Part shown: in pieces, positions 1 through 64,000 of the stretch | Layout of the letters: every line of letters starts with the position of its first letter | Position numbering within the stretch: position 1 is the first letter of the stretch | Program-made: the position numbers and the translations under genes | Notes under the pieces: model-generated | What the model saw: only the letters and a program-made list of their open reading frames with translations | Databases searched by the model: none | What the model was told of the DNA's origin: nothing | Origin: a virus | Virus record (IMG/VR): IMGVR_UViG_3300027969_000046 | Length of the DNA: 64,000 bases | Strand: one strand, 5' to 3'

Positions 1-1
1 T

Positions 2-274
2 TTAAAAACTATTATTGGCCACAATTATTATTTGTGCCATTTAGACGATAGGAAAAATGTTCATTTGTTTGTTATGACCGAAAAGTTTTTAACTGAAGCT
101 TCAACAATTACTAGCTCAGATTTAACAATTTATTATCCAGTTGGCGGTTCAGCAAAAAGAATTGATATAAAATTAGAAACAAAAATGTATGAATTAAATT
201 TTAATATCAGAAGTAAAGCTGCTGGTGTAACATACCCTACACACATAATGTGTGATTACAAATTTAAACACTAA
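2..274 (+). CDS. Hypothetical phage protein, C-terminal part (5'-truncated by window)
   Basis: Frame is open from base 2 to TAA 272-274; next gene starts at 276. Confidence 0.6.
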   Translation, partial: LKTIIGHNYYLCHLDDRKNVHLFVMTEKFLTEASTITSSDLTIYYPVGGSAKRIDIKLETKMYELNFNIRSKAAGVTYPTHIMCDYKFKH

Positions 275-275
275 A

Positions 276-1505
276 ATGAACTTCACACAATATTTAACAG
301 AAAGTAAAGAAGGCAAGAACCTTCACCTAGAACATATCGAAGATGAGATGTTGAATCGTGGTGTAGCGGGGGCTCGTGAATCAATTAATTTTCTCCGTTC
401 ACTCAGAGATATGCTCGCTGGTCATTCACAATCTCATGTTAATGTAACAACAAAATGGGACGGTGCACCTGCGGTGTTTGCTGGTATTAATCCAGAGAAT
501 GGTAAATTCTTTGTTGGTACTAAAGGTGTATTCAATGCAACACCTAAGTTAAACTACACAGATGCTGACATTGACAAGAATCATCCTGGCGAAGGTCTTA
601 ATGCCAAATTAAAAGTTGCATTACGCTATTTACCAAAACTTGGTATCAAAGGTGTGTTGCAAGGCGATATGATGTTTGCAAAAGGTGATATAAAAGACCA
701 AACAATTGATGGTGAAGATTATATTACTTTTCAACCAAATACTATTGTGTATGCCGTTCCTGCTGATTCAAAGTTAGCTAAATCAATGACAGCTGCACAG
801 ATGGGTATTGTGTTTCATACATCATATACAGGTAAAACCATATCTGATATGAAGGCTTCATTCAACATTGATATTGGTAAGTTATCTACAACCAAAGATG
901 TTTGGTTCCGTGATGCTTCATTTGTTGATGCTTCTGGTACTGCCACATTTACAGAAGCAGAAACCAAAGAACTTACTGGTATTCTATCTCAAGCAGGTTC
1001 ATTGTTTCAACAGATTAATCCAATGGCATTGAATCGTATTTCTGCCAATGACACCATTCTCACACAGATTAAAACCTTCTATAACAGTAAAGTCCGTTCT
1101 GGTGAAAAGATTAAGAATACATTACAACATACAAATGAATTGATTAGAACTATTGAAGCCAAATTAAACAAAGAAGTTCTTGAAGCTAAATTAGAAAAGA
1201 CTAAAAAAGAAAGAATTGCAAAGAAGAATGAAATTATGCGGTTCTATCGTAGTAATGCCAATGAATTGAAAAAGATATTTGATTTACAGAATCTAATTGT
1301 TGATGCCAAATTAATGATTGTTGGTAAACTACAAAATCTAAAACAACTTACTGGAACATTCATTAAAACTGAAGATGGTTTCCGTATTACTGCACCAGAG
1401 GGATTTGTGGCAGTAGATAGATTGAAAGGTAATGCCATGAAATTGATTGACCGATTTGTATTCGCACATGATAACTTTAACGCACAAAAGAATTGGGACA
1501 AATAA
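276..1505 (+). CDS. Conserved T4-like phage protein (DUF6267-like) with ATP-dependent ligase-type motifs and capsid-targeting-like N-terminus
   Basis: ATG 276 gives MNFTQYLTE-S; motifs TTKWDG, QGDMMF, PEGFV, MKLIDR. Confidence 0.7.
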   Translation: MNFTQYLTESKEGKNLHLEHIEDEMLNRGVAGARESINFLRSLRDMLAGHSQSHVNVTTKWDGAPAVFAGINPENGKFFVGTKGVFNATPKLNYTDADIDKNHPGEGLNAKLKVALRYLPKLGIKGVLQGDMMFAKGDIKDQTIDGEDYITFQPNTIVYAVPADSKLAKSMTAAQMGIVFHTSYTGKTISDMKASFNIDIGKLSTTKDVWFRDASFVDASGTATFTEAETKELTGILSQAGSLFQQINPMALNRISANDTILTQIKTFYNSKVRSGEKIKNTLQHTNELIRTIEAKLNKEVLEAKLEKTKKERIAKKNEIMRFYRSNANELKKIFDLQNLIVDAKLMIVGKLQNLKQLTGTFIKTEDGFRITAPEGFVAVDRLKGNAMKLIDRFVFAHDNFNAQKNWDK

Positions 1506-1786
1506 TGGCCGAAATTAAATATGACCTAACCGCAATTATGAAAGAGTATGGTGATGATGATTTTGGATTCACCGCTACTGATGAAGAAGAATATAATGCT
1601 GTTATTGCAGAAAAAGATGATACAGTAGAAGAATACAGAGCAAGATTGGAAGAAGTTGAGAAGTTAGTATTGCCGTTTTTAACCAAACTATTAAAGACAG
1701 CCGACCAACCAATCATCAAATGGCCTAATCGTAAACCTATTCTCGAAGCACAGATTCAAAAGATTTTAAATCTTACAAGAGGATAA
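1505..1786 (+). CDS. Hypothetical protein
   Basis: TAATG coupling to upstream gene; DDFGF and WPNR motifs. Confidence 0.7.
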   Translation: MAEIKYDLTAIMKEYGDDDFGFTATDEEEYNAVIAEKDDTVEEYRARLEEVEKLVLPFLTKLLKTADQPIIKWPNRKPILEAQIQKILNLTRG

Positions 1787-1787
1787 A

Positions 1788-2144
1788 ATGTCAGTCCAAA
1801 GAATGATTTGGGTTAGAAACCTTTTAGAACAATTAGATGAAGCCTCATATGCAGGCAACATTGGTATGATGGAACTGGTAAAGTTTCATTCAAAGGCTTC
1901 TCCTAAAGACAAAAGTATGTTACAATCACATATTAAGAATAAGAAACATAAAGAAGCATGGAAGTTAGTCCAAGATGTAACTGGCGTGAAACTACATAAG
2001 AGTGTGCGTGAAGAAGTTAAGCCTGATATTCTGTCTAAAGCAGGTGCAGGCCAATGGGGTACCGATGGTTTGGCAAATACTTACAAGAATGATACGCCAG
2101 GTCAAAACATTACCAAGTTTAAGGACTTTAAGCGACATAAGTAA
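1788..2144 (+). CDS. Hypothetical, probable head-associated protein
   Basis: SD GAGGA; LLEQLDEA and VREE acidic sites; GAGQWGT...YKNDTPGQ module. Confidence 0.65.
   Translation: MSVQRMIWVRNLLEQLDEASYAGNIGMMELVKFHSKASPKDKSMLQSHIKNKKHKEAWKLVQDVTGVKLHKSVREEVKPDILSKAGAGQWGTDGLANTYKNDTPGQNITKFKDFKRHK
2136..2143 (+). promoter_or_regulatory. Possible T4-type late promoter variant CATAAGTA upstream of the sugar operon
   Basis: Resembles TATAAATA; 24 nt upstream of ATG 2168. Confidence 0.35.
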
Positions 2145-2167
2145 TATATTAACTGATTGGAAATATT

Positions 2168-3013
2168 ATGAAAGATTTAGTGATTGGATGTACCACAAAT
2201 TATGATTGGAGTAAACTGAAGTATTGGGTTAACTCCATCAATAAATCAGGTTTTCAAGGCGAGAAAGTTATGGTCGCCTTTAACATTGATTATGAAACCA
2301 TTGAAAAATTATCTCAAGCTGGTTTTCAGGTTATTTTGCCTGGAAAACCGAACGAACAAGCACAGCGATATGAATATCAATCATCGTTGCCTGTCCATGT
2401 AGAACGCTTTGTTCACATCTACAATTACCTACAATCACACGACAACTATCGGTTTGTTATTACAACCGATGTTAAAGATGTAGTATTCCAAAAAGACCCT
2501 ACTAAGTTTCTTGGCATGGAATTGCCAGGTGCTAAGTTGATGTTTGCTTCCGAATCTATGAAGTATAAAGATGAGCCATGGGGCAATCAGAACTTAATGG
2601 AAACATTTGGTCCCTTTTTCCATGAAAGATTCAAAGACAATATCATCTACAATGTAGGCGTTTTGGCAGGTCGTGGCGATGCGATGAGAGATTTATGTGC
2701 GATGATATTCGTTATGTCTGTTAATCGACCTATCCCAATCGTAGACCAGTCCACATTTAACTTTATGATTTCACAAGAGCCATATAAATCTGTTGCAAGA
2801 TATATGACCTCTGAAGAAGGTTGGGCTTGCCAACTAGGCACTACTGCCGATCCAAGTAAACTTGAACAGTTTAAACCTTTTTTGCTTGAACCCTCACCGA
2901 TTATGGTTGACGGCGAAGTTGCAACTTCAGCAGGAAAAGCCTTTACAATTGTTCATCAATATGATAGAGTACCAGAATGGAAAAAGGTTATAGAGGAAAA
3001 ATATAATGACTAA
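2168..3013 (+). CDS. Glycosyltransferase-like protein (GT-A)
   Basis: TDVKDVVFQ (DxxD), NVGVLAG, DQSTFN, VHQYDR; first gene of sugar operon. Confidence 0.6.
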   Translation: MKDLVIGCTTNYDWSKLKYWVNSINKSGFQGEKVMVAFNIDYETIEKLSQAGFQVILPGKPNEQAQRYEYQSSLPVHVERFVHIYNYLQSHDNYRFVITTDVKDVVFQKDPTKFLGMELPGAKLMFASESMKYKDEPWGNQNLMETFGPFFHERFKDNIIYNVGVLAGRGDAMRDLCAMIFVMSVNRPIPIVDQSTFNFMISQEPYKSVARYMTSEEGWACQLGTTADPSKLEQFKPFLLEPSPIMVDGEVATSAGKAFTIVHQYDRVPEWKKVIEEKYND

Positions 3014-4034
3014 AAGAGTATTAATTACAGGCGGTGCAGGTTTTATCGCCCACCACCTGATTGAAACAATCCTTGATAATACAGATTGGACAATCGTATC
3101 GCTTGACCGACTTGACTTTTCAGGCAATCTAAATCGCCTTGAAGATATTATGAAGAAGTATTCACCTGAGCAGAAGAAGCGAGTTGAGATTGTATTCCAT
3201 GATTTACGAGCTGAAGTAAACCCACAGACTGCTGGTCTAATTGGTGATTGTCAGTTAGTATTGCACCTTGCAGCTGGTTCTCATGTTGACCGCTCAATCG
3301 AATTCCCTATGGAGTTTGTGCAAGACAATGTAATTGGTACAGTTAATCTGTTACAGTTTGCTCGCACACTAAAGAACTTAGAAAAGTTTGTTTACTTCTC
3401 AACAGATGAAGTATTTGGTCCCGCACCTGAAGGTGTTGACTACAAAGAAAGAGACCGCTACAATGCTACGAATCCATATTCAGCATCTAAGGCGGCAGGT
3501 GAAGAAATGTGTGTTGCATTTGAAAACACATACAATATGCCAATCATCGTTACTCATACAATGAATGTGTTTGGTGAACGCCAACATCCTGAAAAGTTTA
3601 TTCCTAAGGCCATTCGGTATGCTCGTGATGGTTTAACACTTACTATCCATTCAGACAGAAACAAAACAAAGGCAGGTTCACGCCACTATGTTCATGCTAA
3701 AGATGTTGCAGATGGTTTGATGTTTATTCTTAATCTGCCTGAAGATTATGCTCGCATTCCTGATTTTGGTGGTGCGAAGATTCCTAAGTTTAACATTGTT
3801 GGTCCCGATGAAGTAGATAACTTAGAGTTGGCTAAACTAATTGCAGAAGCACAAAATAAGGAACTCAAATATGAAATGGTTGACTTTCATTCATCCAGAC
3901 CTGGCCACGATTTACGTTACGCTCTTTCTGGTGATTATATGGCATCTCTAGGATGGAAACCAAAGATTTCGTTGCGTGAACGAATCAAAGGTATGGTTCA
4001 ATGGTCATTAGAAAATGATAAGTGGCTAAAATGA
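3006..4034 (+). CDS. rfbB: NDP-glucose 4,6-dehydratase (RmlB/RfbB family)
   Basis: TGGAGFIA, HLAAGSHVDRS, STDEVFG, PYSASK, HPEKFIP, RPGHDLRY. Confidence 0.9.
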   Translation: MTKRVLITGGAGFIAHHLIETILDNTDWTIVSLDRLDFSGNLNRLEDIMKKYSPEQKKRVEIVFHDLRAEVNPQTAGLIGDCQLVLHLAAGSHVDRSIEFPMEFVQDNVIGTVNLLQFARTLKNLEKFVYFSTDEVFGPAPEGVDYKERDRYNATNPYSASKAAGEEMCVAFENTYNMPIIVTHTMNVFGERQHPEKFIPKAIRYARDGLTLTIHSDRNKTKAGSRHYVHAKDVADGLMFILNLPEDYARIPDFGGAKIPKFNIVGPDEVDNLELAKLIAEAQNKELKYEMVDFHSSRPGHDLRYALSGDYMASLGWKPKISLRERIKGMVQWSLENDKWLK

Positions 4035-4735
4035 AAATAGCACTCTGTTTATCAGGACAACCTCGTAGTGTAAAACAAGGCTACGAGTTTGTTAAGAAGA
4101 ACATTTTGGACGGTAACGATGTTACCGTTTTTTGCCAAGTTTGGGAAGCAGATGGTGCAGAAGATTTAAACCTTTATAAGCCAGAAGTTGTGTTTATGGA
4201 GAAATCATTAAACACCGACCTATCAAAATACACCAATGTTCCGCCACCGCAACCAAACTGGAAAGTAAAAGACCCAGCTCGTTCCACTTGGAATCAGTTG
4301 TATGCTCTTAAAGTAGCAAACACACTTAAATCGGTGTATGAACAGAATGAAAATATGAAATTTGATTGGGTCATTCGTAGTCGTTATGACTTTGCAATCA
4401 ATGTTAAGATTCCATTTGCAGAACTAGATAATAGTAAACTGTATATTCCAAATTGCAGGCAAGTTCCTAATCGTGATTTTGGTAATGACCAGTTTGCCTT
4501 TTCATCTTCAGAAAACATGGACAAGTATGCTGACACATACACACACTTAGATAGATTCTATGATAGTGGCATACAGATGATGTGTGAAGATATGATGAGT
4601 GCTAATTGGAAAGAAAAAGGCCTTGTTGGTGAAAACTTGGTGTATTGTAACATCAATCATCCATTTCCACCTGGTGCTTACAATGGCACATGGCACAGTT
4701 TAATTCGTGAGGACTTTGAGCAATGGCTGCGTTAA
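4031..4735 (+). CDS. Putative glycosyltransferase-like protein
   Basis: KIALCLSGQPR, FDWVIRSRYD, NDQFAF motifs typical of phage/capsule sugar-locus proteins. Confidence 0.55.
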   Translation: MKIALCLSGQPRSVKQGYEFVKKNILDGNDVTVFCQVWEADGAEDLNLYKPEVVFMEKSLNTDLSKYTNVPPPQPNWKVKDPARSTWNQLYALKVANTLKSVYEQNENMKFDWVIRSRYDFAINVKIPFAELDNSKLYIPNCRQVPNRDFGNDQFAFSSSENMDKYADTYTHLDRFYDSGIQMMCEDMMSANWKEKGLVGENLVYCNINHPFPPGAYNGTWHSLIREDFEQWLR

Positions 4736-5445
4736 TAGTTTGTATGGCTGGTTTGAACACCAGATTCCATGATGTGGGTTTTGATATACCAAAGTATCTA
4801 TTACCTTGGGGTGAAGAAACAATCATCCATGAAATTCTTAAACAATTAGGTAAGTTTGATGAGGTCTTGTTGTTGGCTAATAAGCGTGATGCTTATTTTA
4901 TGCCTGATTTGGTAAAGACTATTGAACCACTTGGTCTCACTAAAGATAACATTCATTACATTGGTGATACAAGTGGTCAAGCACACACCGCATACATTGG
5001 TGCTTCATTATTGAAAGACAGATTTCAACCATTCTTTGTTCATAATGCTGATACACTATTGGTTGGTAGAAATTTCAAAGATATTGAATCTGTAATGTCT
5101 GATGGTTATGTTGATGTGTTTGTTGCCAACAATCCAAAATACTCTTATGTTAGGTCAAAAGATGGTATTGTGACTGAGATTGTTGAAAAGTCTGCTATCT
5201 CACCATTCGCAAGTTCTGGTTTGTATGGTTTTTATAGTGCTGAATTGTATCAACAAATGTATGAGGCACTATCACAAGGCTTTACTGGTAAAGAAATGTA
5301 TATTGCTAATGTGTTAGATTACATGATAAAGAATAATAAGTTTGTTGGTCTAAATGAATTGAACAATGAATATGAAACAATAGTTCTTGGTAGTCCACAA
5401 GAATATGGACTTGAATTGGCTAAAAAGAGTTTAAAGTTAAGATGA
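4723..5445 (+). CDS. Sugar/cyclitol-phosphate nucleotidyltransferase (NTP_transferase fold)
   Basis: MAGLNTRF...PKYLL, GQAHT, HNADT, IVEK, SSGLYGF, LGSP. Confidence 0.8.
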   Translation: MAALIVCMAGLNTRFHDVGFDIPKYLLPWGEETIIHEILKQLGKFDEVLLLANKRDAYFMPDLVKTIEPLGLTKDNIHYIGDTSGQAHTAYIGASLLKDRFQPFFVHNADTLLVGRNFKDIESVMSDGYVDVFVANNPKYSYVRSKDGIVTEIVEKSAISPFASSGLYGFYSAELYQQMYEALSQGFTGKEMYIANVLDYMIKNNKFVGLNELNNEYETIVLGSPQEYGLELAKKSLKLR

Positions 5446-6404
5446 AGATTACTAAGTTAAAAGGTGGTTCTTTAAGTAGCACATCTTTGTATGAAGATGG
5501 TAATAACAAATTCATTCGTAAAGCTATTAGCACAAAAGATAACCGAGAGTATGGTTATGTTCGTTGGTATTCTCAGTTAAAGAAACTACAACGATTTGCT
5601 GGAACAGGTTTATACCCTAAAGTTTTAAAAGTTGGCACCACAGATAATGGTGCATACTTTGATATTGAATATCTCAAAGGTTATAGAGATATTAAAACTA
5701 TCCTTTCAGAAGATACTTTAACTGTTCCACAAATTGAACAGATTAATGAGGCTGTCTGGCGGTCTTTTGATAATCACCATCGTAAAATGTATTTGCCAGT
5801 TAATGGTGCAGGTGCATTGTATTTCAAAGAAGAAGTTATACAGAAACTATCCGATGCCTTTAAATATCAGAAGTTTTACAATTTCTATGAATCTGGTTTA
5901 TTGGATTCTTTTGAATACAATGGTCGTATCACACATGGCATTCAAAACTTTTTACCAGAACTAAAAAACTTCTTTGATGAACTTAATTTCACCACAGAAG
6001 AAACCATTCATGGTAATCCAACGCTTGAGAATATGATGTATTCTTTTGATGATGATAGAGTAGTTTTTATTGACCCATATGAAGAAAGTTGTATTGATTC
6101 TCGCCTCTTAGATTATTCACAAGTGTTACAATGTTCAAGAAGTTATTATGGTCACATAAATGATAATGAAGTAACAGTAGATGGCCCATCTGTTGGATAT
6201 CATGGTGAGATACCAAATAATTTTATCGTATTCAATAAACGATTTGAAGATAGAATTGACCCAGCGGATAGAAAAACTGTTGATGTATTAGAGGCAACAC
6301 AATTCATTCGTATGTTACCATTCAAGTGTGCAGCTGGTGAGATGGAGAAGGCGATGTTCTTCTATGTTCATGCTTGCCACCTATTAAGTAGAGCTTTCAA
6401 ATAA
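5442..6404 (+). CDS. APH/choline-kinase-fold sugar or cyclitol kinase
   Basis: Gly loop LKGGSLS, HGNPTLENMM, FIDP. Confidence 0.7.
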   Translation: MKITKLKGGSLSSTSLYEDGNNKFIRKAISTKDNREYGYVRWYSQLKKLQRFAGTGLYPKVLKVGTTDNGAYFDIEYLKGYRDIKTILSEDTLTVPQIEQINEAVWRSFDNHHRKMYLPVNGAGALYFKEEVIQKLSDAFKYQKFYNFYESGLLDSFEYNGRITHGIQNFLPELKNFFDELNFTTEETIHGNPTLENMMYSFDDDRVVFIDPYEESCIDSRLLDYSQVLQCSRSYYGHINDNEVTVDGPSVGYHGEIPNNFIVFNKRFEDRIDPADRKTVDVLEATQFIRMLPFKCAAGEMEKAMFFYVHACHLLSRAFK

Positions 6405-7546
6405 TGGAAAATGTATTAACTAAATTCGACAATTATAAACGCACATGGTCTGTCAAGGCAGAACTACCAATTGAGTTTACACTAAAGTATTCTAGTGATG
6501 TATTCAATTGGAGTAATCACGACCTGTTGAGTTTTAGTGAGTCCAATCGTAGAGTGGTTGTTATAGACCAGACTGTATATAAACTATATGGTCAACAATT
6601 AGAAGATTACTTTAAAACATTTCAAATAGAATTGAAGTTGTTTATCATAGATGCCACAGAAGAAAAGAAAGATTGGCCACACACAGACCAAATTTTAAGG
6701 TTCTTTGAAGAAGTTGGTGTTTTGCGTAGAGAAGCAATCATTGTTATTGGTGGTGGTGTTCTACTAGACTTGGTTGGTTTCTGTTGTTCAATTTATCGCA
6801 GAGGCATTCCTTACATTAAAGTGCCAACTACATTGTTGGCTATTGTAGATGCTTCAGTTGGTGTTAAAGTTGCAGCTAACCACTTTGGTCGTAGAAATCG
6901 TATCGGTGCATATTATCCACCAATTGCCACATTACTAGACAAGAAGTTTATTGCTACACAAGATGAAAGAAACATTGTTAATGGTATTGCAGAGATATTT
7001 AAACTTGCAGTAATCAAAGATAAAGAATTGTTTGAGTTGTTAGAAACAAGTGCAGAACAATTAATCACCGAAAAGTTTCAATTTGGTGCGGTACCAGTTC
7101 GTGTAATCAATTCTGCCATTACAGGTATGATTGAAGAATTGGCACCAAACCTATGGGAAAGAAAACTAGACCGATGTGTTGACTTTGGCCATTCGTTTAG
7201 TCCTATTATTGAAATGCAGAATGTTGCTACATTACAACATGGTGAGGCGGTTGTATTAGATTGCCTGTTGAGTTCTTGCTTGGCTAATGTCCGTGGTTAT
7301 ATTGATACTGAAACACTACAAAGAATATTTAAGACAGCACACAGTTTAAAATTGCCTGTATTCCATAAAGATTTCTGTAATTTTGATTTGCTTAAAAAGT
7401 CATTATCTGATACAATGAAACATAGAAATGGTAATCAATACTTACCTGTTCCTGTTGGCATTGGTAACTATAAAATATTAAATGATGTAACTGATGATGA
7501 GATAAAGAAAGCTTCAGATATATTTGAAGAAGTTAAATATGAATAA
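6404..7546 (+). CDS. Sedoheptulose 7-phosphate cyclase, 2-epi-5-epi-valiolone synthase type (ValA/AcbC-like)
   Basis: GGGVLLD, YRRG, PTTLLAIVDASVGVK, NRIGAYYPP, AEIFK, MIEELAPNLWE..LDRCVDFGHSFSP, HGEAV. Confidence 0.88.
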   Translation: MENVLTKFDNYKRTWSVKAELPIEFTLKYSSDVFNWSNHDLLSFSESNRRVVVIDQTVYKLYGQQLEDYFKTFQIELKLFIIDATEEKKDWPHTDQILRFFEEVGVLRREAIIVIGGGVLLDLVGFCCSIYRRGIPYIKVPTTLLAIVDASVGVKVAANHFGRRNRIGAYYPPIATLLDKKFIATQDERNIVNGIAEIFKLAVIKDKELFELLETSAEQLITEKFQFGAVPVRVINSAITGMIEELAPNLWERKLDRCVDFGHSFSPIIEMQNVATLQHGEAVVLDCLLSSCLANVRGYIDTETLQRIFKTAHSLKLPVFHKDFCNFDLLKKSLSDTMKHRNGNQYLPVPVGIGNYKILNDVTDDEIKKASDIFEEVKYE

Positions 7547-8216
7547 GACCATTTTGATTACTGGCACCACAAGTGGTGTTGGTGCAACAATCGCATATGA
7601 TTACATTGAGAAAGGTTGGAATGTAATTGGTCTTGCTCGTGGTGAATCTTTATTTGATTATGCAAACTACAAACACTTTCAAGTTGATGTTGGCAATCCA
7701 TACCACTTGAATGAAGTGTTTGAACAGATTGGTAATAAGAACATTGATATTCTAGTTAATAATGCAGCTGTGTTTAAGATGAAACCATTTTCACAAACCA
7801 GTATTGATGAGATTGATGATATGATTGATATTAATCTTAAAGGTGCCATGTATGTAACTAAGTTTGCATTACAGAATATGGAAAAAGGTAGTCGTATATT
7901 CTTTATTAATTCGGTGGCAGGCCTTGAAGAACTAGAAAATCAATCAGCATATTGTTCCTCTAAACATGGTCTTACAGGATTTGCTGGTGTTCTTGGTCAA
8001 GAGTTACGGCCAAGAGGCATTAAAGTAACAAGTATCCATCCAGGCGGTATTGATACGCCATTATGGAGTAGAGATATACCTTACCCGTGTGGTGATGTGA
8101 GTAAGGCAATATCACCAATGGAACTTGTGAAAGTAATTGATTTCGTGTATAATAGCCAATTCAATATTGAATACAAGACTATTAAAATGTTTCCTGATAC
8201 AGAGTGGCATAAATGA
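7539..8216 (+). CDS. Short-chain dehydrogenase/reductase
   Basis: TGTTSGVG, NNAA, NSVAG, YCSSK, HPGGIDT. Confidence 0.9.
   Translation: MNKTILITGTTSGVGATIAYDYIEKGWNVIGLARGESLFDYANYKHFQVDVGNPYHLNEVFEQIGNKNIDILVNNAAVFKMKPFSQTSIDEIDDMIDINLKGAMYVTKFALQNMEKGSRIFFINSVAGLEELENQSAYCSSKHGLTGFAGVLGQELRPRGIKVTSIHPGGIDTPLWSRDIPYPCGDVSKAISPMELVKVIDFVYNSQFNIEYKTIKMFPDTEWHK
8125..8153 (+). promoter_or_regulatory. Possible internal sigma70 promoter
   Basis: TTGTGA-17-TATAAT upstream of ATG 8213. Confidence 0.35.
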
Positions 8217-8926
8217 TTATACCAAGTACCGACTTATTCATTGTAACATCTGCTTTGAGAACGAGCATTGGTGTTATTGATGATGAAACGAGATTAAAAC
8301 AAACAATAGAAGGCCTGCAATCATTACGCAAGGCCGCACCTGATGCCATTATCCTATGGGTAGATGCTTCGTCCAAAATGGTTGATGAAGCAACAATGGT
8401 TACAGTAAGTCAATATTGTGATAGAAGTATCAGTTTCTTTGGTGATGAAGATTTAATGACGCTTGCAAATGCAGGCCTCAAATCACAAGCAGAAGTTACT
8501 TTATTGTTTAAGACACTAGGTATTATTAAACAACATCCTGAATTACAGAAGATGATGGCTGGTGTTCGTAGAGTGTTTAAGCTATCTGCTAGAACCAATA
8601 TGCTTGAGGGTTATGACCCTAAGGTATATGATAATCTATATGGTAAGTATGTGTTTAAGAAAAGAATACCATCTTGGTTGCCACCATATAAACAAGTGGA
8701 ATCTGATTGTAACCATCTATACATAACTAGGATGTATTCATTCTGTGTATCATTGATTGATAACTATTTGCATATTCTACCAGAAATATACCGAACAGTT
8801 AATGAATTTGGTGTAGATACAGAACACGCACATTTTGGTAACACAGACAAAAATTTAACTGTTGAATTTGAAAATTTATATTGTGAAGGAGTTTTGGCAG
8901 GAAATGGCCAGACAGAAAGATATTAA
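8213..8926 (+). CDS. Hypothetical, possibly glycosyltransferase-like
   Basis: FIVTSAL, RLKQT, VDAS, FKLSAR; coupled inside the operon. Confidence 0.55.
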   Translation: MIIPSTDLFIVTSALRTSIGVIDDETRLKQTIEGLQSLRKAAPDAIILWVDASSKMVDEATMVTVSQYCDRSISFFGDEDLMTLANAGLKSQAEVTLLFKTLGIIKQHPELQKMMAGVRRVFKLSARTNMLEGYDPKVYDNLYGKYVFKKRIPSWLPPYKQVESDCNHLYITRMYSFCVSLIDNYLHILPEIYRTVNEFGVDTEHAHFGNTDKNLTVEFENLYCEGVLAGNGQTERY

Positions 8927-10212
8927 TGATTGACGAAAAAATACAAGAACTAGCTAAACTTGCTAGACCAAAATATTTACAGAATTACGACAACTTCAAA
9001 CCTGGCGAAGATTATGTAATGTATTCTGGCCAATTGTGGGACGAAAGAGAGATGGAACTTTCTCTTAAAGCATTCCTTACAGGCAAATGGGTTTCAGCAG
9101 GTGAGAATGTTGAGAAGTTTCAGATTAAATTCTCCAAGAAATACAATGTCAAAGCCTCACACATGGTCAATTCTGGTTCATCTGCCAACTTGGTGATGAT
9201 TGCAGGTGTTAAGAAACATTTGAAATGGGAAGATGGCGATGAAGTCATCGTATCACCTGTTGGTTTTCCAACCACAATTGCACCATTGGTTCAGAACAAT
9301 CTTAAACCAGTATTTGTTGATATTGAGTTTGATACATTAAATTTTGATGTTAATAAGATTGAAGCGAAGATTACTTCAAAGACTAAAGCAATTATTGTAT
9401 CTCCTGTGATGGCCAATCCGCCTGACATGGATATAATCCATGATATCTGTTACAGAAACAATTTAGTATTGATTGGTGATAATTGTGATTCACTAGGTAC
9501 AAAATGGAATGGTAAACTGTTGACAGATTTGTATTACTGCTGGTCAACTTCATTCTATCCCGCACACCACATCTCAACAGGCGAAGGTGGCATGGTATCA
9601 TCTAATGATAGCTTGTTGATTGATACTGTTAGGTCATTCAGTTGGTGGGGTCGTGATTGTTACTGCATTGGTTCTAACAATCAACTTCCATGTGGCACTT
9701 GCGGTAACCGATTCGACAGATGGTTGCCAGGCTATGATGGCATTATTGACCACAAATATATCTTTGCAAACATGGGTTACAATTTGAAACCACTTGATAT
9801 GCAAGGTGCAATTGGTATTGCTCAGTTAGAAAAGGTTGATTACATTGACCAGAAACGCAGAGAACATAAACTAAGATTGGCTAAATTATTGACGGACAAT
9901 CTAAATGTCCGTGTTGCTGATAAACTAGAGCAATCAGACCCATCTTGGTTCGGTGTTCCAATTATCTGTGAAACACAAGAGATTAAAGAGAAGTTGGTTG
10001 CACACTTTGAAGCCAATAAAATTCAGACACGAAACTATTTTGCTGGTAACATCTTGTTACATCCAGGTTACAATCACTTAGATGATTCTAGTAAATATCC
10101 ATTAGCAAACAAAGCACTATCTCATGTCTTTATCTTGGGCTGCCCTCCATTTTGGAATGATGCTGTGTTTAAATATATTGAAAAGGTGATTAAAGATGCC
10201 AAGTCCATCTAA
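8926..10212 (+). CDS. rfbH: NDP-4-keto-6-deoxyglucose 3-dehydrase (RfbH/E1; PMP and [2Fe-2S])
   Basis: NSGSSANL, DNCDSLG, SFYPAHHISTGEGG (His at the PLP-Lys position), GRDCYC...CGTC, DHKY, GYNLK. Confidence 0.88.
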   Translation: MIDEKIQELAKLARPKYLQNYDNFKPGEDYVMYSGQLWDEREMELSLKAFLTGKWVSAGENVEKFQIKFSKKYNVKASHMVNSGSSANLVMIAGVKKHLKWEDGDEVIVSPVGFPTTIAPLVQNNLKPVFVDIEFDTLNFDVNKIEAKITSKTKAIIVSPVMANPPDMDIIHDICYRNNLVLIGDNCDSLGTKWNGKLLTDLYYCWSTSFYPAHHISTGEGGMVSSNDSLLIDTVRSFSWWGRDCYCIGSNNQLPCGTCGNRFDRWLPGYDGIIDHKYIFANMGYNLKPLDMQGAIGIAQLEKVDYIDQKRREHKLRLAKLLTDNLNVRVADKLEQSDPSWFGVPIICETQEIKEKLVAHFEANKIQTRNYFAGNILLHPGYNHLDDSSKYPLANKALSHVFILGCPPFWNDAVFKYIEKVIKDAKSI

Positions 10213-11023
10213 ATTTCAAATATTTGGTGGTTCAGGTTTTGTTGGTTCTGAATTGGTTAAACAAATTGAAAACTGTATTGTAACTCCACGCCGTGATTAT
10301 ACAGTAGAAGGTTGTGATATCATTTATTTGATTTCAACTGTTAGTAACTACAATGTTAAAACAGACCCTCTTATTGACATTGACACCAATTTAACAACTC
10401 TTATGCAGGTGTTAAGACAATGTAAAGATAGAAATTTGACATTCAATTTTATTAGTTCATGGTTTGTTTATGGTGAAACTGAAATGCCTGCAACGGAAGA
10501 ATCAAATTGTTATCCAAATGGATTTTATTCAATCACTAAACGCTGTGCCGAGCAACTACTAATTTCTTATTGTGAAACCTTTGGCATCAAATATCGTATT
10601 CTCCGTCTTGCCAATGTGGCAGGTAGTGGTGATAAGAAAGCCTCACCACAAAAGAACGCACTTCAACATATGATTAATGAATTGAAGGCAGGCCGTGATG
10701 TGAATGTGTATGATGGTGGGAATCTATTCCGTGACTACATCCATGTTAACGATGTTGCTACGGCAATTAAGACCATCGTGGAAAAAGGCGAAGTTAATAC
10801 CATCTATAATGTGGGCAATGGCAAACCTATGTTGTTTAAAGATATGATTGAGTATGCCAAAGAGTTAATTGGCGGTGAAGGCAAATTAAATCCAATTGAA
10901 ATTCCGCAGTTCCATCGCACGGTACAAGTTCGTAGTATGTGGATGCTCAGCGACAAACTTAAATCGCTTGGGTACGAGCCAAAATACGATTTGAAGGCTA
11001 TCATTGAAGATATGGTTCGATGA
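10196..11023 (+). CDS. NAD-dependent sugar epimerase/4-ketoreductase
   Basis: GGSGFVG, SSWFVYG, YSITK, RDYIHV. Confidence 0.85.
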   Translation: MPSPSKFQIFGGSGFVGSELVKQIENCIVTPRRDYTVEGCDIIYLISTVSNYNVKTDPLIDIDTNLTTLMQVLRQCKDRNLTFNFISSWFVYGETEMPATEESNCYPNGFYSITKRCAEQLLISYCETFGIKYRILRLANVAGSGDKKASPQKNALQHMINELKAGRDVNVYDGGNLFRDYIHVNDVATAIKTIVEKGEVNTIYNVGNGKPMLFKDMIEYAKELIGGEGKLNPIEIPQFHRTVQVRSMWMLSDKLKSLGYEPKYDLKAIIEDMVR

Positions 11024-11667
11024 ATCTTAAAATCTATCAAGCATACTATGATTCGGTACAGTTACCTAACTTAGACCCCGTATTCATACCTTACGATAAT
11101 ACCGCAAACGATGCTCCTGAAATGCGTGAGTTGCCTATGTGGCGAAAACTCTTAGAGAAACATAAAGATTCTGATGCTCATTGGGGTTTATTATCTTGGA
11201 GATGGTTACATAAAACAGGATTGCCGCCATATCAGTTCAGAGATTGGATACAAGAAAATCCTGGCTACGATGTATATCATTTCGACCCATTCAAACATTT
11301 AGCTGATGAATATCCAAATTTATGGGTGCAAGGTGATAGATGGCATCCAGGCATGATTAACTTTGCGAACAGATTATTTCCAAAAATTGGTATTGATACA
11401 CCAGTTGAGCAATTTAAATATCTACCAGAAGATTTTGGAAGTTGTAATTATTTCATTGGTAATAGTAAATTTTGGAAAAATTACCTGTCTTTTCTTGACC
11501 TATGTCTAAGAACTTGTGAAGAAGATGTAGCTCTAAGCAACTACATATACAAAGAAGGTCAAACATATAATGGCCATTTTCTTCCATATTTTTCATTTGT
11601 AATAGAAAGATTGTTTTCTATTCATAACATATTGAACCGTGATATTACAGTTAAAAGATACCCATGA
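11020..11667 (+). CDS. Hypothetical, GT-like sugar-locus protein
   Basis: IYQAYY, GLLSWR, CNYFIG, FVIERLFS; ATGA coupling. Confidence 0.5.
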   Translation: MNLKIYQAYYDSVQLPNLDPVFIPYDNTANDAPEMRELPMWRKLLEKHKDSDAHWGLLSWRWLHKTGLPPYQFRDWIQENPGYDVYHFDPFKHLADEYPNLWVQGDRWHPGMINFANRLFPKIGIDTPVEQFKYLPEDFGSCNYFIGNSKFWKNYLSFLDLCLRTCEEDVALSNYIYKEGQTYNGHFLPYFSFVIERLFSIHNILNRDITVKRYP

Positions 11668-12443
11668 TTAATGAATTTGATTACGAAAAACTGAATAAAG
11701 AGTATAATGATGGCAAACCGTTTCGCCATGTGGTGATTGACAATTTCTTTGATGATGAAACAGCATTGAAATTATCTTCTGAATTTCCTGATTTTAATGA
11801 CCCAATCATTTGGTCTGTATATAAGAGTCCAATTGAGAACAAGAAATTGACTCCTAATTGGGATTTGTTTCCTAAAGAAACATACAAGGCCTTTTCGTTG
11901 ATGAATACACCAGAGTTTGTGGACAAAGTCCGTAAAATTACTGGTATTAATAATTTAGAAGCTGATTATGGACTACATGGTGGCGGTTGGCATATGACTG
12001 CTCGTGGTGGTAAATTGAATATGCATAAAGACTATTCAATTCATCCAAAACTAGGTAAAGAAAGACGAATCAATATCATCATCTACATGACACCAGAATG
12101 GCAAGAAGAATGGAATGGTGGTTTAGAATTCTGGTCACATAATGAAGAAAAGAATCTTCCAAAAGAGTGTGTAACCAAAGTATTCAATAAATTTAATAGT
12201 GCGGTTCTATTTGATACCGCAGACAATTCATGGCATGGTCTGCCAACAGAACTCCAATGTCCTGATGGCGTCTATCGCAAGTCATTGAATATCTACTATG
12301 TTTCAGAAGCTCGTCAAGAAGCAGAGAAACACGATAGAGCCATGTTTGCCCCCTATGGAGAACAAGCAAACAATCCCGATATACTTGAACTTATTAAGAA
12401 AAGGTCTAGTTCCAAGACATCTGCTGATACATATAGAACCTAA
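11664..12443 (+). CDS. 2OG-Fe(II) oxygenase
   Basis: PFRHVVIDNFF, HKD, WNGGLE, SWHG, RKS. Confidence 0.85.
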   Translation: MINEFDYEKLNKEYNDGKPFRHVVIDNFFDDETALKLSSEFPDFNDPIIWSVYKSPIENKKLTPNWDLFPKETYKAFSLMNTPEFVDKVRKITGINNLEADYGLHGGGWHMTARGGKLNMHKDYSIHPKLGKERRINIIIYMTPEWQEEWNGGLEFWSHNEEKNLPKECVTKVFNKFNSAVLFDTADNSWHGLPTELQCPDGVYRKSLNIYYVSEARQEAEKHDRAMFAPYGEQANNPDILELIKKRSSSKTSADTYRT

Positions 12444-12448
12444 ATTTA

Positions 12449-12456
12449 TATAAATA
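12449..12456 (+). promoter_or_regulatory. T4-type late promoter TATAAATA
   Basis: Exact gp55 consensus in intergenic gap before 12496. Confidence 0.8.
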
Positions 12457-12495
12457 GACTGTAAGTTTAATAATTATAACGCTGTAGAGGCGGAG

Positions 12496-14775
12496 ATGAA
12501 ATTTAGAGATTTTATACTAGAAGCAACAGAGAAGCACGCCGTCATGGCCTTTGGAAGGATGAACCCTCCAACGACTGGTCATGCCAAATTGGTCGATAAG
12601 GTCAAAGAGGTTGCTGCTGAACACAAAGCTTCACATCATGTGGTATTATCTCATTCTCAGGATGCTAAAAAGAATCCTCTCTCCGCTAAAGACAAACTGA
12701 AACACGCAAAGCGTTTCTTCCCAAACACCAATCTGTCCACTTCAGATTCGGAACATCCAACTTTCCTACATCATGCTGCTAAATTACACAAACAAGGTGT
12801 AACGCATTTGCACATGGTTGCTGGTTCTGACCGCACAGACGAATATAAGAAAAAGTTGGCTCAGTATAATGGAAAACACGAAGGTGCATTATTCAATTTT
12901 AAAAAGATTACTGTTCATTCTTCTGGTGAAAGAGATCCTGATGCTGAAGGCACAGAAGGAATGTCAGCCTCCAAAATGAGAGGTCATGCTTCAACAAGTA
13001 ACTTTAAAGAATTTAAGAAAGGTATTCCTGGCCATGTACCTGAACACCATGCAAAAGAATTAATGCACGATGTTCGTAAAGGTATGGGACTTAAAGAAAG
13101 TGTAGATGAACTCTTTGAAGAATTGTTAACTGAAGGTGTGCATGACAAAGGCATTTTTAAGGCAGTATTCTTAGCAGGTGGTCCTGGTTCTGGTAAAGAT
13201 TATGTTTTAGATAACACACTTGCTGGCCACGGCATGACCGAGATTAACTCTGATAAAGCATTAGAGTTTTTGATGGACAAAAAAGGCCTTAATAAGACCA
13301 TGCCTGCTTCTGAAAAAGTTGCAAGAGATGTTGAGCGTGGTAAGGCCAAGAACATGACCGAGTTACGCCAAAGATTGGCACTACATGGTCGTAATGGTGT
13401 TATCATCAACGGTACTGGTGATGATGCTGAAAAGATTAAAAAAATTAAAAGTCGTTTAGAAGAACTTGGTTACGATACTGCCATGATTATGGTTAATACT
13501 CGTGATGAAGTATCTGCTTCACGAAATGTTGAAAGAGGTCAAAGAGGTGGTAGAAGTGTACCTGAAACCATCCGTAAACAGAAATGGCAATCGGTACAAG
13601 ATTCAAGAGCAGACTTAGCAAAACTATTTGGTGACAAGTATGTTGAGTTTGATAACTCTGAAGATTTAAGAAGTGCCAAACCAGAAATTGTGCAAGCTAA
13701 GAAAGAAGAAATGTTGAATATCTATAAAGGTGTTCAGAAGTTTATTAAAACTCCACCTAAAGCACCACAAGCAAAAGAATGGATTGGCCAAGAATTAGAA
13801 AAGAGTGATAAATTGCCTGTCAACACCAAAGTTGATTCTATGCCACATCCTAATAGTGGTGCAGCTGATGAAGCTCGTAAGATGGGATTACAATATTATG
13901 GTTTTGGTCGTTATGGTAAAGATGGTAAAGTTACATTCCGTTCTGTCCATGATAAATTACAACAAGTTAAACCTGATGAACCAAAGGTAACTCCATTGCA
14001 AACAAAACCAGTTGCTAAGAAAGTCAACGAAGAATTTGAAAACGAATTTGCTAATCCTTTGTTAGAATCAGCACTTGATAAGTTCCGTGCTGCTGCAGCT
14101 GAGAGAGAAAAGAAACACAATGAGATTGAGGCTAAACGCAAAGAAGCTGAAAAACAAGGTAAAGAAAATATGTCTGGCTCTATTGACCGTTTAGAGAAAC
14201 ATTTAAATAAAGAATCACATGAAATAAATCATAAGAGTTTATTGAAGGATACACACGGCAAAGTAAGAACATTTATGCTTCGCCGTTCTGCTGCTAAAGA
14301 AGCCCACATAAATGGTGGTGTAGTCTATAAGCAAGGCAAGGGGTATGTAATTAAAATCAAGGAGAATGAAGATGTTAAAGTTAATCAAAAGTTTTTTCAA
14401 GAAAGCGGAAGAACCAACACCAGTAGTAGCACCGGAACCAGTAGTATCTCCGAAGCCGACTACCAATACCAAACCGGTAGTGACCTCGAAAACAGTCCCG
14501 TCAAAACCAAAATCACCCTCAACCAAATCCGCACCAAGAAAGAAAGTAAAGTAAAAGAGTCGATTGATAAGGGTATTGAACCTGGTATGTCTATGGCAGC
14601 TGGCGGAGAATCCATTGGTCGTGATATGGGCGAGAAGATTAAGAAGCGGAAGATTTCTGTTACTGAAATGCAAGGTGACGAAACTACCGCTTCTATCGGT
14701 GACCAAAAAGAAGATGAATTAAAGAAGAAAGGCATAGACCTTTTATCGTTCAGAAAAAGAAATTACGCACTATGA
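12496..14775 (+). CDS. Multidomain protein: HxGH nucleotidyltransferase (cytidylyltransferase-like) + zeta-toxin-like P-loop kinase + small modules
   Basis: MKFRDFILE; FGRMNPPTTGH, KNPL, VAGSDR, MSASKMR; LAGGPGSGK, INSD, RGGRSVP. Confidence 0.8.
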   Translation: MKFRDFILEATEKHAVMAFGRMNPPTTGHAKLVDKVKEVAAEHKASHHVVLSHSQDAKKNPLSAKDKLKHAKRFFPNTNLSTSDSEHPTFLHHAAKLHKQGVTHLHMVAGSDRTDEYKKKLAQYNGKHEGALFNFKKITVHSSGERDPDAEGTEGMSASKMRGHASTSNFKEFKKGIPGHVPEHHAKELMHDVRKGMGLKESVDELFEELLTEGVHDKGIFKAVFLAGGPGSGKDYVLDNTLAGHGMTEINSDKALEFLMDKKGLNKTMPASEKVARDVERGKAKNMTELRQRLALHGRNGVIINGTGDDAEKIKKIKSRLEELGYDTAMIMVNTRDEVSASRNVERGQRGGRSVPETIRKQKWQSVQDSRADLAKLFGDKYVEFDNSEDLRSAKPEIVQAKKEEMLNIYKGVQKFIKTPPKAPQAKEWIGQELEKSDKLPVNTKVDSMPHPNSGAADEARKMGLQYYGFGRYGKDGKVTFRSVHDKLQQVKPDEPKVTPLQTKPVAKKVNEEFENEFANPLLESALDKFRAAAAEREKKHNEIEAKRKEAEKQGKENMSGSIDRLEKHLNKESHEINHKSLLKDTHGKVRTFMLRRSAAKEAHINGGVVYKQGKGYVIKIKENEDVKVNQKFFQESGRTNTSSSTGTSSISEADYQYQTGSDLENSPVKTKITLNQIRTKKESKVKESIDKGIEPGMSMAAGGESIGRDMGEKIKKRKISVTEMQGDETTASIGDQKEDELKKKGIDLLSFRKRNYAL
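14372..14554 (+). CDS. Candidate overprinted small Pro/Lys-rich protein inside 12496-14775
   Basis: AAGGAG 14359-14364 is 7 nt before ATG 14372; MLKLIKSFFKKAEEPTPVVAPEP. Confidence 0.4.
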   Translation: MLKLIKSFFKKAEEPTPVVAPEPVVSPKPTTNTKPVVTSKTVPSKPKSPSTKSAPRKKVK

Positions 14776-15074
14776 AAAGACTAAAAGAATTCATGGCAGA
14801 GTCCCCAGCATGGACTCGCAAAGAAGGCAAAAGCGAAGCCGGTGGTTTAAACCGTAAAGGTATTGAATCATATCGCAGAGAGAATCCAGGTTCTAAACTT
14901 TCAATGGCAGTTACAACTAAACCATCTAAGTTGAAGCCAGGTTCTAAATCTGCAAATCGTAGAAAATCATTTTGTTCCAGAATGTCCGGAATGAAAGCAA
15001 AACTTACATCTGCTAAAACCGCAAGGGATCCAGATAGCAGAATTAATAAAGCACTAAGAAAATGGAATTGTTAA
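14772..15074 (+). CDS. Basic conserved phage protein (DUF6321-like) with capsid-targeting-like N-terminus
   Basis: MKRLKEFMAE; RRKSFCSRMSG; ALRKWNC. Confidence 0.75.
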   Translation: MKRLKEFMAESPAWTRKEGKSEAGGLNRKGIESYRRENPGSKLSMAVTTKPSKLKPGSKSANRRKSFCSRMSGMKAKLTSAKTARDPDSRINKALRKWNC

Positions 15075-15092
15075 TTCAAAAGGAAACTAACC

Positions 15093-16745
15093 ATGGAATT
15101 TGAAAATAAAAAACTAAGAGATGTAGCTGATATTGCTGCTCGCATCATGATGGGCGAAAAAGCCTTGCATCCAAATCAACAGAAATTGGATGTGCATGAG
15201 CCAGAGAAAGATGAGCTGACTGCAAAAGACTTTGAAATGCTTCGTAACAAGAAAAAAGTAAAAGAAAATTTAGAAGATTTTTCATTGGAAGAAATTGAAG
15301 AATTTATGGTATCAGAAGAATTTGAGCAACTTGATGAATTGTCAAAAACAACACTTGGTTCTTATGTGAATAAAGCAAGTGATAGTGCTGCAAAGAATGC
15401 TGCTGGTTCAGTTGGTATGGCAAACACAAGCTTAAGAGCAAAAAATCCTCGTGTAAAAGCTGCAGCAGAAAAATACTCAAATGAAGATGAAGCAACAAAA
15501 CAAAAGCGTCTTTCTGGTATTGGTAAAGCTGTTAAAAAATTAACAAAAGAAGAAGTTGAAGAATTGGATGAAGTATCATTAAAAACTGCAACTTCTGCTT
15601 ATGTAAAAAGAATGGGTGATGATGGTCCAAATGAAAAATCTAGTATTGCTAAAGCAACAAAAACCATGGATCACATTGCAAATAAGCATGGAGTAAGAGG
15701 TGTTGCTAGAGCAACCAAAACTGCTGATGACAAGTATGGACTCAATGATCCTGTTCACAATCCAAGAAAAGCGTTTGTTAAACAAATTATGCAATCGGTT
15801 AAAAAAGAAGATGTTGATGCTGCAGCTGCAACCATTTTAGAGTATGAATCTAAAGATGGTAAGTTTGTTCATCGTGCAAGACCTGGCGCATACGGCGGCA
15901 CTAAAGATGAAAGACACGCAGTTGATACAATGTCTGGTCCAAAAGAAAAAGATTTGAAAAATATTGAAAAAGATTCTTCAATGTATAAAAAAGGATATCA
16001 CGGTACTTCAAAAAATTATTTGAGAAAAGACACACAAGATTATTTTGCAAAAAGATTTTCTGAAGATTTAGACCTTTACAAAGAAGGCGGTATCAAAGGT
16101 TTGTTTGAAGCGTGGGCTAAAAAGAAAAAAATGGCAGAAGATGTTGAAGTTCTTGATGAAGGCATTGAAGTTAAAAAAGAATATAATGATAAAACTGAAG
16201 CTGAACATGGTGTTTACCATAACAACAAAAAAATTGGTTATGTAGTCCATCACAAACCATCTGGAACACATACTGCATATCATAGTCCTCAAGGTGATGA
16301 TGATTATGGTCAGATTGATGACTTTCATAGTCACCACGATGCTGTTAAACAAATTAGGCACTCTGCTGGCGTAGGTGTTCACGAAGAAGTTGAACATATT
16401 TCTGAAGAACCAACTAGTGCTGAATTTGATGCTCAATTAGCTGATGCTAAACAACGTGCTGCTGGTACAAAGAAACAGCCTGAAGTATCTAAGCCTGCCG
16501 TTCAAGCAGTTCAGAATGAAGAAACACATACAACTGTTGAGTTCATTGATTACAATGATGTTAATGGTGTTAAAATTTCTGAGATTGATTTGGATGAGCG
16601 CTCATTATCAGAACCAGAAATGAAGAAGAAAGAAGAAATTGTTAAATCAATGAAGAAAGGTATTTCTGGTTTCAAAGAGCGTTATGGTAAAGATGCTAAG
16701 TCTGTAATGTATGCAACTGCTACTGCTCGAGCCAAAGGCGAATAG
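15093..16745 (+). CDS. Modular probable internal head protein with repeated acidic linkers
   Basis: SD AAGGA; EEFEQLDE, EEVEELDE, EDVEVLDE, EEVEHISEE; C-terminal VMYATAT module. Confidence 0.7.
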   Translation: MEFENKKLRDVADIAARIMMGEKALHPNQQKLDVHEPEKDELTAKDFEMLRNKKKVKENLEDFSLEEIEEFMVSEEFEQLDELSKTTLGSYVNKASDSAAKNAAGSVGMANTSLRAKNPRVKAAAEKYSNEDEATKQKRLSGIGKAVKKLTKEEVEELDEVSLKTATSAYVKRMGDDGPNEKSSIAKATKTMDHIANKHGVRGVARATKTADDKYGLNDPVHNPRKAFVKQIMQSVKKEDVDAAAATILEYESKDGKFVHRARPGAYGGTKDERHAVDTMSGPKEKDLKNIEKDSSMYKKGYHGTSKNYLRKDTQDYFAKRFSEDLDLYKEGGIKGLFEAWAKKKKMAEDVEVLDEGIEVKKEYNDKTEAEHGVYHNNKKIGYVVHHKPSGTHTAYHSPQGDDDYGQIDDFHSHHDAVKQIRHSAGVGVHEEVEHISEEPTSAEFDAQLADAKQRAAGTKKQPEVSKPAVQAVQNEETHTTVEFIDYNDVNGVKISEIDLDERSLSEPEMKKKEEIVKSMKKGISGFKERYGKDAKSVMYATATARAKGE

Positions 16746-18658
16746 TGAAAAAGTTTTCTGATTTCTTAGAAGGTAGATGCTGGCCTGGTTATAAACCAAA
16801 ACCAGGCAAAAAAGCATACTCGCCTGGTTCTTGCGTAAAAGAATCAGCTGCGGCAGCAATTGCGGCTGCAACTGCTATTGCAAAAAAGAAATCAGGAAAC
16901 TATGATAAAGAAGGTTTTAGAAAAACTCCTTATAAGAATCCAGACCATCCAAATCGCAAATCTAATACTGAAAGAGAAGCAGAACTTAAAGAAGATTTGC
17001 GTAAATGGTTCAGTAAAACTGCACCAGAAGGTGGTTGGAAAAGAATCAATAGCAAAGGCGAAGCAATTGGTCCTTGTGCTAGAGAGCCAGGAGAACCTAA
17101 ACCTAAATGTATGTCTAATGAGAAAAGAGCTAAACTTTCTAAAAAAGAAAGAGCATCAGCTGTTGCCTCTAAACGCAAACACGACCCAAATCCTGAAAGA
17201 CAAGGAAAACCTATTAATGTTTCCAATTTTGGAAAAGGAAAAATAAGTGAAGATATGGAAAAATTAGACGAAAAAAATGTACCAACAAGTCCTGAAAAAT
17301 GGGCTCAAGCAAAGGCACAAGCCAAAGCCAAATTTGATGTTTATCCTTCTGCATACGCCAATGGTTGGGCATCAAAGAAATACAAAGAAATGGGTGGTGG
17401 TTGGAAGTCTGTTTCAGAAGATACTGAAATGACCGAAGGTGCCGTTCCTGCTCAAGAAAAAATTATTACAGTTAAACATAAGACTTCTGGTAAAACTTTG
17501 CGTATCTCTGCAAATGCTGCGGCTAAGTATCGTATGCAAGGTTATCACTATCATCCAGTTAATGAAGCAAAAGATGAACAAGAATATGGCTATGAAGGTG
17601 ATATGGCTTTGAATCAATTAGCAACATTAACTCGTTGTGCTGAAATGATTAAAGATATGTTGAAACCAGATACAGATATGCCTGAGTGGGTTCAGTCCAA
17701 GATTACTCTTGCTACTGATTATATCCAAACTGCGGCCGACTATATGTATTCAGAAATGAAAGAAGTCAAAGAAGATGTTTCCAAAATGCCTACTGATAAG
17801 TTGCAGAAACATTGGGACAGTCATAAAGACGAACAAAGACCTTCACCTGCATTTGCTTCTAAGTTAAAAATGGTTGCAAAAGAACTTACTAAACGCAAAG
17901 CAATGAAGAAAGAAGATGTTGAACAAGTTGATGAGATTTCACAAGATTTAGCTGGTAGATACCTTGAAAAAGTTACACATGACCAACTAAAGAAAAGTGG
18001 AATGCACCACAACCTATACGGTCAATTGCCACCTAAGCGTCAAGCAGGTGTTGGTCGTGCTTTAGATAGATTGGTTGTTAATAAAGAATCTGTTGATAGT
18101 GATGGTGGTCCCCCAACTGAAGCAGCTGCAACATTGACTGTAACTGGACAACCAAAATTAAACAAAACTATTGGGCAAACTAAATTGATTCCTTATGTGC
18201 AAGAAGATGCAGAAGCAGACAAGAAGTCTGGTTCATGGAAAGTAGAAACACCATGGAGAAAAGTCAAAGGTACAGGTACAGTAACAGATAAGTCTGGTGC
18301 TAAACACACACCTATGTCCCGTGCTCGTGATTTGGCTCGCAAAGCTATGGCAAAGAAAATGGAAGAACAATCAAATGTAAAACCAAATCCATTTACAGTT
18401 CCAGAAATACCAATTGGTAAAGCAGATAAACCTAAATCAGATTATGTGAAGGCTCGTGACGCTGGTTCGTCTACCAAAAACGCTCAAGCAAGAGCTGCTG
18501 GTGCTTCTAATGCACATATGTTTGAATCACGCCAATTAGAGATTGTTCGTGAGGCAATGAAAGTTGCTAAAAAGAAAAAAGAAGTAACTGAAGCTGGTAG
18601 TGATAAATTTATCGCTGATCCAGAATTAACAAGTCAGATTACCAAGAGTAATCCTTAA
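16745..18658 (+). CDS. Modular probable internal head protein
   Basis: GTG start, MKKFSDFLE; CWPGY, EDLRKWF, YPSAYANGW, PEWVQSKI modules separated by acidic linkers. Confidence 0.7.
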   Translation: MKKFSDFLEGRCWPGYKPKPGKKAYSPGSCVKESAAAAIAAATAIAKKKSGNYDKEGFRKTPYKNPDHPNRKSNTEREAELKEDLRKWFSKTAPEGGWKRINSKGEAIGPCAREPGEPKPKCMSNEKRAKLSKKERASAVASKRKHDPNPERQGKPINVSNFGKGKISEDMEKLDEKNVPTSPEKWAQAKAQAKAKFDVYPSAYANGWASKKYKEMGGGWKSVSEDTEMTEGAVPAQEKIITVKHKTSGKTLRISANAAAKYRMQGYHYHPVNEAKDEQEYGYEGDMALNQLATLTRCAEMIKDMLKPDTDMPEWVQSKITLATDYIQTAADYMYSEMKEVKEDVSKMPTDKLQKHWDSHKDEQRPSPAFASKLKMVAKELTKRKAMKKEDVEQVDEISQDLAGRYLEKVTHDQLKKSGMHHNLYGQLPPKRQAGVGRALDRLVVNKESVDSDGGPPTEAAATLTVTGQPKLNKTIGQTKLIPYVQEDAEADKKSGSWKVETPWRKVKGTGTVTDKSGAKHTPMSRARDLARKAMAKKMEEQSNVKPNPFTVPEIPIGKADKPKSDYVKARDAGSSTKNAQARAAGASNAHMFESRQLEIVREAMKVAKKKKEVTEAGSDKFIADPELTSQITKSNP

Positions 18659-18666
18659 CATAAATA
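18659..18666 (+). promoter_or_regulatory. Late promoter CATAAATA
   Basis: Intergenic, upstream of AGGAG-ATG 18698. Confidence 0.65.
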
Positions 18667-18697
18667 ACAAACAGACCGATTTTTTAGGAGAATAAAA

Positions 18698-19282
18698 ATG
18701 TCTTTATGGGGAAACCTAGACGCTGCCAACAATGCACCTGTATCAAGTGCAATGGCTGGTTATGGCGGAACAACACCACAAGTAACAGCAAACGCAGAAG
18801 TATATTACGCTAATACAAAACTTGGTTCGTTTAGCGACAACCAAGCAATTGGTATTTTTGGCGTATCTGCTGCTGAACAAGCTAATTCATCAACAGTAGA
18901 ATCAACCGGACATCCATCACACGCTGGTTGGGTAACCCGCCGTGTTGGTATGGGACCTGTTGTTTCAATTACTGCTAATGCAGGCGCAGTTGGTGTAAAC
19001 AGCACAATTACTATTGTTGCGAATAGTGGATTTGGTAACACCGGTTCAAACGGCCGTTCTACCATTATTCCAGTTGTTGCAACAATCACAACAAATACTG
19101 CTGGTTACATTAATACAATTACAATTGTAAATCCAGGAATGTATGCTAACACACCAATATTGCGTCCAAATACAGGTAATGCTGTGTTCACCGTAACGAT
19201 GGGTGGTCGTGCAAACCGTGTTTTAACAGAAACTTTAGTTGCCATGGGTTCAATGACTGGCGACAACGAAAACGTATTCTAA
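18698..19282 (+). CDS. Probable virion structural protein
   Basis: MSLWG...HAGWV...ETLVAM, Gly/Thr/Asn-rich; late promoter and strong SD. Confidence 0.6.
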   Translation: MSLWGNLDAANNAPVSSAMAGYGGTTPQVTANAEVYYANTKLGSFSDNQAIGIFGVSAAEQANSSTVESTGHPSHAGWVTRRVGMGPVVSITANAGAVGVNSTITIVANSGFGNTGSNGRSTIIPVVATITTNTAGYINTITIVNPGMYANTPILRPNTGNAVFTVTMGGRANRVLTETLVAMGSMTGDNENVF

Positions 19283-19283
19283 T

Positions 19284-19652
19284 ATGAAATTCAAAGAGTT
19301 TTTAACAGAGTTAGCAATGCCTATGGATTCAATAGTTCACGATGTGGCTATTGAAGAAGCGGTTAATGCTCAACTAAGTAAAGAGCTCAATGATATAATT
19401 CTTTCTCCACAAATCGGTTTCCTAAAAATCCGTAAGGTGTTGCGTATGTTCAATTTAGACATACCAACATCTTATGCGGTTGAACAGGAAGGTGATGAAG
19501 TGGTATTAGATTTGTTGGGTGATACAGATTCACTATTGTATGTTTTATATTATCAGACTGATGATGGTAATTATGATTTTTATGCCTGTGTTGACGATGA
19601 AGAAGGTATAGAAGAAATTATCTCTAAGGATGAGGAACTAGAAAAAGAATAA
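19284..19652 (+). CDS. Acidic hypothetical protein with capsid-targeting-like N-terminus
   Basis: MKFKEFLTE. Confidence 0.65.
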   Translation: MKFKEFLTELAMPMDSIVHDVAIEEAVNAQLSKELNDIILSPQIGFLKIRKVLRMFNLDIPTSYAVEQEGDEVVLDLLGDTDSLLYVLYYQTDDGNYDFYACVDDEEGIEEIISKDEELEKE

Positions 19653-19654
19653 TA

Positions 19655-20047
19655 ATGTCCTTCGATGATTTGAGTAATGAGAATATAATGTTATACGCAG
19701 CTAAAGTTTACGATAAACCAAACTGCATTATGTCTGAATTTAAAGAGGACATGAAAAGATTTAACTATCTAAAAAGACTTTTCTTTAGATACCGAAAGGT
19801 AAATGAAGTTAAAGAACGATTGATATTAAATCACCTAGTTGTATTGTATAATGTATTTGGTGTTGAAGCTGCGACCAGACTACTGTTCTATAAGATTGCC
19901 AAAGAGGATTATCCTGCTTTGAAAACTTATTTGGTATTTTTAAGTTGTATGCCTGAGAGAGTTAAGGGTATCAGAGGTCAAGATATATTATCTTCGGATA
20001 TTCCCGTTGATACCAAAGTAGCGAACACATTAAGAGAATTTAAATGA
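19655..20047 (+). CDS. Conserved T4-like phage hypothetical protein
   Basis: YDKPNC..EF.ED, RLILNHLVVLYNVFG. Confidence 0.75.
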   Translation: MSFDDLSNENIMLYAAKVYDKPNCIMSEFKEDMKRFNYLKRLFFRYRKVNEVKERLILNHLVVLYNVFGVEAATRLLFYKIAKEDYPALKTYLVFLSCMPERVKGIRGQDILSSDIPVDTKVANTLREFK

Positions 20048-20223
20048 AAAAGAAGTTGAAAGAAGATGGAGTTGGAATGGTTGGTGGTACACCAGTCAAT
20101 AATGCAGGTGGCGGTGAAGTCGCAGGCATTGGTGTGGGACCAAAAGGCGAGCCAGGTGTTGGCAAGCGTAAGAAGCCTATGCCGTTCAAATCATTTTTTA
20201 AGAGAAAGGATCCTGCATACTAA
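20044..20223 (+). CDS. Small Gly-rich protein (59 aa, absent from ORF track)
   Basis: ATGA and TAATG coupling at both ends; MKKKLKEDGVG...NNAGGGEVAGIGVGPKGEPGV. Confidence 0.65.
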   Translation: MKKKLKEDGVGMVGGTPVNNAGGGEVAGIGVGPKGEPGVGKRKKPMPFKSFFKRKDPAY

Positions 20224-20702
20224 TGTGGTTTCTTTTATCATTTATTCCTGATTGGTTCGTTAGTTATTTTGTTCACATTATTTTTAGTGTGGGCTTAATT
20301 GGTATTATTGTAGGAGCATTTTTAAGTAAAATTCCATTTGTTAATCAATATGGTGTTTTAATTAAGATTGTCTCCAATATTTTATTTGTTGTCGGTCTAT
20401 TTCTTGAAGGCGGTTTACAAACAGAGTTAGCATGGCGTGAGAAAGTTGCTGAATTGCAAGCTAAAATAGAAGTTGCACAACAACAATCAAAAGAAACTAA
20501 TGTTAAAATTGAACAGAAAGTAGTTGAGAAAGTTAAGACTATTAAGGATAATGTAAATGCTAATCGACAAATTATTGAAGAAAATCGTGATAGTATCAAC
20601 GCTGAGTGTAAGTTGTCTGACACTGCCTGGTTGCTCTACAACAGCGCCAGTCAAAATGCCTTGGCCAGAAGCACCAGCAACTCTACTGCAACCGGCAAGT
20701 AA
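20223..20702 (+). CDS. Inner-membrane spanin (Rz-like)
   Basis: N-terminal TM segments, coiled coil, C-terminal Cys; overlapped by lipoprotein gene. Confidence 0.7.
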   Translation: MWFLLSFIPDWFVSYFVHIIFSVGLIGIIVGAFLSKIPFVNQYGVLIKIVSNILFVVGLFLEGGLQTELAWREKVAELQAKIEVAQQQSKETNVKIEQKVVEKVKTIKDNVNANRQIIEENRDSINAECKLSDTAWLLYNSASQNALARSTSNSTATGK

Positions 20703-20856
20703 TCTCAAACCACTACCAGAAGATAAAAAAACTTTAACTGATTTGATAGAAAATGCCAATGAGAATTTTGGTACATACTATCAGATAAAGAGTAAGTATG
20801 AAGCTTGGCAAGAGTGGTATAATTCCCAAAAGAAAATCTATGAGGGTGTAAAATGA
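20557..20856 (+). CDS. Outer-membrane spanin lipoprotein (Rz1-like)
   Basis: Lipobox LPGC, Pro-rich mature N-terminus, overlaps Rz-like gene in another frame. Confidence 0.7.
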   Translation: MLIDKLLKKIVIVSTLSVSCLTLPGCSTTAPVKMPWPEAPATLLQPASNLKPLPEDKKTLTDLIENANENFGTYYQIKSKYEAWQEWYNSQKKIYEGVK

Positions 20857-21209
20857 AAAGATTAATAGTCTTATCAGTTACATTACTATCTGGTTGTGCC
20901 TTATGGATGGCAAGTTACGATAGCACAGAATACTCATTAGTAAACAAAGTAAGAACACAGGCGATTGTAGGTGATTGCTCTAGTGAAAGTGTAAAAAGCC
21001 TGTATAATACTACATTAGAACTAAAGAACTTTGCACAGTATATACCACGCAACGATGCCACGATTGGTCTGACAAATCAGTTATACACCATTGTTGATGA
21101 ACTACATAAAAGAGAAAATCCAAGTCCTGCATATTGCAAGGCTAAACTAAACACAATCGCCAAATCGGCTGAAGAAATTCAACGAGTTGTTGGGAGCAAA
21201 CCAAGATGA
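20853..21209 (+). CDS. Lipoprotein
   Basis: MKRLIVLSVTLLSGC lipobox. Confidence 0.7.
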   Translation: MKRLIVLSVTLLSGCALWMASYDSTEYSLVNKVRTQAIVGDCSSESVKSLYNTTLELKNFAQYIPRNDATIGLTNQLYTIVDELHKRENPSPAYCKAKLNTIAKSAEEIQRVVGSKPR

Positions 21210-21418
21210 CCGCATTAGTAAATATTGCAGCTCAAGCAAATGATTTGCATGACCAGTATCTTGCAGGTGAATTATCACCATCTGAATTTAAAGAACTTTG
21301 TGAAGATTTAAAAATTGTTCAACAAATTGCAGATGATGCTTCTGATTTTGAAAAAGACCAAGAGTATCGTGCTTACATTCTTGCTGTTCTTCAAGTAGCA
21401 AGTAACATTCCCCTATAA
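21206..21418 (+). CDS. Hypothetical protein
   Basis: ATGA-coupled ORF. Confidence 0.6.
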   Translation: MTALVNIAAQANDLHDQYLAGELSPSEFKELCEDLKIVQQIADDASDFEKDQEYRAYILAVLQVASNIPL

Positions 21419-21419
21419 T

Positions 21420-22157
21420 ATGATTATTGGTTCAGGCATCACAATTGGTTCAGGTATTGGAATAGTGCCAATTCCTGTTTCTGGATTTAGCACAACCAAT
21501 TTGTTATTATATTTAAATGCAACAAATAGTTCCAGTTATTCTGGTTCCGGTACTGCTTGGAATGATTTAAGTGGTAACGCAGATAATGGAACATTAGTTG
21601 GTAGTCCAACATATACAGCAAGTCCAGGATATTTTACTTTTGCTGTAGGTAAATATGCATCAACAGGTGTAATTAATAGTGCTTTGACGGCCGCAACATT
21701 TATTGCTTGGGTATATCCAACACAAACGCAATCACAATATACTGGTGTTATTTTTAATAGAAATGGTTACGGCGGTGCAACTGCTTATGCAACTGGTATG
21801 AATTTTTATACAAGCAATTCTGTTGGGTATCATTGGAACGATAATGGTGCAACATATGGATGGAACTCTGGTTTATCTGCACCAAATAATGCTTGGTCAA
21901 TGATTGCTATAACTGTTAACTCTACTACTGCAACTGCTTACTTGTGTCAATCTAGTGGAATAACAACAGCAACAAATACATCTAGTCACTCGTCAACTTT
22001 ATCTGGACTTAGTTTTTATGTTGGTGTTGAACCATCTAGCACTTCTGGTAGAGCATTTAAAGGTAATATTTCACAGGCCGCAATATACAGCACAACATTA
22101 ATTTCTGATGAGATAACAACAAACTTTAATAATACAAAATCTATTTACGGTTTATAA
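21420..22157 (+). CDS. LamG/concanavalin-A-like domain protein (fiber or adhesin)
   Basis: LLLYLNA..SSSYSGSGT.W.DLSG, AWVYP, FKGNISQAAIY. Confidence 0.75.
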   Translation: MIIGSGITIGSGIGIVPIPVSGFSTTNLLLYLNATNSSSYSGSGTAWNDLSGNADNGTLVGSPTYTASPGYFTFAVGKYASTGVINSALTAATFIAWVYPTQTQSQYTGVIFNRNGYGGATAYATGMNFYTSNSVGYHWNDNGATYGWNSGLSAPNNAWSMIAITVNSTTATAYLCQSSGITTATNTSSHSSTLSGLSFYVGVEPSSTSGRAFKGNISQAAIYSTTLISDEITTNFNNTKSIYGL

Positions 22158-22262
22158 ACAAGTAATACATTAAATCCATTCTAAATAATTTGTAGTTCAA
22201 AGTGTTTTTCATTGTTATGGTTAATTTATGGTTTTTTGACAGTAACCTAAATTTAACCAACA

Positions 22263-23033
22263 ATGGATCCAATAACATTATTTGCTCTTGCTAATGGTGC
22301 TGTATCTGCTATCAAGGCAGGATGTAAGCTATACAAGGACATTAAGGGTGCAGCTGGTGATATTAAGGATGTTCTCAAAGACCTTGATGAGCAATTCCAT
22401 GGTGCATATGCAGCTAAAGGTAAAACACCTACACCGGCAGCAGTTAAACAACTAAATGAAGAAAAAGCCAGAGTAAAAGAATTAAACAAAAAAGATTCTG
22501 GTGATGTTTACTTTGAATTGGGTCAACATCTTGGTACATTCTTTGACAATCAAGCAAAATGCATAGCAGTATTTGAGGCAGAAGAAAGAAGGTCTTATCA
22601 ATTATATACTGGTGAATCTTCAGTAGGTAATCGTGCTCTACAAAGAGTATTGATGAAGAAAAAACTTGAGCAAATGGAAATTGATTTGCGTGAGTTGATG
22701 ATATATCAAAGCCCTAAAGAATTAGGTGCCTTGTGGACCGAAGTTCAACAAACTTCTCAAATATTAAATGCAAGACAATCTGTTGCATTAAAGAAACAAA
22801 TTGAAATAAACCACAAACATGAAATTGAGCACGCTAAATTTGTAAAAAAAGTTAAAACTGCTATTTGGTGGTTTGGTATTTTTGTGTCAATAATTGTTTT
22901 TACTTTTATTATAATGTGGTTTGTGGTACAAGATAGAATAGAAAAATATCCACAGTTAGGGACTGAATGGTTTCCTAAAACTGAAAAACAAAGAAGGCTG
23001 GAAGCACAACCTAAACACTATGTTGGAAGATAA
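22263..23033 (+). CDS. Helical protein with C-terminal TM segment
   Basis: MDPITLFA...; hydrophobic IWWFGIFVSIIVFTFIIMWF. Confidence 0.7.
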   Translation: MDPITLFALANGAVSAIKAGCKLYKDIKGAAGDIKDVLKDLDEQFHGAYAAKGKTPTPAAVKQLNEEKARVKELNKKDSGDVYFELGQHLGTFFDNQAKCIAVFEAEERRSYQLYTGESSVGNRALQRVLMKKKLEQMEIDLRELMIYQSPKELGALWTEVQQTSQILNARQSVALKKQIEINHKHEIEHAKFVKKVKTAIWWFGIFVSIIVFTFIIMWFVVQDRIEKYPQLGTEWFPKTEKQRRLEAQPKHYVGR

Positions 23034-23057
23034 ATAAAGCATCATTAAGGAAAAAAC

Positions 23058-23672
23058 ATGGAACTAACTTTAGACCAATTAAAACAACTATTACCAAAGA
23101 ACCCATATGTGGATCATTGGCATCACGCACTATCACAATTGTTACCGGACTATGACATTAATACTCCTCAGCGTATTGCTGCCTTTGTTGCACAATGCTC
23201 ACATGAAAGTGGTGGTTTTGTAGCACTAAAAGAAAATTTAAACTATCGTGCAGTAACACTACGCAAGATATTTCCAAAGTATTTTCCTACTGATGAATTG
23301 GCCAATGCATTTGCTGGTAAACCAGAAATGATTGCTAATCGTGTGTATGCAAGTCGCATGGGAAATGGCGATGAGGCTTCAGGTGACGGTTTTCGTTATT
23401 GTGGTCGTGGACTTATTCAACTGACAGGTAAGAGTAACTATCAAGCATTTGCTGATAGTTTAGAAATGAATGTTGAAGATGTGCCTGATTACTTGTCAAC
23501 ATTTGAAGGTGCAGCTCAATCTGCCTGTTGGTTTTGGGAATCAAACAATCTAAATCAATGGGCTGACAAAGGCGACATCTTAACATTAACTAAGCGTATC
23601 AATGGTGGTACCATTGGACTTGAAGATAGAATTAAACATTATGACCATGCCATGCATATTCTTCAAGCGTAA
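23058..23672 (+). CDS. Glycoside hydrolase family 19 endolysin
   Basis: AQCSHESGG, ENLNY, YCGRGLIQLTGKSNY, INGG; upstream GATAAATA 23029-23036. Confidence 0.88.
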   Translation: MELTLDQLKQLLPKNPYVDHWHHALSQLLPDYDINTPQRIAAFVAQCSHESGGFVALKENLNYRAVTLRKIFPKYFPTDELANAFAGKPEMIANRVYASRMGNGDEASGDGFRYCGRGLIQLTGKSNYQAFADSLEMNVEDVPDYLSTFEGAAQSACWFWESNNLNQWADKGDILTLTKRINGGTIGLEDRIKHYDHAMHILQA

Positions 23673-23755
23673 CTCTCTTTTGGCATAAATACATCAACTG
23701 ATTTGAATTTATCTTTATTATTGTTTAGTATTTGGTTAATAAATGGTATAGATAA

Positions 23756-24199
23756 ATGGCTGATCCAATCCTCTCTGGCGCTCAAGGTGCAGCAGCAACC
23801 TTAAAGGGTGCTCAACAAGCTGGTAAACAACTTGGTTCAGTTGTTATGGATCAGCAAGCTGATATGGAAAAAGCCATTCAGCAACAACACAAAGCACGAA
23901 TTCAGGCCAAATTGGCAGAAGAAAGACGAGCCACTATGTTGGAAGTCCGTGCTGTTGAAAAATACGAACAAGAGAAAGCACATCAACGAGAGTTAGAAAA
24001 ACTCAAACAAGATACTATACGCAAGCATGGAAAAAATGCTTGGGCCGAAGTAGAAGCAGTAAAGTCTAAATTACAAAAAGAAGCAGAAGCAGAAAACAAA
24101 TTAATAGATTATGACCGCCAAAAACAAATTCAAGTTTTTTGGTGGTGTATGACTGCTGCAGCATTAGTAACATATTTTTTTAAATTGTATAAGATATGA
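23756..24199 (+). CDS. Coiled-coil protein with C-terminal TM segment
   Basis: Late promoter CATAAATA 23684-23691; C-terminal VFWWCMTAAALVTYFF. Confidence 0.65.
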   Translation: MADPILSGAQGAAATLKGAQQAGKQLGSVVMDQQADMEKAIQQQHKARIQAKLAEERRATMLEVRAVEKYEQEKAHQRELEKLKQDTIRKHGKNAWAEVEAVKSKLQKEAEAENKLIDYDRQKQIQVFWWCMTAAALVTYFFKLYKI

Positions 24200-24398
24200 A
24201 GGGACCGCAACCATTTATATTTGTGGCCGTTCTTATTCTTTGTTTAACATTAATGATAGTAGAATCGGGAGCAGTATTTAAATAAACTGAAAGTGAGGAT
24301 GTTATGAATAAATTAGCACAAATAATTTTTACACTAGTAATTATAGGTTCTTTAGGTATTGTAGTATTAGAAGCAATAGCAAAAATAAATTAAAACAT

Positions 24399-24947
24399 AT
24401 GGCAACAGAAAACAAACCACTATCCCGTTCAGAACGGGAAGCACAAATTAAAGACAAAGCAGGTCTAGTAATCTGCGTGTTAGCTGCATTGTTGGCAATC
24501 AACACTCTTATGGGTGGTGGTAACAGTTCAAAAGTATTGAATAATACTATTGATGCCAATAATACATGGGCTTTCTTTCAAGCAAAAGCTATCAAACAAA
24601 CATTAGCAGAGCAATCACTTGATGATGCTATTGTTCGTAATGATAAAGCAAAGATTGAAAAGTTGAAGGCTAAGATTGAACGCTATGAATCAGATCCGGT
24701 TTCTGGCGAAGGTAAAAAAGAATTAATGGCAAAAGCTCGTAAGTTAGAATCCGACCGTGCGGTTGCTAAGTCCCGTAGTCCTTGGTACACATATGCTGGT
24801 AGTCTATTGCAGATTGCTATTGTGTTATTGACTGCAAGTATTTTGGCTGTGAACAACAGAATGTATAATGCAAGTATTGGTGTTGGTGTTGTTGGTGCTC
24901 TCTTAATGAGCCAAGCCCTTTGGTTATGGTTGCCTATAACATTATAA
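24399..24947 (+). CDS. DUF4337-like membrane protein
   Basis: WAFFQAKAIKQ, LLQIAIVL.ASIL, three TM segments. Confidence 0.7.
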   Translation: MATENKPLSRSEREAQIKDKAGLVICVLAALLAINTLMGGGNSSKVLNNTIDANNTWAFFQAKAIKQTLAEQSLDDAIVRNDKAKIEKLKAKIERYESDPVSGEGKKELMAKARKLESDRAVAKSRSPWYTYAGSLLQIAIVLLTASILAVNNRMYNASIGVGVVGALLMSQALWLWLPITL

Positions 24948-24958
24948 GGAATTAAAAA

Positions 24959-25414
24959 ATGTCAACACAAGAACAAAATATAGATGAACTTTATGCTAAA
25001 GTTGGTAAATTAGAAGAAACAGCTACTTCATCAGGTAGTAAAGGTGCGTTGGTTGAAAAAATGACCTTTGCTGGTATTCCTATCATGTTTAGTTGTATTG
25101 TTTATTTGATGTCATCATTAAGTAACGCTAACCATGAACTCACTATTCTTCAAAGTAAAATCAATGTGGTGGTAAATGCTGAAAACAAAGCAATACCTCC
25201 ACAAGGAACTACTATTGAAATGGAAAGAATTAAAGAAGAAGCTGCTCTTGCACGAGCTGCCATGACTTTAGAAAGAACTAAAGATATGATGGCCATGAAA
25301 GAAGAAGCTTCATTAAGCCGTGCTAAAGTTGCTTCTGATTCAGCTGCAGCTAGAGCAGAATTAGATAAACGTATTGCTATCCTTGAATGGCGTATGAACA
25401 AAGCAGGTAAATAA
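24959..25414 (+). CDS. TM/coiled-coil hypothetical protein
   Basis: SD AAGGA; one TM then coiled coil. Confidence 0.65.
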   Translation: MSTQEQNIDELYAKVGKLEETATSSGSKGALVEKMTFAGIPIMFSCIVYLMSSLSNANHELTILQSKINVVVNAENKAIPPQGTTIEMERIKEEAALARAAMTLERTKDMMAMKEEASLSRAKVASDSAAARAELDKRIAILEWRMNKAGK

Positions 25415-25415
25415 A

Positions 25416-25832
25416 ATGACCGAACAAGTTAAAAAAGACGAAGATTGGATGCAGAAGAAATGGCGTCCTGCCATGGGTTGGATGTATATGGTTGTCTGTA
25501 TGATGGACATGGTTATATTTCCTGTTGTATGGAGTTTGGCACAAGTATTCACTAAACAACCAATCACACAATGGAACCCATTGACATTACAAGGTGCAGG
25601 ACTATTTCATCTTGCTATGGGTGCCGTATTAGGTATTGCCGCTTTTGGTAGAACACAAGAAAAAATTGCAGGAACAGCTACAAATGCAACACCGCCATCC
25701 ATTCCATCAAGCCTGCCTTCAGCACCTAGCTTTTCGGCACCAACACTATCAGTACCGACCCCAGCACCAGCAGGCATCACAATGGTCAATGGAAAAACTG
25801 CTCCACCACCCCAAGACTTCCCTCCCCTCTAA
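25416..25832 (+). CDS. Holin (GTA 3TM-like)
   Basis: WRPAMGW, LGIAAFGRTQEK. Confidence 0.7.
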   Translation: MTEQVKKDEDWMQKKWRPAMGWMYMVVCMMDMVIFPVVWSLAQVFTKQPITQWNPLTLQGAGLFHLAMGAVLGIAAFGRTQEKIAGTATNATPPSIPSSLPSAPSFSAPTLSVPTPAPAGITMVNGKTAPPPQDFPPL

Positions 25833-25842
25833 GGACTAATAT

Positions 25843-26022
25843 ATGAAAAAGATTTTAATTGCCTCTATGTTAGCTGTATTTGCGTTAGCATCCTATGCTG
25901 AAGCAGAAAAGAAAAAAGTTTGCCATAAAGAAATGGTGAAGGGTAAAGAAGTTGAGAAGTGTAAAGAAATTAAAGTTCATAAAAAACTTGAAGGTACCAA
26001 TGTGCCAGAGAAGAAAAAATAA
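25843..26022 (+). CDS. Small secreted Lys-rich protein (59 aa)
   Basis: SD AAGGA; signal peptide MKKILIASMLAVFALASYA; two Cys. Confidence 0.6.
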   Translation: MKKILIASMLAVFALASYAEAEKKKVCHKEMVKGKEVEKCKEIKVHKKLEGTNVPEKKK

Positions 26023-26465
26023 TGGCTTCTGCTGAGCAAGATTGCATAGAAATCAAAGTTGATGTGGGCATATTAAAGAATCAGGTTGCCATGCTGACCC
26101 AACTTTGTAATAAAATGGATGCCGTCATAGATAGATTGATGGAAAACCAAAATAAAATGTCTGATGACATCTATGATGACATGGAAAAGAAAAAACAAGA
26201 TACGGTGGCCGATATCAAAGAACTTCACTCACGAATCACAACGGTTGACAGAAACCTATCCGATAAGATAGAATTGACCGAGCGCCGAATTATGGATGAA
26301 ATCAAGTCTTTGCGTACCGATATCGCAGAGCATAATCAGAAAGAAGATAGTGAATTGAAAAAGATTTTAGAATGGAAATGGGCAGCTGCAGGTGGTATAG
26401 TTGTTCTTGCCTGGTTATTATCTCATGTTAACATATTAGCATCATTAGGTAAAGTTTTCGGATAG
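26022..26465 (+). CDS. Coiled-coil protein with C-terminal TM
   Basis: KELHSRIT, LEWKWAAAGG. Confidence 0.65.
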   Translation: MASAEQDCIEIKVDVGILKNQVAMLTQLCNKMDAVIDRLMENQNKMSDDIYDDMEKKKQDTVADIKELHSRITTVDRNLSDKIELTERRIMDEIKSLRTDIAEHNQKEDSELKKILEWKWAAAGGIVVLAWLLSHVNILASLGKVFG

Positions 26466-26506
26466 TAGTTGTTTTTTTGTGATGGTTGTGTTACAATGTG
26501 TATATT

Positions 26507-27538
26507 ATGAGTTTAGTTATCGACCAAAAGTATGTGGGTATGATTTCCCACCGTCTCCGCAATTTCAAGCGTAAGCAGGATTATGTTTGGAATTTCTCCT
26601 GCCCATTGTGTGGCGATTCAAAAAAGAATGTTTTAAAAGCAAGAGGTTATGTCTATAAAAAAGGCAATAACCTTTTCTATTCCTGTAAAAACTGTGGCAT
26701 CGGCACAAGTGTCGGTAAATTATTGGAGCAAATAGATGGTAGTCTATACAAAGAATACATATTGGAAAGATACAAGGCTGGTGAGTCCGGTACATCCAAT
26801 TATACGAAGCCAACATTCAACGTCCCCTCGCCGAGATTTGATAAACTTGACAAACAAAAACAGTTCGAACACGCCGAGTTCTGTTCTGACCTACCAAGTG
26901 GACATTTTTGCTTAGACTATTTGAACAACAGGCAGATACCTAAAGAGTTCTACAAGCAATTACTGTTTACATCACACTACAAACAATTCATTGATGCTCT
27001 TGTGCCTAATCATGGCAAGAAACTGGTTGATGATGCTCGAGTTATTATACCGTTTTATGATGTGTATAATAACTTAATTGCTGTGTCTGGTCGTGCATTA
27101 GAAACTAGTGATAAAACTCTTAGATATATAACTATCCGAACTACTGATAGTGAAGATAAGTTGGTCTTTGGTATGGATAGAGTTAGTTTACATGAACCTG
27201 TCCGTATTGTAGAAGGGCCAATTGACAGTCTATTCGTAAAGAATTGTGTGGCATCAGGCGATTCAAGCCTAACAACAGTTGCAGAAAATATTTCAGCAGG
27301 TAAGAAAGTTTTAATATTTGATAATGAACCACGCAATAAAGAAATTGTGAAATTGATGCAAGATGCCATCAAATCCAATCACCAGATAGTGATTTGGCCT
27401 AATACAATTGAGGCTAAAGATATCAATGAGATGGTTGTAAGTGGCATATCGCCAGATGAGATTGAAGCTATTATAAGTAGTAACACCTTCTCAGGTTTGG
27501 AAGCGCAGGCGAAATTCGTTTTTTGGAAGAAAGTATAG
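26507..27538 (+). CDS. DNA primase (T4 gp61-like)
   Basis: CPLCGDS...CKNC zinc finger, VEGPIDSLF, DNEPRN, KDINEM; upstream TTGTTT-17-TACAAT. Confidence 0.92.
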   Translation: MSLVIDQKYVGMISHRLRNFKRKQDYVWNFSCPLCGDSKKNVLKARGYVYKKGNNLFYSCKNCGIGTSVGKLLEQIDGSLYKEYILERYKAGESGTSNYTKPTFNVPSPRFDKLDKQKQFEHAEFCSDLPSGHFCLDYLNNRQIPKEFYKQLLFTSHYKQFIDALVPNHGKKLVDDARVIIPFYDVYNNLIAVSGRALETSDKTLRYITIRTTDSEDKLVFGMDRVSLHEPVRIVEGPIDSLFVKNCVASGDSSLTTVAENISAGKKVLIFDNEPRNKEIVKLMQDAIKSNHQIVIWPNTIEAKDINEMVVSGISPDEIEAIISSNTFSGLEAQAKFVFWKKV

Positions 27539-27606
27539 AGCATGATTGATTTATATCTCACCCAGCAATTCAGTAAATAATTTATAATAATAAGATTGGA
27601 GTAATA

Positions 27607-29397
27607 ATGCAAGATATTATGCATGGCATTAAGGTTGACTATTCCCGTGATAGTTTGTTTGATGAGTTAGGTATTAAAAGATTAAAAGAGTCCTATATGA
27701 AAGAGGACGAAACAAGTCCACAGGAGAGATTTGCATATGTATCAAAAGCATTCGGTACTAACGAGGTTCATGCACAGCGATTGTATGAGTATTCTAGTAA
27801 ACATTGGCTTTCTTATTCTACTCCCATTCTTAGTTTTGGGCGTTCTAAGCGTGGCCTTCCTATATCATGTTTCTTACCTTATTTGCATGATTCAGCAGAA
27901 GGTCTTGTCGATTGTTTATCGGAAGTAAATTGGTTGTCAATGTTGGGAGGTGGTGTTGGCATTGGTCTAGGCATTCGTAGTGCTGATGACAAGTCAACAG
28001 GTGTAATGCCACACTTGCGTACCTATGACGCCTCATCACTAGCCTATCGTCAAGGCAGAACACGCAGAGGTTCATATGCAGCCTACCTTGATATCAGCCA
28101 TCCTGATGTATTAATGTTCCTTGAGATTCGTAAACCAACAGGCGACCAGAATATGCGTTGCCTTAACTTACACCATGGTATCAATATCACCGATGACTTT
28201 ATGAAGTTGGTTGAAGCATCTATGCTTGACCCTCATGCAGATGATACATGGGAATTAAAAGACCCAGCATCTGGTATTGTCCGTGATACCATTCCTGCTC
28301 GTGAATTATGGCAGAAGATTTTAGAAATGCGTATGCTTACTGGTGAACCATACATTCACTTTATTGATACTAGTAACCGTGCCATGCCACAATTTCAGAA
28401 AGATTTAGGTCTTTCTATTAAACAATCCAATCTCTGCTCAGAGATTATTCTACCAACCGATAAGGACAGAACCGCAGTATGTTGCTTATCATCAGTTAAT
28501 TTGGAGTATTATGATGAATGGAGTAAAGATGCCCTCTTTCTTAAAGATATTGCTGAAATGCTTGATAATGTCCTTCAGTATTTCATTGATAATGCTCCTT
28601 CTGCTGTTCATCGTGCAAAGTATAGTGCCGAAAGAGAGCGCTCTATTGGTGTTGGTGCTCTTGGGTTCCATGCTTATTTGCAGCTCAATGGCATTGCTTT
28701 CGAAGGTGTCATGGCTAAAGTAGCCAACAACAGAATGTTCAAACATATCAGAGGTAAATTAAATGAAGCCAACTTACAATTGGGTAGTGAGAGGGGCTCT
28801 CCTAGTGACTGTGCCGGCACCGGCCTACGCTTCGCTCACGTTATGGCTGTGGCCCCAAATGCTTCCAGTTCTATTCTTATGGGTAACACCAGTCCTTCTA
28901 TTGAGCCATATCGTGCTAATGCTTACAGACAAGATACCTTATCAGGATCTTATCTAAACAAGAATAAATTCCTTGATGCTATTTTAAGAGCAAAAGGTCT
29001 TACAGAAGAACAAATGCAAGATACATGGTCATCTATTATTGCTAATGATGGTTCATGCCAACATTTATCTATTTTAGATGATATACAGAAAGATGTGTTT
29101 AAAACTGGAATGGAAATTGACCAACGCTGGGTTATTGAACACGCATCCGATAGACAGGTGTATATTGACCAAGCACAATCATTAAATCTATTCTTTAGGC
29201 CTGATGTGCATATCAAATACCTACACGCCTGCCATTTCTTGGCATGGAAAAAAGGATTGAAAACACTATACTATTGCCGTTCAGAGAAATTGGCTAAGGC
29301 TGATAAGGTCTCTAAGCGTATTGAAAGAGAAGTTATCAAAGAGTTAGATATGTCCGCAATCGCACAAGGTAACGAGTGCTTGGCTTGTGAAGGTTAA
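27607..29397 (+). CDS. nrdA: Ribonucleotide reductase class I alpha subunit (short, no ATP cone)
   Basis: PISCF, SNLCSEI, VCCLSS, APNASSS, KTLYY, C-terminal CLACEG. Confidence 0.95.
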   Translation: MQDIMHGIKVDYSRDSLFDELGIKRLKESYMKEDETSPQERFAYVSKAFGTNEVHAQRLYEYSSKHWLSYSTPILSFGRSKRGLPISCFLPYLHDSAEGLVDCLSEVNWLSMLGGGVGIGLGIRSADDKSTGVMPHLRTYDASSLAYRQGRTRRGSYAAYLDISHPDVLMFLEIRKPTGDQNMRCLNLHHGINITDDFMKLVEASMLDPHADDTWELKDPASGIVRDTIPARELWQKILEMRMLTGEPYIHFIDTSNRAMPQFQKDLGLSIKQSNLCSEIILPTDKDRTAVCCLSSVNLEYYDEWSKDALFLKDIAEMLDNVLQYFIDNAPSAVHRAKYSAERERSIGVGALGFHAYLQLNGIAFEGVMAKVANNRMFKHIRGKLNEANLQLGSERGSPSDCAGTGLRFAHVMAVAPNASSSILMGNTSPSIEPYRANAYRQDTLSGSYLNKNKFLDAILRAKGLTEEQMQDTWSSIIANDGSCQHLSILDDIQKDVFKTGMEIDQRWVIEHASDRQVYIDQAQSLNLFFRPDVHIKYLHACHFLAWKKGLKTLYYCRSEKLAKADKVSKRIEREVIKELDMSAIAQGNECLACEG

Positions 29398-29784
29398 ATG
29401 GCATATTCAGATAAAGTATTAAACCATTACGAAAATCCACGCAACGTTGGTAAAATGGATTCTACTGATGAAAATGTTGGCACAGGTATGGTGGGGGCAC
29501 CTGCTTGTGGCGATGTAATGAAACTCCAAATTAAAGTCAAAGATGGAATTATTACAGATGCAAAATTCAAAACATATGGGTGTGGGTCGGCGATTGCGAG
29601 TAGTTCGCTCGTCACAGAATGGGTCAAGGGTAAAACGCTGGAGCAAGCTGGATCAATTAAGAATGCTGAAATTGCAGAGGAGCTCAGTCTCCCGCCGGTT
29701 AAAATCCATTGTAGTATCCTTGCGGAAGATGCTATTAAGGCAGCAATAAAAGATTACGAACTTAAATGTTTATGTAAGGTATAA
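29398..29784 (+). CDS. iscU: Fe-S cluster scaffold IscU
   Basis: HYENPRNVG, GAPACGDVM, GCGSAIASSS, LPPVKIHC. Confidence 0.95.
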   Translation: MAYSDKVLNHYENPRNVGKMDSTDENVGTGMVGAPACGDVMKLQIKVKDGIITDAKFKTYGCGSAIASSSLVTEWVKGKTLEQAGSIKNAEIAEELSLPPVKIHCSILAEDAIKAAIKDYELKCLCKV

Positions 29785-29785
29785 A

Positions 29786-30112
29786 ATGATTACTGTAACA
29801 GATAGTGCTTTCAATAAAATTAGAGATTTAATTGTTGAAGAAAAAGATAACGATAATTTGGCATTAAGAATGTCAGTAAGAGGCGGTGGGTGTTCAGGTT
29901 TTCAATATGAATTTACCTTTGATGACAAACAAGAAGAAGATGATTTTGTGATTGAAAAAGATTCCATTAAAGTGTTTGTTGATTCAATGTCAGCACAATA
30001 TTTAATGGGAGCTACTTTAGATTACAAAGATGAAAAATTCAATTCACAATTTGTCATAACTAATCCTGAGGTTAAATCAACTTGTGGTTGTGGTTCATCG
30101 GTAGCATTTTAA
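29786..30112 (+). CDS. erpA: A-type Fe-S carrier (ErpA/IscA)
   Basis: GGGCSGFQY, TCGCGSS. Confidence 0.88.
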   Translation: MITVTDSAFNKIRDLIVEEKDNDNLALRMSVRGGGCSGFQYEFTFDDKQEEDDFVIEKDSIKVFVDSMSAQYLMGATLDYKDEKFNSQFVITNPEVKSTCGCGSSVAF

Positions 30113-30750
30113 TGGCACATATTGTTGCAAATTTACCACCAGTAAATTGTTACATTCGCAAAGAGTTTCTCTATGACTTTGAAAAGGGTCATGGAGAATT
30201 TGTGCCTTGTTGGTGGATTAGTATCAAATCATTAAGAGGTCAGGCATTTCGTATCGAGGCCTATTTGAATGAATATGGTGCATTATATGATAAATTACCG
30301 TTACACGCATTTTGTTGGAAACCCATTGAAGGTGAACCATATTCATTAGATAGTTTGCAATTGTGGGATTGTTTATCATATGATATTACAGTCATAAAGA
30401 AAGCTCAATTGCAATCTATGAAGTGTCAGATTAAAATGAAAAATGGTGATTGGGCATTTGGTGAATATATGTTTACAGTTGATTCGGCACATCCTGATTT
30501 CAATATCATAGACACGGGATTTAGTGAAGATGTGACCGACCACAAATCATATAACTTTGTTAAACTAGACAACGGTCAGTTTGCCGCACAGCCAAACAAT
30601 CGTATGTTAGTATTGGAGCCGAGTAGTAATCCAAAAGAATTAAAAGTGCCTGATTTTAAAGTTGCAACTAAACGATGGTCGGTTGAAACAGAATCAAAAT
30701 GGGCATTAGGAGATACAGATACATTTATGTATGAAGTAAAATTTGATTAA
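30112..30750 (+). CDS. Conserved hypothetical protein
   Basis: TAATG coupling; ANLPP, LQLWDC, GQFAAQPNNR. Confidence 0.7.
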   Translation: MAHIVANLPPVNCYIRKEFLYDFEKGHGEFVPCWWISIKSLRGQAFRIEAYLNEYGALYDKLPLHAFCWKPIEGEPYSLDSLQLWDCLSYDITVIKKAQLQSMKCQIKMKNGDWAFGEYMFTVDSAHPDFNIIDTGFSEDVTDHKSYNFVKLDNGQFAAQPNNRMLVLEPSSNPKELKVPDFKVATKRWSVETESKWALGDTDTFMYEVKFD

Positions 30751-30753
30751 GTA

Positions 30754-31407
30754 ATGAAACCAACAGTTGCTTTGTTTATGCACCATCCTGAATGTTCTCA
30801 GGAATGTTGTAATGCTATTATAAATGTATTGTCTAGTAATTACAATATAAGGTTGTTCTCAGAAGATGACATACTTAACACTAATTTTTTTAGCGATATT
30901 AGCCTTATTATTTTCCCTGGCGGCATCGGCGATTCTAATTCGATGTATAGATTCTTTAGCAGAAGAACGGGAAATAGAATAGCAGAGTATATTGAGAATG
31001 GTGGTCATTATCTTGGTATTTGTATGGGTGCATATTGGGCAGACCAATGGTACCTTGATATCATAGATGATGTTAGAGCTGTTCAATATATAAAGAGACC
31101 TAATGCAGATATTCGTAGGTCATATGGTACAGTTGCACCCGTAGTATGGAATGGCACACCAATGAATATGTATTTTTATGATGGCTGTGCATTGATAGGT
31201 GATGAGAGTAAATTCAAAACGATTGCTCGATATGCAAACGGTGACCCAATGGCCATAATCAAAGGCCGTGTTGGTCTAATCGGTTGTCATCCTGAGAGTA
31301 GTGAATTTTGGTATCAGAAACCTTGGCAGTATATCAATGAGCATTGGCACAATGGTAAACACCATAAATTATTATTGGAATTTGTAAATGAATTGATGGA
31401 GAAATAG
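30754..31407 (+). CDS. Class I glutamine-amidotransferase-fold protein (BPL_N-like)
   Basis: FPGG, YLGICMGAY, HPE triad. Confidence 0.75.
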   Translation: MKPTVALFMHHPECSQECCNAIINVLSSNYNIRLFSEDDILNTNFFSDISLIIFPGGIGDSNSMYRFFSRRTGNRIAEYIENGGHYLGICMGAYWADQWYLDIIDDVRAVQYIKRPNADIRRSYGTVAPVVWNGTPMNMYFYDGCALIGDESKFKTIARYANGDPMAIIKGRVGLIGCHPESSEFWYQKPWQYINEHWHNGKHHKLLLEFVNELMEK

Positions 31408-31535
31408 AATGATAGTAGCAGGATGGATAGTAGTGGGGTTCTTCTCAGCAATAGGTTGGTGGAGTGCCAATCATTATGTGATTGAACCTTATTTCCCAGA
31501 ACCAATTAAAAAAGAAAGAAAAGTAGAAACTAAAA

Positions 31536-32528
31536 ATGACTAAAAAATCAGAATCAAAATTAACAGATACACGCAACAGTTTTAAACCCTTTAACTATCC
31601 ATGGGCATACGATGCTTGGCTTAAACACGAACAATCTCATTGGCTGCATACGGAAGTTCCTATGCTTGAAGATGTCAAAGATTGGAAAAAGAAACTCACC
31701 GCTGAAGAAAAACAATTTCTCACACACATTTTTAGATTCTTCACACAAGGAGATATTGACGTTGCTGGCGGTTATGTTCGCAATTATCTACCTTATTTCC
31801 CGCAACCTGAAGTAAGAATGATGCTCATGGGCTTTGCTGCTCGTGAAGCATTACATATTGCTGCTTACTCACACCTGATTGAAACATTAGGTTTGCCTGA
31901 TACAACCTATAATGATTTTATGGAATATCAGGAGATGAAAGACAAACACGATTATGTGCTTGACATTTCAGATAAGAATGGCACCAAAGAAAATACAGCA
32001 CGACATATTGCCGTGTTTAGTGCCTTTACAGAAGGTATGCAGTTGTTCAGCTCATTCATTATGTTACTTAATTTCCCTCGCATGGGTAAAATGAAAGGCA
32101 TGGGTCAGATTGTTACATGGTCTATTGTTGATGAAACCATGCACGCTGAATCAATGATGAAGTTGTTTAAGACCTACATCCACGAGAATACAGAAATTTG
32201 GAATGATGAATTGAAATCGTCCATCTATGCAATTGCAGAAAAGATGGTTGAACTTGAAGATAAGTTTATTGACCTTGCCTTTGGTGTAACAGAGATGGAA
32301 GGCCTGAGTGCTGAAGAAGTTAAAAAGTATATCCGATATATAGCTGACCGCAGACTGATTGGCCTTGGCATGAAAGGCATTTTTAAAGTAAAACGCAACC
32401 CTCTGCCATGGGTTGAAGAAATGATTAACGCACCTACTCACACAAACTTCTTTGAGAACCGTGCTACTGATTACGCTAAAGGCGCATTGAGTGGTTCTTG
32501 GGACGATGTATGGGGCAGAGCCGCCTAA
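31536..32528 (+). CDS. nrdB: Ribonucleotide reductase class Ia beta subunit
   Basis: GDIDV, REALHIAAY (radical Tyr), TEG, DETMH, NFFE. Confidence 0.95.
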   Translation: MTKKSESKLTDTRNSFKPFNYPWAYDAWLKHEQSHWLHTEVPMLEDVKDWKKKLTAEEKQFLTHIFRFFTQGDIDVAGGYVRNYLPYFPQPEVRMMLMGFAAREALHIAAYSHLIETLGLPDTTYNDFMEYQEMKDKHDYVLDISDKNGTKENTARHIAVFSAFTEGMQLFSSFIMLLNFPRMGKMKGMGQIVTWSIVDETMHAESMMKLFKTYIHENTEIWNDELKSSIYAIAEKMVELEDKFIDLAFGVTEMEGLSAEEVKKYIRYIADRRLIGLGMKGIFKVKRNPLPWVEEMINAPTHTNFFENRATDYAKGALSGSWDDVWGRAA

Positions 32529-33232
32529 TGTTAATTCTCTACACATTGGTAATGACACACATTACCATTCTTTGTGTTACAATGTATTTACATCGTAGCC
32601 AAGCACACCGAGCAGTAACATTTAATCCTGTAATAGAAAACATCATGCGATTTTGGCTATGGCTTACAACAGGCATGGTCACAAAGCAATGGGTTGCTAT
32701 ACACCGCAAGCACCATCAAATGACCGACCAACATGGTGACCCACATTCACCAAAAGTATTTGGTATTTGGCGTGTATTATTTGGTGGTGCAGTTCTATAT
32801 CATAAAGCATCAAAAGATAAATTGATGGTTGAAACATATGGCAAAGGAACGCCTGACGATTGGGTTGAGAAGAATATATACAGTAAACATTCTCGTCTAG
32901 GTATTACTTTGTTATTACTAATAAATTTACTTTGTTTTTCTTGGTGGGGTTTACTCACATGGGGAATTCAAATGATTTGGATCCCATTGTGGGCCGCAGG
33001 TGTGGTCAATGGTATTGGCCATTATTGGGGTTATCGTAACACAGAAACGAATGATACATCCAAAAACATTGTACCAATAGGTTTGATTATTGGTGGTGAA
33101 GAACTACATAACAACCATCACAATAAACCAGCAAGTGCAAAACTATCTGAAAAATGGTTTGAATTGGACATTGGATGGTTTTGGATTAAAACACTAAGTT
33201 ATTTGAAGTTAGCAAAAATCAACAGAGAATAA
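32528..33232 (+). CDS. Membrane fatty-acid (delta-9-type) desaturase
   Basis: His boxes HRSQAH, HRKHH, HNNHH; TM segments. Confidence 0.9.
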   Translation: MLILYTLVMTHITILCVTMYLHRSQAHRAVTFNPVIENIMRFWLWLTTGMVTKQWVAIHRKHHQMTDQHGDPHSPKVFGIWRVLFGGAVLYHKASKDKLMVETYGKGTPDDWVEKNIYSKHSRLGITLLLLINLLCFSWWGLLTWGIQMIWIPLWAAGVVNGIGHYWGYRNTETNDTSKNIVPIGLIIGGEELHNNHHNKPASAKLSEKWFELDIGWFWIKTLSYLKLAKINRE

Positions 33233-33233
33233 A

Positions 33234-34055
33234 ATGAGAAAAATATTATTATCGTTAGTCTTAGCACTAACAACATTAAACTCTTATGCATGGACACAAA
33301 GACCTAACGCAGCTCAGGCTCAATGTATTGTTCATGCACCATATGGTTTCCCTGCAACAAACCCAACACTATATCCTATCTGCCGTGAAGGATATTTTGT
33401 TGGTTATGATTCTGCAGCCAAACTACCAAAGTATGTAACATACACACTTACACCACCAAATGCTTTAGGCTGCTGGCCTAGAACAAATGCTTTTGTGAAA
33501 GATGAAACTACACCTAATGGCCCACGACCTGACGATTATGCAGGCACAGGATTTGATAAAGGCCATATGTCACCAGATGGTGATTTATCATGGTCACAAC
33601 AGGTTGAATATGAATCTTTCTTAATGACAAACATGGCACCTCAAGCAGGTAGTTTAAATCGTGGCATTTGGAAGTTATTAGAAACAAATGTCCGTGGTTG
33701 GGCTGTTCAACTCAATCAAGTATATACAATATATGTTGGTGGTGTGTATAATGATACCAACAAAAAGATTGGTCAAGGTGTTGTAGTACCACATGGTTAC
33801 TACAAGATTGTAATCAATCAAAGTACCAATGAAGTTGCAGGTTGGATGTTCCCACATACCGAACCATACCCTAATCTAGGCAATGACCTCACAAAGTTCC
33901 GTGTAGGCGTTGCTACAATCGAAGGCACAGCGGCAGTCAAGTTTGCATTTCCACCTAACGCAAAAGAAATACCAGTTGGTGCAGAATGGCCTATTGACTA
34001 CGGTGCTTTAACAAAGGCCAAGCGTGCAAAATGTGGCGCTAATGCTCAAGAATGA
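33234..34055 (+). CDS. Secreted sugar-nonspecific DNA/RNA endonuclease (NucA/EndoG family)
   Basis: Signal peptide; DKGH, TNMAPQ..LNRGIW..LE. Confidence 0.88.
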   Translation: MRKILLSLVLALTTLNSYAWTQRPNAAQAQCIVHAPYGFPATNPTLYPICREGYFVGYDSAAKLPKYVTYTLTPPNALGCWPRTNAFVKDETTPNGPRPDDYAGTGFDKGHMSPDGDLSWSQQVEYESFLMTNMAPQAGSLNRGIWKLLETNVRGWAVQLNQVYTIYVGGVYNDTNKKIGQGVVVPHGYYKIVINQSTNEVAGWMFPHTEPYPNLGNDLTKFRVGVATIEGTAAVKFAFPPNAKEIPVGAEWPIDYGALTKAKRAKCGANAQE

Positions 34056-34201
34056 AAATTATAAAACACCATTGCTCTGATTGTGATTCTAGTTTTAAAA
34101 TCGAATATGATGAGTTAAAATGTGAAGATAATCCTCAATACTGTCCGTTCTGTTCCACATATATAATGGAAGATGAACTGGAACAGGATGATGAGTATTA
34201 A
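34052..34201 (+). CDS. Small zinc-ribbon protein (49 aa)
   Basis: CSDC...CPFC; coupled at both ends. Confidence 0.65.
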   Translation: MKIIKHHCSDCDSSFKIEYDELKCEDNPQYCPFCSTYIMEDELEQDDEY

Positions 34202-34695
34202 TGTGGTTTTATTATAATACAGCAGAACAATTCAAAGAAGAAGATATACAAGACCATTTTGGTTTTGTATATCTCATCACACACCTAGGAACAGGCCGTA
34301 AATACATTGGCAAGAAGTTCTTTACCAAATCCAAAACAAGACAAATTAAAGGCAAGAAGAAGAAATCTCGTGTTTCTTCCGATTGGATAACCTATTGGGG
34401 TTCTAACATCGAATTACAAGAAGAAGTTAAGTTAAACGGGGAGGACAAATACACAAGAGAAATCCTACATTTATGTAAGTCTAGGTCAGCGTGTAGTTAT
34501 TGGGAAACATTTGAGATATTCAGTCGCCATGCTTTATTATCGGATGCATACTACAACTCATGGGTGACCTGTAAAATTCACAAAGCTCATGTATTAGGAA
34601 AATTTAATGGCTCGCAACAAAGCACTAGCAAACAACGACACGATTCAAGTTCGGTCAACAGCGAAAACAACCAATCATCTGAAATTACGGATTGA
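34201..34695 (+). CDS. GIY-YIG family nuclease
   Basis: GFVYLIT...KYIGKK, YWGS. Confidence 0.75.
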   Translation: MWFYYNTAEQFKEEDIQDHFGFVYLITHLGTGRKYIGKKFFTKSKTRQIKGKKKKSRVSSDWITYWGSNIELQEEVKLNGEDKYTREILHLCKSRSACSYWETFEIFSRHALLSDAYYNSWVTCKIHKAHVLGKFNGSQQSTSKQRHDSSSVNSENNQSSEITD

Positions 34696-35359
34696 TGACC
34701 TTAAAACATTTCAACCATTAACAGAAAACCAACGATTATTTTTTGAAGCATACAAACGAGGCGATTACTTTGTAGCACTACACGGTGTTGCAGGCACAGG
34801 TAAAACCTTTTGTGCCTTATACAAAGCACTTGAAGAAGTAATGGATAAATCTAATCCATTCACACAGATTATTATAGTCCGTTCAGCGGTACAAAGCCGT
34901 GAGATTGGTCACCTACCTGGTGATGTAAACGAAAAAATGGAAATCTACCAACAACCATACAGGCAGATATGCGAAACGCTATTTGACCGTAAAGATGCTT
35001 GGGATAGATTAGAAGAACAACACCACATTCAATTTATTAGCACATCATTCATTCGTGGTATGTCTTTTGATAACGCCATCATCATTGTAGATGAAATGCA
35101 GAATCTAACCTATGAAGAAATTGATACTGTTATGACCCGTGTTGGCCATATGTCCAAGATTATTTGGTGTGGTGATTACAGGCAAACCGACCTGAATAAG
35201 AAAAAGAATGATATGTCAGGTATTCTTAAATTCTTTGATATTGCCATGCACATGAAGGCATTTACCAAAATTGAATTCACGGTAGATGATATTGTCCGCT
35301 CATCATTGGTGAAGGACTATATTCTTGCCAAAATTCAATACGAGGATGCAAACGGGTAA
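34607..35359 (+). CDS. phoH: PhoH family ATPase
   Basis: GVAGTGKT, IGHLPG, IRGMSF, DEMQN, GDYRQTD, IVRS. Confidence 0.92.
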   Translation: MARNKALANNDTIQVRSTAKTTNHLKLRIDDLKTFQPLTENQRLFFEAYKRGDYFVALHGVAGTGKTFCALYKALEEVMDKSNPFTQIIIVRSAVQSREIGHLPGDVNEKMEIYQQPYRQICETLFDRKDAWDRLEEQHHIQFISTSFIRGMSFDNAIIIVDEMQNLTYEEIDTVMTRVGHMSKIIWCGDYRQTDLNKKKNDMSGILKFFDIAMHMKAFTKIEFTVDDIVRSSLVKDYILAKIQYEDANG

Positions 35360-35485
35360 TTTCACCATCCAAAATAGTGTGGGCATACTAGTAGAAACAC
35401 TTAGTTTTTATTGCGTTGCAACATATATAATAGTAGAGGCGCCGATTAGTAGGTGCCTATACTATTTAATATAAGGAATATTACC

Positions 35486-35689
35486 ATGTTTGCATTAGAT
35501 TCTATGATTGACACAATTCAATCCGCTAAAAAACAATTCGTTACCACTTTTGTTACAGATAAAGAAGTTCAAAAGCCACTCATTGGTTTTGTTGATGCAC
35601 AAACAGATTTTGTTAAGCAAATCGTAAAAACAAACGAAGTATTGGCAACACAAACTAAAGATGCTTTTACAAAGGCATTGAAGGTATAA
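35486..35689 (+). CDS. Small amphipathic helical protein, phasin-like
   Basis: SD AAGGA; IDTIQSAKKQFV, FVDAQTDF. Confidence 0.5.
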   Translation: MFALDSMIDTIQSAKKQFVTTFVTDKEVQKPLIGFVDAQTDFVKQIVKTNEVLATQTKDAFTKALKV

Positions 35690-35691
35690 TC

Positions 35692-35877
35692 ATGTCAAAA
35701 GAGTTGGATGCGTTAAGCGGAGTAGAAACTCCAAATCTAACGAACTTTTGGAATTGGGTAAAAACCACATTTACCCCATCATACAAAAGCGAAATTGAAG
35801 CCTATCTTGCTGAATCTACCTCTCATGCAGATGTAGAAAGAAGAATCAAAGTGCTTCAAATGCGAGGTATGATATGA
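35692..35877 (+). CDS. DUF3563-like protein
   Basis: EAYLAESTSHADVERRIK. Confidence 0.55.
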   Translation: MSKELDALSGVETPNLTNFWNWVKTTFTPSYKSEIEAYLAESTSHADVERRIKVLQMRGMI

Positions 35878-35995
35878 GAGTAATATCTTCAATTTGGAAT
35901 TTTCTCATAGCTTGTGCAGAAGAATTAGAAAAATACCGTAACGGAAAGTATAGTAAAGTTAAATAAGCGAGTTTTGAGGTTTCATACATACCAGT

Positions 35996-36259
35996 ATGGA
36001 AAAGAAAACTTATAAACTCACTTCACCGAAAGGTGCCCTTATGTTGGACATAAGGAATAACTATAAATCGTTTCACTTGATTATCCGCAATGGTTGGGCA
36101 ATTAAGTTCTCAGTTTATGGTGGTGAGAATATTCTATTGATATTTACATCAACCTTTACCGGTCAGACTGTTATTAGGTATTTTGGTAATGAAGATGAGG
36201 CTGTAGATTGTATTAACTTTGTTACCGCACATGACCCACAAGAAGAAATAGAAGCATAA
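35996..36259 (+). CDS. Hypothetical protein
   Basis: ORF followed by terminator. Confidence 0.55.
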   Translation: MEKKTYKLTSPKGALMLDIRNNYKSFHLIIRNGWAIKFSVYGGENILLIFTSTFTGQTVIRYFGNEDEAVDCINFVTAHDPQEEIEA

Positions 36260-36260
36260 G

Positions 36261-36284
36261 AACCCGCTGAAAGGCGGGTTTTTT
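36261..36284 (+). terminator. Intrinsic terminator
   Basis: AACCCGCT-GAA-AGGCGGGTT hairpin then T run. Confidence 0.85.
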
Positions 36285-36337
36285 ATTGCCTCACAATAGC
36301 TATTATTATGATACAATGGTTGTAAAGGAGATATATT

Positions 36338-36939
36338 ATGTTGACAGATGAAAAATTACTTGAGGTTTCGGTTAAAGTGGACAAATTTCTATTAGAGATT
36401 GCCACGGAGAATGATATGCCTGCATTAGCATTATCAGCCGTTATATTGGCAAGGTTAATGCTAATCAATAATGAAATGCAATCAACCGATGACTTTAAAA
36501 AACTAATGGGTGTAGTATCACAGGCACCTATTCTCAAAAATACTACACAGCCATTACATTAATATGCTCGAGTGGTATAAATTCAAAAGATGGTATAATA
36601 ACCTTTACAAAGGCGAACAATACCTCGTTATTCTATTTGTTTGTGTTATAATTATAGCATCGTTGATGTGGGTTACACATGAACCTAAAGAACGCAAACG
36701 AAACTTTCCCATTAAATTAGGAGTGCAATATGACCGCCGATATTAATCAGGTAATGAACCGCCTTAAAAATTTACAAGAGTTTGAAGTGTGTATAGATAT
36801 ACCAGATGAATTTATATTTAATGGCACAATCCCATTTGATATGATTATTGATAGAGACCAATCAGCAAGAGTATTAGTGGTTGCTGAAACACAACATGAG
36901 GCCGAGAAAAAGGTCGAACAATTTTTTAAAGTGATTTAA
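36338..36939 (+). CDS. Three small hypothetical ORFs (36338-36562, 36564-36746, 36730-36939)
   Basis: SDs AGGAG/GGAG and tight packing. Confidence 0.6.
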
Positions 36940-36940
36940 T

Positions 36941-37561
36941 ATGACAGAACCAGTTATTCATGGTATATTTCCAACACCAATTACATTTAGCGAAGTTGGT
37001 CGTGAATTTACACCAGAAGAATTAGCCATATTCGAAGAAGCAGGCAAAACAATGGTCACAAATAGTGGCAACACAACAAGTGCTGATAATTATTTGTTAG
37101 AGAAACCTGGCCTTGAGAATCTTAAAGCAATTGTTCTTGGTACCGTGCAACATTACATGGACAAAGTGATTGTTGCTGACAAAGAAAGAGTTACACCATA
37201 TATCACACAATCATGGTTAAACTATACTGAAGCAGGACAACACCATCACAAACACGCACACCCTAACAGTTTCCTGTCTGGTGTATTGTATATTGATGCT
37301 GATCCAGTTAATGATAAGATTTACTTTTATAATGATGGTTACAAACAGATTAAAATTACACCCAAAGAATGGAATCTATTCAATTCAGAATCTTGGTTCT
37401 TCACAGTTAAAACATACCAGATTGTAGTATTTCCATCACATCTATCACACATGGTCGAAGCGAAAGCGGGTAACAACAGAAGGTGTAGTTTAGCTTTCAA
37501 TACATTTTTGAGAGGTAAAATTGGTCTACAATCAGAGTTGACAGAACTGTTAAACCCATAA
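36941..37561 (+). CDS. 2OG-Fe(II) oxygenase-like protein (TIGR02466 type)
   Basis: IFPTPI, HAHPNSFLSGVLY, FPSHLSHMV, RCSLAFN. Confidence 0.8.
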   Translation: MTEPVIHGIFPTPITFSEVGREFTPEELAIFEEAGKTMVTNSGNTTSADNYLLEKPGLENLKAIVLGTVQHYMDKVIVADKERVTPYITQSWLNYTEAGQHHHKHAHPNSFLSGVLYIDADPVNDKIYFYNDGYKQIKITPKEWNLFNSESWFFTVKTYQIVVFPSHLSHMVEAKAGNNRRCSLAFNTFLRGKIGLQSELTELLNP

Positions 37562-37576
37562 CAAGAAAGGTGCGGT

Positions 37577-38175
37577 ATGAGCCACGAAGAAGCGAAATTT
37601 AAGCATAGTAAACGGTTATTGAAAGATAACAATGCCATTAAGAAGCAAGTAAAGATTGCTAAATCACATGGCATTCCAGTTGAGAATCCGCATATGTTTG
37701 CAAAGCATCATGCACTAGATTGTGGGCAACCAAATTGTATTATGTGTGCCTCACCCCGTAAGATTTGGAAAGAAGAAACTATCCAAGAACGCAGAGCAAA
37801 ACAGAAGGATGAAGAATGACCACCTTTACAACCGAAGATAGAGAATGGGCTTACTGGCATAATTATAATATGCCCAAATATAATAGGCAAACAGAAATAG
37901 AATTCTTTTGGCCACTTACAGAGCAAGTATCACTTGACTTGGACTATACTGGTTGTGAACGACCTAAACTCACTATGCCTATTGATAACTCCAATAGTAT
38001 ATCAACGAATGGTCCCACATGGACAACAGCAATTAATCCGCAGTTGACAGTAACAGCAATCAATGCAGTTGGTGAGTTGACCATTGGTGGTATTAATGTA
38101 GGCCTTGATAAGAAACCTACATGGTTGCAATCAAAACTATTCAAACTATTGGGGTTCAATTGGAAAGATAGATGA
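37577..38175 (+). CDS. Two hypothetical ORFs (37577-37819 with C..C..C; 37816-38175)
   Basis: ATGA coupling. Confidence 0.6.
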
Positions 38176-38735
38176 TTGAACTAGTTGAAGTTACTAGGCC
38201 AGACCAAAAAGGCCTAGTAAAATATATCATTGAGAACCACCACTCTTATGTACCGACCAATGCCTCAGTTGGTCGCCGTATTGATTGGCTCATCAATTAC
38301 GATGGGCAAACAGTTGGCATGATAGGCATTGGCTCATCGGTCTACCCACCCCCCAAAGATATACTCAATTACCTTGCTGTCAGTAAAAATGACTACAAGG
38401 CAATCTTCAACACTATTGCCAACAATTGGCGCTTTTGTATGATACAATCCATAAAGAACGGTGGTAGTCAGATATTGAAACAGTTGCGACAGAAGGCGCC
38501 AGATGCATGGAAGGCAAAATATGGTGATGACTTAGGTTACATCATTACTTTTGTTGGTGCAGGTAAGAATGGTGCAGTCTATCTTGCCGATAACTGGTCA
38601 AGAATTGGCGAAACCGCTGGTCTACCCAAGCACAAGAGTTCCTCTATGAAGTGGAATACTGGTGAACAATTGAAAGAACTATTTGTTAAGCCTACAGGTG
38701 AAAACAAGAAGATTATACTGATAAAGAAACTATGA
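38172..38735 (+). CDS. Mom/DruA(DUF4338)-like GNAT-fold protein
   Basis: HHSY, GMIGIGS, NNWRF, GAVYLADNW..IGET. Confidence 0.5.
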   Translation: MIELVEVTRPDQKGLVKYIIENHHSYVPTNASVGRRIDWLINYDGQTVGMIGIGSSVYPPPKDILNYLAVSKNDYKAIFNTIANNWRFCMIQSIKNGGSQILKQLRQKAPDAWKAKYGDDLGYIITFVGAGKNGAVYLADNWSRIGETAGLPKHKSSSMKWNTGEQLKELFVKPTGENKKIILIKKL

Positions 38736-41704
38736 ACGCAAATGAACTAGCTGAGTGGCTTATTGCTTTTACACAAGATGATGTGGATTACGAGGAAAAA
38801 TGGATTAAAGCTTCTGCCATCATGCTACGCCAGCAACACGACCGATTATGCTTGTTAGAAAATATTGTGATGGATTTAAAAGCAACAGTAATAAAGGCAC
38901 AAGAATGAAAATGATACCATTTGTTATTCCCATTGAGGCGGCAGACCAAATTACATTGGCCAATCTACAAGAAGCCCGTAGATATATGTTGAATGAATTA
39001 AAACAACATAAGAAAGGTGACTACTGGATTCATCCAGAGGACATTGGACACTATGGGGGTTATCTCAAGGCGTTAGATGTTTTAATTCCTTACTATGGTG
39101 GTTGAGTATGAGTGATTATAATCCTGATAAATGGTTAGTTGTTAAGATTATTGGAAAAGACACACCGCCAATCTATAAAGTCTTTGCTTGTTGGTATGGT
39201 GGTTATCTTGGCTCTGATTCTTGGAAACTTAATTCAGGCATTACCGCTGTGATTGAAAAAGATGATTATTTCTTCTTTTATGGTTCTAGTGGCTCAGTCT
39301 ATTCTTGTCGCAAGGGAAGTTATGGCGCCAATGGATATGGTCATGGCATTCTTCAGAATATGATAGATAGAATTGAAACAGCAGGCGGAACAGTTGAGGT
39401 TCTGCCTGAAGAAACAAATTGGTTGGAGATAGATTATGAGTGATGATACACATTTTTTAGTTGGTAAAACAGATGAAAAGACTATATTGAGGATCGGTGA
39501 TAGTATTGCCACGACCTTAATAATGAATCAAAAATCCACAGTTGATTTGATTAGGCTTTTAGCTTCCACACTTGATGATGATAAGTGGAAATTTAGTATT
39601 AGAATTGATCCAAAAGGTGAATCTAATGAGTGAAGAAAAACTAGACGGCAAGTCAACCATTGAGTTGAACCTTGATAAAGAATTATTGTTTGATTTGATG
39701 CTCATGGCACACGAGCGGGACATTACTTTGAATCAATTAATTGAAGAAGCATTAAGATTGTTTATTGAAGAACACGAGAAAAACAAATGAAATGGTTAAT
39801 ATATCTAATGATATTTTGCGTAGCCTATTCTATTGGCTATAACAAAGGCATCAACCATGCCCATGTAACAATAGAGGCACCGAAGTGATTGAAATACTGA
39901 TTATTATATTTGCCTTTCTTATGGGCTTTATGATTGGTCGTGATAGGGCGCCAATGGTGATAGACGACCAGGTAGATGAAATAGAACGATTAAGCAAGCA
40001 AGTGGAGTATTACAAAGACCTATGCAAGTGGCATATTAAAGATAAGGAGAGGCTGAGTAAGCGATGACTACATTTAATTATAATCCAGATGATGATGAAC
40101 CACCATTCCTGCTGCCTGGTGACATAGATAGGATGCGACAAGAAGCGAAGCAGAAAATGGGAGGTAAACGACCACTCACTATCCAAGAGGAAATTGTTGC
40201 CGCCTTGTCGAAACCTTTTGTACCTAACATAGAGAATGACCGATGAAAACCGATGTATCTGGCAAATGGATTGCCGTGAGTGATTATAAGACCATGCAAC
40301 AACAAGAAACCGAAGCCATCCTGAATATGGGTGAGTGTATCAAGGCACTAGAGCAACAGTTAGCCAATGCTAATGCTCGTATCACCGAATTAGAGCAACA
40401 AATCTACGGGTCAAAATGAATCCATTAAGTTTACTCAATACTGCTATTGATACACTATGGTATTGGACATATGGTATTCTTGTGGGTTGGGGCGCCAGTT
40501 TTACTATACTTGTAGCACTATTCATAGTAGTATTCATAAAGATAATCCGACTTAACCATCGTATCAATTACCTCAACAACCGATTAGTATCACTTGACCG
40601 AGAAGTCAGCCTAACCCTTAATAAGATAAACAAATGAGATTAGTATATTATAGAGGCCCCGAAGAAGTGGCATTCCAATTCTTTTGGGTCGATGAACAGA
40701 ACCAACGCAAGTCACCGACCTTCTATACCGAAGATGAAGCAAAGCAATGGTTAATTAAGTCAGTAACCACTATCGTAGATGAACCGAAACCGACCATCAC
40801 CGAGAGTAAACCAGATATAGTTCCTAACAAGGCATACACCGATGCCTATAATGCAGGTAAACTATATGCCGAGTTAGCGTTTGTAGAGCTAAAACAAGAT
40901 ATACTAGAACTGATAGAAGATGCCAAACCATCCAAACTACCAGATGTCCTAAAGAGAATTAAAGAATTGCTGAAGTGATACTAGAACATTCACAAGATCC
41001 TGTATCCGCCAAGTGGAATCACACCACCAATAGATGGGATGTAGGGAATAAGAAGAAGTTTAGATGGTGCAACAACAAAAACAAACCAGAATCCGACTGG
41101 TTCTATGATATAACCGATGCCCTAACATGGATAATAGACCACGATGAAAGTAAAGAAACTAATCAAAAAACTGTATAAAGCCATAGTATTACATAACCTA
41201 AAGAGAGAACGGAAAATCTATAAGAAGATTACCAAGAAATCTCTTAAGCATAAACATACAGAAGCAATACAATGAAACCAATCGCCTATCTAATGGTTGA
41301 GAGAAATACCCAAGAAAGATATGTCCAGACTAATACTCCTACAAGAGAGGAGAAGATTAGCCATGAACCATATCCATTATATCACCTAGAAGATGGTGTG
41401 AAAGTATATAATAACCGTGAAGAATATCTATCCGAATCCTTTGATAGAACCGCCAGTCATATGGCAGGTGAGTATATTAGCTATGAAGATAGATTATGCA
41501 CCCATGAAGAGCAAGAAGAATGGCTAAGAAATGTAAGAAAGACAGGATATTAACATGAAAGCAACCGAAGTAAAAACCAAAGAAGATTATATATTATACC
41601 TACAATCCGTCATAGATGATAAGGATAAGGTCATAGAGAACCAAATGAACCAGATAAAGAAACTATTAGGACTGTTAGCCAATAACACAAAACCTGCATT
41701 ATAA
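38732..41704 (+). CDS. Array of about 15 small hypothetical ORFs (e.g. 39102-39443, 39436-39633, 40416-40637, 40634-40978, 40975-41178, 41272-41553)
   Basis: Tightly coupled short + strand ORFs typical of T4-like accessory regions; no recognisable families. Confidence 0.55.
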
Positions 41705-41757
41705 CATAGGTAATGTTAGAGTGCAATTTCACAGTTAAATGCAAAAAGTAGCAAATG

Positions 41758-41912
41758 GTGTGAAAAAGTGGTAGAGAATTGGCATAGATAGGATAGTATT
41801 AGAATATAACATACCCACCACGCCTATCGTAGAAGCGCAACCTTGGTGGGTTTTTTATTGTGTAGAAAAGTGGTAAAAAGTGTGAAAAAGTGGTAGAGAA
41901 GTAGCATAGATA
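41758..41912. repeat. 33-bp imperfect direct repeat (41758-41790, 41880-41912) plus a partial third copy
   Basis: GTGTGAAAAAGTGGTAGAGAA identical in both, followed by TTGGCATAGATA / GTAGCATAGATA; AAAAGTGGTA also at 41866. Confidence 0.85.
41813..41857 (+). terminator. Long-loop hairpin with T tract
   Basis: ACCCACCA-23 nt-TGGTGGGT then T run. Confidence 0.65.
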
Positions 41913-41917
41913 ATTCC

Positions 41918-42232
41918 ATGCCGAATGTATATGCTAAGAAACAATGTCCGAATTGCAAAAAGACTCACAGAGGTCGTGGACAGTATTGCTGTATCTCATG
42001 TGGAATGACTGGCCGCACAGTATCCGCAGAGACCAGACTGAAATTATCTAAGAAGTCCACAGAGTATAGAAACACACCAGAGGGTATCGCAACAACCAAA
42101 ACCATTGCGAGAGTTACTGAGAAGCGCCACGATATCAATCAAAAAATCAAAGATGGTCATTATATACTAGAACCAGAGGACTATTATCTGGACATCTGGT
42201 CTAGTGAAGATGACGATAATATTAAGTTATAA
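41918..42232 (+). CDS. Zinc-finger / NUMOD3-like small protein
   Basis: CPNC...YCCISC, SAETRLKLS. Confidence 0.55.
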   Translation: MPNVYAKKQCPNCKKTHRGRGQYCCISCGMTGRTVSAETRLKLSKKSTEYRNTPEGIATTKTIARVTEKRHDINQKIKDGHYILEPEDYYLDIWSSEDDDNIKL

Positions 42233-42401
42233 TCATAGCACTACGGTCTGGTGCAATTCTATTCAATTCACTCTCATAAGCATCATATAAACTCTTAGCG
42301 GTTTTTGTGAGGCTCCCTTGTTGGTTCTTTCTCTCAATTAATTCTGATTGGGCAAGGTACAGAGCGTTATAGTATTGGTCTGGTGTCAGATTGATATTCA
42401 T
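42222..42401 (-). CDS. 59-aa hypothetical protein, the only well-supported minus-strand gene
   Basis: Minus-strand SD AAGGA before ATG and own promoter TTGACA-17-TAGGAT (42456-42428); MNINLTPDQYYNALYLAQSEL... Confidence 0.7.
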   Translation of the reverse strand: MNINLTPDQYYNALYLAQSELIERKNQQGSLTKTAKSLYDAYESELNRIAPDRSAMIIT

Positions 42402-42496
42402 ATATTTCCTTTTTTAGTTAACCAGCCATCCTAACATATTGGGCAAAGTTTGTCAAGCCCCCTCGTAAGCCCTTGAAATATAAGGGCTTTTTTACG

Positions 42497-42549
42497 TGTT
42501 GCGTGGATACAACAGGGGGCCTTGACAATTACCGTGGTTTTGATATAAT
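42497..42549 (+). promoter_or_regulatory. Promoter with TGTTG-N8-CAACA box
   Basis: Box 42497-42514; TTGACA-16-TATAAT. Confidence 0.85.
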
Positions 42550-42662
42550 GGCCACATGATGAAAAATATTGATATAAATGCGCTGGGCAATAAAGTGTTG
42601 GGTTATGTTATTGCGTTTGGTTACGGTTTTCTCGTGGCCATGATGATTTTTGAAAGGGTGCA

Positions 42663-43328
42663 ATGAATCTCTCTAAACTACAAGCTGACATTCAGTTGAA
42701 GCAAGATATACTGTCCTTCATTGAGCAAGGCGGTATGATTAAAGTGGGTAAGACCAAAGCGGTTCGCAAGTGTCAGACCTTCCGTAACAATAAATTTTCA
42801 GTCTATAACATGGGTCATCAAAAAGCCTGTGCTCGTGGCTTCATTAAGGAATAATATGATTACTTTAAACCGTGCAGAATTAATTGAGTTGCTATCCTAT
42901 AAGGGTTTTACGACCGATTATCTAATGACCAAGGACGATGAGACCTTGGAGAATCTTTATATTGAATACATTGTTTTAGCAGAGGATTATGTATGAGCAG
43001 AATGAAAGACCTAGCCATTGCGTTGGATGAATACGCTGATTATCTGAAGGCTAACTATAACCAGAGAGGTTATTCAAGGCCTGACCGCCAATTGACCGTT
43101 GAGTTTGATATGGGCTCGAAGTTTATTAAGGTTATCATTGGCCATACTGGTGACACCTCCCGTAGTAGCCATTCATTCATTGTGCTTGGTGAATATAAGA
43201 CCGCAAAGGCTACATTCAAGCATGGCGATATTCTAAAGAGTGCCAGTTGGCGTGCTCCCGCTAAGAATTTTGCAAGGGGCAATATCATGGAAAATGAATA
43301 CGGAAGTATCAGTTGGACGGGCGCCTAA
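42663..43328 (+). CDS. Early hypothetical ORFs (42663-42854; 42993-43328 with GDILKSASWRAPAK motif)
   Basis: SDs; motif common in early phage proteins. Confidence 0.65.
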
Positions 43329-43332
43329 TGGG

Positions 43333-43385
43333 CTGTGCTAAAAAACAACAGCAGGCCTTGACAATTGCCTTGGTTGTGTTATACT
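43333..43385 (+). promoter_or_regulatory. Promoter with degenerate CAACA box
   Basis: CTGTG-N8-CAACA; TTGACA-16-TATACT. Confidence 0.8.
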
Positions 43386-43430
43386 AGCCACATAGATTGA
43401 AAAACAAACGAAATTTTTAAAGGAAACAAA

Positions 43431-43935
43431 ATGTCAAATATTACAGTTGCTATGAAGTCTGAAATCGTTGCTAAGCGTGCTGAGTTGAAAACAATGGTCG
43501 CTCAGTATAAAGAAGCAGTTGCTGCTGAAAAAGAAGTGCGAGCTGCTGCTAAACAAGCTAAAGCGATGGCTAAGTCAGTTAAAGCGTTTGAGAGTGCTAA
43601 GAAAAAAGTGGCTCGTATCGCTAAGTTGGAAGCTAAACTTGCTGCTCTCAAAAACCCACCAGTTGGTACTAAGGCAATTAAGGCAAATAAGAAGCCTTCC
43701 AAAGTTACCGTATTGAAGATGGCTGCCTAATATGATTGCCGACATGAGCTTCGTGGTCGCTAGTCTAAGGCTGACCGATGATAAAGTAATCGGTCAAGTC
43801 CAAAAAAGCAGAATGTATGGGCGTGACCTGTTATATACTGTCCGCCTCCAGACTCCTGTTAAGTTGAGATGGCGCAGAGAAGCCGTCCGTGAGATGTTAT
43901 TTTCAGAGGATGAATTAAAGGTTATTAATGCGTAA
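43431..43935 (+). CDS. Lys/Ala-rich coiled-coil protein (43431-43730) and hypothetical (43732-43935)
   Basis: Strong SD AAGGA; composition. Confidence 0.65.
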
Positions 43936-44227
43936 AAAGAGGTCAGACCGTAACCATGTGCTGTATCAGCTGACAATAGGTGAGCAGACCTATATTGGCC
44001 TTACAGTTGCAATTGGTCAAGCCTATTTGAGAAGCGTTAAGGTCAGAGTGCAGAAGCACCTGAGCAGAGCCAAAAAAGAGCAGAAGGATTGGGCAATATG
44101 CGAAGCGCTGAGAGGTGATGATAGCATACAGTATGAGGTGCTAGAGGTGGTCAGAGGTCGCAAGGCAGCTCACAGTAGAGAGCGCCAGTTGATAGCAGAG
44201 TATCAGCCTTCACTTAATACATTCTGA
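43928..44227 (+). CDS. Small GIY-YIG-like protein
   Basis: VLYQL...YIGLT, R..KH, AHSRE..LI...PSLN. Confidence 0.6.
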   Translation: MRKKRSDRNHVLYQLTIGEQTYIGLTVAIGQAYLRSVKVRVQKHLSRAKKEQKDWAICEALRGDDSIQYEVLEVVRGRKAAHSRERQLIAEYQPSLNTF

Positions 44228-44271
44228 AGCAGAGGGTGGTGGGGGTCAGCCCGAAACCACAGGAGCCATAT

Positions 44272-44430
44272 AGTAAGGATCCTTACTTTTTTGATTAGTG
44301 ATAGTAGGATCCTTAGTGTCTGGAACAATGCTTTTTTAGAGAGAGATTTCGTAAAAATCCTGGCCAGCCAGAGAATTCGTGGAAGTCGTTTCTAAAAAAT
44401 CCGCGGCCAGGAAATTTACCGTGGAAGTCG
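44272..44430. repeat. Perfect 16-bp palindrome and tandem imperfect repeats in intergenic DNA
   Basis: AGTAAGGATCCTTACT 44272-44287; near copy TAGTAGGATCCTTAG at 44302; AAAAATCC..GGCCAG twice; CGTGGAAGTCG at 44378 and 44420. Confidence 0.8.
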
Positions 44431-44538
44431 AGTGGCATTCTAATGATTGCCTCTCTATGGTCTACAATGTGTTACAATGGAATTATCTTTCTTTATCTAA
44501 GAATGGATAATTATTCAATTTAAATAAAAGGAAATAAA

Positions 44539-46094
44539 ATGTTTATACAGTTAACCCGTTTTCAGAATACCTTTGGAGATACAGAGCCAGTCTTTGTGAA
44601 TCCTCGCCAAATTGAGTGTTTCTTTCCCTTTAAAGATGCCTATGGTGGCCGTGAAATTGAGGTCACAAAGGTTCAGTTTAACCAAGGACATCTGATAGTC
44701 CAAGAATCTCTTACTACTATTCAGAGTTATATTATATCGGCTATGAGAGGATAACATGGATGAATTTCTACATGAGATTTATGTGTGGTGGCTAATGTTC
44801 ATTAATATGATTGAAATGTGGTTTAGATAATGGAAGTATTCTCTCAAATTCTTATTAATGCCATTGTGATGTTCTTTATATTTGCATGGACATTTGTAAT
44901 GGTCATTGTGGGTGTTCTATTGTTTTCAGAGGGTAGATGAAATGAGCTACGAAGATAAATTCAGGATTAAACTGATGCTCTTAGCAATGGTCGGTATGGT
45001 TATAGGGTTGATTCTATGAATATTGAGAATATGATAATGGATGAATTTTGGTATGTCCTGATGATACTGTATTTCGGTGTAATGGGATTTGCCTTGGCGT
45101 TTTTTGTTGGATTGGTATTGTGAGGAACCTAGGAGCGCGGAGCGCCTCGGAAACCTTGAAGAAATAAGAGTGGTAATTGTAGTATGAATAGTAGAATTGA
45201 AGAATTAGCCAAAGAGTGTGGTGCATGGAACCAAGTCTATGGTAATAGAAACTTTATGCTTGACGAGCACTTTGATATAGAAAAGTTTGCTAAGTTGATT
45301 GTTAAAGAATGTATGGATGAATGCCTGCGTATGCAATTAGGTAATCAATATACACCAGAAGAAATGTTGTTTCAAACTAAGTATCGTAAGATTATCAAAG
45401 AACATTTCGGAGTTGAAGAATGACACAAGATGAAATTATTGAATTGGCTATCCAAGGTCATGCAAGCACAAGAGATGCTATTCGGTGGGCTATGAACCAA
45501 GAGCGTGAGGCGTGTGCAAAGTTATTAGAAACAACAGACTTAGGTGGACTAAAAGATAACCCAGCAATGCAGAGTTGGGTTGCAGAAATGTTGTTGGCTT
45601 ATGTAAAAGTAATCAGAGCAAGGGGACAAGCATGACCACAGTAATTGCGATGGCTATAATTATAGTAATGGAGTTTTTATGAATGGTAGGACTTGGGCTG
45701 ATGTAATAGTCATTCTATTATTGTTTGTTTTTTTGTATATACATTTGAGGTACTAATGAAGATTGTAATTAATAATTGTCATGGTGGTTTTGGCTTAAGT
45801 GATGAAGCCACGGAGTTATACGCTAAGTATAAAGGTCTTGACCTACGAAAAGAGGAAAAGAATACTAATTCGGTTCTGCCGAGTGATTATTATGTTGGTG
45901 ATGAATGGTTCAATTACCGATATATTGACCGCAACGATGTGGACTTGGTTCGTGTGGTGCAAGAGCTGGGTGAGAAAGCCGATGGGTTTTGTTCTAAACT
46001 AAAACTGGTCGATATTCCTACCGATGTTCAATGGACTATTGAAGAATACGATGGCATGGAATGGGTCGCCGAGAAACATAGGACATGGTCTTAA
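44539..46094 (+). CDS. Array of small ORFs including six micro-ORFs, mostly hydrophobic, and 45184-45423, 45420-45635, 45756-46094
   Basis: TAATG/ATGA coupling; 45756 protein starts MKIVINNCHGGFGLS. Confidence 0.6.
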
Positions 46095-46105
46095 AAGTCG
46101 TTTAA

Positions 46106-46174
46106 AATCAAGAGCTTAGCGCTGTTGTTTTTCTGCAACAGGGGGCTTGTGTTTTCCACTGGTTCGTGTATAAT
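46106..46174 (+). promoter_or_regulatory. IHF-consensus site + TGTTG-N8-CAACA box + promoter
   Basis: AATCAAGAGCTTA; box 46123-46140; TTGTGT-16-TATAAT. Confidence 0.8.
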
Positions 46175-46204
46175 GGTTCCTGTTGAGTTGATAAGGAAAC
46201 AAAA

Positions 46205-47457
46205 ATGATGAAATTTGAAGGTGTTGCAAAAGTTGGTGATGTAATTCGTGCTTATGATTTTAAGCCAATGTTTGGTCGTTCCGATGCTTATGTTGAAGGA
46301 ATTGTTGAAAATGCCAATTGCACAGAGCCTGGCTACAAGTGCTACAAAATCACTTGTGTAGCAGATTTTTGGGACGGTAAATTCCGTAAGGGTGTTCGCT
46401 CTAGTCGGATTGCTAAAATTGTTTTTGTTCCAATGGAAGTGTCGTTCATGGAATATGATGCTCGAATTATTAACTTGTCAAAATAAGGATTATTATGTCA
46501 TACGCTAAATTATCAGTTGAAGAATTACAAGGTTATTTCAGCGATTTCCATAAAGATTATTATGGTTTTCGTCCTCGTGGTTTTGGTACTGTTGAGCAGT
46601 GGAATGACCGTGATTGGCTAATTGCTAATATTGAGCAAATTCATGGCGCTATTGATGCCATGAAAGCAACCTTTTCTGGTCGTGAAGAATTACGCCAACA
46701 AGGTTGGGTTGTTGAAGAAACCGATCCTGAATTAGCTAAAAGAGCCAAGTGGCTCGCTGATGAAAGAAAGCGGGAGCAAGATGATTTTTTGGCTCAAATG
46801 GATGCTGATTGGGCTGAACAAATGGAGAAAGCAGATATTAATGATTGATTTTTTAAAGTGGATTGCCACACTAATCACTTTAGCAGGCGCCCTCGCTACA
46901 ACGCTGGCGCTTGACCCGTTGAATATCTACCTATTGAATTTAGGTGCCGTATTGTTTTTAATATGGGGTATTCTGATTAAAGAAAAAGCAATGGTCGCTG
47001 TTAATGCAGGACTATTGGGAATTTATGTATTTGGTTTAATGTTGAGAGTATAAGTAATGGAACTTTATAAAAGGTTTGTATGGATGATTCAGAAAAGTTC
47101 GATGGGTTCTACATTTTACCAGGCGAAGATGATGGTATAAAATTATCTTATTTTGATTTTAAAGATGATTTTATTAAAGGCGAAAAAGTAGGTGGCACCG
47201 AAGTTGGTGATATGTACCATGTTATCTTTATGAGGACAGGCGATGACAGCTTGCCGATTTTAGATGACCATTTTGAGGCGATATTTTCGCATCCTGAGAC
47301 CTATGTGAGGAATCTATTAGGTGCGGATATCTTTGGTTGCTTTGTAAAGAAAACGGAAAACAGTTGGAAGTGGGTTGATAATTACCTCACAAGAACAATG
47401 GCTCGTGTTACAATGATGAAAATGTCAAGTTATGCGAAGTCTTTATCGGAAGATTAA
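46205..47457 (+). CDS. Four hypothetical ORFs (46205-46486, 46495-46848, membrane protein ending 47053, 47080-47457)
   Basis: SDs, packing. Confidence 0.6.
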
Positions 47458-47473
47458 TTGAAAGGAAAGAAAA

Positions 47474-48361
47474 ATGCCTAATTGGTGTGCTAATAATGTT
47501 GAGTTTCATAATGATGATGTTGCCGAAGTTGCAAAACTAGAAGCACACTTAAAATTTTTAGATGAACGAGAAAAAAATGAAACTGCCGAAGCAGGTTTAT
47601 TTGGTTATTTTGTGCCAAGACCACCAGAATTTGATGAAGGTGAATCTTGGTATGGTTGGAATGTTGCAAATTGGGGAACAAAATGGGAAGCTTCAATTTA
47701 TTCATGGGAAAAAGTGAATGAAAATTGTATTAAAATTAATTTTGATACAGCATGGGCACCGCCAATAGCGTTTTATGATTTTCTAGCAGGAGAAACCGAG
47801 TGGTATGTTACTGCTACCTATTGGGAACCTGGCATGGGATTCGTTGGACGCAATTGTGCAGGTGATGATGAGTGCTATGAGTATTCTAATGCTGAAGATG
47901 TTGAAGATATTCCTGAGGAATTGATTGAGGAATACAATTTGCGTGACCAATTCGAAGATGAAGAAGATTGGGACGAAGAAGAAGATGAGGAAACTGATGA
48001 AGAATCAGAATCCCGTTTAGCTCAAGAGTTGGAAGAATTGAAAACGGAGTTTGATTTGTTAAATGTGAGTGATGAACCTGCAAAAAATGCGTTTGCTGAC
48101 GAAAATGGTCGTGAATGGTTGCGTGAATTGTTGCGTGAACGAGTTGTTGGTGTTGTTTTTACAAAAAAAGACGGCACGGAACGTGTTATGCAAGCTACTT
48201 TGAGTGAAGAATTCATTCCGCAAGCAGACCGAAGCGAAAATTCGACAAATATTCGCAAAAAATCAGATGAAGCGCTTGCAGTTTGGGATATTGAAGCAGA
48301 AGGCTGGCGTAGTTTTCGCTGGGATTCTGTAAAACAAGTGAATTTTACGTTGGGAGAGTAA
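47474..48361 (+). CDS. DUF1281/YubB-like domain + acidic linker + WYL-like SH3 domain
   Basis: MPNWC, WNVANWGTKW, FDTAWAPP; FTKKDGTERVM, WRSFRWD. Confidence 0.7.
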   Translation: MPNWCANNVEFHNDDVAEVAKLEAHLKFLDEREKNETAEAGLFGYFVPRPPEFDEGESWYGWNVANWGTKWEASIYSWEKVNENCIKINFDTAWAPPIAFYDFLAGETEWYVTATYWEPGMGFVGRNCAGDDECYEYSNAEDVEDIPEELIEEYNLRDQFEDEEDWDEEEDEETDEESESRLAQELEELKTEFDLLNVSDEPAKNAFADENGREWLRELLRERVVGVVFTKKDGTERVMQATLSEEFIPQADRSENSTNIRKKSDEALAVWDIEAEGWRSFRWDSVKQVNFTLGE

Positions 48362-48364
48362 AAA

Positions 48365-48631
48365 ATGACAAAATATATTGTTGAATCTATTGGAATGTTC
48401 CGACAAGTTCATATTGTTGAAGCGGAAAATGAAGAAGCAGCGTTTAAAATTGCGGAAACTGCTGATGACAATTGGCAGGAATTTCTCGGTATGACAAAAA
48501 TTGATGTAACAGAATTTACCGAAGAACACGCAGATGTTTTCAGGAAAAAAGAGTATTTTTGGGAAGGACTTTCATTTAAAGATGAAAACGGTGAAATAAA
48601 ATATAAGCATCCTGATGGGTCAGTTGCTTAA
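48365..48631 (+). CDS. Hypothetical protein
   Basis: SD GGAG. Confidence 0.6.
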   Translation: MTKYIVESIGMFRQVHIVEAENEEAAFKIAETADDNWQEFLGMTKIDVTEFTEEHADVFRKKEYFWEGLSFKDENGEIKYKHPDGSVA

Positions 48632-48639
48632 TATATAAT

Positions 48640-48699
48640 AAAGTGCGTTGGACGATCCGAGTTATCGGAAGCAAACACCATAAGTGGCCAACGCATTTT
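48640..48699 (+). ncRNA. Candidate small three-way-junction RNA
   Basis: 12-bp closing stem with two inner hairpins, intergenic, upstream of tRNAs. Confidence 0.45.
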
Positions 48700-48717
48700 A
48701 CTATTGACAATTATTAT

Positions 48718-48795
48718 CGCAGAGTATGGAAGTGGTCTATCCGTCTGGTCTCATAAGCCATGAAATCGTTGGTTCGAATCCAACCTCTGCAACCA
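48718..48795 (+). tRNA. tRNA-Met(CAT), probably initiator
   Basis: Cloverleaf, CTCATAA loop, TTCGAAT, C1xA72 mismatch, encoded CCA. Confidence 0.88.
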
Positions 48796-48797
48796 AT

Positions 48798-48872
48798 GCT
48801 CGGGTCGTCTATCGGTTAGGACATTGCCCTTTCACGGCAAGAAGAGCGGTTCGATTCCGCTTCCGAGTGCCA
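48798..48872 (+). tRNA. tRNA-Glu(TTC)
   Basis: TTGCC-CTTTCAC-GGCAA arm, GGTTCGATT, CCA. Confidence 0.92.
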
Positions 48873-48888
48873 TTTTTGAGAGTTTAAT

Positions 48889-49267
48889 ATGACAATTCAG
48901 CAAGCATGGGATTTTATGGGTTGCTCAATGTTTGTTTCAGTTGGAATAATTTCAATTGTTGCAACCATTCTAGCAGTAAACAATTTATTCAGTAAGTTTT
49001 GGAAACCAATTAATCTATACAGCACAATATATAGATTTGTTGATGTTGAACAGGAGAAAACAAGTGAAGAAAAAGAAGGAAAGAATTCCCAAGGAAAGAA
49101 ACTACCTAGTCAAACTAGCTCTGTTTCGAAAAGCGGGAACGCACAAGAAAAGTAATAAAGCTTTAAGAAAGAACGAGAAACAGAAGGGGTATTATAATAA
49201 TACATTTGCCACATTAATCGGTAAATTAGTGTATAATGGTTATTATAATGCCTCTTCAAAAATATAG
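48889..49267 (+). CDS. Two small overlapping ORFs (membrane 48889-49155; basic, ending 49267)
   Basis: ORF track; RNYLVK..FRKAGTHKKS motif. Confidence 0.5.
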
Positions 49268-49273
49268 GAAATC

Positions 49274-49723
49274 ATGGATACAACTTTAGAAAATTTACAA
49301 AGCGCCTTGGCTGGCGAATCAATGGCACATATCAAATATCGGTATTTTGCTAAACTTGCTCGTGCGGAAGGTTTTGAAGATATTGCAAAACACTTTGAAC
49401 ACACAGCCGACCAAGAAATTCTCCACGCATGGGGTCATTTAGAATTGCTAGTAGGTAAACCAAGCACTAAGCGTTGCCTTGAATTGGCGATTGAAGGTGA
49501 AACATATGAATTTACCACAATGTATCCTAAGTTTGAATTACAAGCTAGAATGGAAGGTCATCAACAATGGTTAAAAGAAATCAAAGATAACATTGATGAA
49601 TCTAAAGTTCACGCTGAACAATTCCAAGAATTACTTGTTAAAGCTGAAAAGAGATTCTCTGCTTTAAAAAGAGTAGAAGAAAAGCACGCTAACGCTTACA
49701 AGAAACAATTGGAGAAACTATAA
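49274..49723 (+). CDS. Rubrerythrin (ferritin-like domain)
   Basis: ALAGES.A..KY, QEILHA, GETYE...MYP, ESKVHA, VEEKHA. Confidence 0.9.
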   Translation: MDTTLENLQSALAGESMAHIKYRYFAKLARAEGFEDIAKHFEHTADQEILHAWGHLELLVGKPSTKRCLELAIEGETYEFTTMYPKFELQARMEGHQQWLKEIKDNIDESKVHAEQFQELLVKAEKRFSALKRVEEKHANAYKKQLEKL

Positions 49724-49851
49724 TGGAACATATTTGTATAGTTTGTGGCCATGTCCACGATGAAGTAACTGAAGGTAAATGGGAAACTTTACCAGAGGAT
49801 TTTGAATGTCCAGAATGTGGATGTGGTAAAGAAGATTACACCGAAATGTAA
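49723..49851 (+). CDS. Rubredoxin (42 aa, absent from ORF track)
   Basis: CIVCGH...WETLPEDFECPECG; TAATG coupling. Confidence 0.88.
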   Translation: MEHICIVCGHVHDEVTEGKWETLPEDFECPECGCGKEDYTEM

Positions 49852-49858
49852 TTATTGT

Positions 49859-49935
49859 GTGGGTGTGCTGCTGAATGGTTAGGCGATGGATTGCAAATCC
49901 GTTTTATGCAGGTTCAACTCCTGTCACCCACTCCA
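49859..49935 (+). tRNA. tRNA-Cys(GCA)
   Basis: GTGGGTG/CACCCAC acceptor, TTGCAAA loop, U73, CCA. Confidence 0.88.
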
Positions 49936-49958
49936 AAATTTAGCTAAATCAATAATAG

Positions 49959-50015
49959 CCCCCTGTTGTTTTTACGCAACAGGGGGCTTTACTTTTACCA
50001 TGGATGTGTTATAAT
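49959..50015 (+). promoter_or_regulatory. TGTTG-N8-CAACA box within a perfect 11-bp inverted repeat (may also terminate) + promoter
   Basis: GCCCCCTGTTG-N8-CAACAGGGGGC; TTTACT-16-TATAAT. Confidence 0.8.
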
Positions 50016-50045
50016 GGTTATTCATTAATAAAGAAAGGCATTATC

Positions 50046-51143
50046 ATGGCATATATGAACCAAGAAAAAAAGGCGATTATCGCTTCTAAGCTAAAACCTA
50101 TTTTGAAAAAATATGGTGTTAAAGGTTCTTTGAAAGTCAATAATCATTCTACCATTGTTTTGAATGTAAAATCTGGTAAAATTGATTTTATCAAAAATTA
50201 TAATTCTACGGTTTCTAATCAGCCTGGTGGTTTTCGCAACGGTTCAGCTGCTGAGAAATATTTAAATATTAATCCCTATTGGTATCACGAGCATTTTTCT
50301 GGTCAACCTAAAGAGTTTTTGACTGAAGCATTGGCCGCTTTAAAAGGTGCGGACTGGTACGATGAATCGGATGCTCAAGTTGATTATTTCAATACAGCTT
50401 ATTATGTTGATATTAATATCGGCAAGTGGAGTAAACCTTACATTGTGGAGTGATTATGCCTAAGAAAATGTCCTCGGTTCAATATAAAAAAATTCGCAGA
50501 GAAGATATAATGGATTTTGTAAATGAATTATATGAATGTCAAAACCATTATATTGAATTAGCTGTTGAAAAATCTGGCTTCAAAGAAGCTAATGAAGTTA
50601 TTAAATATATTATGGAGAAAAAATGATTATTGATAAAGTTGAGCGACCACTTGTTATTGATTTGACTGGCCCCCAAGGTAATGCCTTTTATTTAATGGGC
50701 TTTGCTCAGAAAAATGCGAGAAAATTTGGACTTGATAGTGATGCCATTTTGGCGGAAATGAAATCTGGTAATTATGAAAATCTGGTACAGGTCTTTGATA
50801 ATTATTTTGGTGAATATGTGATATTGGAAAGATAATGTCTGGTGTATATGTGATGGTGACCCAAGACGGTTACCGTGTTACGGCCTCTGAGCGCTTTATT
50901 TACCTCTTTGGTTCTTATAATGATGATAGCATGAACTATAACATTGATTCGCAGGTTTTGAGTGAAATGTTTGGTAATTGTGCTATACTAAATTCGGCAA
51001 AAGAAGCACTTGAAGCAGCAAAGTGTATAAGTAAGACGATTAACGAAACAGAAGATGGAATTATGTTTATTGATTCTTACGGTAAATATACATTTGAGGA
51101 ACTAATGGATGGCAAGGCAAACAAAGAACTCAGCAACAATTGA
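50046..51143 (+). CDS. Hypothetical ORFs (50046-50453, 50623-50835, 50835-51143)
   Basis: DAQVDYFNTAYY and IDLTGPQGNAF motifs common in phage early genes. Confidence 0.65.
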
Positions 51144-52191
51144 CCGATTACTCGGTAAGACGGCTGAACCAAAATATGAGAATTTAGAATCTCAAAGCGA
51201 CATAGCAGCCGCCTTAAATTGGTACAATACAAATAAAGATGCTAAGACGGCAGCTAAGTATATTGCCGAGTATGCCAAGAAGAATAAGTTAAAAGGCAAA
51301 CTGGCGGCTGGCAAAAGTTTTACGACAACGGCATATATTTGCCGTATGATTACTAATGGAACAATTTTTACCGATGAAGTGAAGCGAGATACTCATAATA
51401 GAGTTTTGGAGTTGCTTGTCGAGGAATCAACGGAAACAGTCGTGGTTGAGAAAACTGTTCCAGTAGTAACTATACAAGACCGTATTGCGGAAAAAGTCTC
51501 CGAGATTGCAGGAGAGTTGGAAGGGTCTATTGATGATTACATACTAAGTGGATTTTCTAAGATACCATCACCTTATGGTCTAATGCACGATAAGGTAAAG
51601 GCTATGCACTCGGTAAAGATTATTGAAATCTTTAAACGCCGTAGGGCAGAGTTTGATAATGTGCTTGTTAGTGATGATGAGCAGATTAAAGAAGGTTATT
51701 CTAATTTTAGCCGACCAGAGATTAAAAAACTGGTTGCATATTGTGATTTGATTATTACCGATGCTTTGAAGCTTGGTGATGAATCAAAATCTAATCGTAA
51801 ACCACGAAAGCGTAAATCAAAGACACCAGAGCAATTGACCGCAAAGGTTCAGTATTGTGCTAAAGATGATACCTACAAATTAGAATCAGAATTACCAAAA
51901 GGAATCATTGGTGCAACCTCATTGTGGATATTTAATGTGAAAACACGGAAGTTAGGTGTTTATCATGCTCTTGATTCTGAAGGATTCGGTGTCAAGGGAA
52001 CAAGTCTTACCAATTTCAGCGAAATGAAATCGGTACAGAAAACGCTACGCAAGCCAGAAGCAATTCTGCCAGATGTGGTGAAAGGTGCAAAAGTATTTTT
52101 GCGTAATGCAATGGAAAATATCAAATCAAAAGATGCTAAGTTAAATGGTCGATTGAATAAAGATACGGTGTTGTTAAAGATTATAAGGTAA
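51109..52191 (+). CDS. Conserved T4-like hypothetical protein
   Basis: 360 aa; KTLRKP, NGRLN motifs. Confidence 0.7.
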   Translation: MARQTKNSATIDRLLGKTAEPKYENLESQSDIAAALNWYNTNKDAKTAAKYIAEYAKKNKLKGKLAAGKSFTTTAYICRMITNGTIFTDEVKRDTHNRVLELLVEESTETVVVEKTVPVVTIQDRIAEKVSEIAGELEGSIDDYILSGFSKIPSPYGLMHDKVKAMHSVKIIEIFKRRRAEFDNVLVSDDEQIKEGYSNFSRPEIKKLVAYCDLIITDALKLGDESKSNRKPRKRKSKTPEQLTAKVQYCAKDDTYKLESELPKGIIGATSLWIFNVKTRKLGVYHALDSEGFGVKGTSLTNFSEMKSVQKTLRKPEAILPDVVKGAKVFLRNAMENIKSKDAKLNGRLNKDTVLLKIIR

Positions 52192-52368
52192 TGATATGAC
52201 AAAAGATAGACAAGTGATTGTTCTGGCAGTATTAGAAGGCATTTTGCCTGTTGATGCTATTACCGAAAATGAATTGAATGAATTGCATGAGGCAGTATTT
52301 GATGCTGTTGTGGCAAAACAAATGTCAAGATTGCCTCATCTAAGTGCAGAAATGCATTAGAATGGAAC

Positions 52369-53040
52369 ATGGACAAGATATCTTTCAATGAGTTTACTGA
52401 AGCATCAAAGGTAAACATCAAAGCTGAGCCTAAAGTATATCAATACGAAAAAACTCAGTATGTTGTTGTTGATGATGTTTTGGTAGAACCAGATAAATTG
52501 TTAAAATATTTGGATAAGTTTCCCGCCTTAGATAAGGAAGATTTTCTTAGAAATGGTAAAGTGATTAGTTATGCGCCAGGTTTACAACAATTAATTTCCG
52601 CAAATTATTTACAAGAACTTACTCATTATTTTAATAATCTACTTTACCCAATGATTGGTAAAGAATTTAGAATTGATTGGTATACAAATATATTTTATCC
52701 TGATATGAATGTTACAGAAACCGCTCGTTTACCCCATGTTGATACTTTTGACATGGCTATTAACATTTGGTTAACTGATAATCATAAAGATGATGGAACT
52801 GCCTTTTACAAAAATGGAGATAAGTATTATGGTGATAGCATCAAATACGATTTTGTAGAAGATAAAGAATCTAAATGGCAACCATTTGATGGAAATACCG
52901 ATTATGAAAAGTATTTGGTCGTACCATCAAAATATAACACCGCTGTAATTTATAGTGGAAAGTTTTATCATTCGGCATATTATGTACCACAAACAAACAA
53001 GGAAAGAAAGTCGCTAGTTGGCGCCCTATTCTTATTATGA
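52369..53040 (+). CDS. 2OG-Fe(II) oxygenase-like protein (DUF6445 type)
   Basis: VVVDD, PHVD, GTAFY, YNTAVIY...HS. Confidence 0.65.
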   Translation: MDKISFNEFTEASKVNIKAEPKVYQYEKTQYVVVDDVLVEPDKLLKYLDKFPALDKEDFLRNGKVISYAPGLQQLISANYLQELTHYFNNLLYPMIGKEFRIDWYTNIFYPDMNVTETARLPHVDTFDMAINIWLTDNHKDDGTAFYKNGDKYYGDSIKYDFVEDKESKWQPFDGNTDYEKYLVVPSKYNTAVIYSGKFYHSAYYVPQTNKERKSLVGALFLL

Positions 53041-53885
53041 TATTATTTGACTTTAACCAAGTAGCGATTGCTAACTTGATGGAACAAATTGGTTCTTCAA
53101 AGACACCAGTAGATGAATCATTGGTTCGCCATATGATTCTAAACACTATTCGTACCTATGTGAAGAAGTTTAAAGCTTCTCACGGTCCTGAAGTTGTGAT
53201 TGCTTGCGATAATAAGAAATATTGGCGCCGTGATGTGTTTCCGCATTACAAGGCACACCGCAAGAAAGCACGACAATCTTCTGGTCACGATTGGGGTTCT
53301 ATCTTTGAAGTCCTGAATAAAATCCGTGATGAGTTGAAAAACCATTCGCCATACAAAGTGATTGATGTTGATACTGCTGAAGCTGATGATGTGATTGCCG
53401 TATTGGCAACCCGTTACGCTTCTATTGGTAAGGTTATGATTCTCTCCTCAGATAAAGACTTTGCACAATTGCAAAAGTTTTCTAATGTTGAGCAATATTC
53501 GCCTATTTTAAAGAAAGCGATTAAAGAACCTTTACCTTCATTACAGTTGAAACAGTTGATTATTCGTGGTGATAAAGGTGACGGTATTCCTAACATTTTA
53601 AGTAAAGATGAAACCTTTATTGAAGGTGCTAGACAAAAGCCTATTACCGAGGCTAAGATTATAAACTGGTTGAACCAAGACCCTAGTGAATTTTGCACAG
53701 ATGAAATGTTGCGAAACTTTAAGCGTAATGAAATGCTGATTGATTTAACTCAGATTCCAGAAACACTTAAACAAAGCATCATAGATACCTATGAAAGCAC
53801 TAAAGGTCATACTAGACAAGAGTTTATGAATTATATGATTGCTAATCGTTTGAAAAATTTAATTGAGGTAATAGATGAGTTCTGA
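53037..53885 (+). CDS. rnh: T4-type RNase H / 5'-3' exonuclease
   Basis: WRRDVFPHYKAHR, EADDVI, SSDKDF.QL, GDKGDGIPN. Confidence 0.92.
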   Translation: MILFDFNQVAIANLMEQIGSSKTPVDESLVRHMILNTIRTYVKKFKASHGPEVVIACDNKKYWRRDVFPHYKAHRKKARQSSGHDWGSIFEVLNKIRDELKNHSPYKVIDVDTAEADDVIAVLATRYASIGKVMILSSDKDFAQLQKFSNVEQYSPILKKAIKEPLPSLQLKQLIIRGDKGDGIPNILSKDETFIEGARQKPITEAKIINWLNQDPSEFCTDEMLRNFKRNEMLIDLTQIPETLKQSIIDTYESTKGHTRQEFMNYMIANRLKNLIEVIDEF

Positions 53886-54312
53886 AATCCTATATTCGGA
53901 GATATTAAAAAAGTTTGATGATGCACCTAACCGTGCTGGCAAGCTTGCGGTATTACAAAAAGAGGGTGACCCTAGATTCAGAGATTTTCTATTCTATGCT
54001 TTTCATCCTGATATCAAATTTGATATTCAACCACCAGAATATCGTCCTGCGATTGAACCTGCTGGTTTAAATTTTACTTACCTCGATTCTGAGGTCAATA
54101 AACTGTATCGCTTTATTACTGGTCATGCTAAAAAGTCGCCAGACTTGAAACCATATAAACAAACACAATTGTTATTGGTTATTTTAGAATCATTACATAA
54201 AGATGAAGCTGAATTGTTGTGTAAGATGTTTAAAAAAGATTTAGCTGTCAAGTATCTAACTCCACGCCTTATTAAAGAAGCTTATCCAGAAATTAATCTT
54301 CCGTTGGAATAA
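53875..54312 (+). CDS. Conserved T4-like hypothetical protein
   Basis: LESLHKDEAELL motif; follows rnh. Confidence 0.7.
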   Translation: MSSEILYSEILKKFDDAPNRAGKLAVLQKEGDPRFRDFLFYAFHPDIKFDIQPPEYRPAIEPAGLNFTYLDSEVNKLYRFITGHAKKSPDLKPYKQTQLLLVILESLHKDEAELLCKMFKKDLAVKYLTPRLIKEAYPEINLPLE

Positions 54313-54315
54313 ATT

Positions 54316-55086
54316 ATGAAAGTAGCGGTAATAACACCCACAATTGGCAATCCTAAACTAAGTGATGCTTTAAAGTCGGTTGATAAACAGACTTATAAAG
54401 ATTTAACCCACTACATCTTCATTGATGGAAAAGAACATAAACAAAATGTTCATAAACAAATTGAAGGTGCTAGTAAGGTTAAGTTAATTGAATTGGAAGA
54501 AAATGTTGGTAAAGGCTGGTACGGACATCGTGTGTTCGCTGCCAGTTCCTTTCTTGTGAACGCTGACATTATTGTGTACCTTGATGAGGATAATTGGTTT
54601 GAACCTTGTCATGTTGAAAAATTGGTGAAAAAAATTGAAGAAGGCAATGATTGGGCTTATTCGCTCAGGAAAATTTATGATAAAGATGGAAACTTTCTTT
54701 GTGATGATAATTGCGAATCGTTGGGTAAATGGCCTGTTTACTTTAATGATGGCGTGTTTCATATTGATACCTCCTCTTTTGCTGTTAGGCGTGATGTCGC
54801 TGTTCGTATCGGTCATGCTTGGTACGGACAATGGGGTGCAGACCGCCAGTTTTTTGGTGCGTTAAAGTCCAATTTTCCAAAGTTTGATTGTACCAATGCA
54901 CACACCTCTTGCTATCGCCTTGATGGCAATCCAAACTCTGTTACTAAAGAATTCTTTGATAAAGGTAACGAAGAAAATAGCAAAAAATACTTTGGTCAAT
55001 TTCCATGGAAGAATGGTAGCAAATTACTTACCATTCCAAAAGAAAAAATCGAAGAAGTGGGGCCTGGTATAAAGATTGTGTTATGA
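54316..55086 (+). CDS. Glycosyltransferase family 2
   Basis: VITPT, FIDG, YLDEDN, IDTS, GADR. Confidence 0.8.
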   Translation: MKVAVITPTIGNPKLSDALKSVDKQTYKDLTHYIFIDGKEHKQNVHKQIEGASKVKLIELEENVGKGWYGHRVFAASSFLVNADIIVYLDEDNWFEPCHVEKLVKKIEEGNDWAYSLRKIYDKDGNFLCDDNCESLGKWPVYFNDGVFHIDTSSFAVRRDVAVRIGHAWYGQWGADRQFFGALKSNFPKFDCTNAHTSCYRLDGNPNSVTKEFFDKGNEENSKKYFGQFPWKNGSKLLTIPKEKIEEVGPGIKIVL

Positions 55087-56027
55087 AAACGGCATTAGTT
55101 ACTGGCGCTTCTGGTTATCTTGGAAGTCACCTCTGTAAGTATCTCAGAAAGAATGGTTGGAAAGTAATTGGTCTGGACATAAAACATCCTGAGCACCAAT
55201 ATTGGGACATATTTGAATTCTGTGATGTCCGTGACCGACAAGAGCTTGATGGTGTATTCTTTCACCATAAGATTGATGCGGTGTTTCACTTAGCAGGCAG
55301 AATCGAAGTTGGTGAGTCCATGAAAGACCCAACAGAATTTTGGGAAGTCAATGTCGCAGGCACCTGTATGGTTCTAAACTGTATGAAGCATTATGGTGTG
55401 GAATACATCATATATTCTTCTACCGCAGGAGTGTATTGGCCAAGTAAACGATTGATTAGTGAAACCGAGGCAGTCCTTAATAATCATGTTTATGGCAGTA
55501 GCAAGCACGCTGCCGAAAACGCTATCGAGGACTCTGGTATTAAGCATATCATTTTCCGATACTTTAATTTGGCTGGTGCTGATCCAGATAACGATATTGG
55601 TGAAAACCATTCACCAGAAACCCATCTGATTCCTAGAATCCTTCAAAATCTAAATAGTTTTGAATTATACGGTGATGACTATGATACACCAGATGGCTCG
55701 TGTATCCGTGATTATGTCCATGTTTCCGATGTTGCTGAGGCACACATTTCAGGAGTTGAATACCTGATGAATGGTGGCGAATCTCAGCTATTAAATTTAG
55801 GTACAGGAAAAGGGCATTCCAATTATGAGATTATTAACCTCATTACCGATGAATTAGGATTACCTGTAAAATACAAAGTAAAGGCAAGACGGCAAGGTGA
55901 CCCCGACCAGTTGGTTGCCGATATTACTCTTGCTCAAAAAGTATTGAATTACCGCCCAAAACATGATATACTATCAATATTGAAAACAGCTTATGAGTGG
56001 CATAAAGAGTATGACAAGAAAATTTGA
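55083..56027 (+). CDS. galE: UDP-glucose 4-epimerase
   Basis: TGASGYLGSH, YGSSK, RYFNLAGA, ETHLIP, TPDGSCIRDYVHV. Confidence 0.88.
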   Translation: MKTALVTGASGYLGSHLCKYLRKNGWKVIGLDIKHPEHQYWDIFEFCDVRDRQELDGVFFHHKIDAVFHLAGRIEVGESMKDPTEFWEVNVAGTCMVLNCMKHYGVEYIIYSSTAGVYWPSKRLISETEAVLNNHVYGSSKHAAENAIEDSGIKHIIFRYFNLAGADPDNDIGENHSPETHLIPRILQNLNSFELYGDDYDTPDGSCIRDYVHVSDVAEAHISGVEYLMNGGESQLLNLGTGKGHSNYEIINLITDELGLPVKYKVKARRQGDPDQLVADITLAQKVLNYRPKHDILSILKTAYEWHKEYDKKI

Positions 56028-56586
56028 CGAATCGGTAATTGATGCCGAGGATATTATCAATCTCGGATTATTAAAAGAACACACCCATATGATTACGGGT
56101 GATATTAATGATGAAACGGTTGATAAGGCTATTCGTTGGTTGCTCTATGAAAACATGGATACATCCAACGCTGATAAAATGTTAACCCTCTATATCAATT
56201 CAACAGGCGGCAGTCTAACAGATGCCTTTGCCTTGATTGATATTATAAAAAGTTCTAAATTTGTTGTTCGCACTATCGGTATTGGTAATGTGATGAGTTC
56301 GGCTTTTCTGATATTCTCCGCAGGCGATAAAGGTCACAGGTATGTTTCTAAAAATACCAGCGGTATGTGTCACCAATTTACCGATTCTATGGATAGCAAA
56401 TACCATGATATCAAATCTGCCATGAAAGAGAGTGAATCTCTTAATGAAAGAATGATTCGTGTTTTGGTAGAAACCACAGGACTACCACGAGCCAAAGTCA
56501 GAACAAAACTTCTAGGCCCCTCCGATGTTTATCTGTCGGCTGAAGAAATGGTTGAATTTGGTGTGGCAGACCATATTTTAGAATAG
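56011..56586 (+). CDS. clpP: ClpP-family protease
   Basis: LYINSTGG, VMSSA (Ser), MCHQ (His), DVYLSAEE..FGVAD. Confidence 0.85.
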   Translation: MTRKFDESVIDAEDIINLGLLKEHTHMITGDINDETVDKAIRWLLYENMDTSNADKMLTLYINSTGGSLTDAFALIDIIKSSKFVVRTIGIGNVMSSAFLIFSAGDKGHRYVSKNTSGMCHQFTDSMDSKYHDIKSAMKESESLNERMIRVLVETTGLPRAKVRTKLLGPSDVYLSAEEMVEFGVADHILE

Positions 56587-56901
56587 GTAACAAAATGATT
56601 GGCGGCGGTCGGAAATTTGAAAAATCTCAAAAATCCAAATTCAAAAAAAACGAAGATAGGGAAACATTCAAACAGTTTCGCAACAAGCACAACGATAAAG
56701 CCCTATATCGTATGCTAAGACGGGAGCAAAAAGATGTCAGTTAAAGATATTGACAAGCGTATTGAGATGCTTGAAAAACAATTAGAACATGGCGCAACAA
56801 TGAATGTTGCTTTGCAGAATGAAATCAACCGATTGAAATTGCAAGCGTTTGAGGAAGATATCCGAGAACAGGATGAAGGGCAACAATTACTAAAAGGGTA
56901 G

Positions 56902-56954
56902 TGTTGCTTAAAAACAACAGCAGCCCTTGACATCCACTCCAGTTCTGTTATACT
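56902..56954 (+). promoter_or_regulatory. TGTTG-N8-CAACA box + promoter
   Basis: Box 56902-56919; TTGACA-16-TATACT. Confidence 0.85.
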
Positions 56955-56961
56955 GGAGGCT

Positions 56962-57707
56962 ATGAGTGAAATTCTACAAGAAACTACAATCTGGAACGCA
57001 GATTTTCCAGTATCAAATCATATCTATTTACTAGATAATAATAGTAATATTATTGCCTACATTAAGCAAGGCGATACTGCTATTAATCAATTAAAATCCC
57101 GTATTAAATTGGATAAACGATATCGCAAGTTTATCAAAATTAATCACGAAGGATTATCTAAGTTAATACCAAAAGATGAAGGACATGATTATAGTCCAAA
57201 ATCTGGTATTCGTATATTTAAAGTAATATCTGGCAATCACGATTATAAAATCGAAGTTAATGGTGCTAAATTATCTTGCACTTGTATCGGTTATGGTTAT
57301 CGTGGTAAATGTAAACATATTGAAGCTGTAAAATCTAAACTATGATTATCTATGCTAATAATCGCTCTCCTAAAAAATTAAGAGAGCAGAGAAAAAAGAA
57401 ATTGGCTCGAAAAGCTGAAGAATATAATGAATGGCTTAATAGTATTAATAGTATTAAGACCAATTTTAGCCGTGGTAAAAAAGTTAATATTGATAATGGA
57501 TTATCTGTATTATCTCCAAAAGTTTATATTCGGGAAACACCATATTATCCGTCTATGGAAACGCACGGAGGCAGTTGCACAAAACCAGTTCATGGCAAAG
57601 TCTATACAGGCGACAAAATGCTAGGGATAGGTACTCTCCACAAGTCCAATGCAGTTCCGATATTCAATGCGGAAGACGCTCTGGATCAGGCTAAAATGCG
57701 TAGGTAA
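56962..57707 (+). CDS. SWIM zinc-finger protein (56962-57345) and hypothetical (57342-57707)
   Basis: CTC.G...CKHI; YTG...GTLHKSNAVP. Confidence 0.7.
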
Positions 57708-57719
57708 AAAAGTCAATGG

Positions 57720-57809
57720 AATCAAGAGCTTACTGGAGTGTTGCGTGGAAACAACAAAACCAAAAAAAGTCGGTAAAGCCCTTGACAATTGCCTTGGTTC
57801 GTGTATAAT
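57720..57809 (+). promoter_or_regulatory. IHF-consensus site + TGTTG-N8-CAACA box + promoter
   Basis: AATCAAGAGCTTA; box 57739-57756; TTGACA-16-TATAAT. Confidence 0.8.
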
Positions 57810-57841
57810 GGACTTTGTTGAGTTGATAAAGGAAGTAAATT

Positions 57842-58594
57842 ATGAAGTTGTTAAGCACTGGTAACCCAAAAGTATTAAAAGGCATTAAACAAGGATATAA
57901 CACTTATATTCTACATTTAGCGCCCGCTAATTTATCAGGTTATGAAACCTGTCCAAAGCGGACTACTGGTTGCACAGCTGCTTGTCTTAATACTGCTGGT
58001 CGTGGCGGTATGTTTAAAAAAGGCGAAAATACAAATACAATTCAACAAGCTAGAATTCGCAAAACACAAATGTTTTTTGAAGAACGAGCAGGTTTTATGG
58101 AATGGTTGGTTAAAGATATTGAATTAGCTATCAAGCAATCGCTTCGTTTGCATTTAGTTCCTGTTTTCCGTTTAAACGGCACATCCGACTTATCATGGGA
58201 AAAATATGAAGTCATCCGAAATGGGAAATTATATCGCAATATATTTGACGCTTTTCCTAATGTTGTTTTTTATGATTATACTAAGGTGCTTGGCCGTAAA
58301 GTGGCGGACATTGCTAATTACTCTCTTACCTTTAGTGCTGCTGATGGTAATGATACGGATGTATTTAAAGCAATAGACCAAGGTTATAATATTGCTGTGG
58401 TATTTGGTATTAAAAAGACTTTGCCAATGCCTGATAGTTATCTTGGTTTGCCAGTATTTAATGGTGATGAAAGCGATTTAAGATTTTTGGATCCAAAACA
58501 AGTTATCGTTGGCTTGTATGCTAAAGGCAAAGCAAAAAAAGACGAAACTGGTTTTGTTAAGTATCCTTCTATTATGATGAAAGTGGCAGCTTAA
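57842..58594 (+). CDS. Gp88-like Cys-motif protein (radical-SAM-like)
   Basis: CPKRTTGCTAAC, RLNGTSD, FYDYTK, GDESDLRF. Confidence 0.65.
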   Translation: MKLLSTGNPKVLKGIKQGYNTYILHLAPANLSGYETCPKRTTGCTAACLNTAGRGGMFKKGENTNTIQQARIRKTQMFFEERAGFMEWLVKDIELAIKQSLRLHLVPVFRLNGTSDLSWEKYEVIRNGKLYRNIFDAFPNVVFYDYTKVLGRKVADIANYSLTFSAADGNDTDVFKAIDQGYNIAVVFGIKKTLPMPDSYLGLPVFNGDESDLRFLDPKQVIVGLYAKGKAKKDETGFVKYPSIMMKVAA

Positions 58595-59928
58595 TGAAAT
58601 TTACTAGTTATAAAGACCGTGAATTATTTGATACAAGGCACGGCGGTTGTTTTGATAGAGGTTCAGCTGATAGTTATTACCATCGTGGTATTGAGCCACA
58701 CTATTATGTTGGTGATACCTTGTCAAGTGAAAAAATTACTGCTTTGACAGAATCCGAAATTGGTGAATATATGGCAGGTTATTTTTGGAATGAACAGTTT
58801 GGTGATAAGAAAGATTGGAATTAAAATGAAAGTTGTTTATATTGTAAAATCATTTGGTCCCGAAAATGGGTATGTTAATCTTAAAGCGTTTGCTGATTTA
58901 GAAGATGCTGAGGCTTATCATGCGGTTGTTGCAAAACAAATTCCTGATGATATTGAAGATGAATTTGTTGAAATCGAAGAATTGATGGTGGATTATGGTT
59001 AAATTTTTAATATGTGTAGCGTTGATAATGTTAATAATTTATCTATTAACACCAGTATTAATAATGGCTATGTTTAGTTTTGTATTTTTAAAGGCAATAA
59101 TTTTATTATGATTAATCTTGAACAGTTTAGAAAATCTGGTGTTTGTGCAATTTACCACCGAGTGCCTATTGAATTTCTTGATGAATTCAGAAGTGAAATG
59201 GCAAAACAAGGTAAGTTTTTCAAAATACGATATCGTGGTCCCCGCTTCAATGTGCCGTCCGCTCGTTATCGTAGCTTTATGAGTAAAGCAAGCACTTGTT
59301 TAAAACAAGATGCAAAAGCATTTTCAGTTTATAATTATTAAGATTTTGGAGTTTTAATGAGCTTTGATTTTGATGTAGAAAATGTTTACATGGTTGAATT
59401 TCAATCTGGTAAAACCATTTATGTAAGTTTTTATGAAGTTGAAGATGTGTTGGAATATTGTGAAGATGAATATCCAAAAGAATTCATCAAAACAATCTAT
59501 AAAGAAGTTTATTCTAATGATGGAGAAAATGAATAATGGGAACTAGAAGTTTAACCTATGTGTATGATGATTTGGAAAAGCCAATCATTTGTATGTATCG
59601 CCAGTTTGACGGCTATCCGTCAGGTCACGGTGTTGAGTTGTCGGAATTCTTAACACAGATGACGGTTGGAAATGGAATCTCTGGTTCGCCAGAGTTGTTT
59701 AGTTTTGCAAATGGTATGGGTTGCTTGGCAGCTCAGATGATTGTGCATTTCAAAAAATCACCTGGTGGTTTTTATATTTACGCAATTGAATCTGATATGG
59801 ATTGCTGGCAAGAGTATGAATACCACATCTATGCAGATAAATTGGTTGTGAAGAATCCTACCGAAGTGATTTTCGAAGGTTCTTATGAAGAATTTATGTC
59901 ATTTTGTTACGATGAGGTGACTGAATGA
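58594..59928 (+). CDS. Hypothetical early ORFs (58594-58824, ORF ending 59002, 59108-59341, 59536-59928)
   Basis: HGGCFDRGSADSYY; MGTRS...DGYP motifs. Confidence 0.65.
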
Positions 59929-59949
59929 GGCAAACATGGGCGATGCCTC

Positions 59950-59978
59950 TTGACAAGTTCGCCTTTTTGTGTTACAAT
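59950..59978 (+). promoter_or_regulatory. sigma70 promoter
   Basis: TTGACA-17-TACAAT. Confidence 0.75.
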
Positions 59979-60014
59979 GGTTGTTCGTTAAATTGATAAA
60001 TGGAGATTTATATT

Positions 60015-60404
60015 ATGGCAAAAGCTGCTAAAAAAATGAAGTTGAAACCCTTTCAGAAATTATTGACAGTAATGATTTCTGGTAAGCAAGTTAGTAAAGA
60101 ACAGATTGAAACTTTGCTTGGCAAAGAAATTCAAATGTACCGTATTTCCACATATATGTGGCATATCAAAACTAATGCCAATGGCATTATCAAAGTGGTT
60201 AAAGATGGCCGTAAAGTATCAGGCTATCAACTAATCAATGTGGCTGAAGTGAAAGACTACATGAAGCGTGTTGGTGTGTTAGATGCAGGTTTTGTTCCTG
60301 TATCAACATTGGCTGACTTGAAGGCACCAGAAGTTGCAGTTGCCAAGAAAGTTAAAGCTACACCAGTCGCAGAAGAAATGTCTGTAACTGAAATTACCGA
60401 GTAA
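60015..60404 (+). CDS. Putative winged-helix DNA-binding protein
   Basis: SD GGAG; three helices then beta-hairpin IKVVKDGRKVSGYQL. Confidence 0.5.
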   Translation: MAKAAKKMKLKPFQKLLTVMISGKQVSKEQIETLLGKEIQMYRISTYMWHIKTNANGIIKVVKDGRKVSGYQLINVAEVKDYMKRVGVLDAGFVPVSTLADLKAPEVAVAKKVKATPVAEEMSVTEITE

Positions 60405-60411
60405 TAGTTTT

Positions 60412-60585
60412 TGCTAATGGGAGAATAGCGGGACTTCATGCGAGCTTGTAAGTCGGAGATGCCGAGTATCTATGGTACTGTAAAAATGGATCGTCCGCAT
60501 TTAAAGTGCTCATACAGGAGAAGTCCGCTCATTCTTAAACAACAGCATTATGCTCGCTGTGAAGCGCCAGTTGTGTCCCTTAGCA
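60412..60585 (+). ncRNA. Candidate multi-stem structured RNA (~175 nt)
   Basis: Nested complementary stems, GNRA-capped hairpin, GC-richer intergenic DNA. Confidence 0.55.
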
Positions 60586-60610
60586 TCTTTTTAAATTACA
60601 GAAAGGTTAT

Positions 60611-60835
60611 ATGAGCATATTGGATTTAAAGGCAAGACCTGTAATCGAATTTGATGCTAGTAATCCTCAACACCGTAAATATTTTGCTGCTTTCATAAAG
60701 AGAAAATCTTGGGGTTATATTCCTATCAGATTTGCGGTTCGTGGCTCTCGTACCGATTTGGTTACACAAATTGAAAGAGATTTGGTTGACTATTATGTAT
60801 ATAAAGAATTTAAAGTAAAGAACACATACAGATGA
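60611..60835 (+). CDS. Hypothetical protein
   Basis: SD AAGG. Confidence 0.6.
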   Translation: MSILDLKARPVIEFDASNPQHRKYFAAFIKRKSWGYIPIRFAVRGSRTDLVTQIERDLVDYYVYKEFKVKNTYR

Positions 60836-61104
60836 ATAATAAACAAAAAGAAGTTTTATCAATTGCTCAAGAAGAATGTGGTGAAGTCATTGTAGCAATT
60901 AGTAAAATCTTCCGTTTTGGTTTTGATTCTCGTTGGCCTGAAGGTGGTGTCGATAATCGAGCCAGACTTACGGAAGAATTGGGTGATTTGATGGCGATGA
61001 TTAAATTAATGAGTGAACACGGCATTATTGATATTGAAGAAATGTCCAAAGCGGGTGAACGAAAGATAACCAAACTAAAAACTTGGTCGAAATTATATGA
61101 TTAA
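60832..61104 (+). CDS. MazG-like nucleotide pyrophosphohydrolase
   Basis: QEECGEV...SK..RFG, EELGDL. Confidence 0.75.
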   Translation: MNNKQKEVLSIAQEECGEVIVAISKIFRFGFDSRWPEGGVDNRARLTEELGDLMAMIKLMSEHGIIDIEEMSKAGERKITKLKTWSKLYD

Positions 61105-61179
61105 TACATGGGCATTGGTTTTATGGATTGGTGTTACAAGTAATAATACCATCCATGAGCAATTTACAAGCAAAGAAAA

Positions 61180-61956
61180 ATGTTTAGAATCTCAAAGAAC
61201 AATGGCAAACGCATTAGCTTCGGTAAGTTCAAAAGTAAATGCCGTTTGTCGACCTATACAGCGTTAATGTTGTTGGCATTTAATGCTAACGCTGTAACTG
61301 GTGTCGGTGAGTACCGATTTGGTCCCGATACTGCTGAGAATTTTGCTTGTGAAGTTGCGGAAATTAAAGCAAAAGAAGATGCTTTGATTAAGTCCAATGG
61401 TGAATACTTGGACTCAGCTATAGAAGAAATTTGTTTAAGTGAAGAATGTAGGTTTAACAGACAGACATACAGTAAGATTGAAGGCAACATTAAATCAATT
61501 ACTGATATTAGAAAATCTGTTAAAGTAGAGCAAGGATACAAAACTTGTATTGTTACCATTTCTGCTAATGTAGAAAGATTTAGGAATACAATTGAGTTTG
61601 TAGTTGATGGTAAGTATGATTTGAAACACGGAGAAATTGTTGAATTTGTTGGCAGTTCTAACCAAGAAGGCAATCTATTCGTATTCAATTATTATGATGG
61701 TAAGTATGTGAGAATCATACAACATAGAATTGCCACAAAATGGCAAAAATATATGTTACCATCCAAGCCATCAGTATTAAAAGCACAAGTGCCTGAAGGC
61801 CAAGTGCAGAGTAAAGAGTTGTTGTTGTTTTTATTTGTGACCAACGATGTGTCTATGAAAAGTAGTTATACCGATAACGAATTGAAATCGGTTATTGCTC
61901 AGATACCAGCGAATTCTCGCAAGGTTATCACAAGACATATTAATATTATGAGGTAG
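61180..61956 (+). CDS. Secreted protein, FlgT-N/LPP20-like (true start probably nearer 61246)
   Basis: Signal-like TALMLLAFNANA; AC..A...AKEDAL. Confidence 0.55.
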   Translation: MFRISKNNGKRISFGKFKSKCRLSTYTALMLLAFNANAVTGVGEYRFGPDTAENFACEVAEIKAKEDALIKSNGEYLDSAIEEICLSEECRFNRQTYSKIEGNIKSITDIRKSVKVEQGYKTCIVTISANVERFRNTIEFVVDGKYDLKHGEIVEFVGSSNQEGNLFVFNYYDGKYVRIIQHRIATKWQKYMLPSKPSVLKAQVPEGQVQSKELLLFLFVTNDVSMKSSYTDNELKSVIAQIPANSRKVITRHINIMR

Positions 61957-61959
61957 TTT

Positions 61960-62670
61960 ATGAAAAAGAAGTTATTAGTAGCACTAGTCCCACTAATTCT
62001 ATTGTCGGCTTGCGGTAGCGTACCAAAGCAAGGTGACTCTGCCAGTTTATTTGGCAAAGGCGCTAAGTCTGGTGATACTGTGGCTTTTCCTGAATGGTAT
62101 TATGCAAAGCCAGATGATAGCGCTCTCTACTCGGTATCATCCGAGTATTCCAAAGATTTACAATTTGCAGTTGATAAATCCATGCTATCAGCAAAGCGTG
62201 AATTAGCAGGCAAGTATTCATCATATGTTTCTGCTATGATGAAAGACTTTACCGCAGAAGTTGGTAATTCAGATGACATTAGCCGTGATATCGAAAGAAC
62301 AACCAAACTGTTAATTGCACAAGTGAATTTAATTGGCATTAGGCGTGTCCATTTTGAAGTTCGCCATGAAGGCGCAGGCTATCGCTCATTCGTCCAGTTA
62401 CGATATTCATTAGATGATTCTAACCGATTGTTGGTTGAGAAGATTCGTGCTGATAGAAAACTAGATTTAGCCTTGCGTAAGTCGGCAGCGTTCCGTGAAT
62501 TAGAAGATTCAGTTGATAAAGCTAATGGTGTGCCAAAAGCCGAATCTAAACCAGTTGAACCTGCTACTACTGATTTGACTGCTAAACCAGTTTCGATGAA
62601 AGCAACAATTAGTGATTCCAATTCTGCTATCACTAAAGGTATTGATGAAACACCTGTGAAAGTTAATTAA
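61960..62670 (+). CDS. LPP20-like lipoprotein
   Basis: Lipobox LSAC; PEWY; AVDKS...AKRELA. Confidence 0.7.
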   Translation: MKKKLLVALVPLILLSACGSVPKQGDSASLFGKGAKSGDTVAFPEWYYAKPDDSALYSVSSEYSKDLQFAVDKSMLSAKRELAGKYSSYVSAMMKDFTAEVGNSDDISRDIERTTKLLIAQVNLIGIRRVHFEVRHEGAGYRSFVQLRYSLDDSNRLLVEKIRADRKLDLALRKSAAFRELEDSVDKANGVPKAESKPVEPATTDLTAKPVSMKATISDSNSAITKGIDETPVKVN

Positions 62671-63269
62671 TGAATTTAGACCAGAAGTATCTAGCGCTTG
62701 ACCTAGAGTTAAATAATGCTCAAGATGGTTCAACACCAAACCCAAAGATTATTCAAGTTGGTGTTGCCATCGGTTCTGCTAGAGAAAACCCTAAAGAATG
62801 GATTACTAAGAAGTGGTATGTTAAGATTAACGACCCAATTTACCCATTCATTACGGATTTAACTGGTATCACTACACAAGATATTCAACAATTTGGTATG
62901 ACACACTATGACATTGGCCAAGAGTTGAGTAGATTAATTAAAGAGCATGATGTATTCGTAAATCCTGTAACTTGGGGTGGAGGAGATTCTACCGAGTTGA
63001 AGGATGAATTCGATAAGCATGGTATTGAGTTTAGACATTTTGGTCGCCGATGGATTGATGTAAAGACTTGGTATACACTAAGACTGCTTGCAAATGGCAA
63101 AAGACCAGCGGGTGGTTTATCATCAGCAATGGGTGTTTATAAATTACAGTTTGAAGGCGAAGCACACCGAGCTGATGTTGATGCCTACAATACATTAAGG
63201 TTGTTTTTTGAAATTTTAAAAAGGCAAAAACAGATGCTGGATACAGTATCACTAGCGAAAGGTTTATGA
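62670..63269 (+). CDS. DEDDh 3'-5' exonuclease
   Basis: LDLEL, LTGIT, WGGGD, HRADVDA. Confidence 0.85.
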   Translation: MNLDQKYLALDLELNNAQDGSTPNPKIIQVGVAIGSARENPKEWITKKWYVKINDPIYPFITDLTGITTQDIQQFGMTHYDIGQELSRLIKEHDVFVNPVTWGGGDSTELKDEFDKHGIEFRHFGRRWIDVKTWYTLRLLANGKRPAGGLSSAMGVYKLQFEGEAHRADVDAYNTLRLFFEILKRQKQMLDTVSLAKGL

Positions 63270-63451
63270 TGAAAAAGTTTTTGAATTACCTCAAATATAG
63301 TGGATTAAATGTTACAATTAAGTTTAATCCCTATCACTGGCGATTAGCTGCAAATTATTTTGTAACTAATGAAGCATGGGAACAAGACGCTCTGGTAATA
63401 GAGATTCTCCCAATAACTGTAAGACTTTGGATTGATGACGGAGAATGGTAA
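63266..63451 (+). CDS. Hypothetical protein
   Basis: ATGA coupling. Confidence 0.55.
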   Translation: MMKKFLNYLKYSGLNVTIKFNPYHWRLAANYFVTNEAWEQDALVIEILPITVRLWIDDGEW

Positions 63452-63542
63452 TGATAATGAATTTATTTAATAAGATTTTTGGTAAAAAGAAACAATATGA
63501 CTTTGCACCTTTAGAACAGGTGATGAGAGAATGGGCTAAAAA

Positions 63543-64000
63543 GTGAACATATTTTATCTTGACCATGATGCTGTTAAATGTGCGGAATATCACAATGACA
63601 AACACGTGGTTAAGATGATTTTAGAATATGCTCAGCTTCTTTCTACTGCTCATCGTGTGCTTGACGGCACTATCTCTGTTCGGCTCTCTAAAACTGGTCG
63701 AAAGCAAAATTGGTATCATCTTGGTGATTCTCGTGATAATGTTCTTTATAGTGCTACTCACATTAATCATCCTTCCGCTAAGTGGTGTAGAGATTCTAAT
63801 GATAATTACCAATGGCTCTACGAATTGTTCTGTGCCACCTGTAATGAATACACCTTCCGCTATGGGAAAACTCATCTAACAGACAAGAAGCTTCGTCATG
63901 TATTGGCACAATCACCAAAAAATATTTCACACGACCCATTTGAAGCACCTTGGCGTGCTATGCCAGACGAAGTGAAAATCGGTGATGATTCTCTCGCTTC
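63543..64000 (+). CDS. Pyrimidine-dimer DNA glycosylase-like protein (3'-truncated by window)
   Basis: GTG start, MNIFYLD...DKHVVKMILEYAQLLSTAH, THINHPS; open to window end. Confidence 0.75.
   Translation, partial: MNIFYLDHDAVKCAEYHNDKHVVKMILEYAQLLSTAHRVLDGTISVRLSKTGRKQNWYHLGDSRDNVLYSATHINHPSAKWCRDSNDNYQWLYELFCATCNEYTFRYGKTHLTDKKLRHVLAQSPKNISHDPFEAPWRAMPDEVKIGDDSLA

Follow-up and report, generated by a model that had tools for sequence, protein, structure and literature searches.

Four tightly coupled genes of an uncultured, T4-like freshwater phage probably convert sedoheptulose 7-phosphate to a nucleotide-activated seven-carbon "pseudo-sugar". The genes lie in a 64 kb stretch of phage DNA that was analyzed as a whole (the window), within an operon of 12 genes on the plus strand (g1 to g12, positions 2168–12443). 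The ORF listing bears out the gap-free arrangement described in the initial annotation, as neighbors abut or overlap by 1–23 nt with zero intergenic gap. The cassette consists of a compact sugar-phosphate nucleotidyltransferase (NTase) of 240 aa (g4, 4723..5445), a protein with the fold of small-molecule kinases (g5, 5442..6404), an EEVS-type sedoheptulose-7-phosphate cyclase (g6, 6404..7546), and a classical SDR (g7, 7539..8216). The reading that we favor, with moderate confidence, is that these genes yield an NDP-activated C7 carbasugar destined for a carbasugar-containing glycan or glycoconjugate, and that the cassette has been exchanged with bacteria.

The cyclase and its partner enzymes

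The product of g6 has DHQ_synthase and DHQS_C domains and scores 300 bits against ValA (4P53), with which it shares about 50% identity, 221 bits against DDGS (5TPR), and no more than 135 bits against AroB. The EEVS-vs-DDGS differences named in a review are ValA L267/D281/H360 (PMC10666671). At all three sites g6 carries the Leu/Asp/His of ValA, as do 231 of 278 aligned relatives; AroB rows have V-N-V at these sites in 12 of 20 cases. The motifs MIEELAPNLWE and LDRCVDFGH, pointed out earlier, are both present, and in a phylogenetic tree the EEVS-type clade including g6 is split from AroB with a support of 100. Bit scores, diagnostic residues, and tree agree with the initial assignment, and g6, judged from its sequence, is a sedoheptulose-7-phosphate cyclase of the EEVS type and not AroB or DDGS.

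The kinase family of g5 is unrecognizable by sequence (Pfam E = 0.009), and fold comparison was needed. The g5 model (pLDDT 80) matched FN3K, the choline kinase LicA, N-acetylhexosamine 1-kinase (NahK), APH(2''), and maltokinase in Foldseek, all with probability 1.0 and with TM up to 0.58, and superposed best on LicA (TM 0.57–0.65). The kinase proposed earlier thus stands as a fold, obtained by model comparison, the sequence by itself being too weak. Down to 31% identity, phage and bacterial members alike keep the loop H-G-N-x-T-L-E-N and an I-D-x-Y-E-E motif unchanged. In this loop an invariant Asn replaces the catalytic Asp of the superfamily (H-x-D-x-x-x-x-N), owing to which g5 may not act as a conventional kinase. 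The nucleotidyltransferase g4 matches NTP_transferase (PF00483, 2.8e-7) and phrog_3980 (4e-29), and its only PDB match is an NDP-sugar pyrophosphorylase (4EVW, 8.6e-16). For g7 (adh_short, 5e-41), the longest ORF starts at TTG 7524, and the ATG at 7539 agrees with the gene calls of its relatives.

In the proposed pathway, g6 would cyclize host sedoheptulose 7-phosphate to 2-epi-5-epi-valiolone, as its homology and diagnostic residues suggest, and g7 would reduce the ring ketone to an alcohol. The resulting hydroxyl would be phosphorylated by g5 in the manner of the anomeric sugar kinases that share its modeled fold, and g4 would couple the cyclitol phosphate with NMP to give the NDP-activated C7 carbasugar.

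Occurrence of the cassette and the genes around it

The synteny sample comprised 31 distinct viral contigs whose flanks were long enough. The kinase-like gene, cyclase, and SDR were found in all 31, with the SDR directly downstream of the cyclase each time, and the nucleotidyltransferase in 30. Identities among these contigs range from 54 to 97% and the frames are intact. The cassette was also found in Gammaproteobacteria, Magnetovibrionaceae, Myxococcota, Fibrobacterota, Balneolaceae, Desulfobulbaceae, Prochlorococcus, and Polynucleobacter; g4 adjoins the cyclase in bacteria, and g7 follows it in most of the bacterial cassettes. The four-gene core recognized in the initial annotation is therefore real and recurrent. 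Bacterial relatives include fusions of a ROK kinase with the cyclase and one cyclase-NTase fusion. In Polynucleobacter, ManC, GT2, and Wzz flank the cassette at one end and GT9, GMD, and an RfbH-like gene at the other, and in Balneolaceae it adjoins an ABC exporter, GT2, and a gene 27% identical to g3. Because the bacterial cassettes lie in surface-polysaccharide loci, a glycan or glycoconjugate containing a carbasugar is the most likely product. Exchange of the cassette would have taken place between phages and such bacteria. No EEVS-type gene was found in INPHARED phage records, where the best matches were AroB with at most 31% identity, and a literature search found no report of such a phage pathway; the earlier remark that none has been characterized thus holds even among cultured phages.

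Three further genes, g1, g3, and g8, accompany the four-gene unit in 25 of the 31 viral contigs and extend it to a seven-gene core. The GT-A-like transferase candidate g1 (2168..3013, 281 aa) matches phrog_1579 glycosyltransferase at 3.8e-8 and, below the cutoff, the nucleotide-diphospho-sugar transferase family PF03407 (Nucleotid_trans, E = 0.0035), and has no TM segment. The protein g3 (4031..4735, alternative start 4022) has a weak DUF7796 match and falls with DUF7796 clusters in an Atlas feature search; its AlphaFold model (pLDDT 66) has a GT-A fold, for which Foldseek ranked GT6 retaining glycosyltransferases first (probability 1.0, TM ~0.45). The soluble protein g8 (8213..8926) gave zero matches in Pfam, NCBIfam, PHROG, and PDB profiles. 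Its Atlas model (pTM 0.91) is nearest to DUF1647 among named folds (TM 0.67), and by features it is nearest to WavE and DUF7796, a modeled likeness that offers a lead only. The initial annotation had counted four glycosyltransferase-like ORFs: g1, from weak profile matches, and g3, from a moderate-confidence GT6-like model, do look glycosyltransferase-like, g8 is possibly transferase-like, and g11 has dropped out for want of support. None of g1, g3, and g8 resembles known pseudoglycosyltransferases. All 12 operon proteins are soluble, and no membrane protein, flippase, or polymerase is encoded in the operon. The soluble g1, g3, and g8, conserved in the phage lineage, would assemble the product, using an acceptor in the cytoplasm.

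The flanking 4,6-dehydratase, 3-dehydrase, reductase, and 2OG oxygenase noted earlier were all found by domain calls. The NDP-hexose 4,6-dehydratase g2 (3006..4034; GDP_Man_Dehyd/Epimerase, 4e-50) scores 238 bits on the dTDP-glucose 4,6-dehydratase model TIGR01181, whose cutoff is 365. The gene g9 (8926..10212) encodes an E1/RfbH-type PMP- and Fe-S-dependent NDP-4-keto-6-deoxyhexose 3-dehydrase with an RfbH-type DegT match (361 bits on NF011936 RfbH, 238 bits against E1, 3BCX), which retains the Cys cluster and the E1 His that is Lys in aminotransferases. The short extended-SDR NDP-sugar reductase/epimerase g10 (10196..11023; Epimerase, 9e-34) is intact, with GGSGFVG and YSITK motifs. The protein g11 (11020..11667), which co-occurs with g9 and g10, could be placed in no Pfam, PHROGs, or NCBIfam family; g12 (11664..12443) is a 2OG-Fe(II) oxygenase (PF13640, 4e-14). 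In their 4,6-dehydratase, E1 3-dehydrase, and final reductase, g2, g9, and g10 resemble the CDP-3,6-dideoxyhexose pathway (RfbF/G/H/I, DdhA-D; E1/E3). However, the dTDP-glucose model gives g2 a higher score than the CDP-glucose model does, and neither an E3 reductase nor a ferredoxin is found in the operon or in a 95%-complete relative. The three enzymes could supply an optional second donor, an NDP-3,6-dideoxyhexose, with a host reductase substituting for E3, and g11 and g12 would tailor this branch.

Unlike the CDP-3,6-dideoxyhexose pathway, this module is optional among the related phages. Since the deoxysugar genes occur in only 6–10 of the 31 contigs, about a quarter (g2 in 6, g9 in 8, g12 in 10), they are accessory and not core, and the earlier proposal of a carbasugar joined with a deoxysugar therefore does not describe the general product. 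An alternative role for g4 might be the activation of a hexose 1-phosphate for this branch, which is argued against because g4 is present without g9 in 22 of the 31 contigs. The accessory genes differ from phage to phage and include a methyltransferase, DUF4422, a cytidylyltransferase-like gene, and the deoxysugar module; by analogy, this is the pattern of glycan-diversifying loci. An exact T4-type late-promoter box, TATAAATA (12449..12456, plus strand), occurs once in the 64 kb window against 6.9 matches expected by chance, and marks the border at which the sugar operon ends and a separate late gene begins. The operon, which lacks late promoters, is surrounded by early/middle replication genes, and synthesis of the product may be timed to early or mid infection.

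Alternative products and known pathways

The acarbose/validamycin GDP-valienol branch (cyclase, AcbC/ValA; kinases, AcbM/ValC and AcbU; AcbL/AcbN; nucleotidyltransferase, AcbR/VldB; pseudoglycosyltransferase, AcbS/VldE) likewise starts with EEVS acting on sedoheptulose 7-phosphate and proceeds by redox steps, phosphorylation, and nucleotidylation to an NDP-activated C7 cyclitol for a transferase, and the only characterized pseudoglycosyltransferases use GDP-valienol (PMC9200736). The proposed phage pathway shares this start and these kinds of step but is not a copy of that logic, as had been suggested earlier. It has four genes against about eight, and lacks the ROK kinase, 2-epimerase, valienol dehydratase, phosphatase, and GT20/GT5 pseudoglycosyltransferase. 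The phage kinase has the APH/choline-kinase fold, its catalytic loop carrying Asn, and the NTase is compact and not GlgC-like. The actinomycete genes belong to secondary-metabolite clusters, whereas the phage cassette is found in viruses and in Gram-negative polysaccharide loci. The operon domain calls include no epimerase or dehydratase for an allylic (valienol-type) donor. Displacement of NDP from a saturated ring carbon would be chemically hard, which counts against the favored reading.

Phosphodiester transfer requires no ring-carbon activation. The NDP-cyclitol could accordingly be used like CDP-choline, CDP-ribitol, or CDP-glycerol, with phospho-cyclitol passed to a glycan or protein as a phosphodiester decoration and NMP leaving. 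LicA/LicC (choline to CDP-choline), AmgK/MurU, and NahK/GlmU-type enzymes are salvage pairs of a kinase and an NTase, and LicC, the partner of LicA, is a cytidylyltransferase of ~230 aa from the NTP_transferase family. The g5-g4 pair resembles them in placing an APH/ChoK-fold kinase, superposing best on LicA itself, beside a short NTP_transferase enzyme to activate an alcohol or sugar for a surface polymer. It differs from them in that the substrate would be made de novo by cyclase and reductase, and in the change of catalytic-loop Asp to Asn in every g5 member. The missing dehydratase also speaks for this route, but LicD, TagF, and CDP-alcohol phosphotransferase families were undetected in the operon and the g3 fold resembles retaining GT-A glycosyltransferases, which leaves phosphodiester decoration a rather unlikely outcome.

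A diffusible small molecule is improbable, whether as an inhibitor of glycosidases or trehalases in the manner of validamycin/acarbose or as a sunscreen like gadusol. Characterized EEVS products are all small molecules (PMC12904256), the acarbose route has an NDP-cyclitol intermediate, the operon proteins are soluble, and some variants carry a methyltransferase or oxygenase. Against this, the operon has no cyclitol aminotransferase or MT-Ox fusion in addition to the absences listed above, and gadusol needs neither kinase nor NTase. The inhibitor option of the initial annotation also leaves unexplained the three transferase-like genes conserved with the cassette and the bacterial polysaccharide loci with Wzz, GT2, GT9, and an ABC exporter.

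Attachment of the carbasugar, with or without a deoxysugar, to phage DNA, as in the glucosylation of hydroxymethylcytosine in T4, was another earlier suggestion. It would suit a T4-like phage (Gp23, 470 bits in the 95%-complete relative) with soluble operon proteins encoded among early/middle replication genes. However, the thymidylate-synthase-family hydroxymethylase (PF00303) is absent from that relative, and therefore no hydroxymethyl-pyrimidine would be available for glycosylation; in Pfam and PHROGs, g1, g3, and g8 matched no family of T4 glucosyltransferases, and the cassette also occurs within bacterial polysaccharide loci. This target is very improbable. That g6 is simply a dehydroquinate synthase (AroB) or a DDGS in an unrelated sugar island has a negligible chance, since its label in public annotations, 3-dehydroquinate synthase, and its 217 bits on TIGR01357 aroB, under the 305-bit cutoff, are outweighed by the ValA and AroB scores, the three discriminating residues, the tree, and the linkage of cyclase to kinase, SDR, and NTase across phyla and viruses.

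Overall, a carbasugar-containing glycan remains the preferred reading. Variable islands with virus-encoded activated sugars and transferases are also found in T4-like aquatic phages, giant viruses, and glycosylating mycobacteriophages, but none of these is known to have a carbocyclic sugar. Elsewhere, the carbasugar chemistry proposed for the phage cassette is known solely from antibiotics and sunscreens.

The EEVS-type cyclase

The cyclase gene of the twelve-gene operon (g6, 6404-7546) encodes a protein with the two-domain architecture of dehydroquinate-synthase-like enzymes (PF01761, 3.7e-33; PF24621, 6.9e-21). Compared with solved structures, the protein scored 300 bits with ValA (4P53), to which it is about 50% identical, 221 bits with a cyanobacterial DDGS (5TPR), at most 135 bits with AroB and 81 bits with DOIS. 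It also scores under the curated cutoffs of every aroB model. According to a review, DDGS has Thr, Ala and Glu at the positions of ValA His360, Asp281 and Leu267, and two of these three residues matter for function (PMC10666671). L246, D260 and H340 of g6 align to Leu267, Asp281 and His360 of ValA and are all of the type found in 2-epi-5-epi-valiolone synthases (EEVS), an assignment that uses these three of the 14 published fingerprint residues. For this mapping, the printed structure alignment was read with the chain index shifted by six residues relative to ValA numbering. All three positions are invariant in alignment A5. Of 278 aligned relatives, 231 had the L-D-H triplet; V-N-V stood at these sites in the majority of AroB rows (12 of 20), and the DDGS triplet occurred in none of the best 150 50%-cluster representatives. 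The L-D-H triplet and the roughly 50% identity to ValA also favour an EEVS over a 2-epi-valiolone synthase (EVS). The initial annotation had read the MIEEL and VDFGH motifs as an EEVS hallmark, and this argument is correct because all three discriminating residues are of the EEVS type.

The same annotation had proposed placing the protein in a cyclase tree. In a maximum-likelihood tree of EEVS-type and AroB sequences, 63 EEVS-type sequences separated from AroB with full support (100). All ten viral cyclases fell in one clade (support 98) together with a sequence from a Gammaproteobacteria metagenome-assembled genome (MAG) and one metagenomic protein. Judged by its sequence, g6 is an EEVS-type cyclase, since a characterised EEVS resembles it more than the DDGS, AroB and DOIS references do, and it most likely converts sedoheptulose 7-phosphate to 2-epi-5-epi-valiolone. 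An AroB identity was considered and ranked low on the bit scores and the tree split. Transaldolase, a potential phage-side source of sedoheptulose 7-phosphate, was absent from G001, the 162-kb relative that carries a syntenic operon.

The operon in its phage genome

The window derives from a tailed phage of roughly 160 kb known from freshwater metagenomes. The operon is also present on a 160,406-bp JGI contig and a 162,042-bp IMG/VR contig, with cyclases about 94-95% identical to g6, and near-identical DNA was not found among GenBank phages. The 162,042-bp relative, rated 95% complete, encodes a Gp23-family major capsid protein (PF07068, 470 bits), which identifies that phage as T4-like (Straboviridae-type); judging from this protein and the syntenic operon, the phage of the window is T4-like as well. 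As first described, the operon (2168-12443) is gap-free, and the ORF listing gives twelve abutting or overlapping + strand genes with zero intergenic space. All twelve proteins lack membrane segments. The neighbouring genes serve replication and nucleotide metabolism (DnaB, primase, RNR). Across the 64 kb the T4 late-promoter box is matched exactly only once, by TATAAATA at 12449-12456, directly past the last operon gene, and for this reason the operon seems to belong to the early or middle genes and not to the late ones.

Directly behind the same box, a 759-aa protein (12496-14775) has a cytidylyltransferase-like (HxGH) domain joined to a P-loop kinase of the zeta-toxin/AAA_33 type; its C-terminal half is unassigned. 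The borders of the island are constant, with this protein always downstream and a DUF6267 protein (252-1505 in the window, 371 bits) always upstream in this phage clade. PHROG 455 matches DUF6267 as well as the cytidylyltransferase part, which indicates that fused forms exist. Elsewhere in the window, a 245-aa protein (21420-22157) has a concanavalin-A-like lectin/glucanase domain (Laminin_G_3, 7e-14) and could be carbohydrate-binding and relevant to glycan function. The gene for a fatty-acid-desaturase-family protein (32498-33232; PF00487, 5e-16), an auxiliary function unusual among phages, is flanked by the RNR small subunit gene and a nuclease/PhoH region. No ORF of at least 120 aa occurs on either strand at 38700-47100; the stretch, ORF-poor at first sight, is simply packed with some 30 short ORFs of 45-117 aa on the + strand, as is typical of T4-like early regions. 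The GC skew climbs to 0.30 at 44-48 kb, and three tRNA genes (Met-CAT, Glu-TTC and Cys-GCA) follow at 48718-49935.

Conservation of the four-gene unit in viruses and bacteria

A survey of viral contigs for the nucleotidyltransferase (g4), kinase-fold protein (g5), cyclase and SDR (g7), as initially suggested, has found the four genes to be syntenic. The proteins of the window were compared by tblastn with every fetched viral locus, and genes were counted in the 31 distinct contigs that extend 4.6 kb or more upstream and 5.2 kb or more downstream from the cyclase. The architecture is nested. The kinase-like gene, cyclase and SDR were present in 31/31 contigs and the nucleotidyltransferase in 30/31, followed by g1, g3 and g8 (25/31), g12 (10/31), g9-g11 (8/31) and g2 (6/31); all twelve genes occurred together in six of the 31. 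Five contigs carried the four-gene unit alone in other contexts, and a sixth had kinase, cyclase and SDR without the nucleotidyltransferase. Related phage islands carry substitutes, namely a Methyltransf_24/CmcI-like methyltransferase, a DUF4422 protein or a small cytidylyltransferase-like protein. A cyclase relative is encoded by 118 IMG/VR stretches; the analysis covered 80 distinct contigs among them. The four-gene route has thousands of metagenomic protein matches and is abundant in freshwater phage populations.

The unit also exists in bacteria. The single-protein version of a pattern scan of bacterial genomes returned AroB genes only, and an alignment-based scan was needed. The four genes were found in bacteria of at least eight lineages and in polysaccharide loci of many Gram-negative phyla. 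The Gammaproteobacteria MAG contig CAZKAT010000005.1 (L063:6305-9816) carries the cassette with its genes ordered as in the phage and 51-69% identical. This contig is chromosomal, with citrate synthase and a permease nearby; the genome has a low GC content of 31-39%, similar to the phage, and its cyclase lies inside the viral clade of the tree. The copy may hint at the host lineage or at a recent exchange between phage and bacterium. In Polynucleobacter the unit separates a group of ManC, GT2 and Wzz genes from a second group made up of GT9, GDP-mannose dehydratase and an RfbH-like gene, and in Balneolaceae it adjoins an ABC exporter, GT2, a HAD-NTase fusion and a g3 homologue. The single-cell genome of Prochlorococcus sp. 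AG-424-E20 (L090:2613-6575) encodes a nucleotidyltransferase, a kinase-like gene and an EEVS-type cyclase, with an aldo-keto reductase replacing the SDR after the cyclase and a sulfotransferase upstream. Further bacterial EEVS-type proteins include fusions to ROK kinases and one fusion to a nucleotidyltransferase, and these link cyclase, kinase and nucleotidyltransferase independently. A relaxed search found no g5-like kinase near actinomycete EEVS genes.

Candidate pathway and product

The remaining core proteins are characterised to different degrees. Those encoded by g4 and g7 are a compact NDP-sugar pyrophosphorylase and a classical SDR. The g3 product belongs to the DUF7796 group, and its moderate-confidence model resembles GT6 retaining glycosyltransferases (GT-A); g1 weakly matches one family of nucleotide-diphospho-sugar transferases and one of phage GTs. 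There are only leads for the identity of g8, which could conceivably be a novel enzyme for an epimerase/dehydratase role. Sequence and profile searches of the PDB with g1, g3, g5 and g8 gave nothing significant, and profile-profile tests of kinship among g1, g3 and g8, made with shallow alignments, were negative. The g5 protein is unrecognisable by sequence. Its model (pLDDT 80) has a bilobal protein-kinase-like fold that matches FN3K (fructosamine-3-kinase), LicA choline kinase, NahK (N-acetylhexosamine 1-kinase), APH(2'') and maltokinase with a Foldseek probability of 1.0. It departs from the canonical superfamily loop H-x-D-x-x-x-x-N in having Asn at the position of the catalytic Asp. A profile match to the JAK2 pseudokinase domain also aligns H-G-N, at a non-significant E of 1.1. 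The loop reads H-G-N-x-T-L-E-N in 17/17 viral and bacterial members examined, down to 31% identity, and this strict conservation argues for an active site, possibly not that of a textbook kinase. From an invariant I-D-x-Y-E/D-E after the loop and a conserved R/L-K motif, we infer a candidate metal-binding Asp motif and beta-3 Lys, respectively.

The accessory module (g2, g9-g12) points to a deoxysugar. The g2 product is an NDP-hexose 4,6-dehydratase nearest to the dTDP-glucose type. In g9, which has a DegT fold, F-Y-P-A-H-H aligns to wild-type E1 (3BCX), unlike the H220K mutant 3BB8; the E1 His stands in place of the Schiff-base Lys of aminotransferases, and the 2Fe-2S Cys residues after W-G-R-D are conserved. 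By these residues g9 is an E1-type NDP-4-keto-6-deoxyhexose 3-dehydrase (RfbH/DdhC), with a score of 361 bits on NF011936, for which the cutoff is 423. As a partner, an E3 flavin/Fe-S reductase was sought in G001, which has neither NAD_binding_1 nor Fer2 (no ferredoxin), so a host reductase would be needed. The g10 product is a short, intact extended SDR. The g11 product showed no similarity to the DUF4422 gene of a variant island and no match in NCBIfam.

In the pathway proposed as most likely, sedoheptulose 7-phosphate would be cyclised to 2-epi-5-epi-valiolone, the ketone would be reduced, the new hydroxyl phosphorylated and the phosphate nucleotidylated, and the NDP-cyclitol would be used by transferases. 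Diagnostic residues bear on the first step alone; the other four we infer from folds and conserved linkage. Among known systems, the GDP-valienol branch of acarbose and validamycin synthesis comes closest; in it, an epimerase and a dehydratase lead to an allylic donor for GT20/GT5-type pseudoglycosyltransferases (PMC9200736). The initial analogy with acarbose and validamycin holds to this extent, but the particular enzymes of those pathways were not detected. The phage operon has no ROK domain like that of the cyclitol 7-kinases AcbM and ValC, ROK::cyclase fusions being confined to other bacterial relatives; the seven core genes (g1, g3-g8) include no epimerase or dehydratase family leading to unsaturated valienol; and a pseudoglycosyltransferase of the GT20 (VldE) or GT5 (AcbS) type was not detected, g3 resembling GT6-type GT-A enzymes instead.

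C7 cyclitols are known as the warheads of antibiotics and antidiabetics (validamycin, acarbose) and as sunscreens (gadusol), and are regarded as secondary metabolites. It is conceivable, though we consider it rather unlikely, that carbasugars are also true glycan building blocks and that the NDP-carba-hexose of the cassette is placed into a surface or virion glycoconjugate and deployed during infection. For the transferase step, a serious alternative is a phosphodiester-type transfer of the cyclitol on the model of LicA/LicC or CDP-ribitol, because a saturated donor would be hard to displace. DNA, one of the acceptors first suggested, is unlikely because the relative genome lacks the hydroxymethylase family. 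The glycosidase-inhibiting small molecule of the initial annotation, or a free sunscreen, is ranked low, as it leaves the conserved transferase-like genes and the bacterial polysaccharide context unexplained.

The initial impression that no phage pathway of this kind had been characterised agrees with the available records. An EEVS-type gene was absent from all INPHARED phage records, full-text literature searches gave nothing relevant on EEVS in phage or carbasugar in bacteriophage, and a 2026 cyclitol review (PMC12904256) mentions neither viruses nor glycans. If carbasugars are glycan building blocks, the linkage would be acetal-free and uncleavable by glycosidases and phage depolymerases, and the phage would recoat the host envelope against superinfection or armour its own particle. 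Such a role would require a new class of transferase for a saturated carbocyclic donor, or new kinase-like chemistry at the H-G-N loop. Overall, if the product is a glycan component, the cassette would supply short soluble enzymes for NDP-carbasugars, useful as glycomimetic reagents, and would point to transferases with unprecedented chemistry; a non-hydrolysable pseudo-sugar would join the known chemistry of microbial surfaces, and phage-host surface conflicts would gain a new kind of move.
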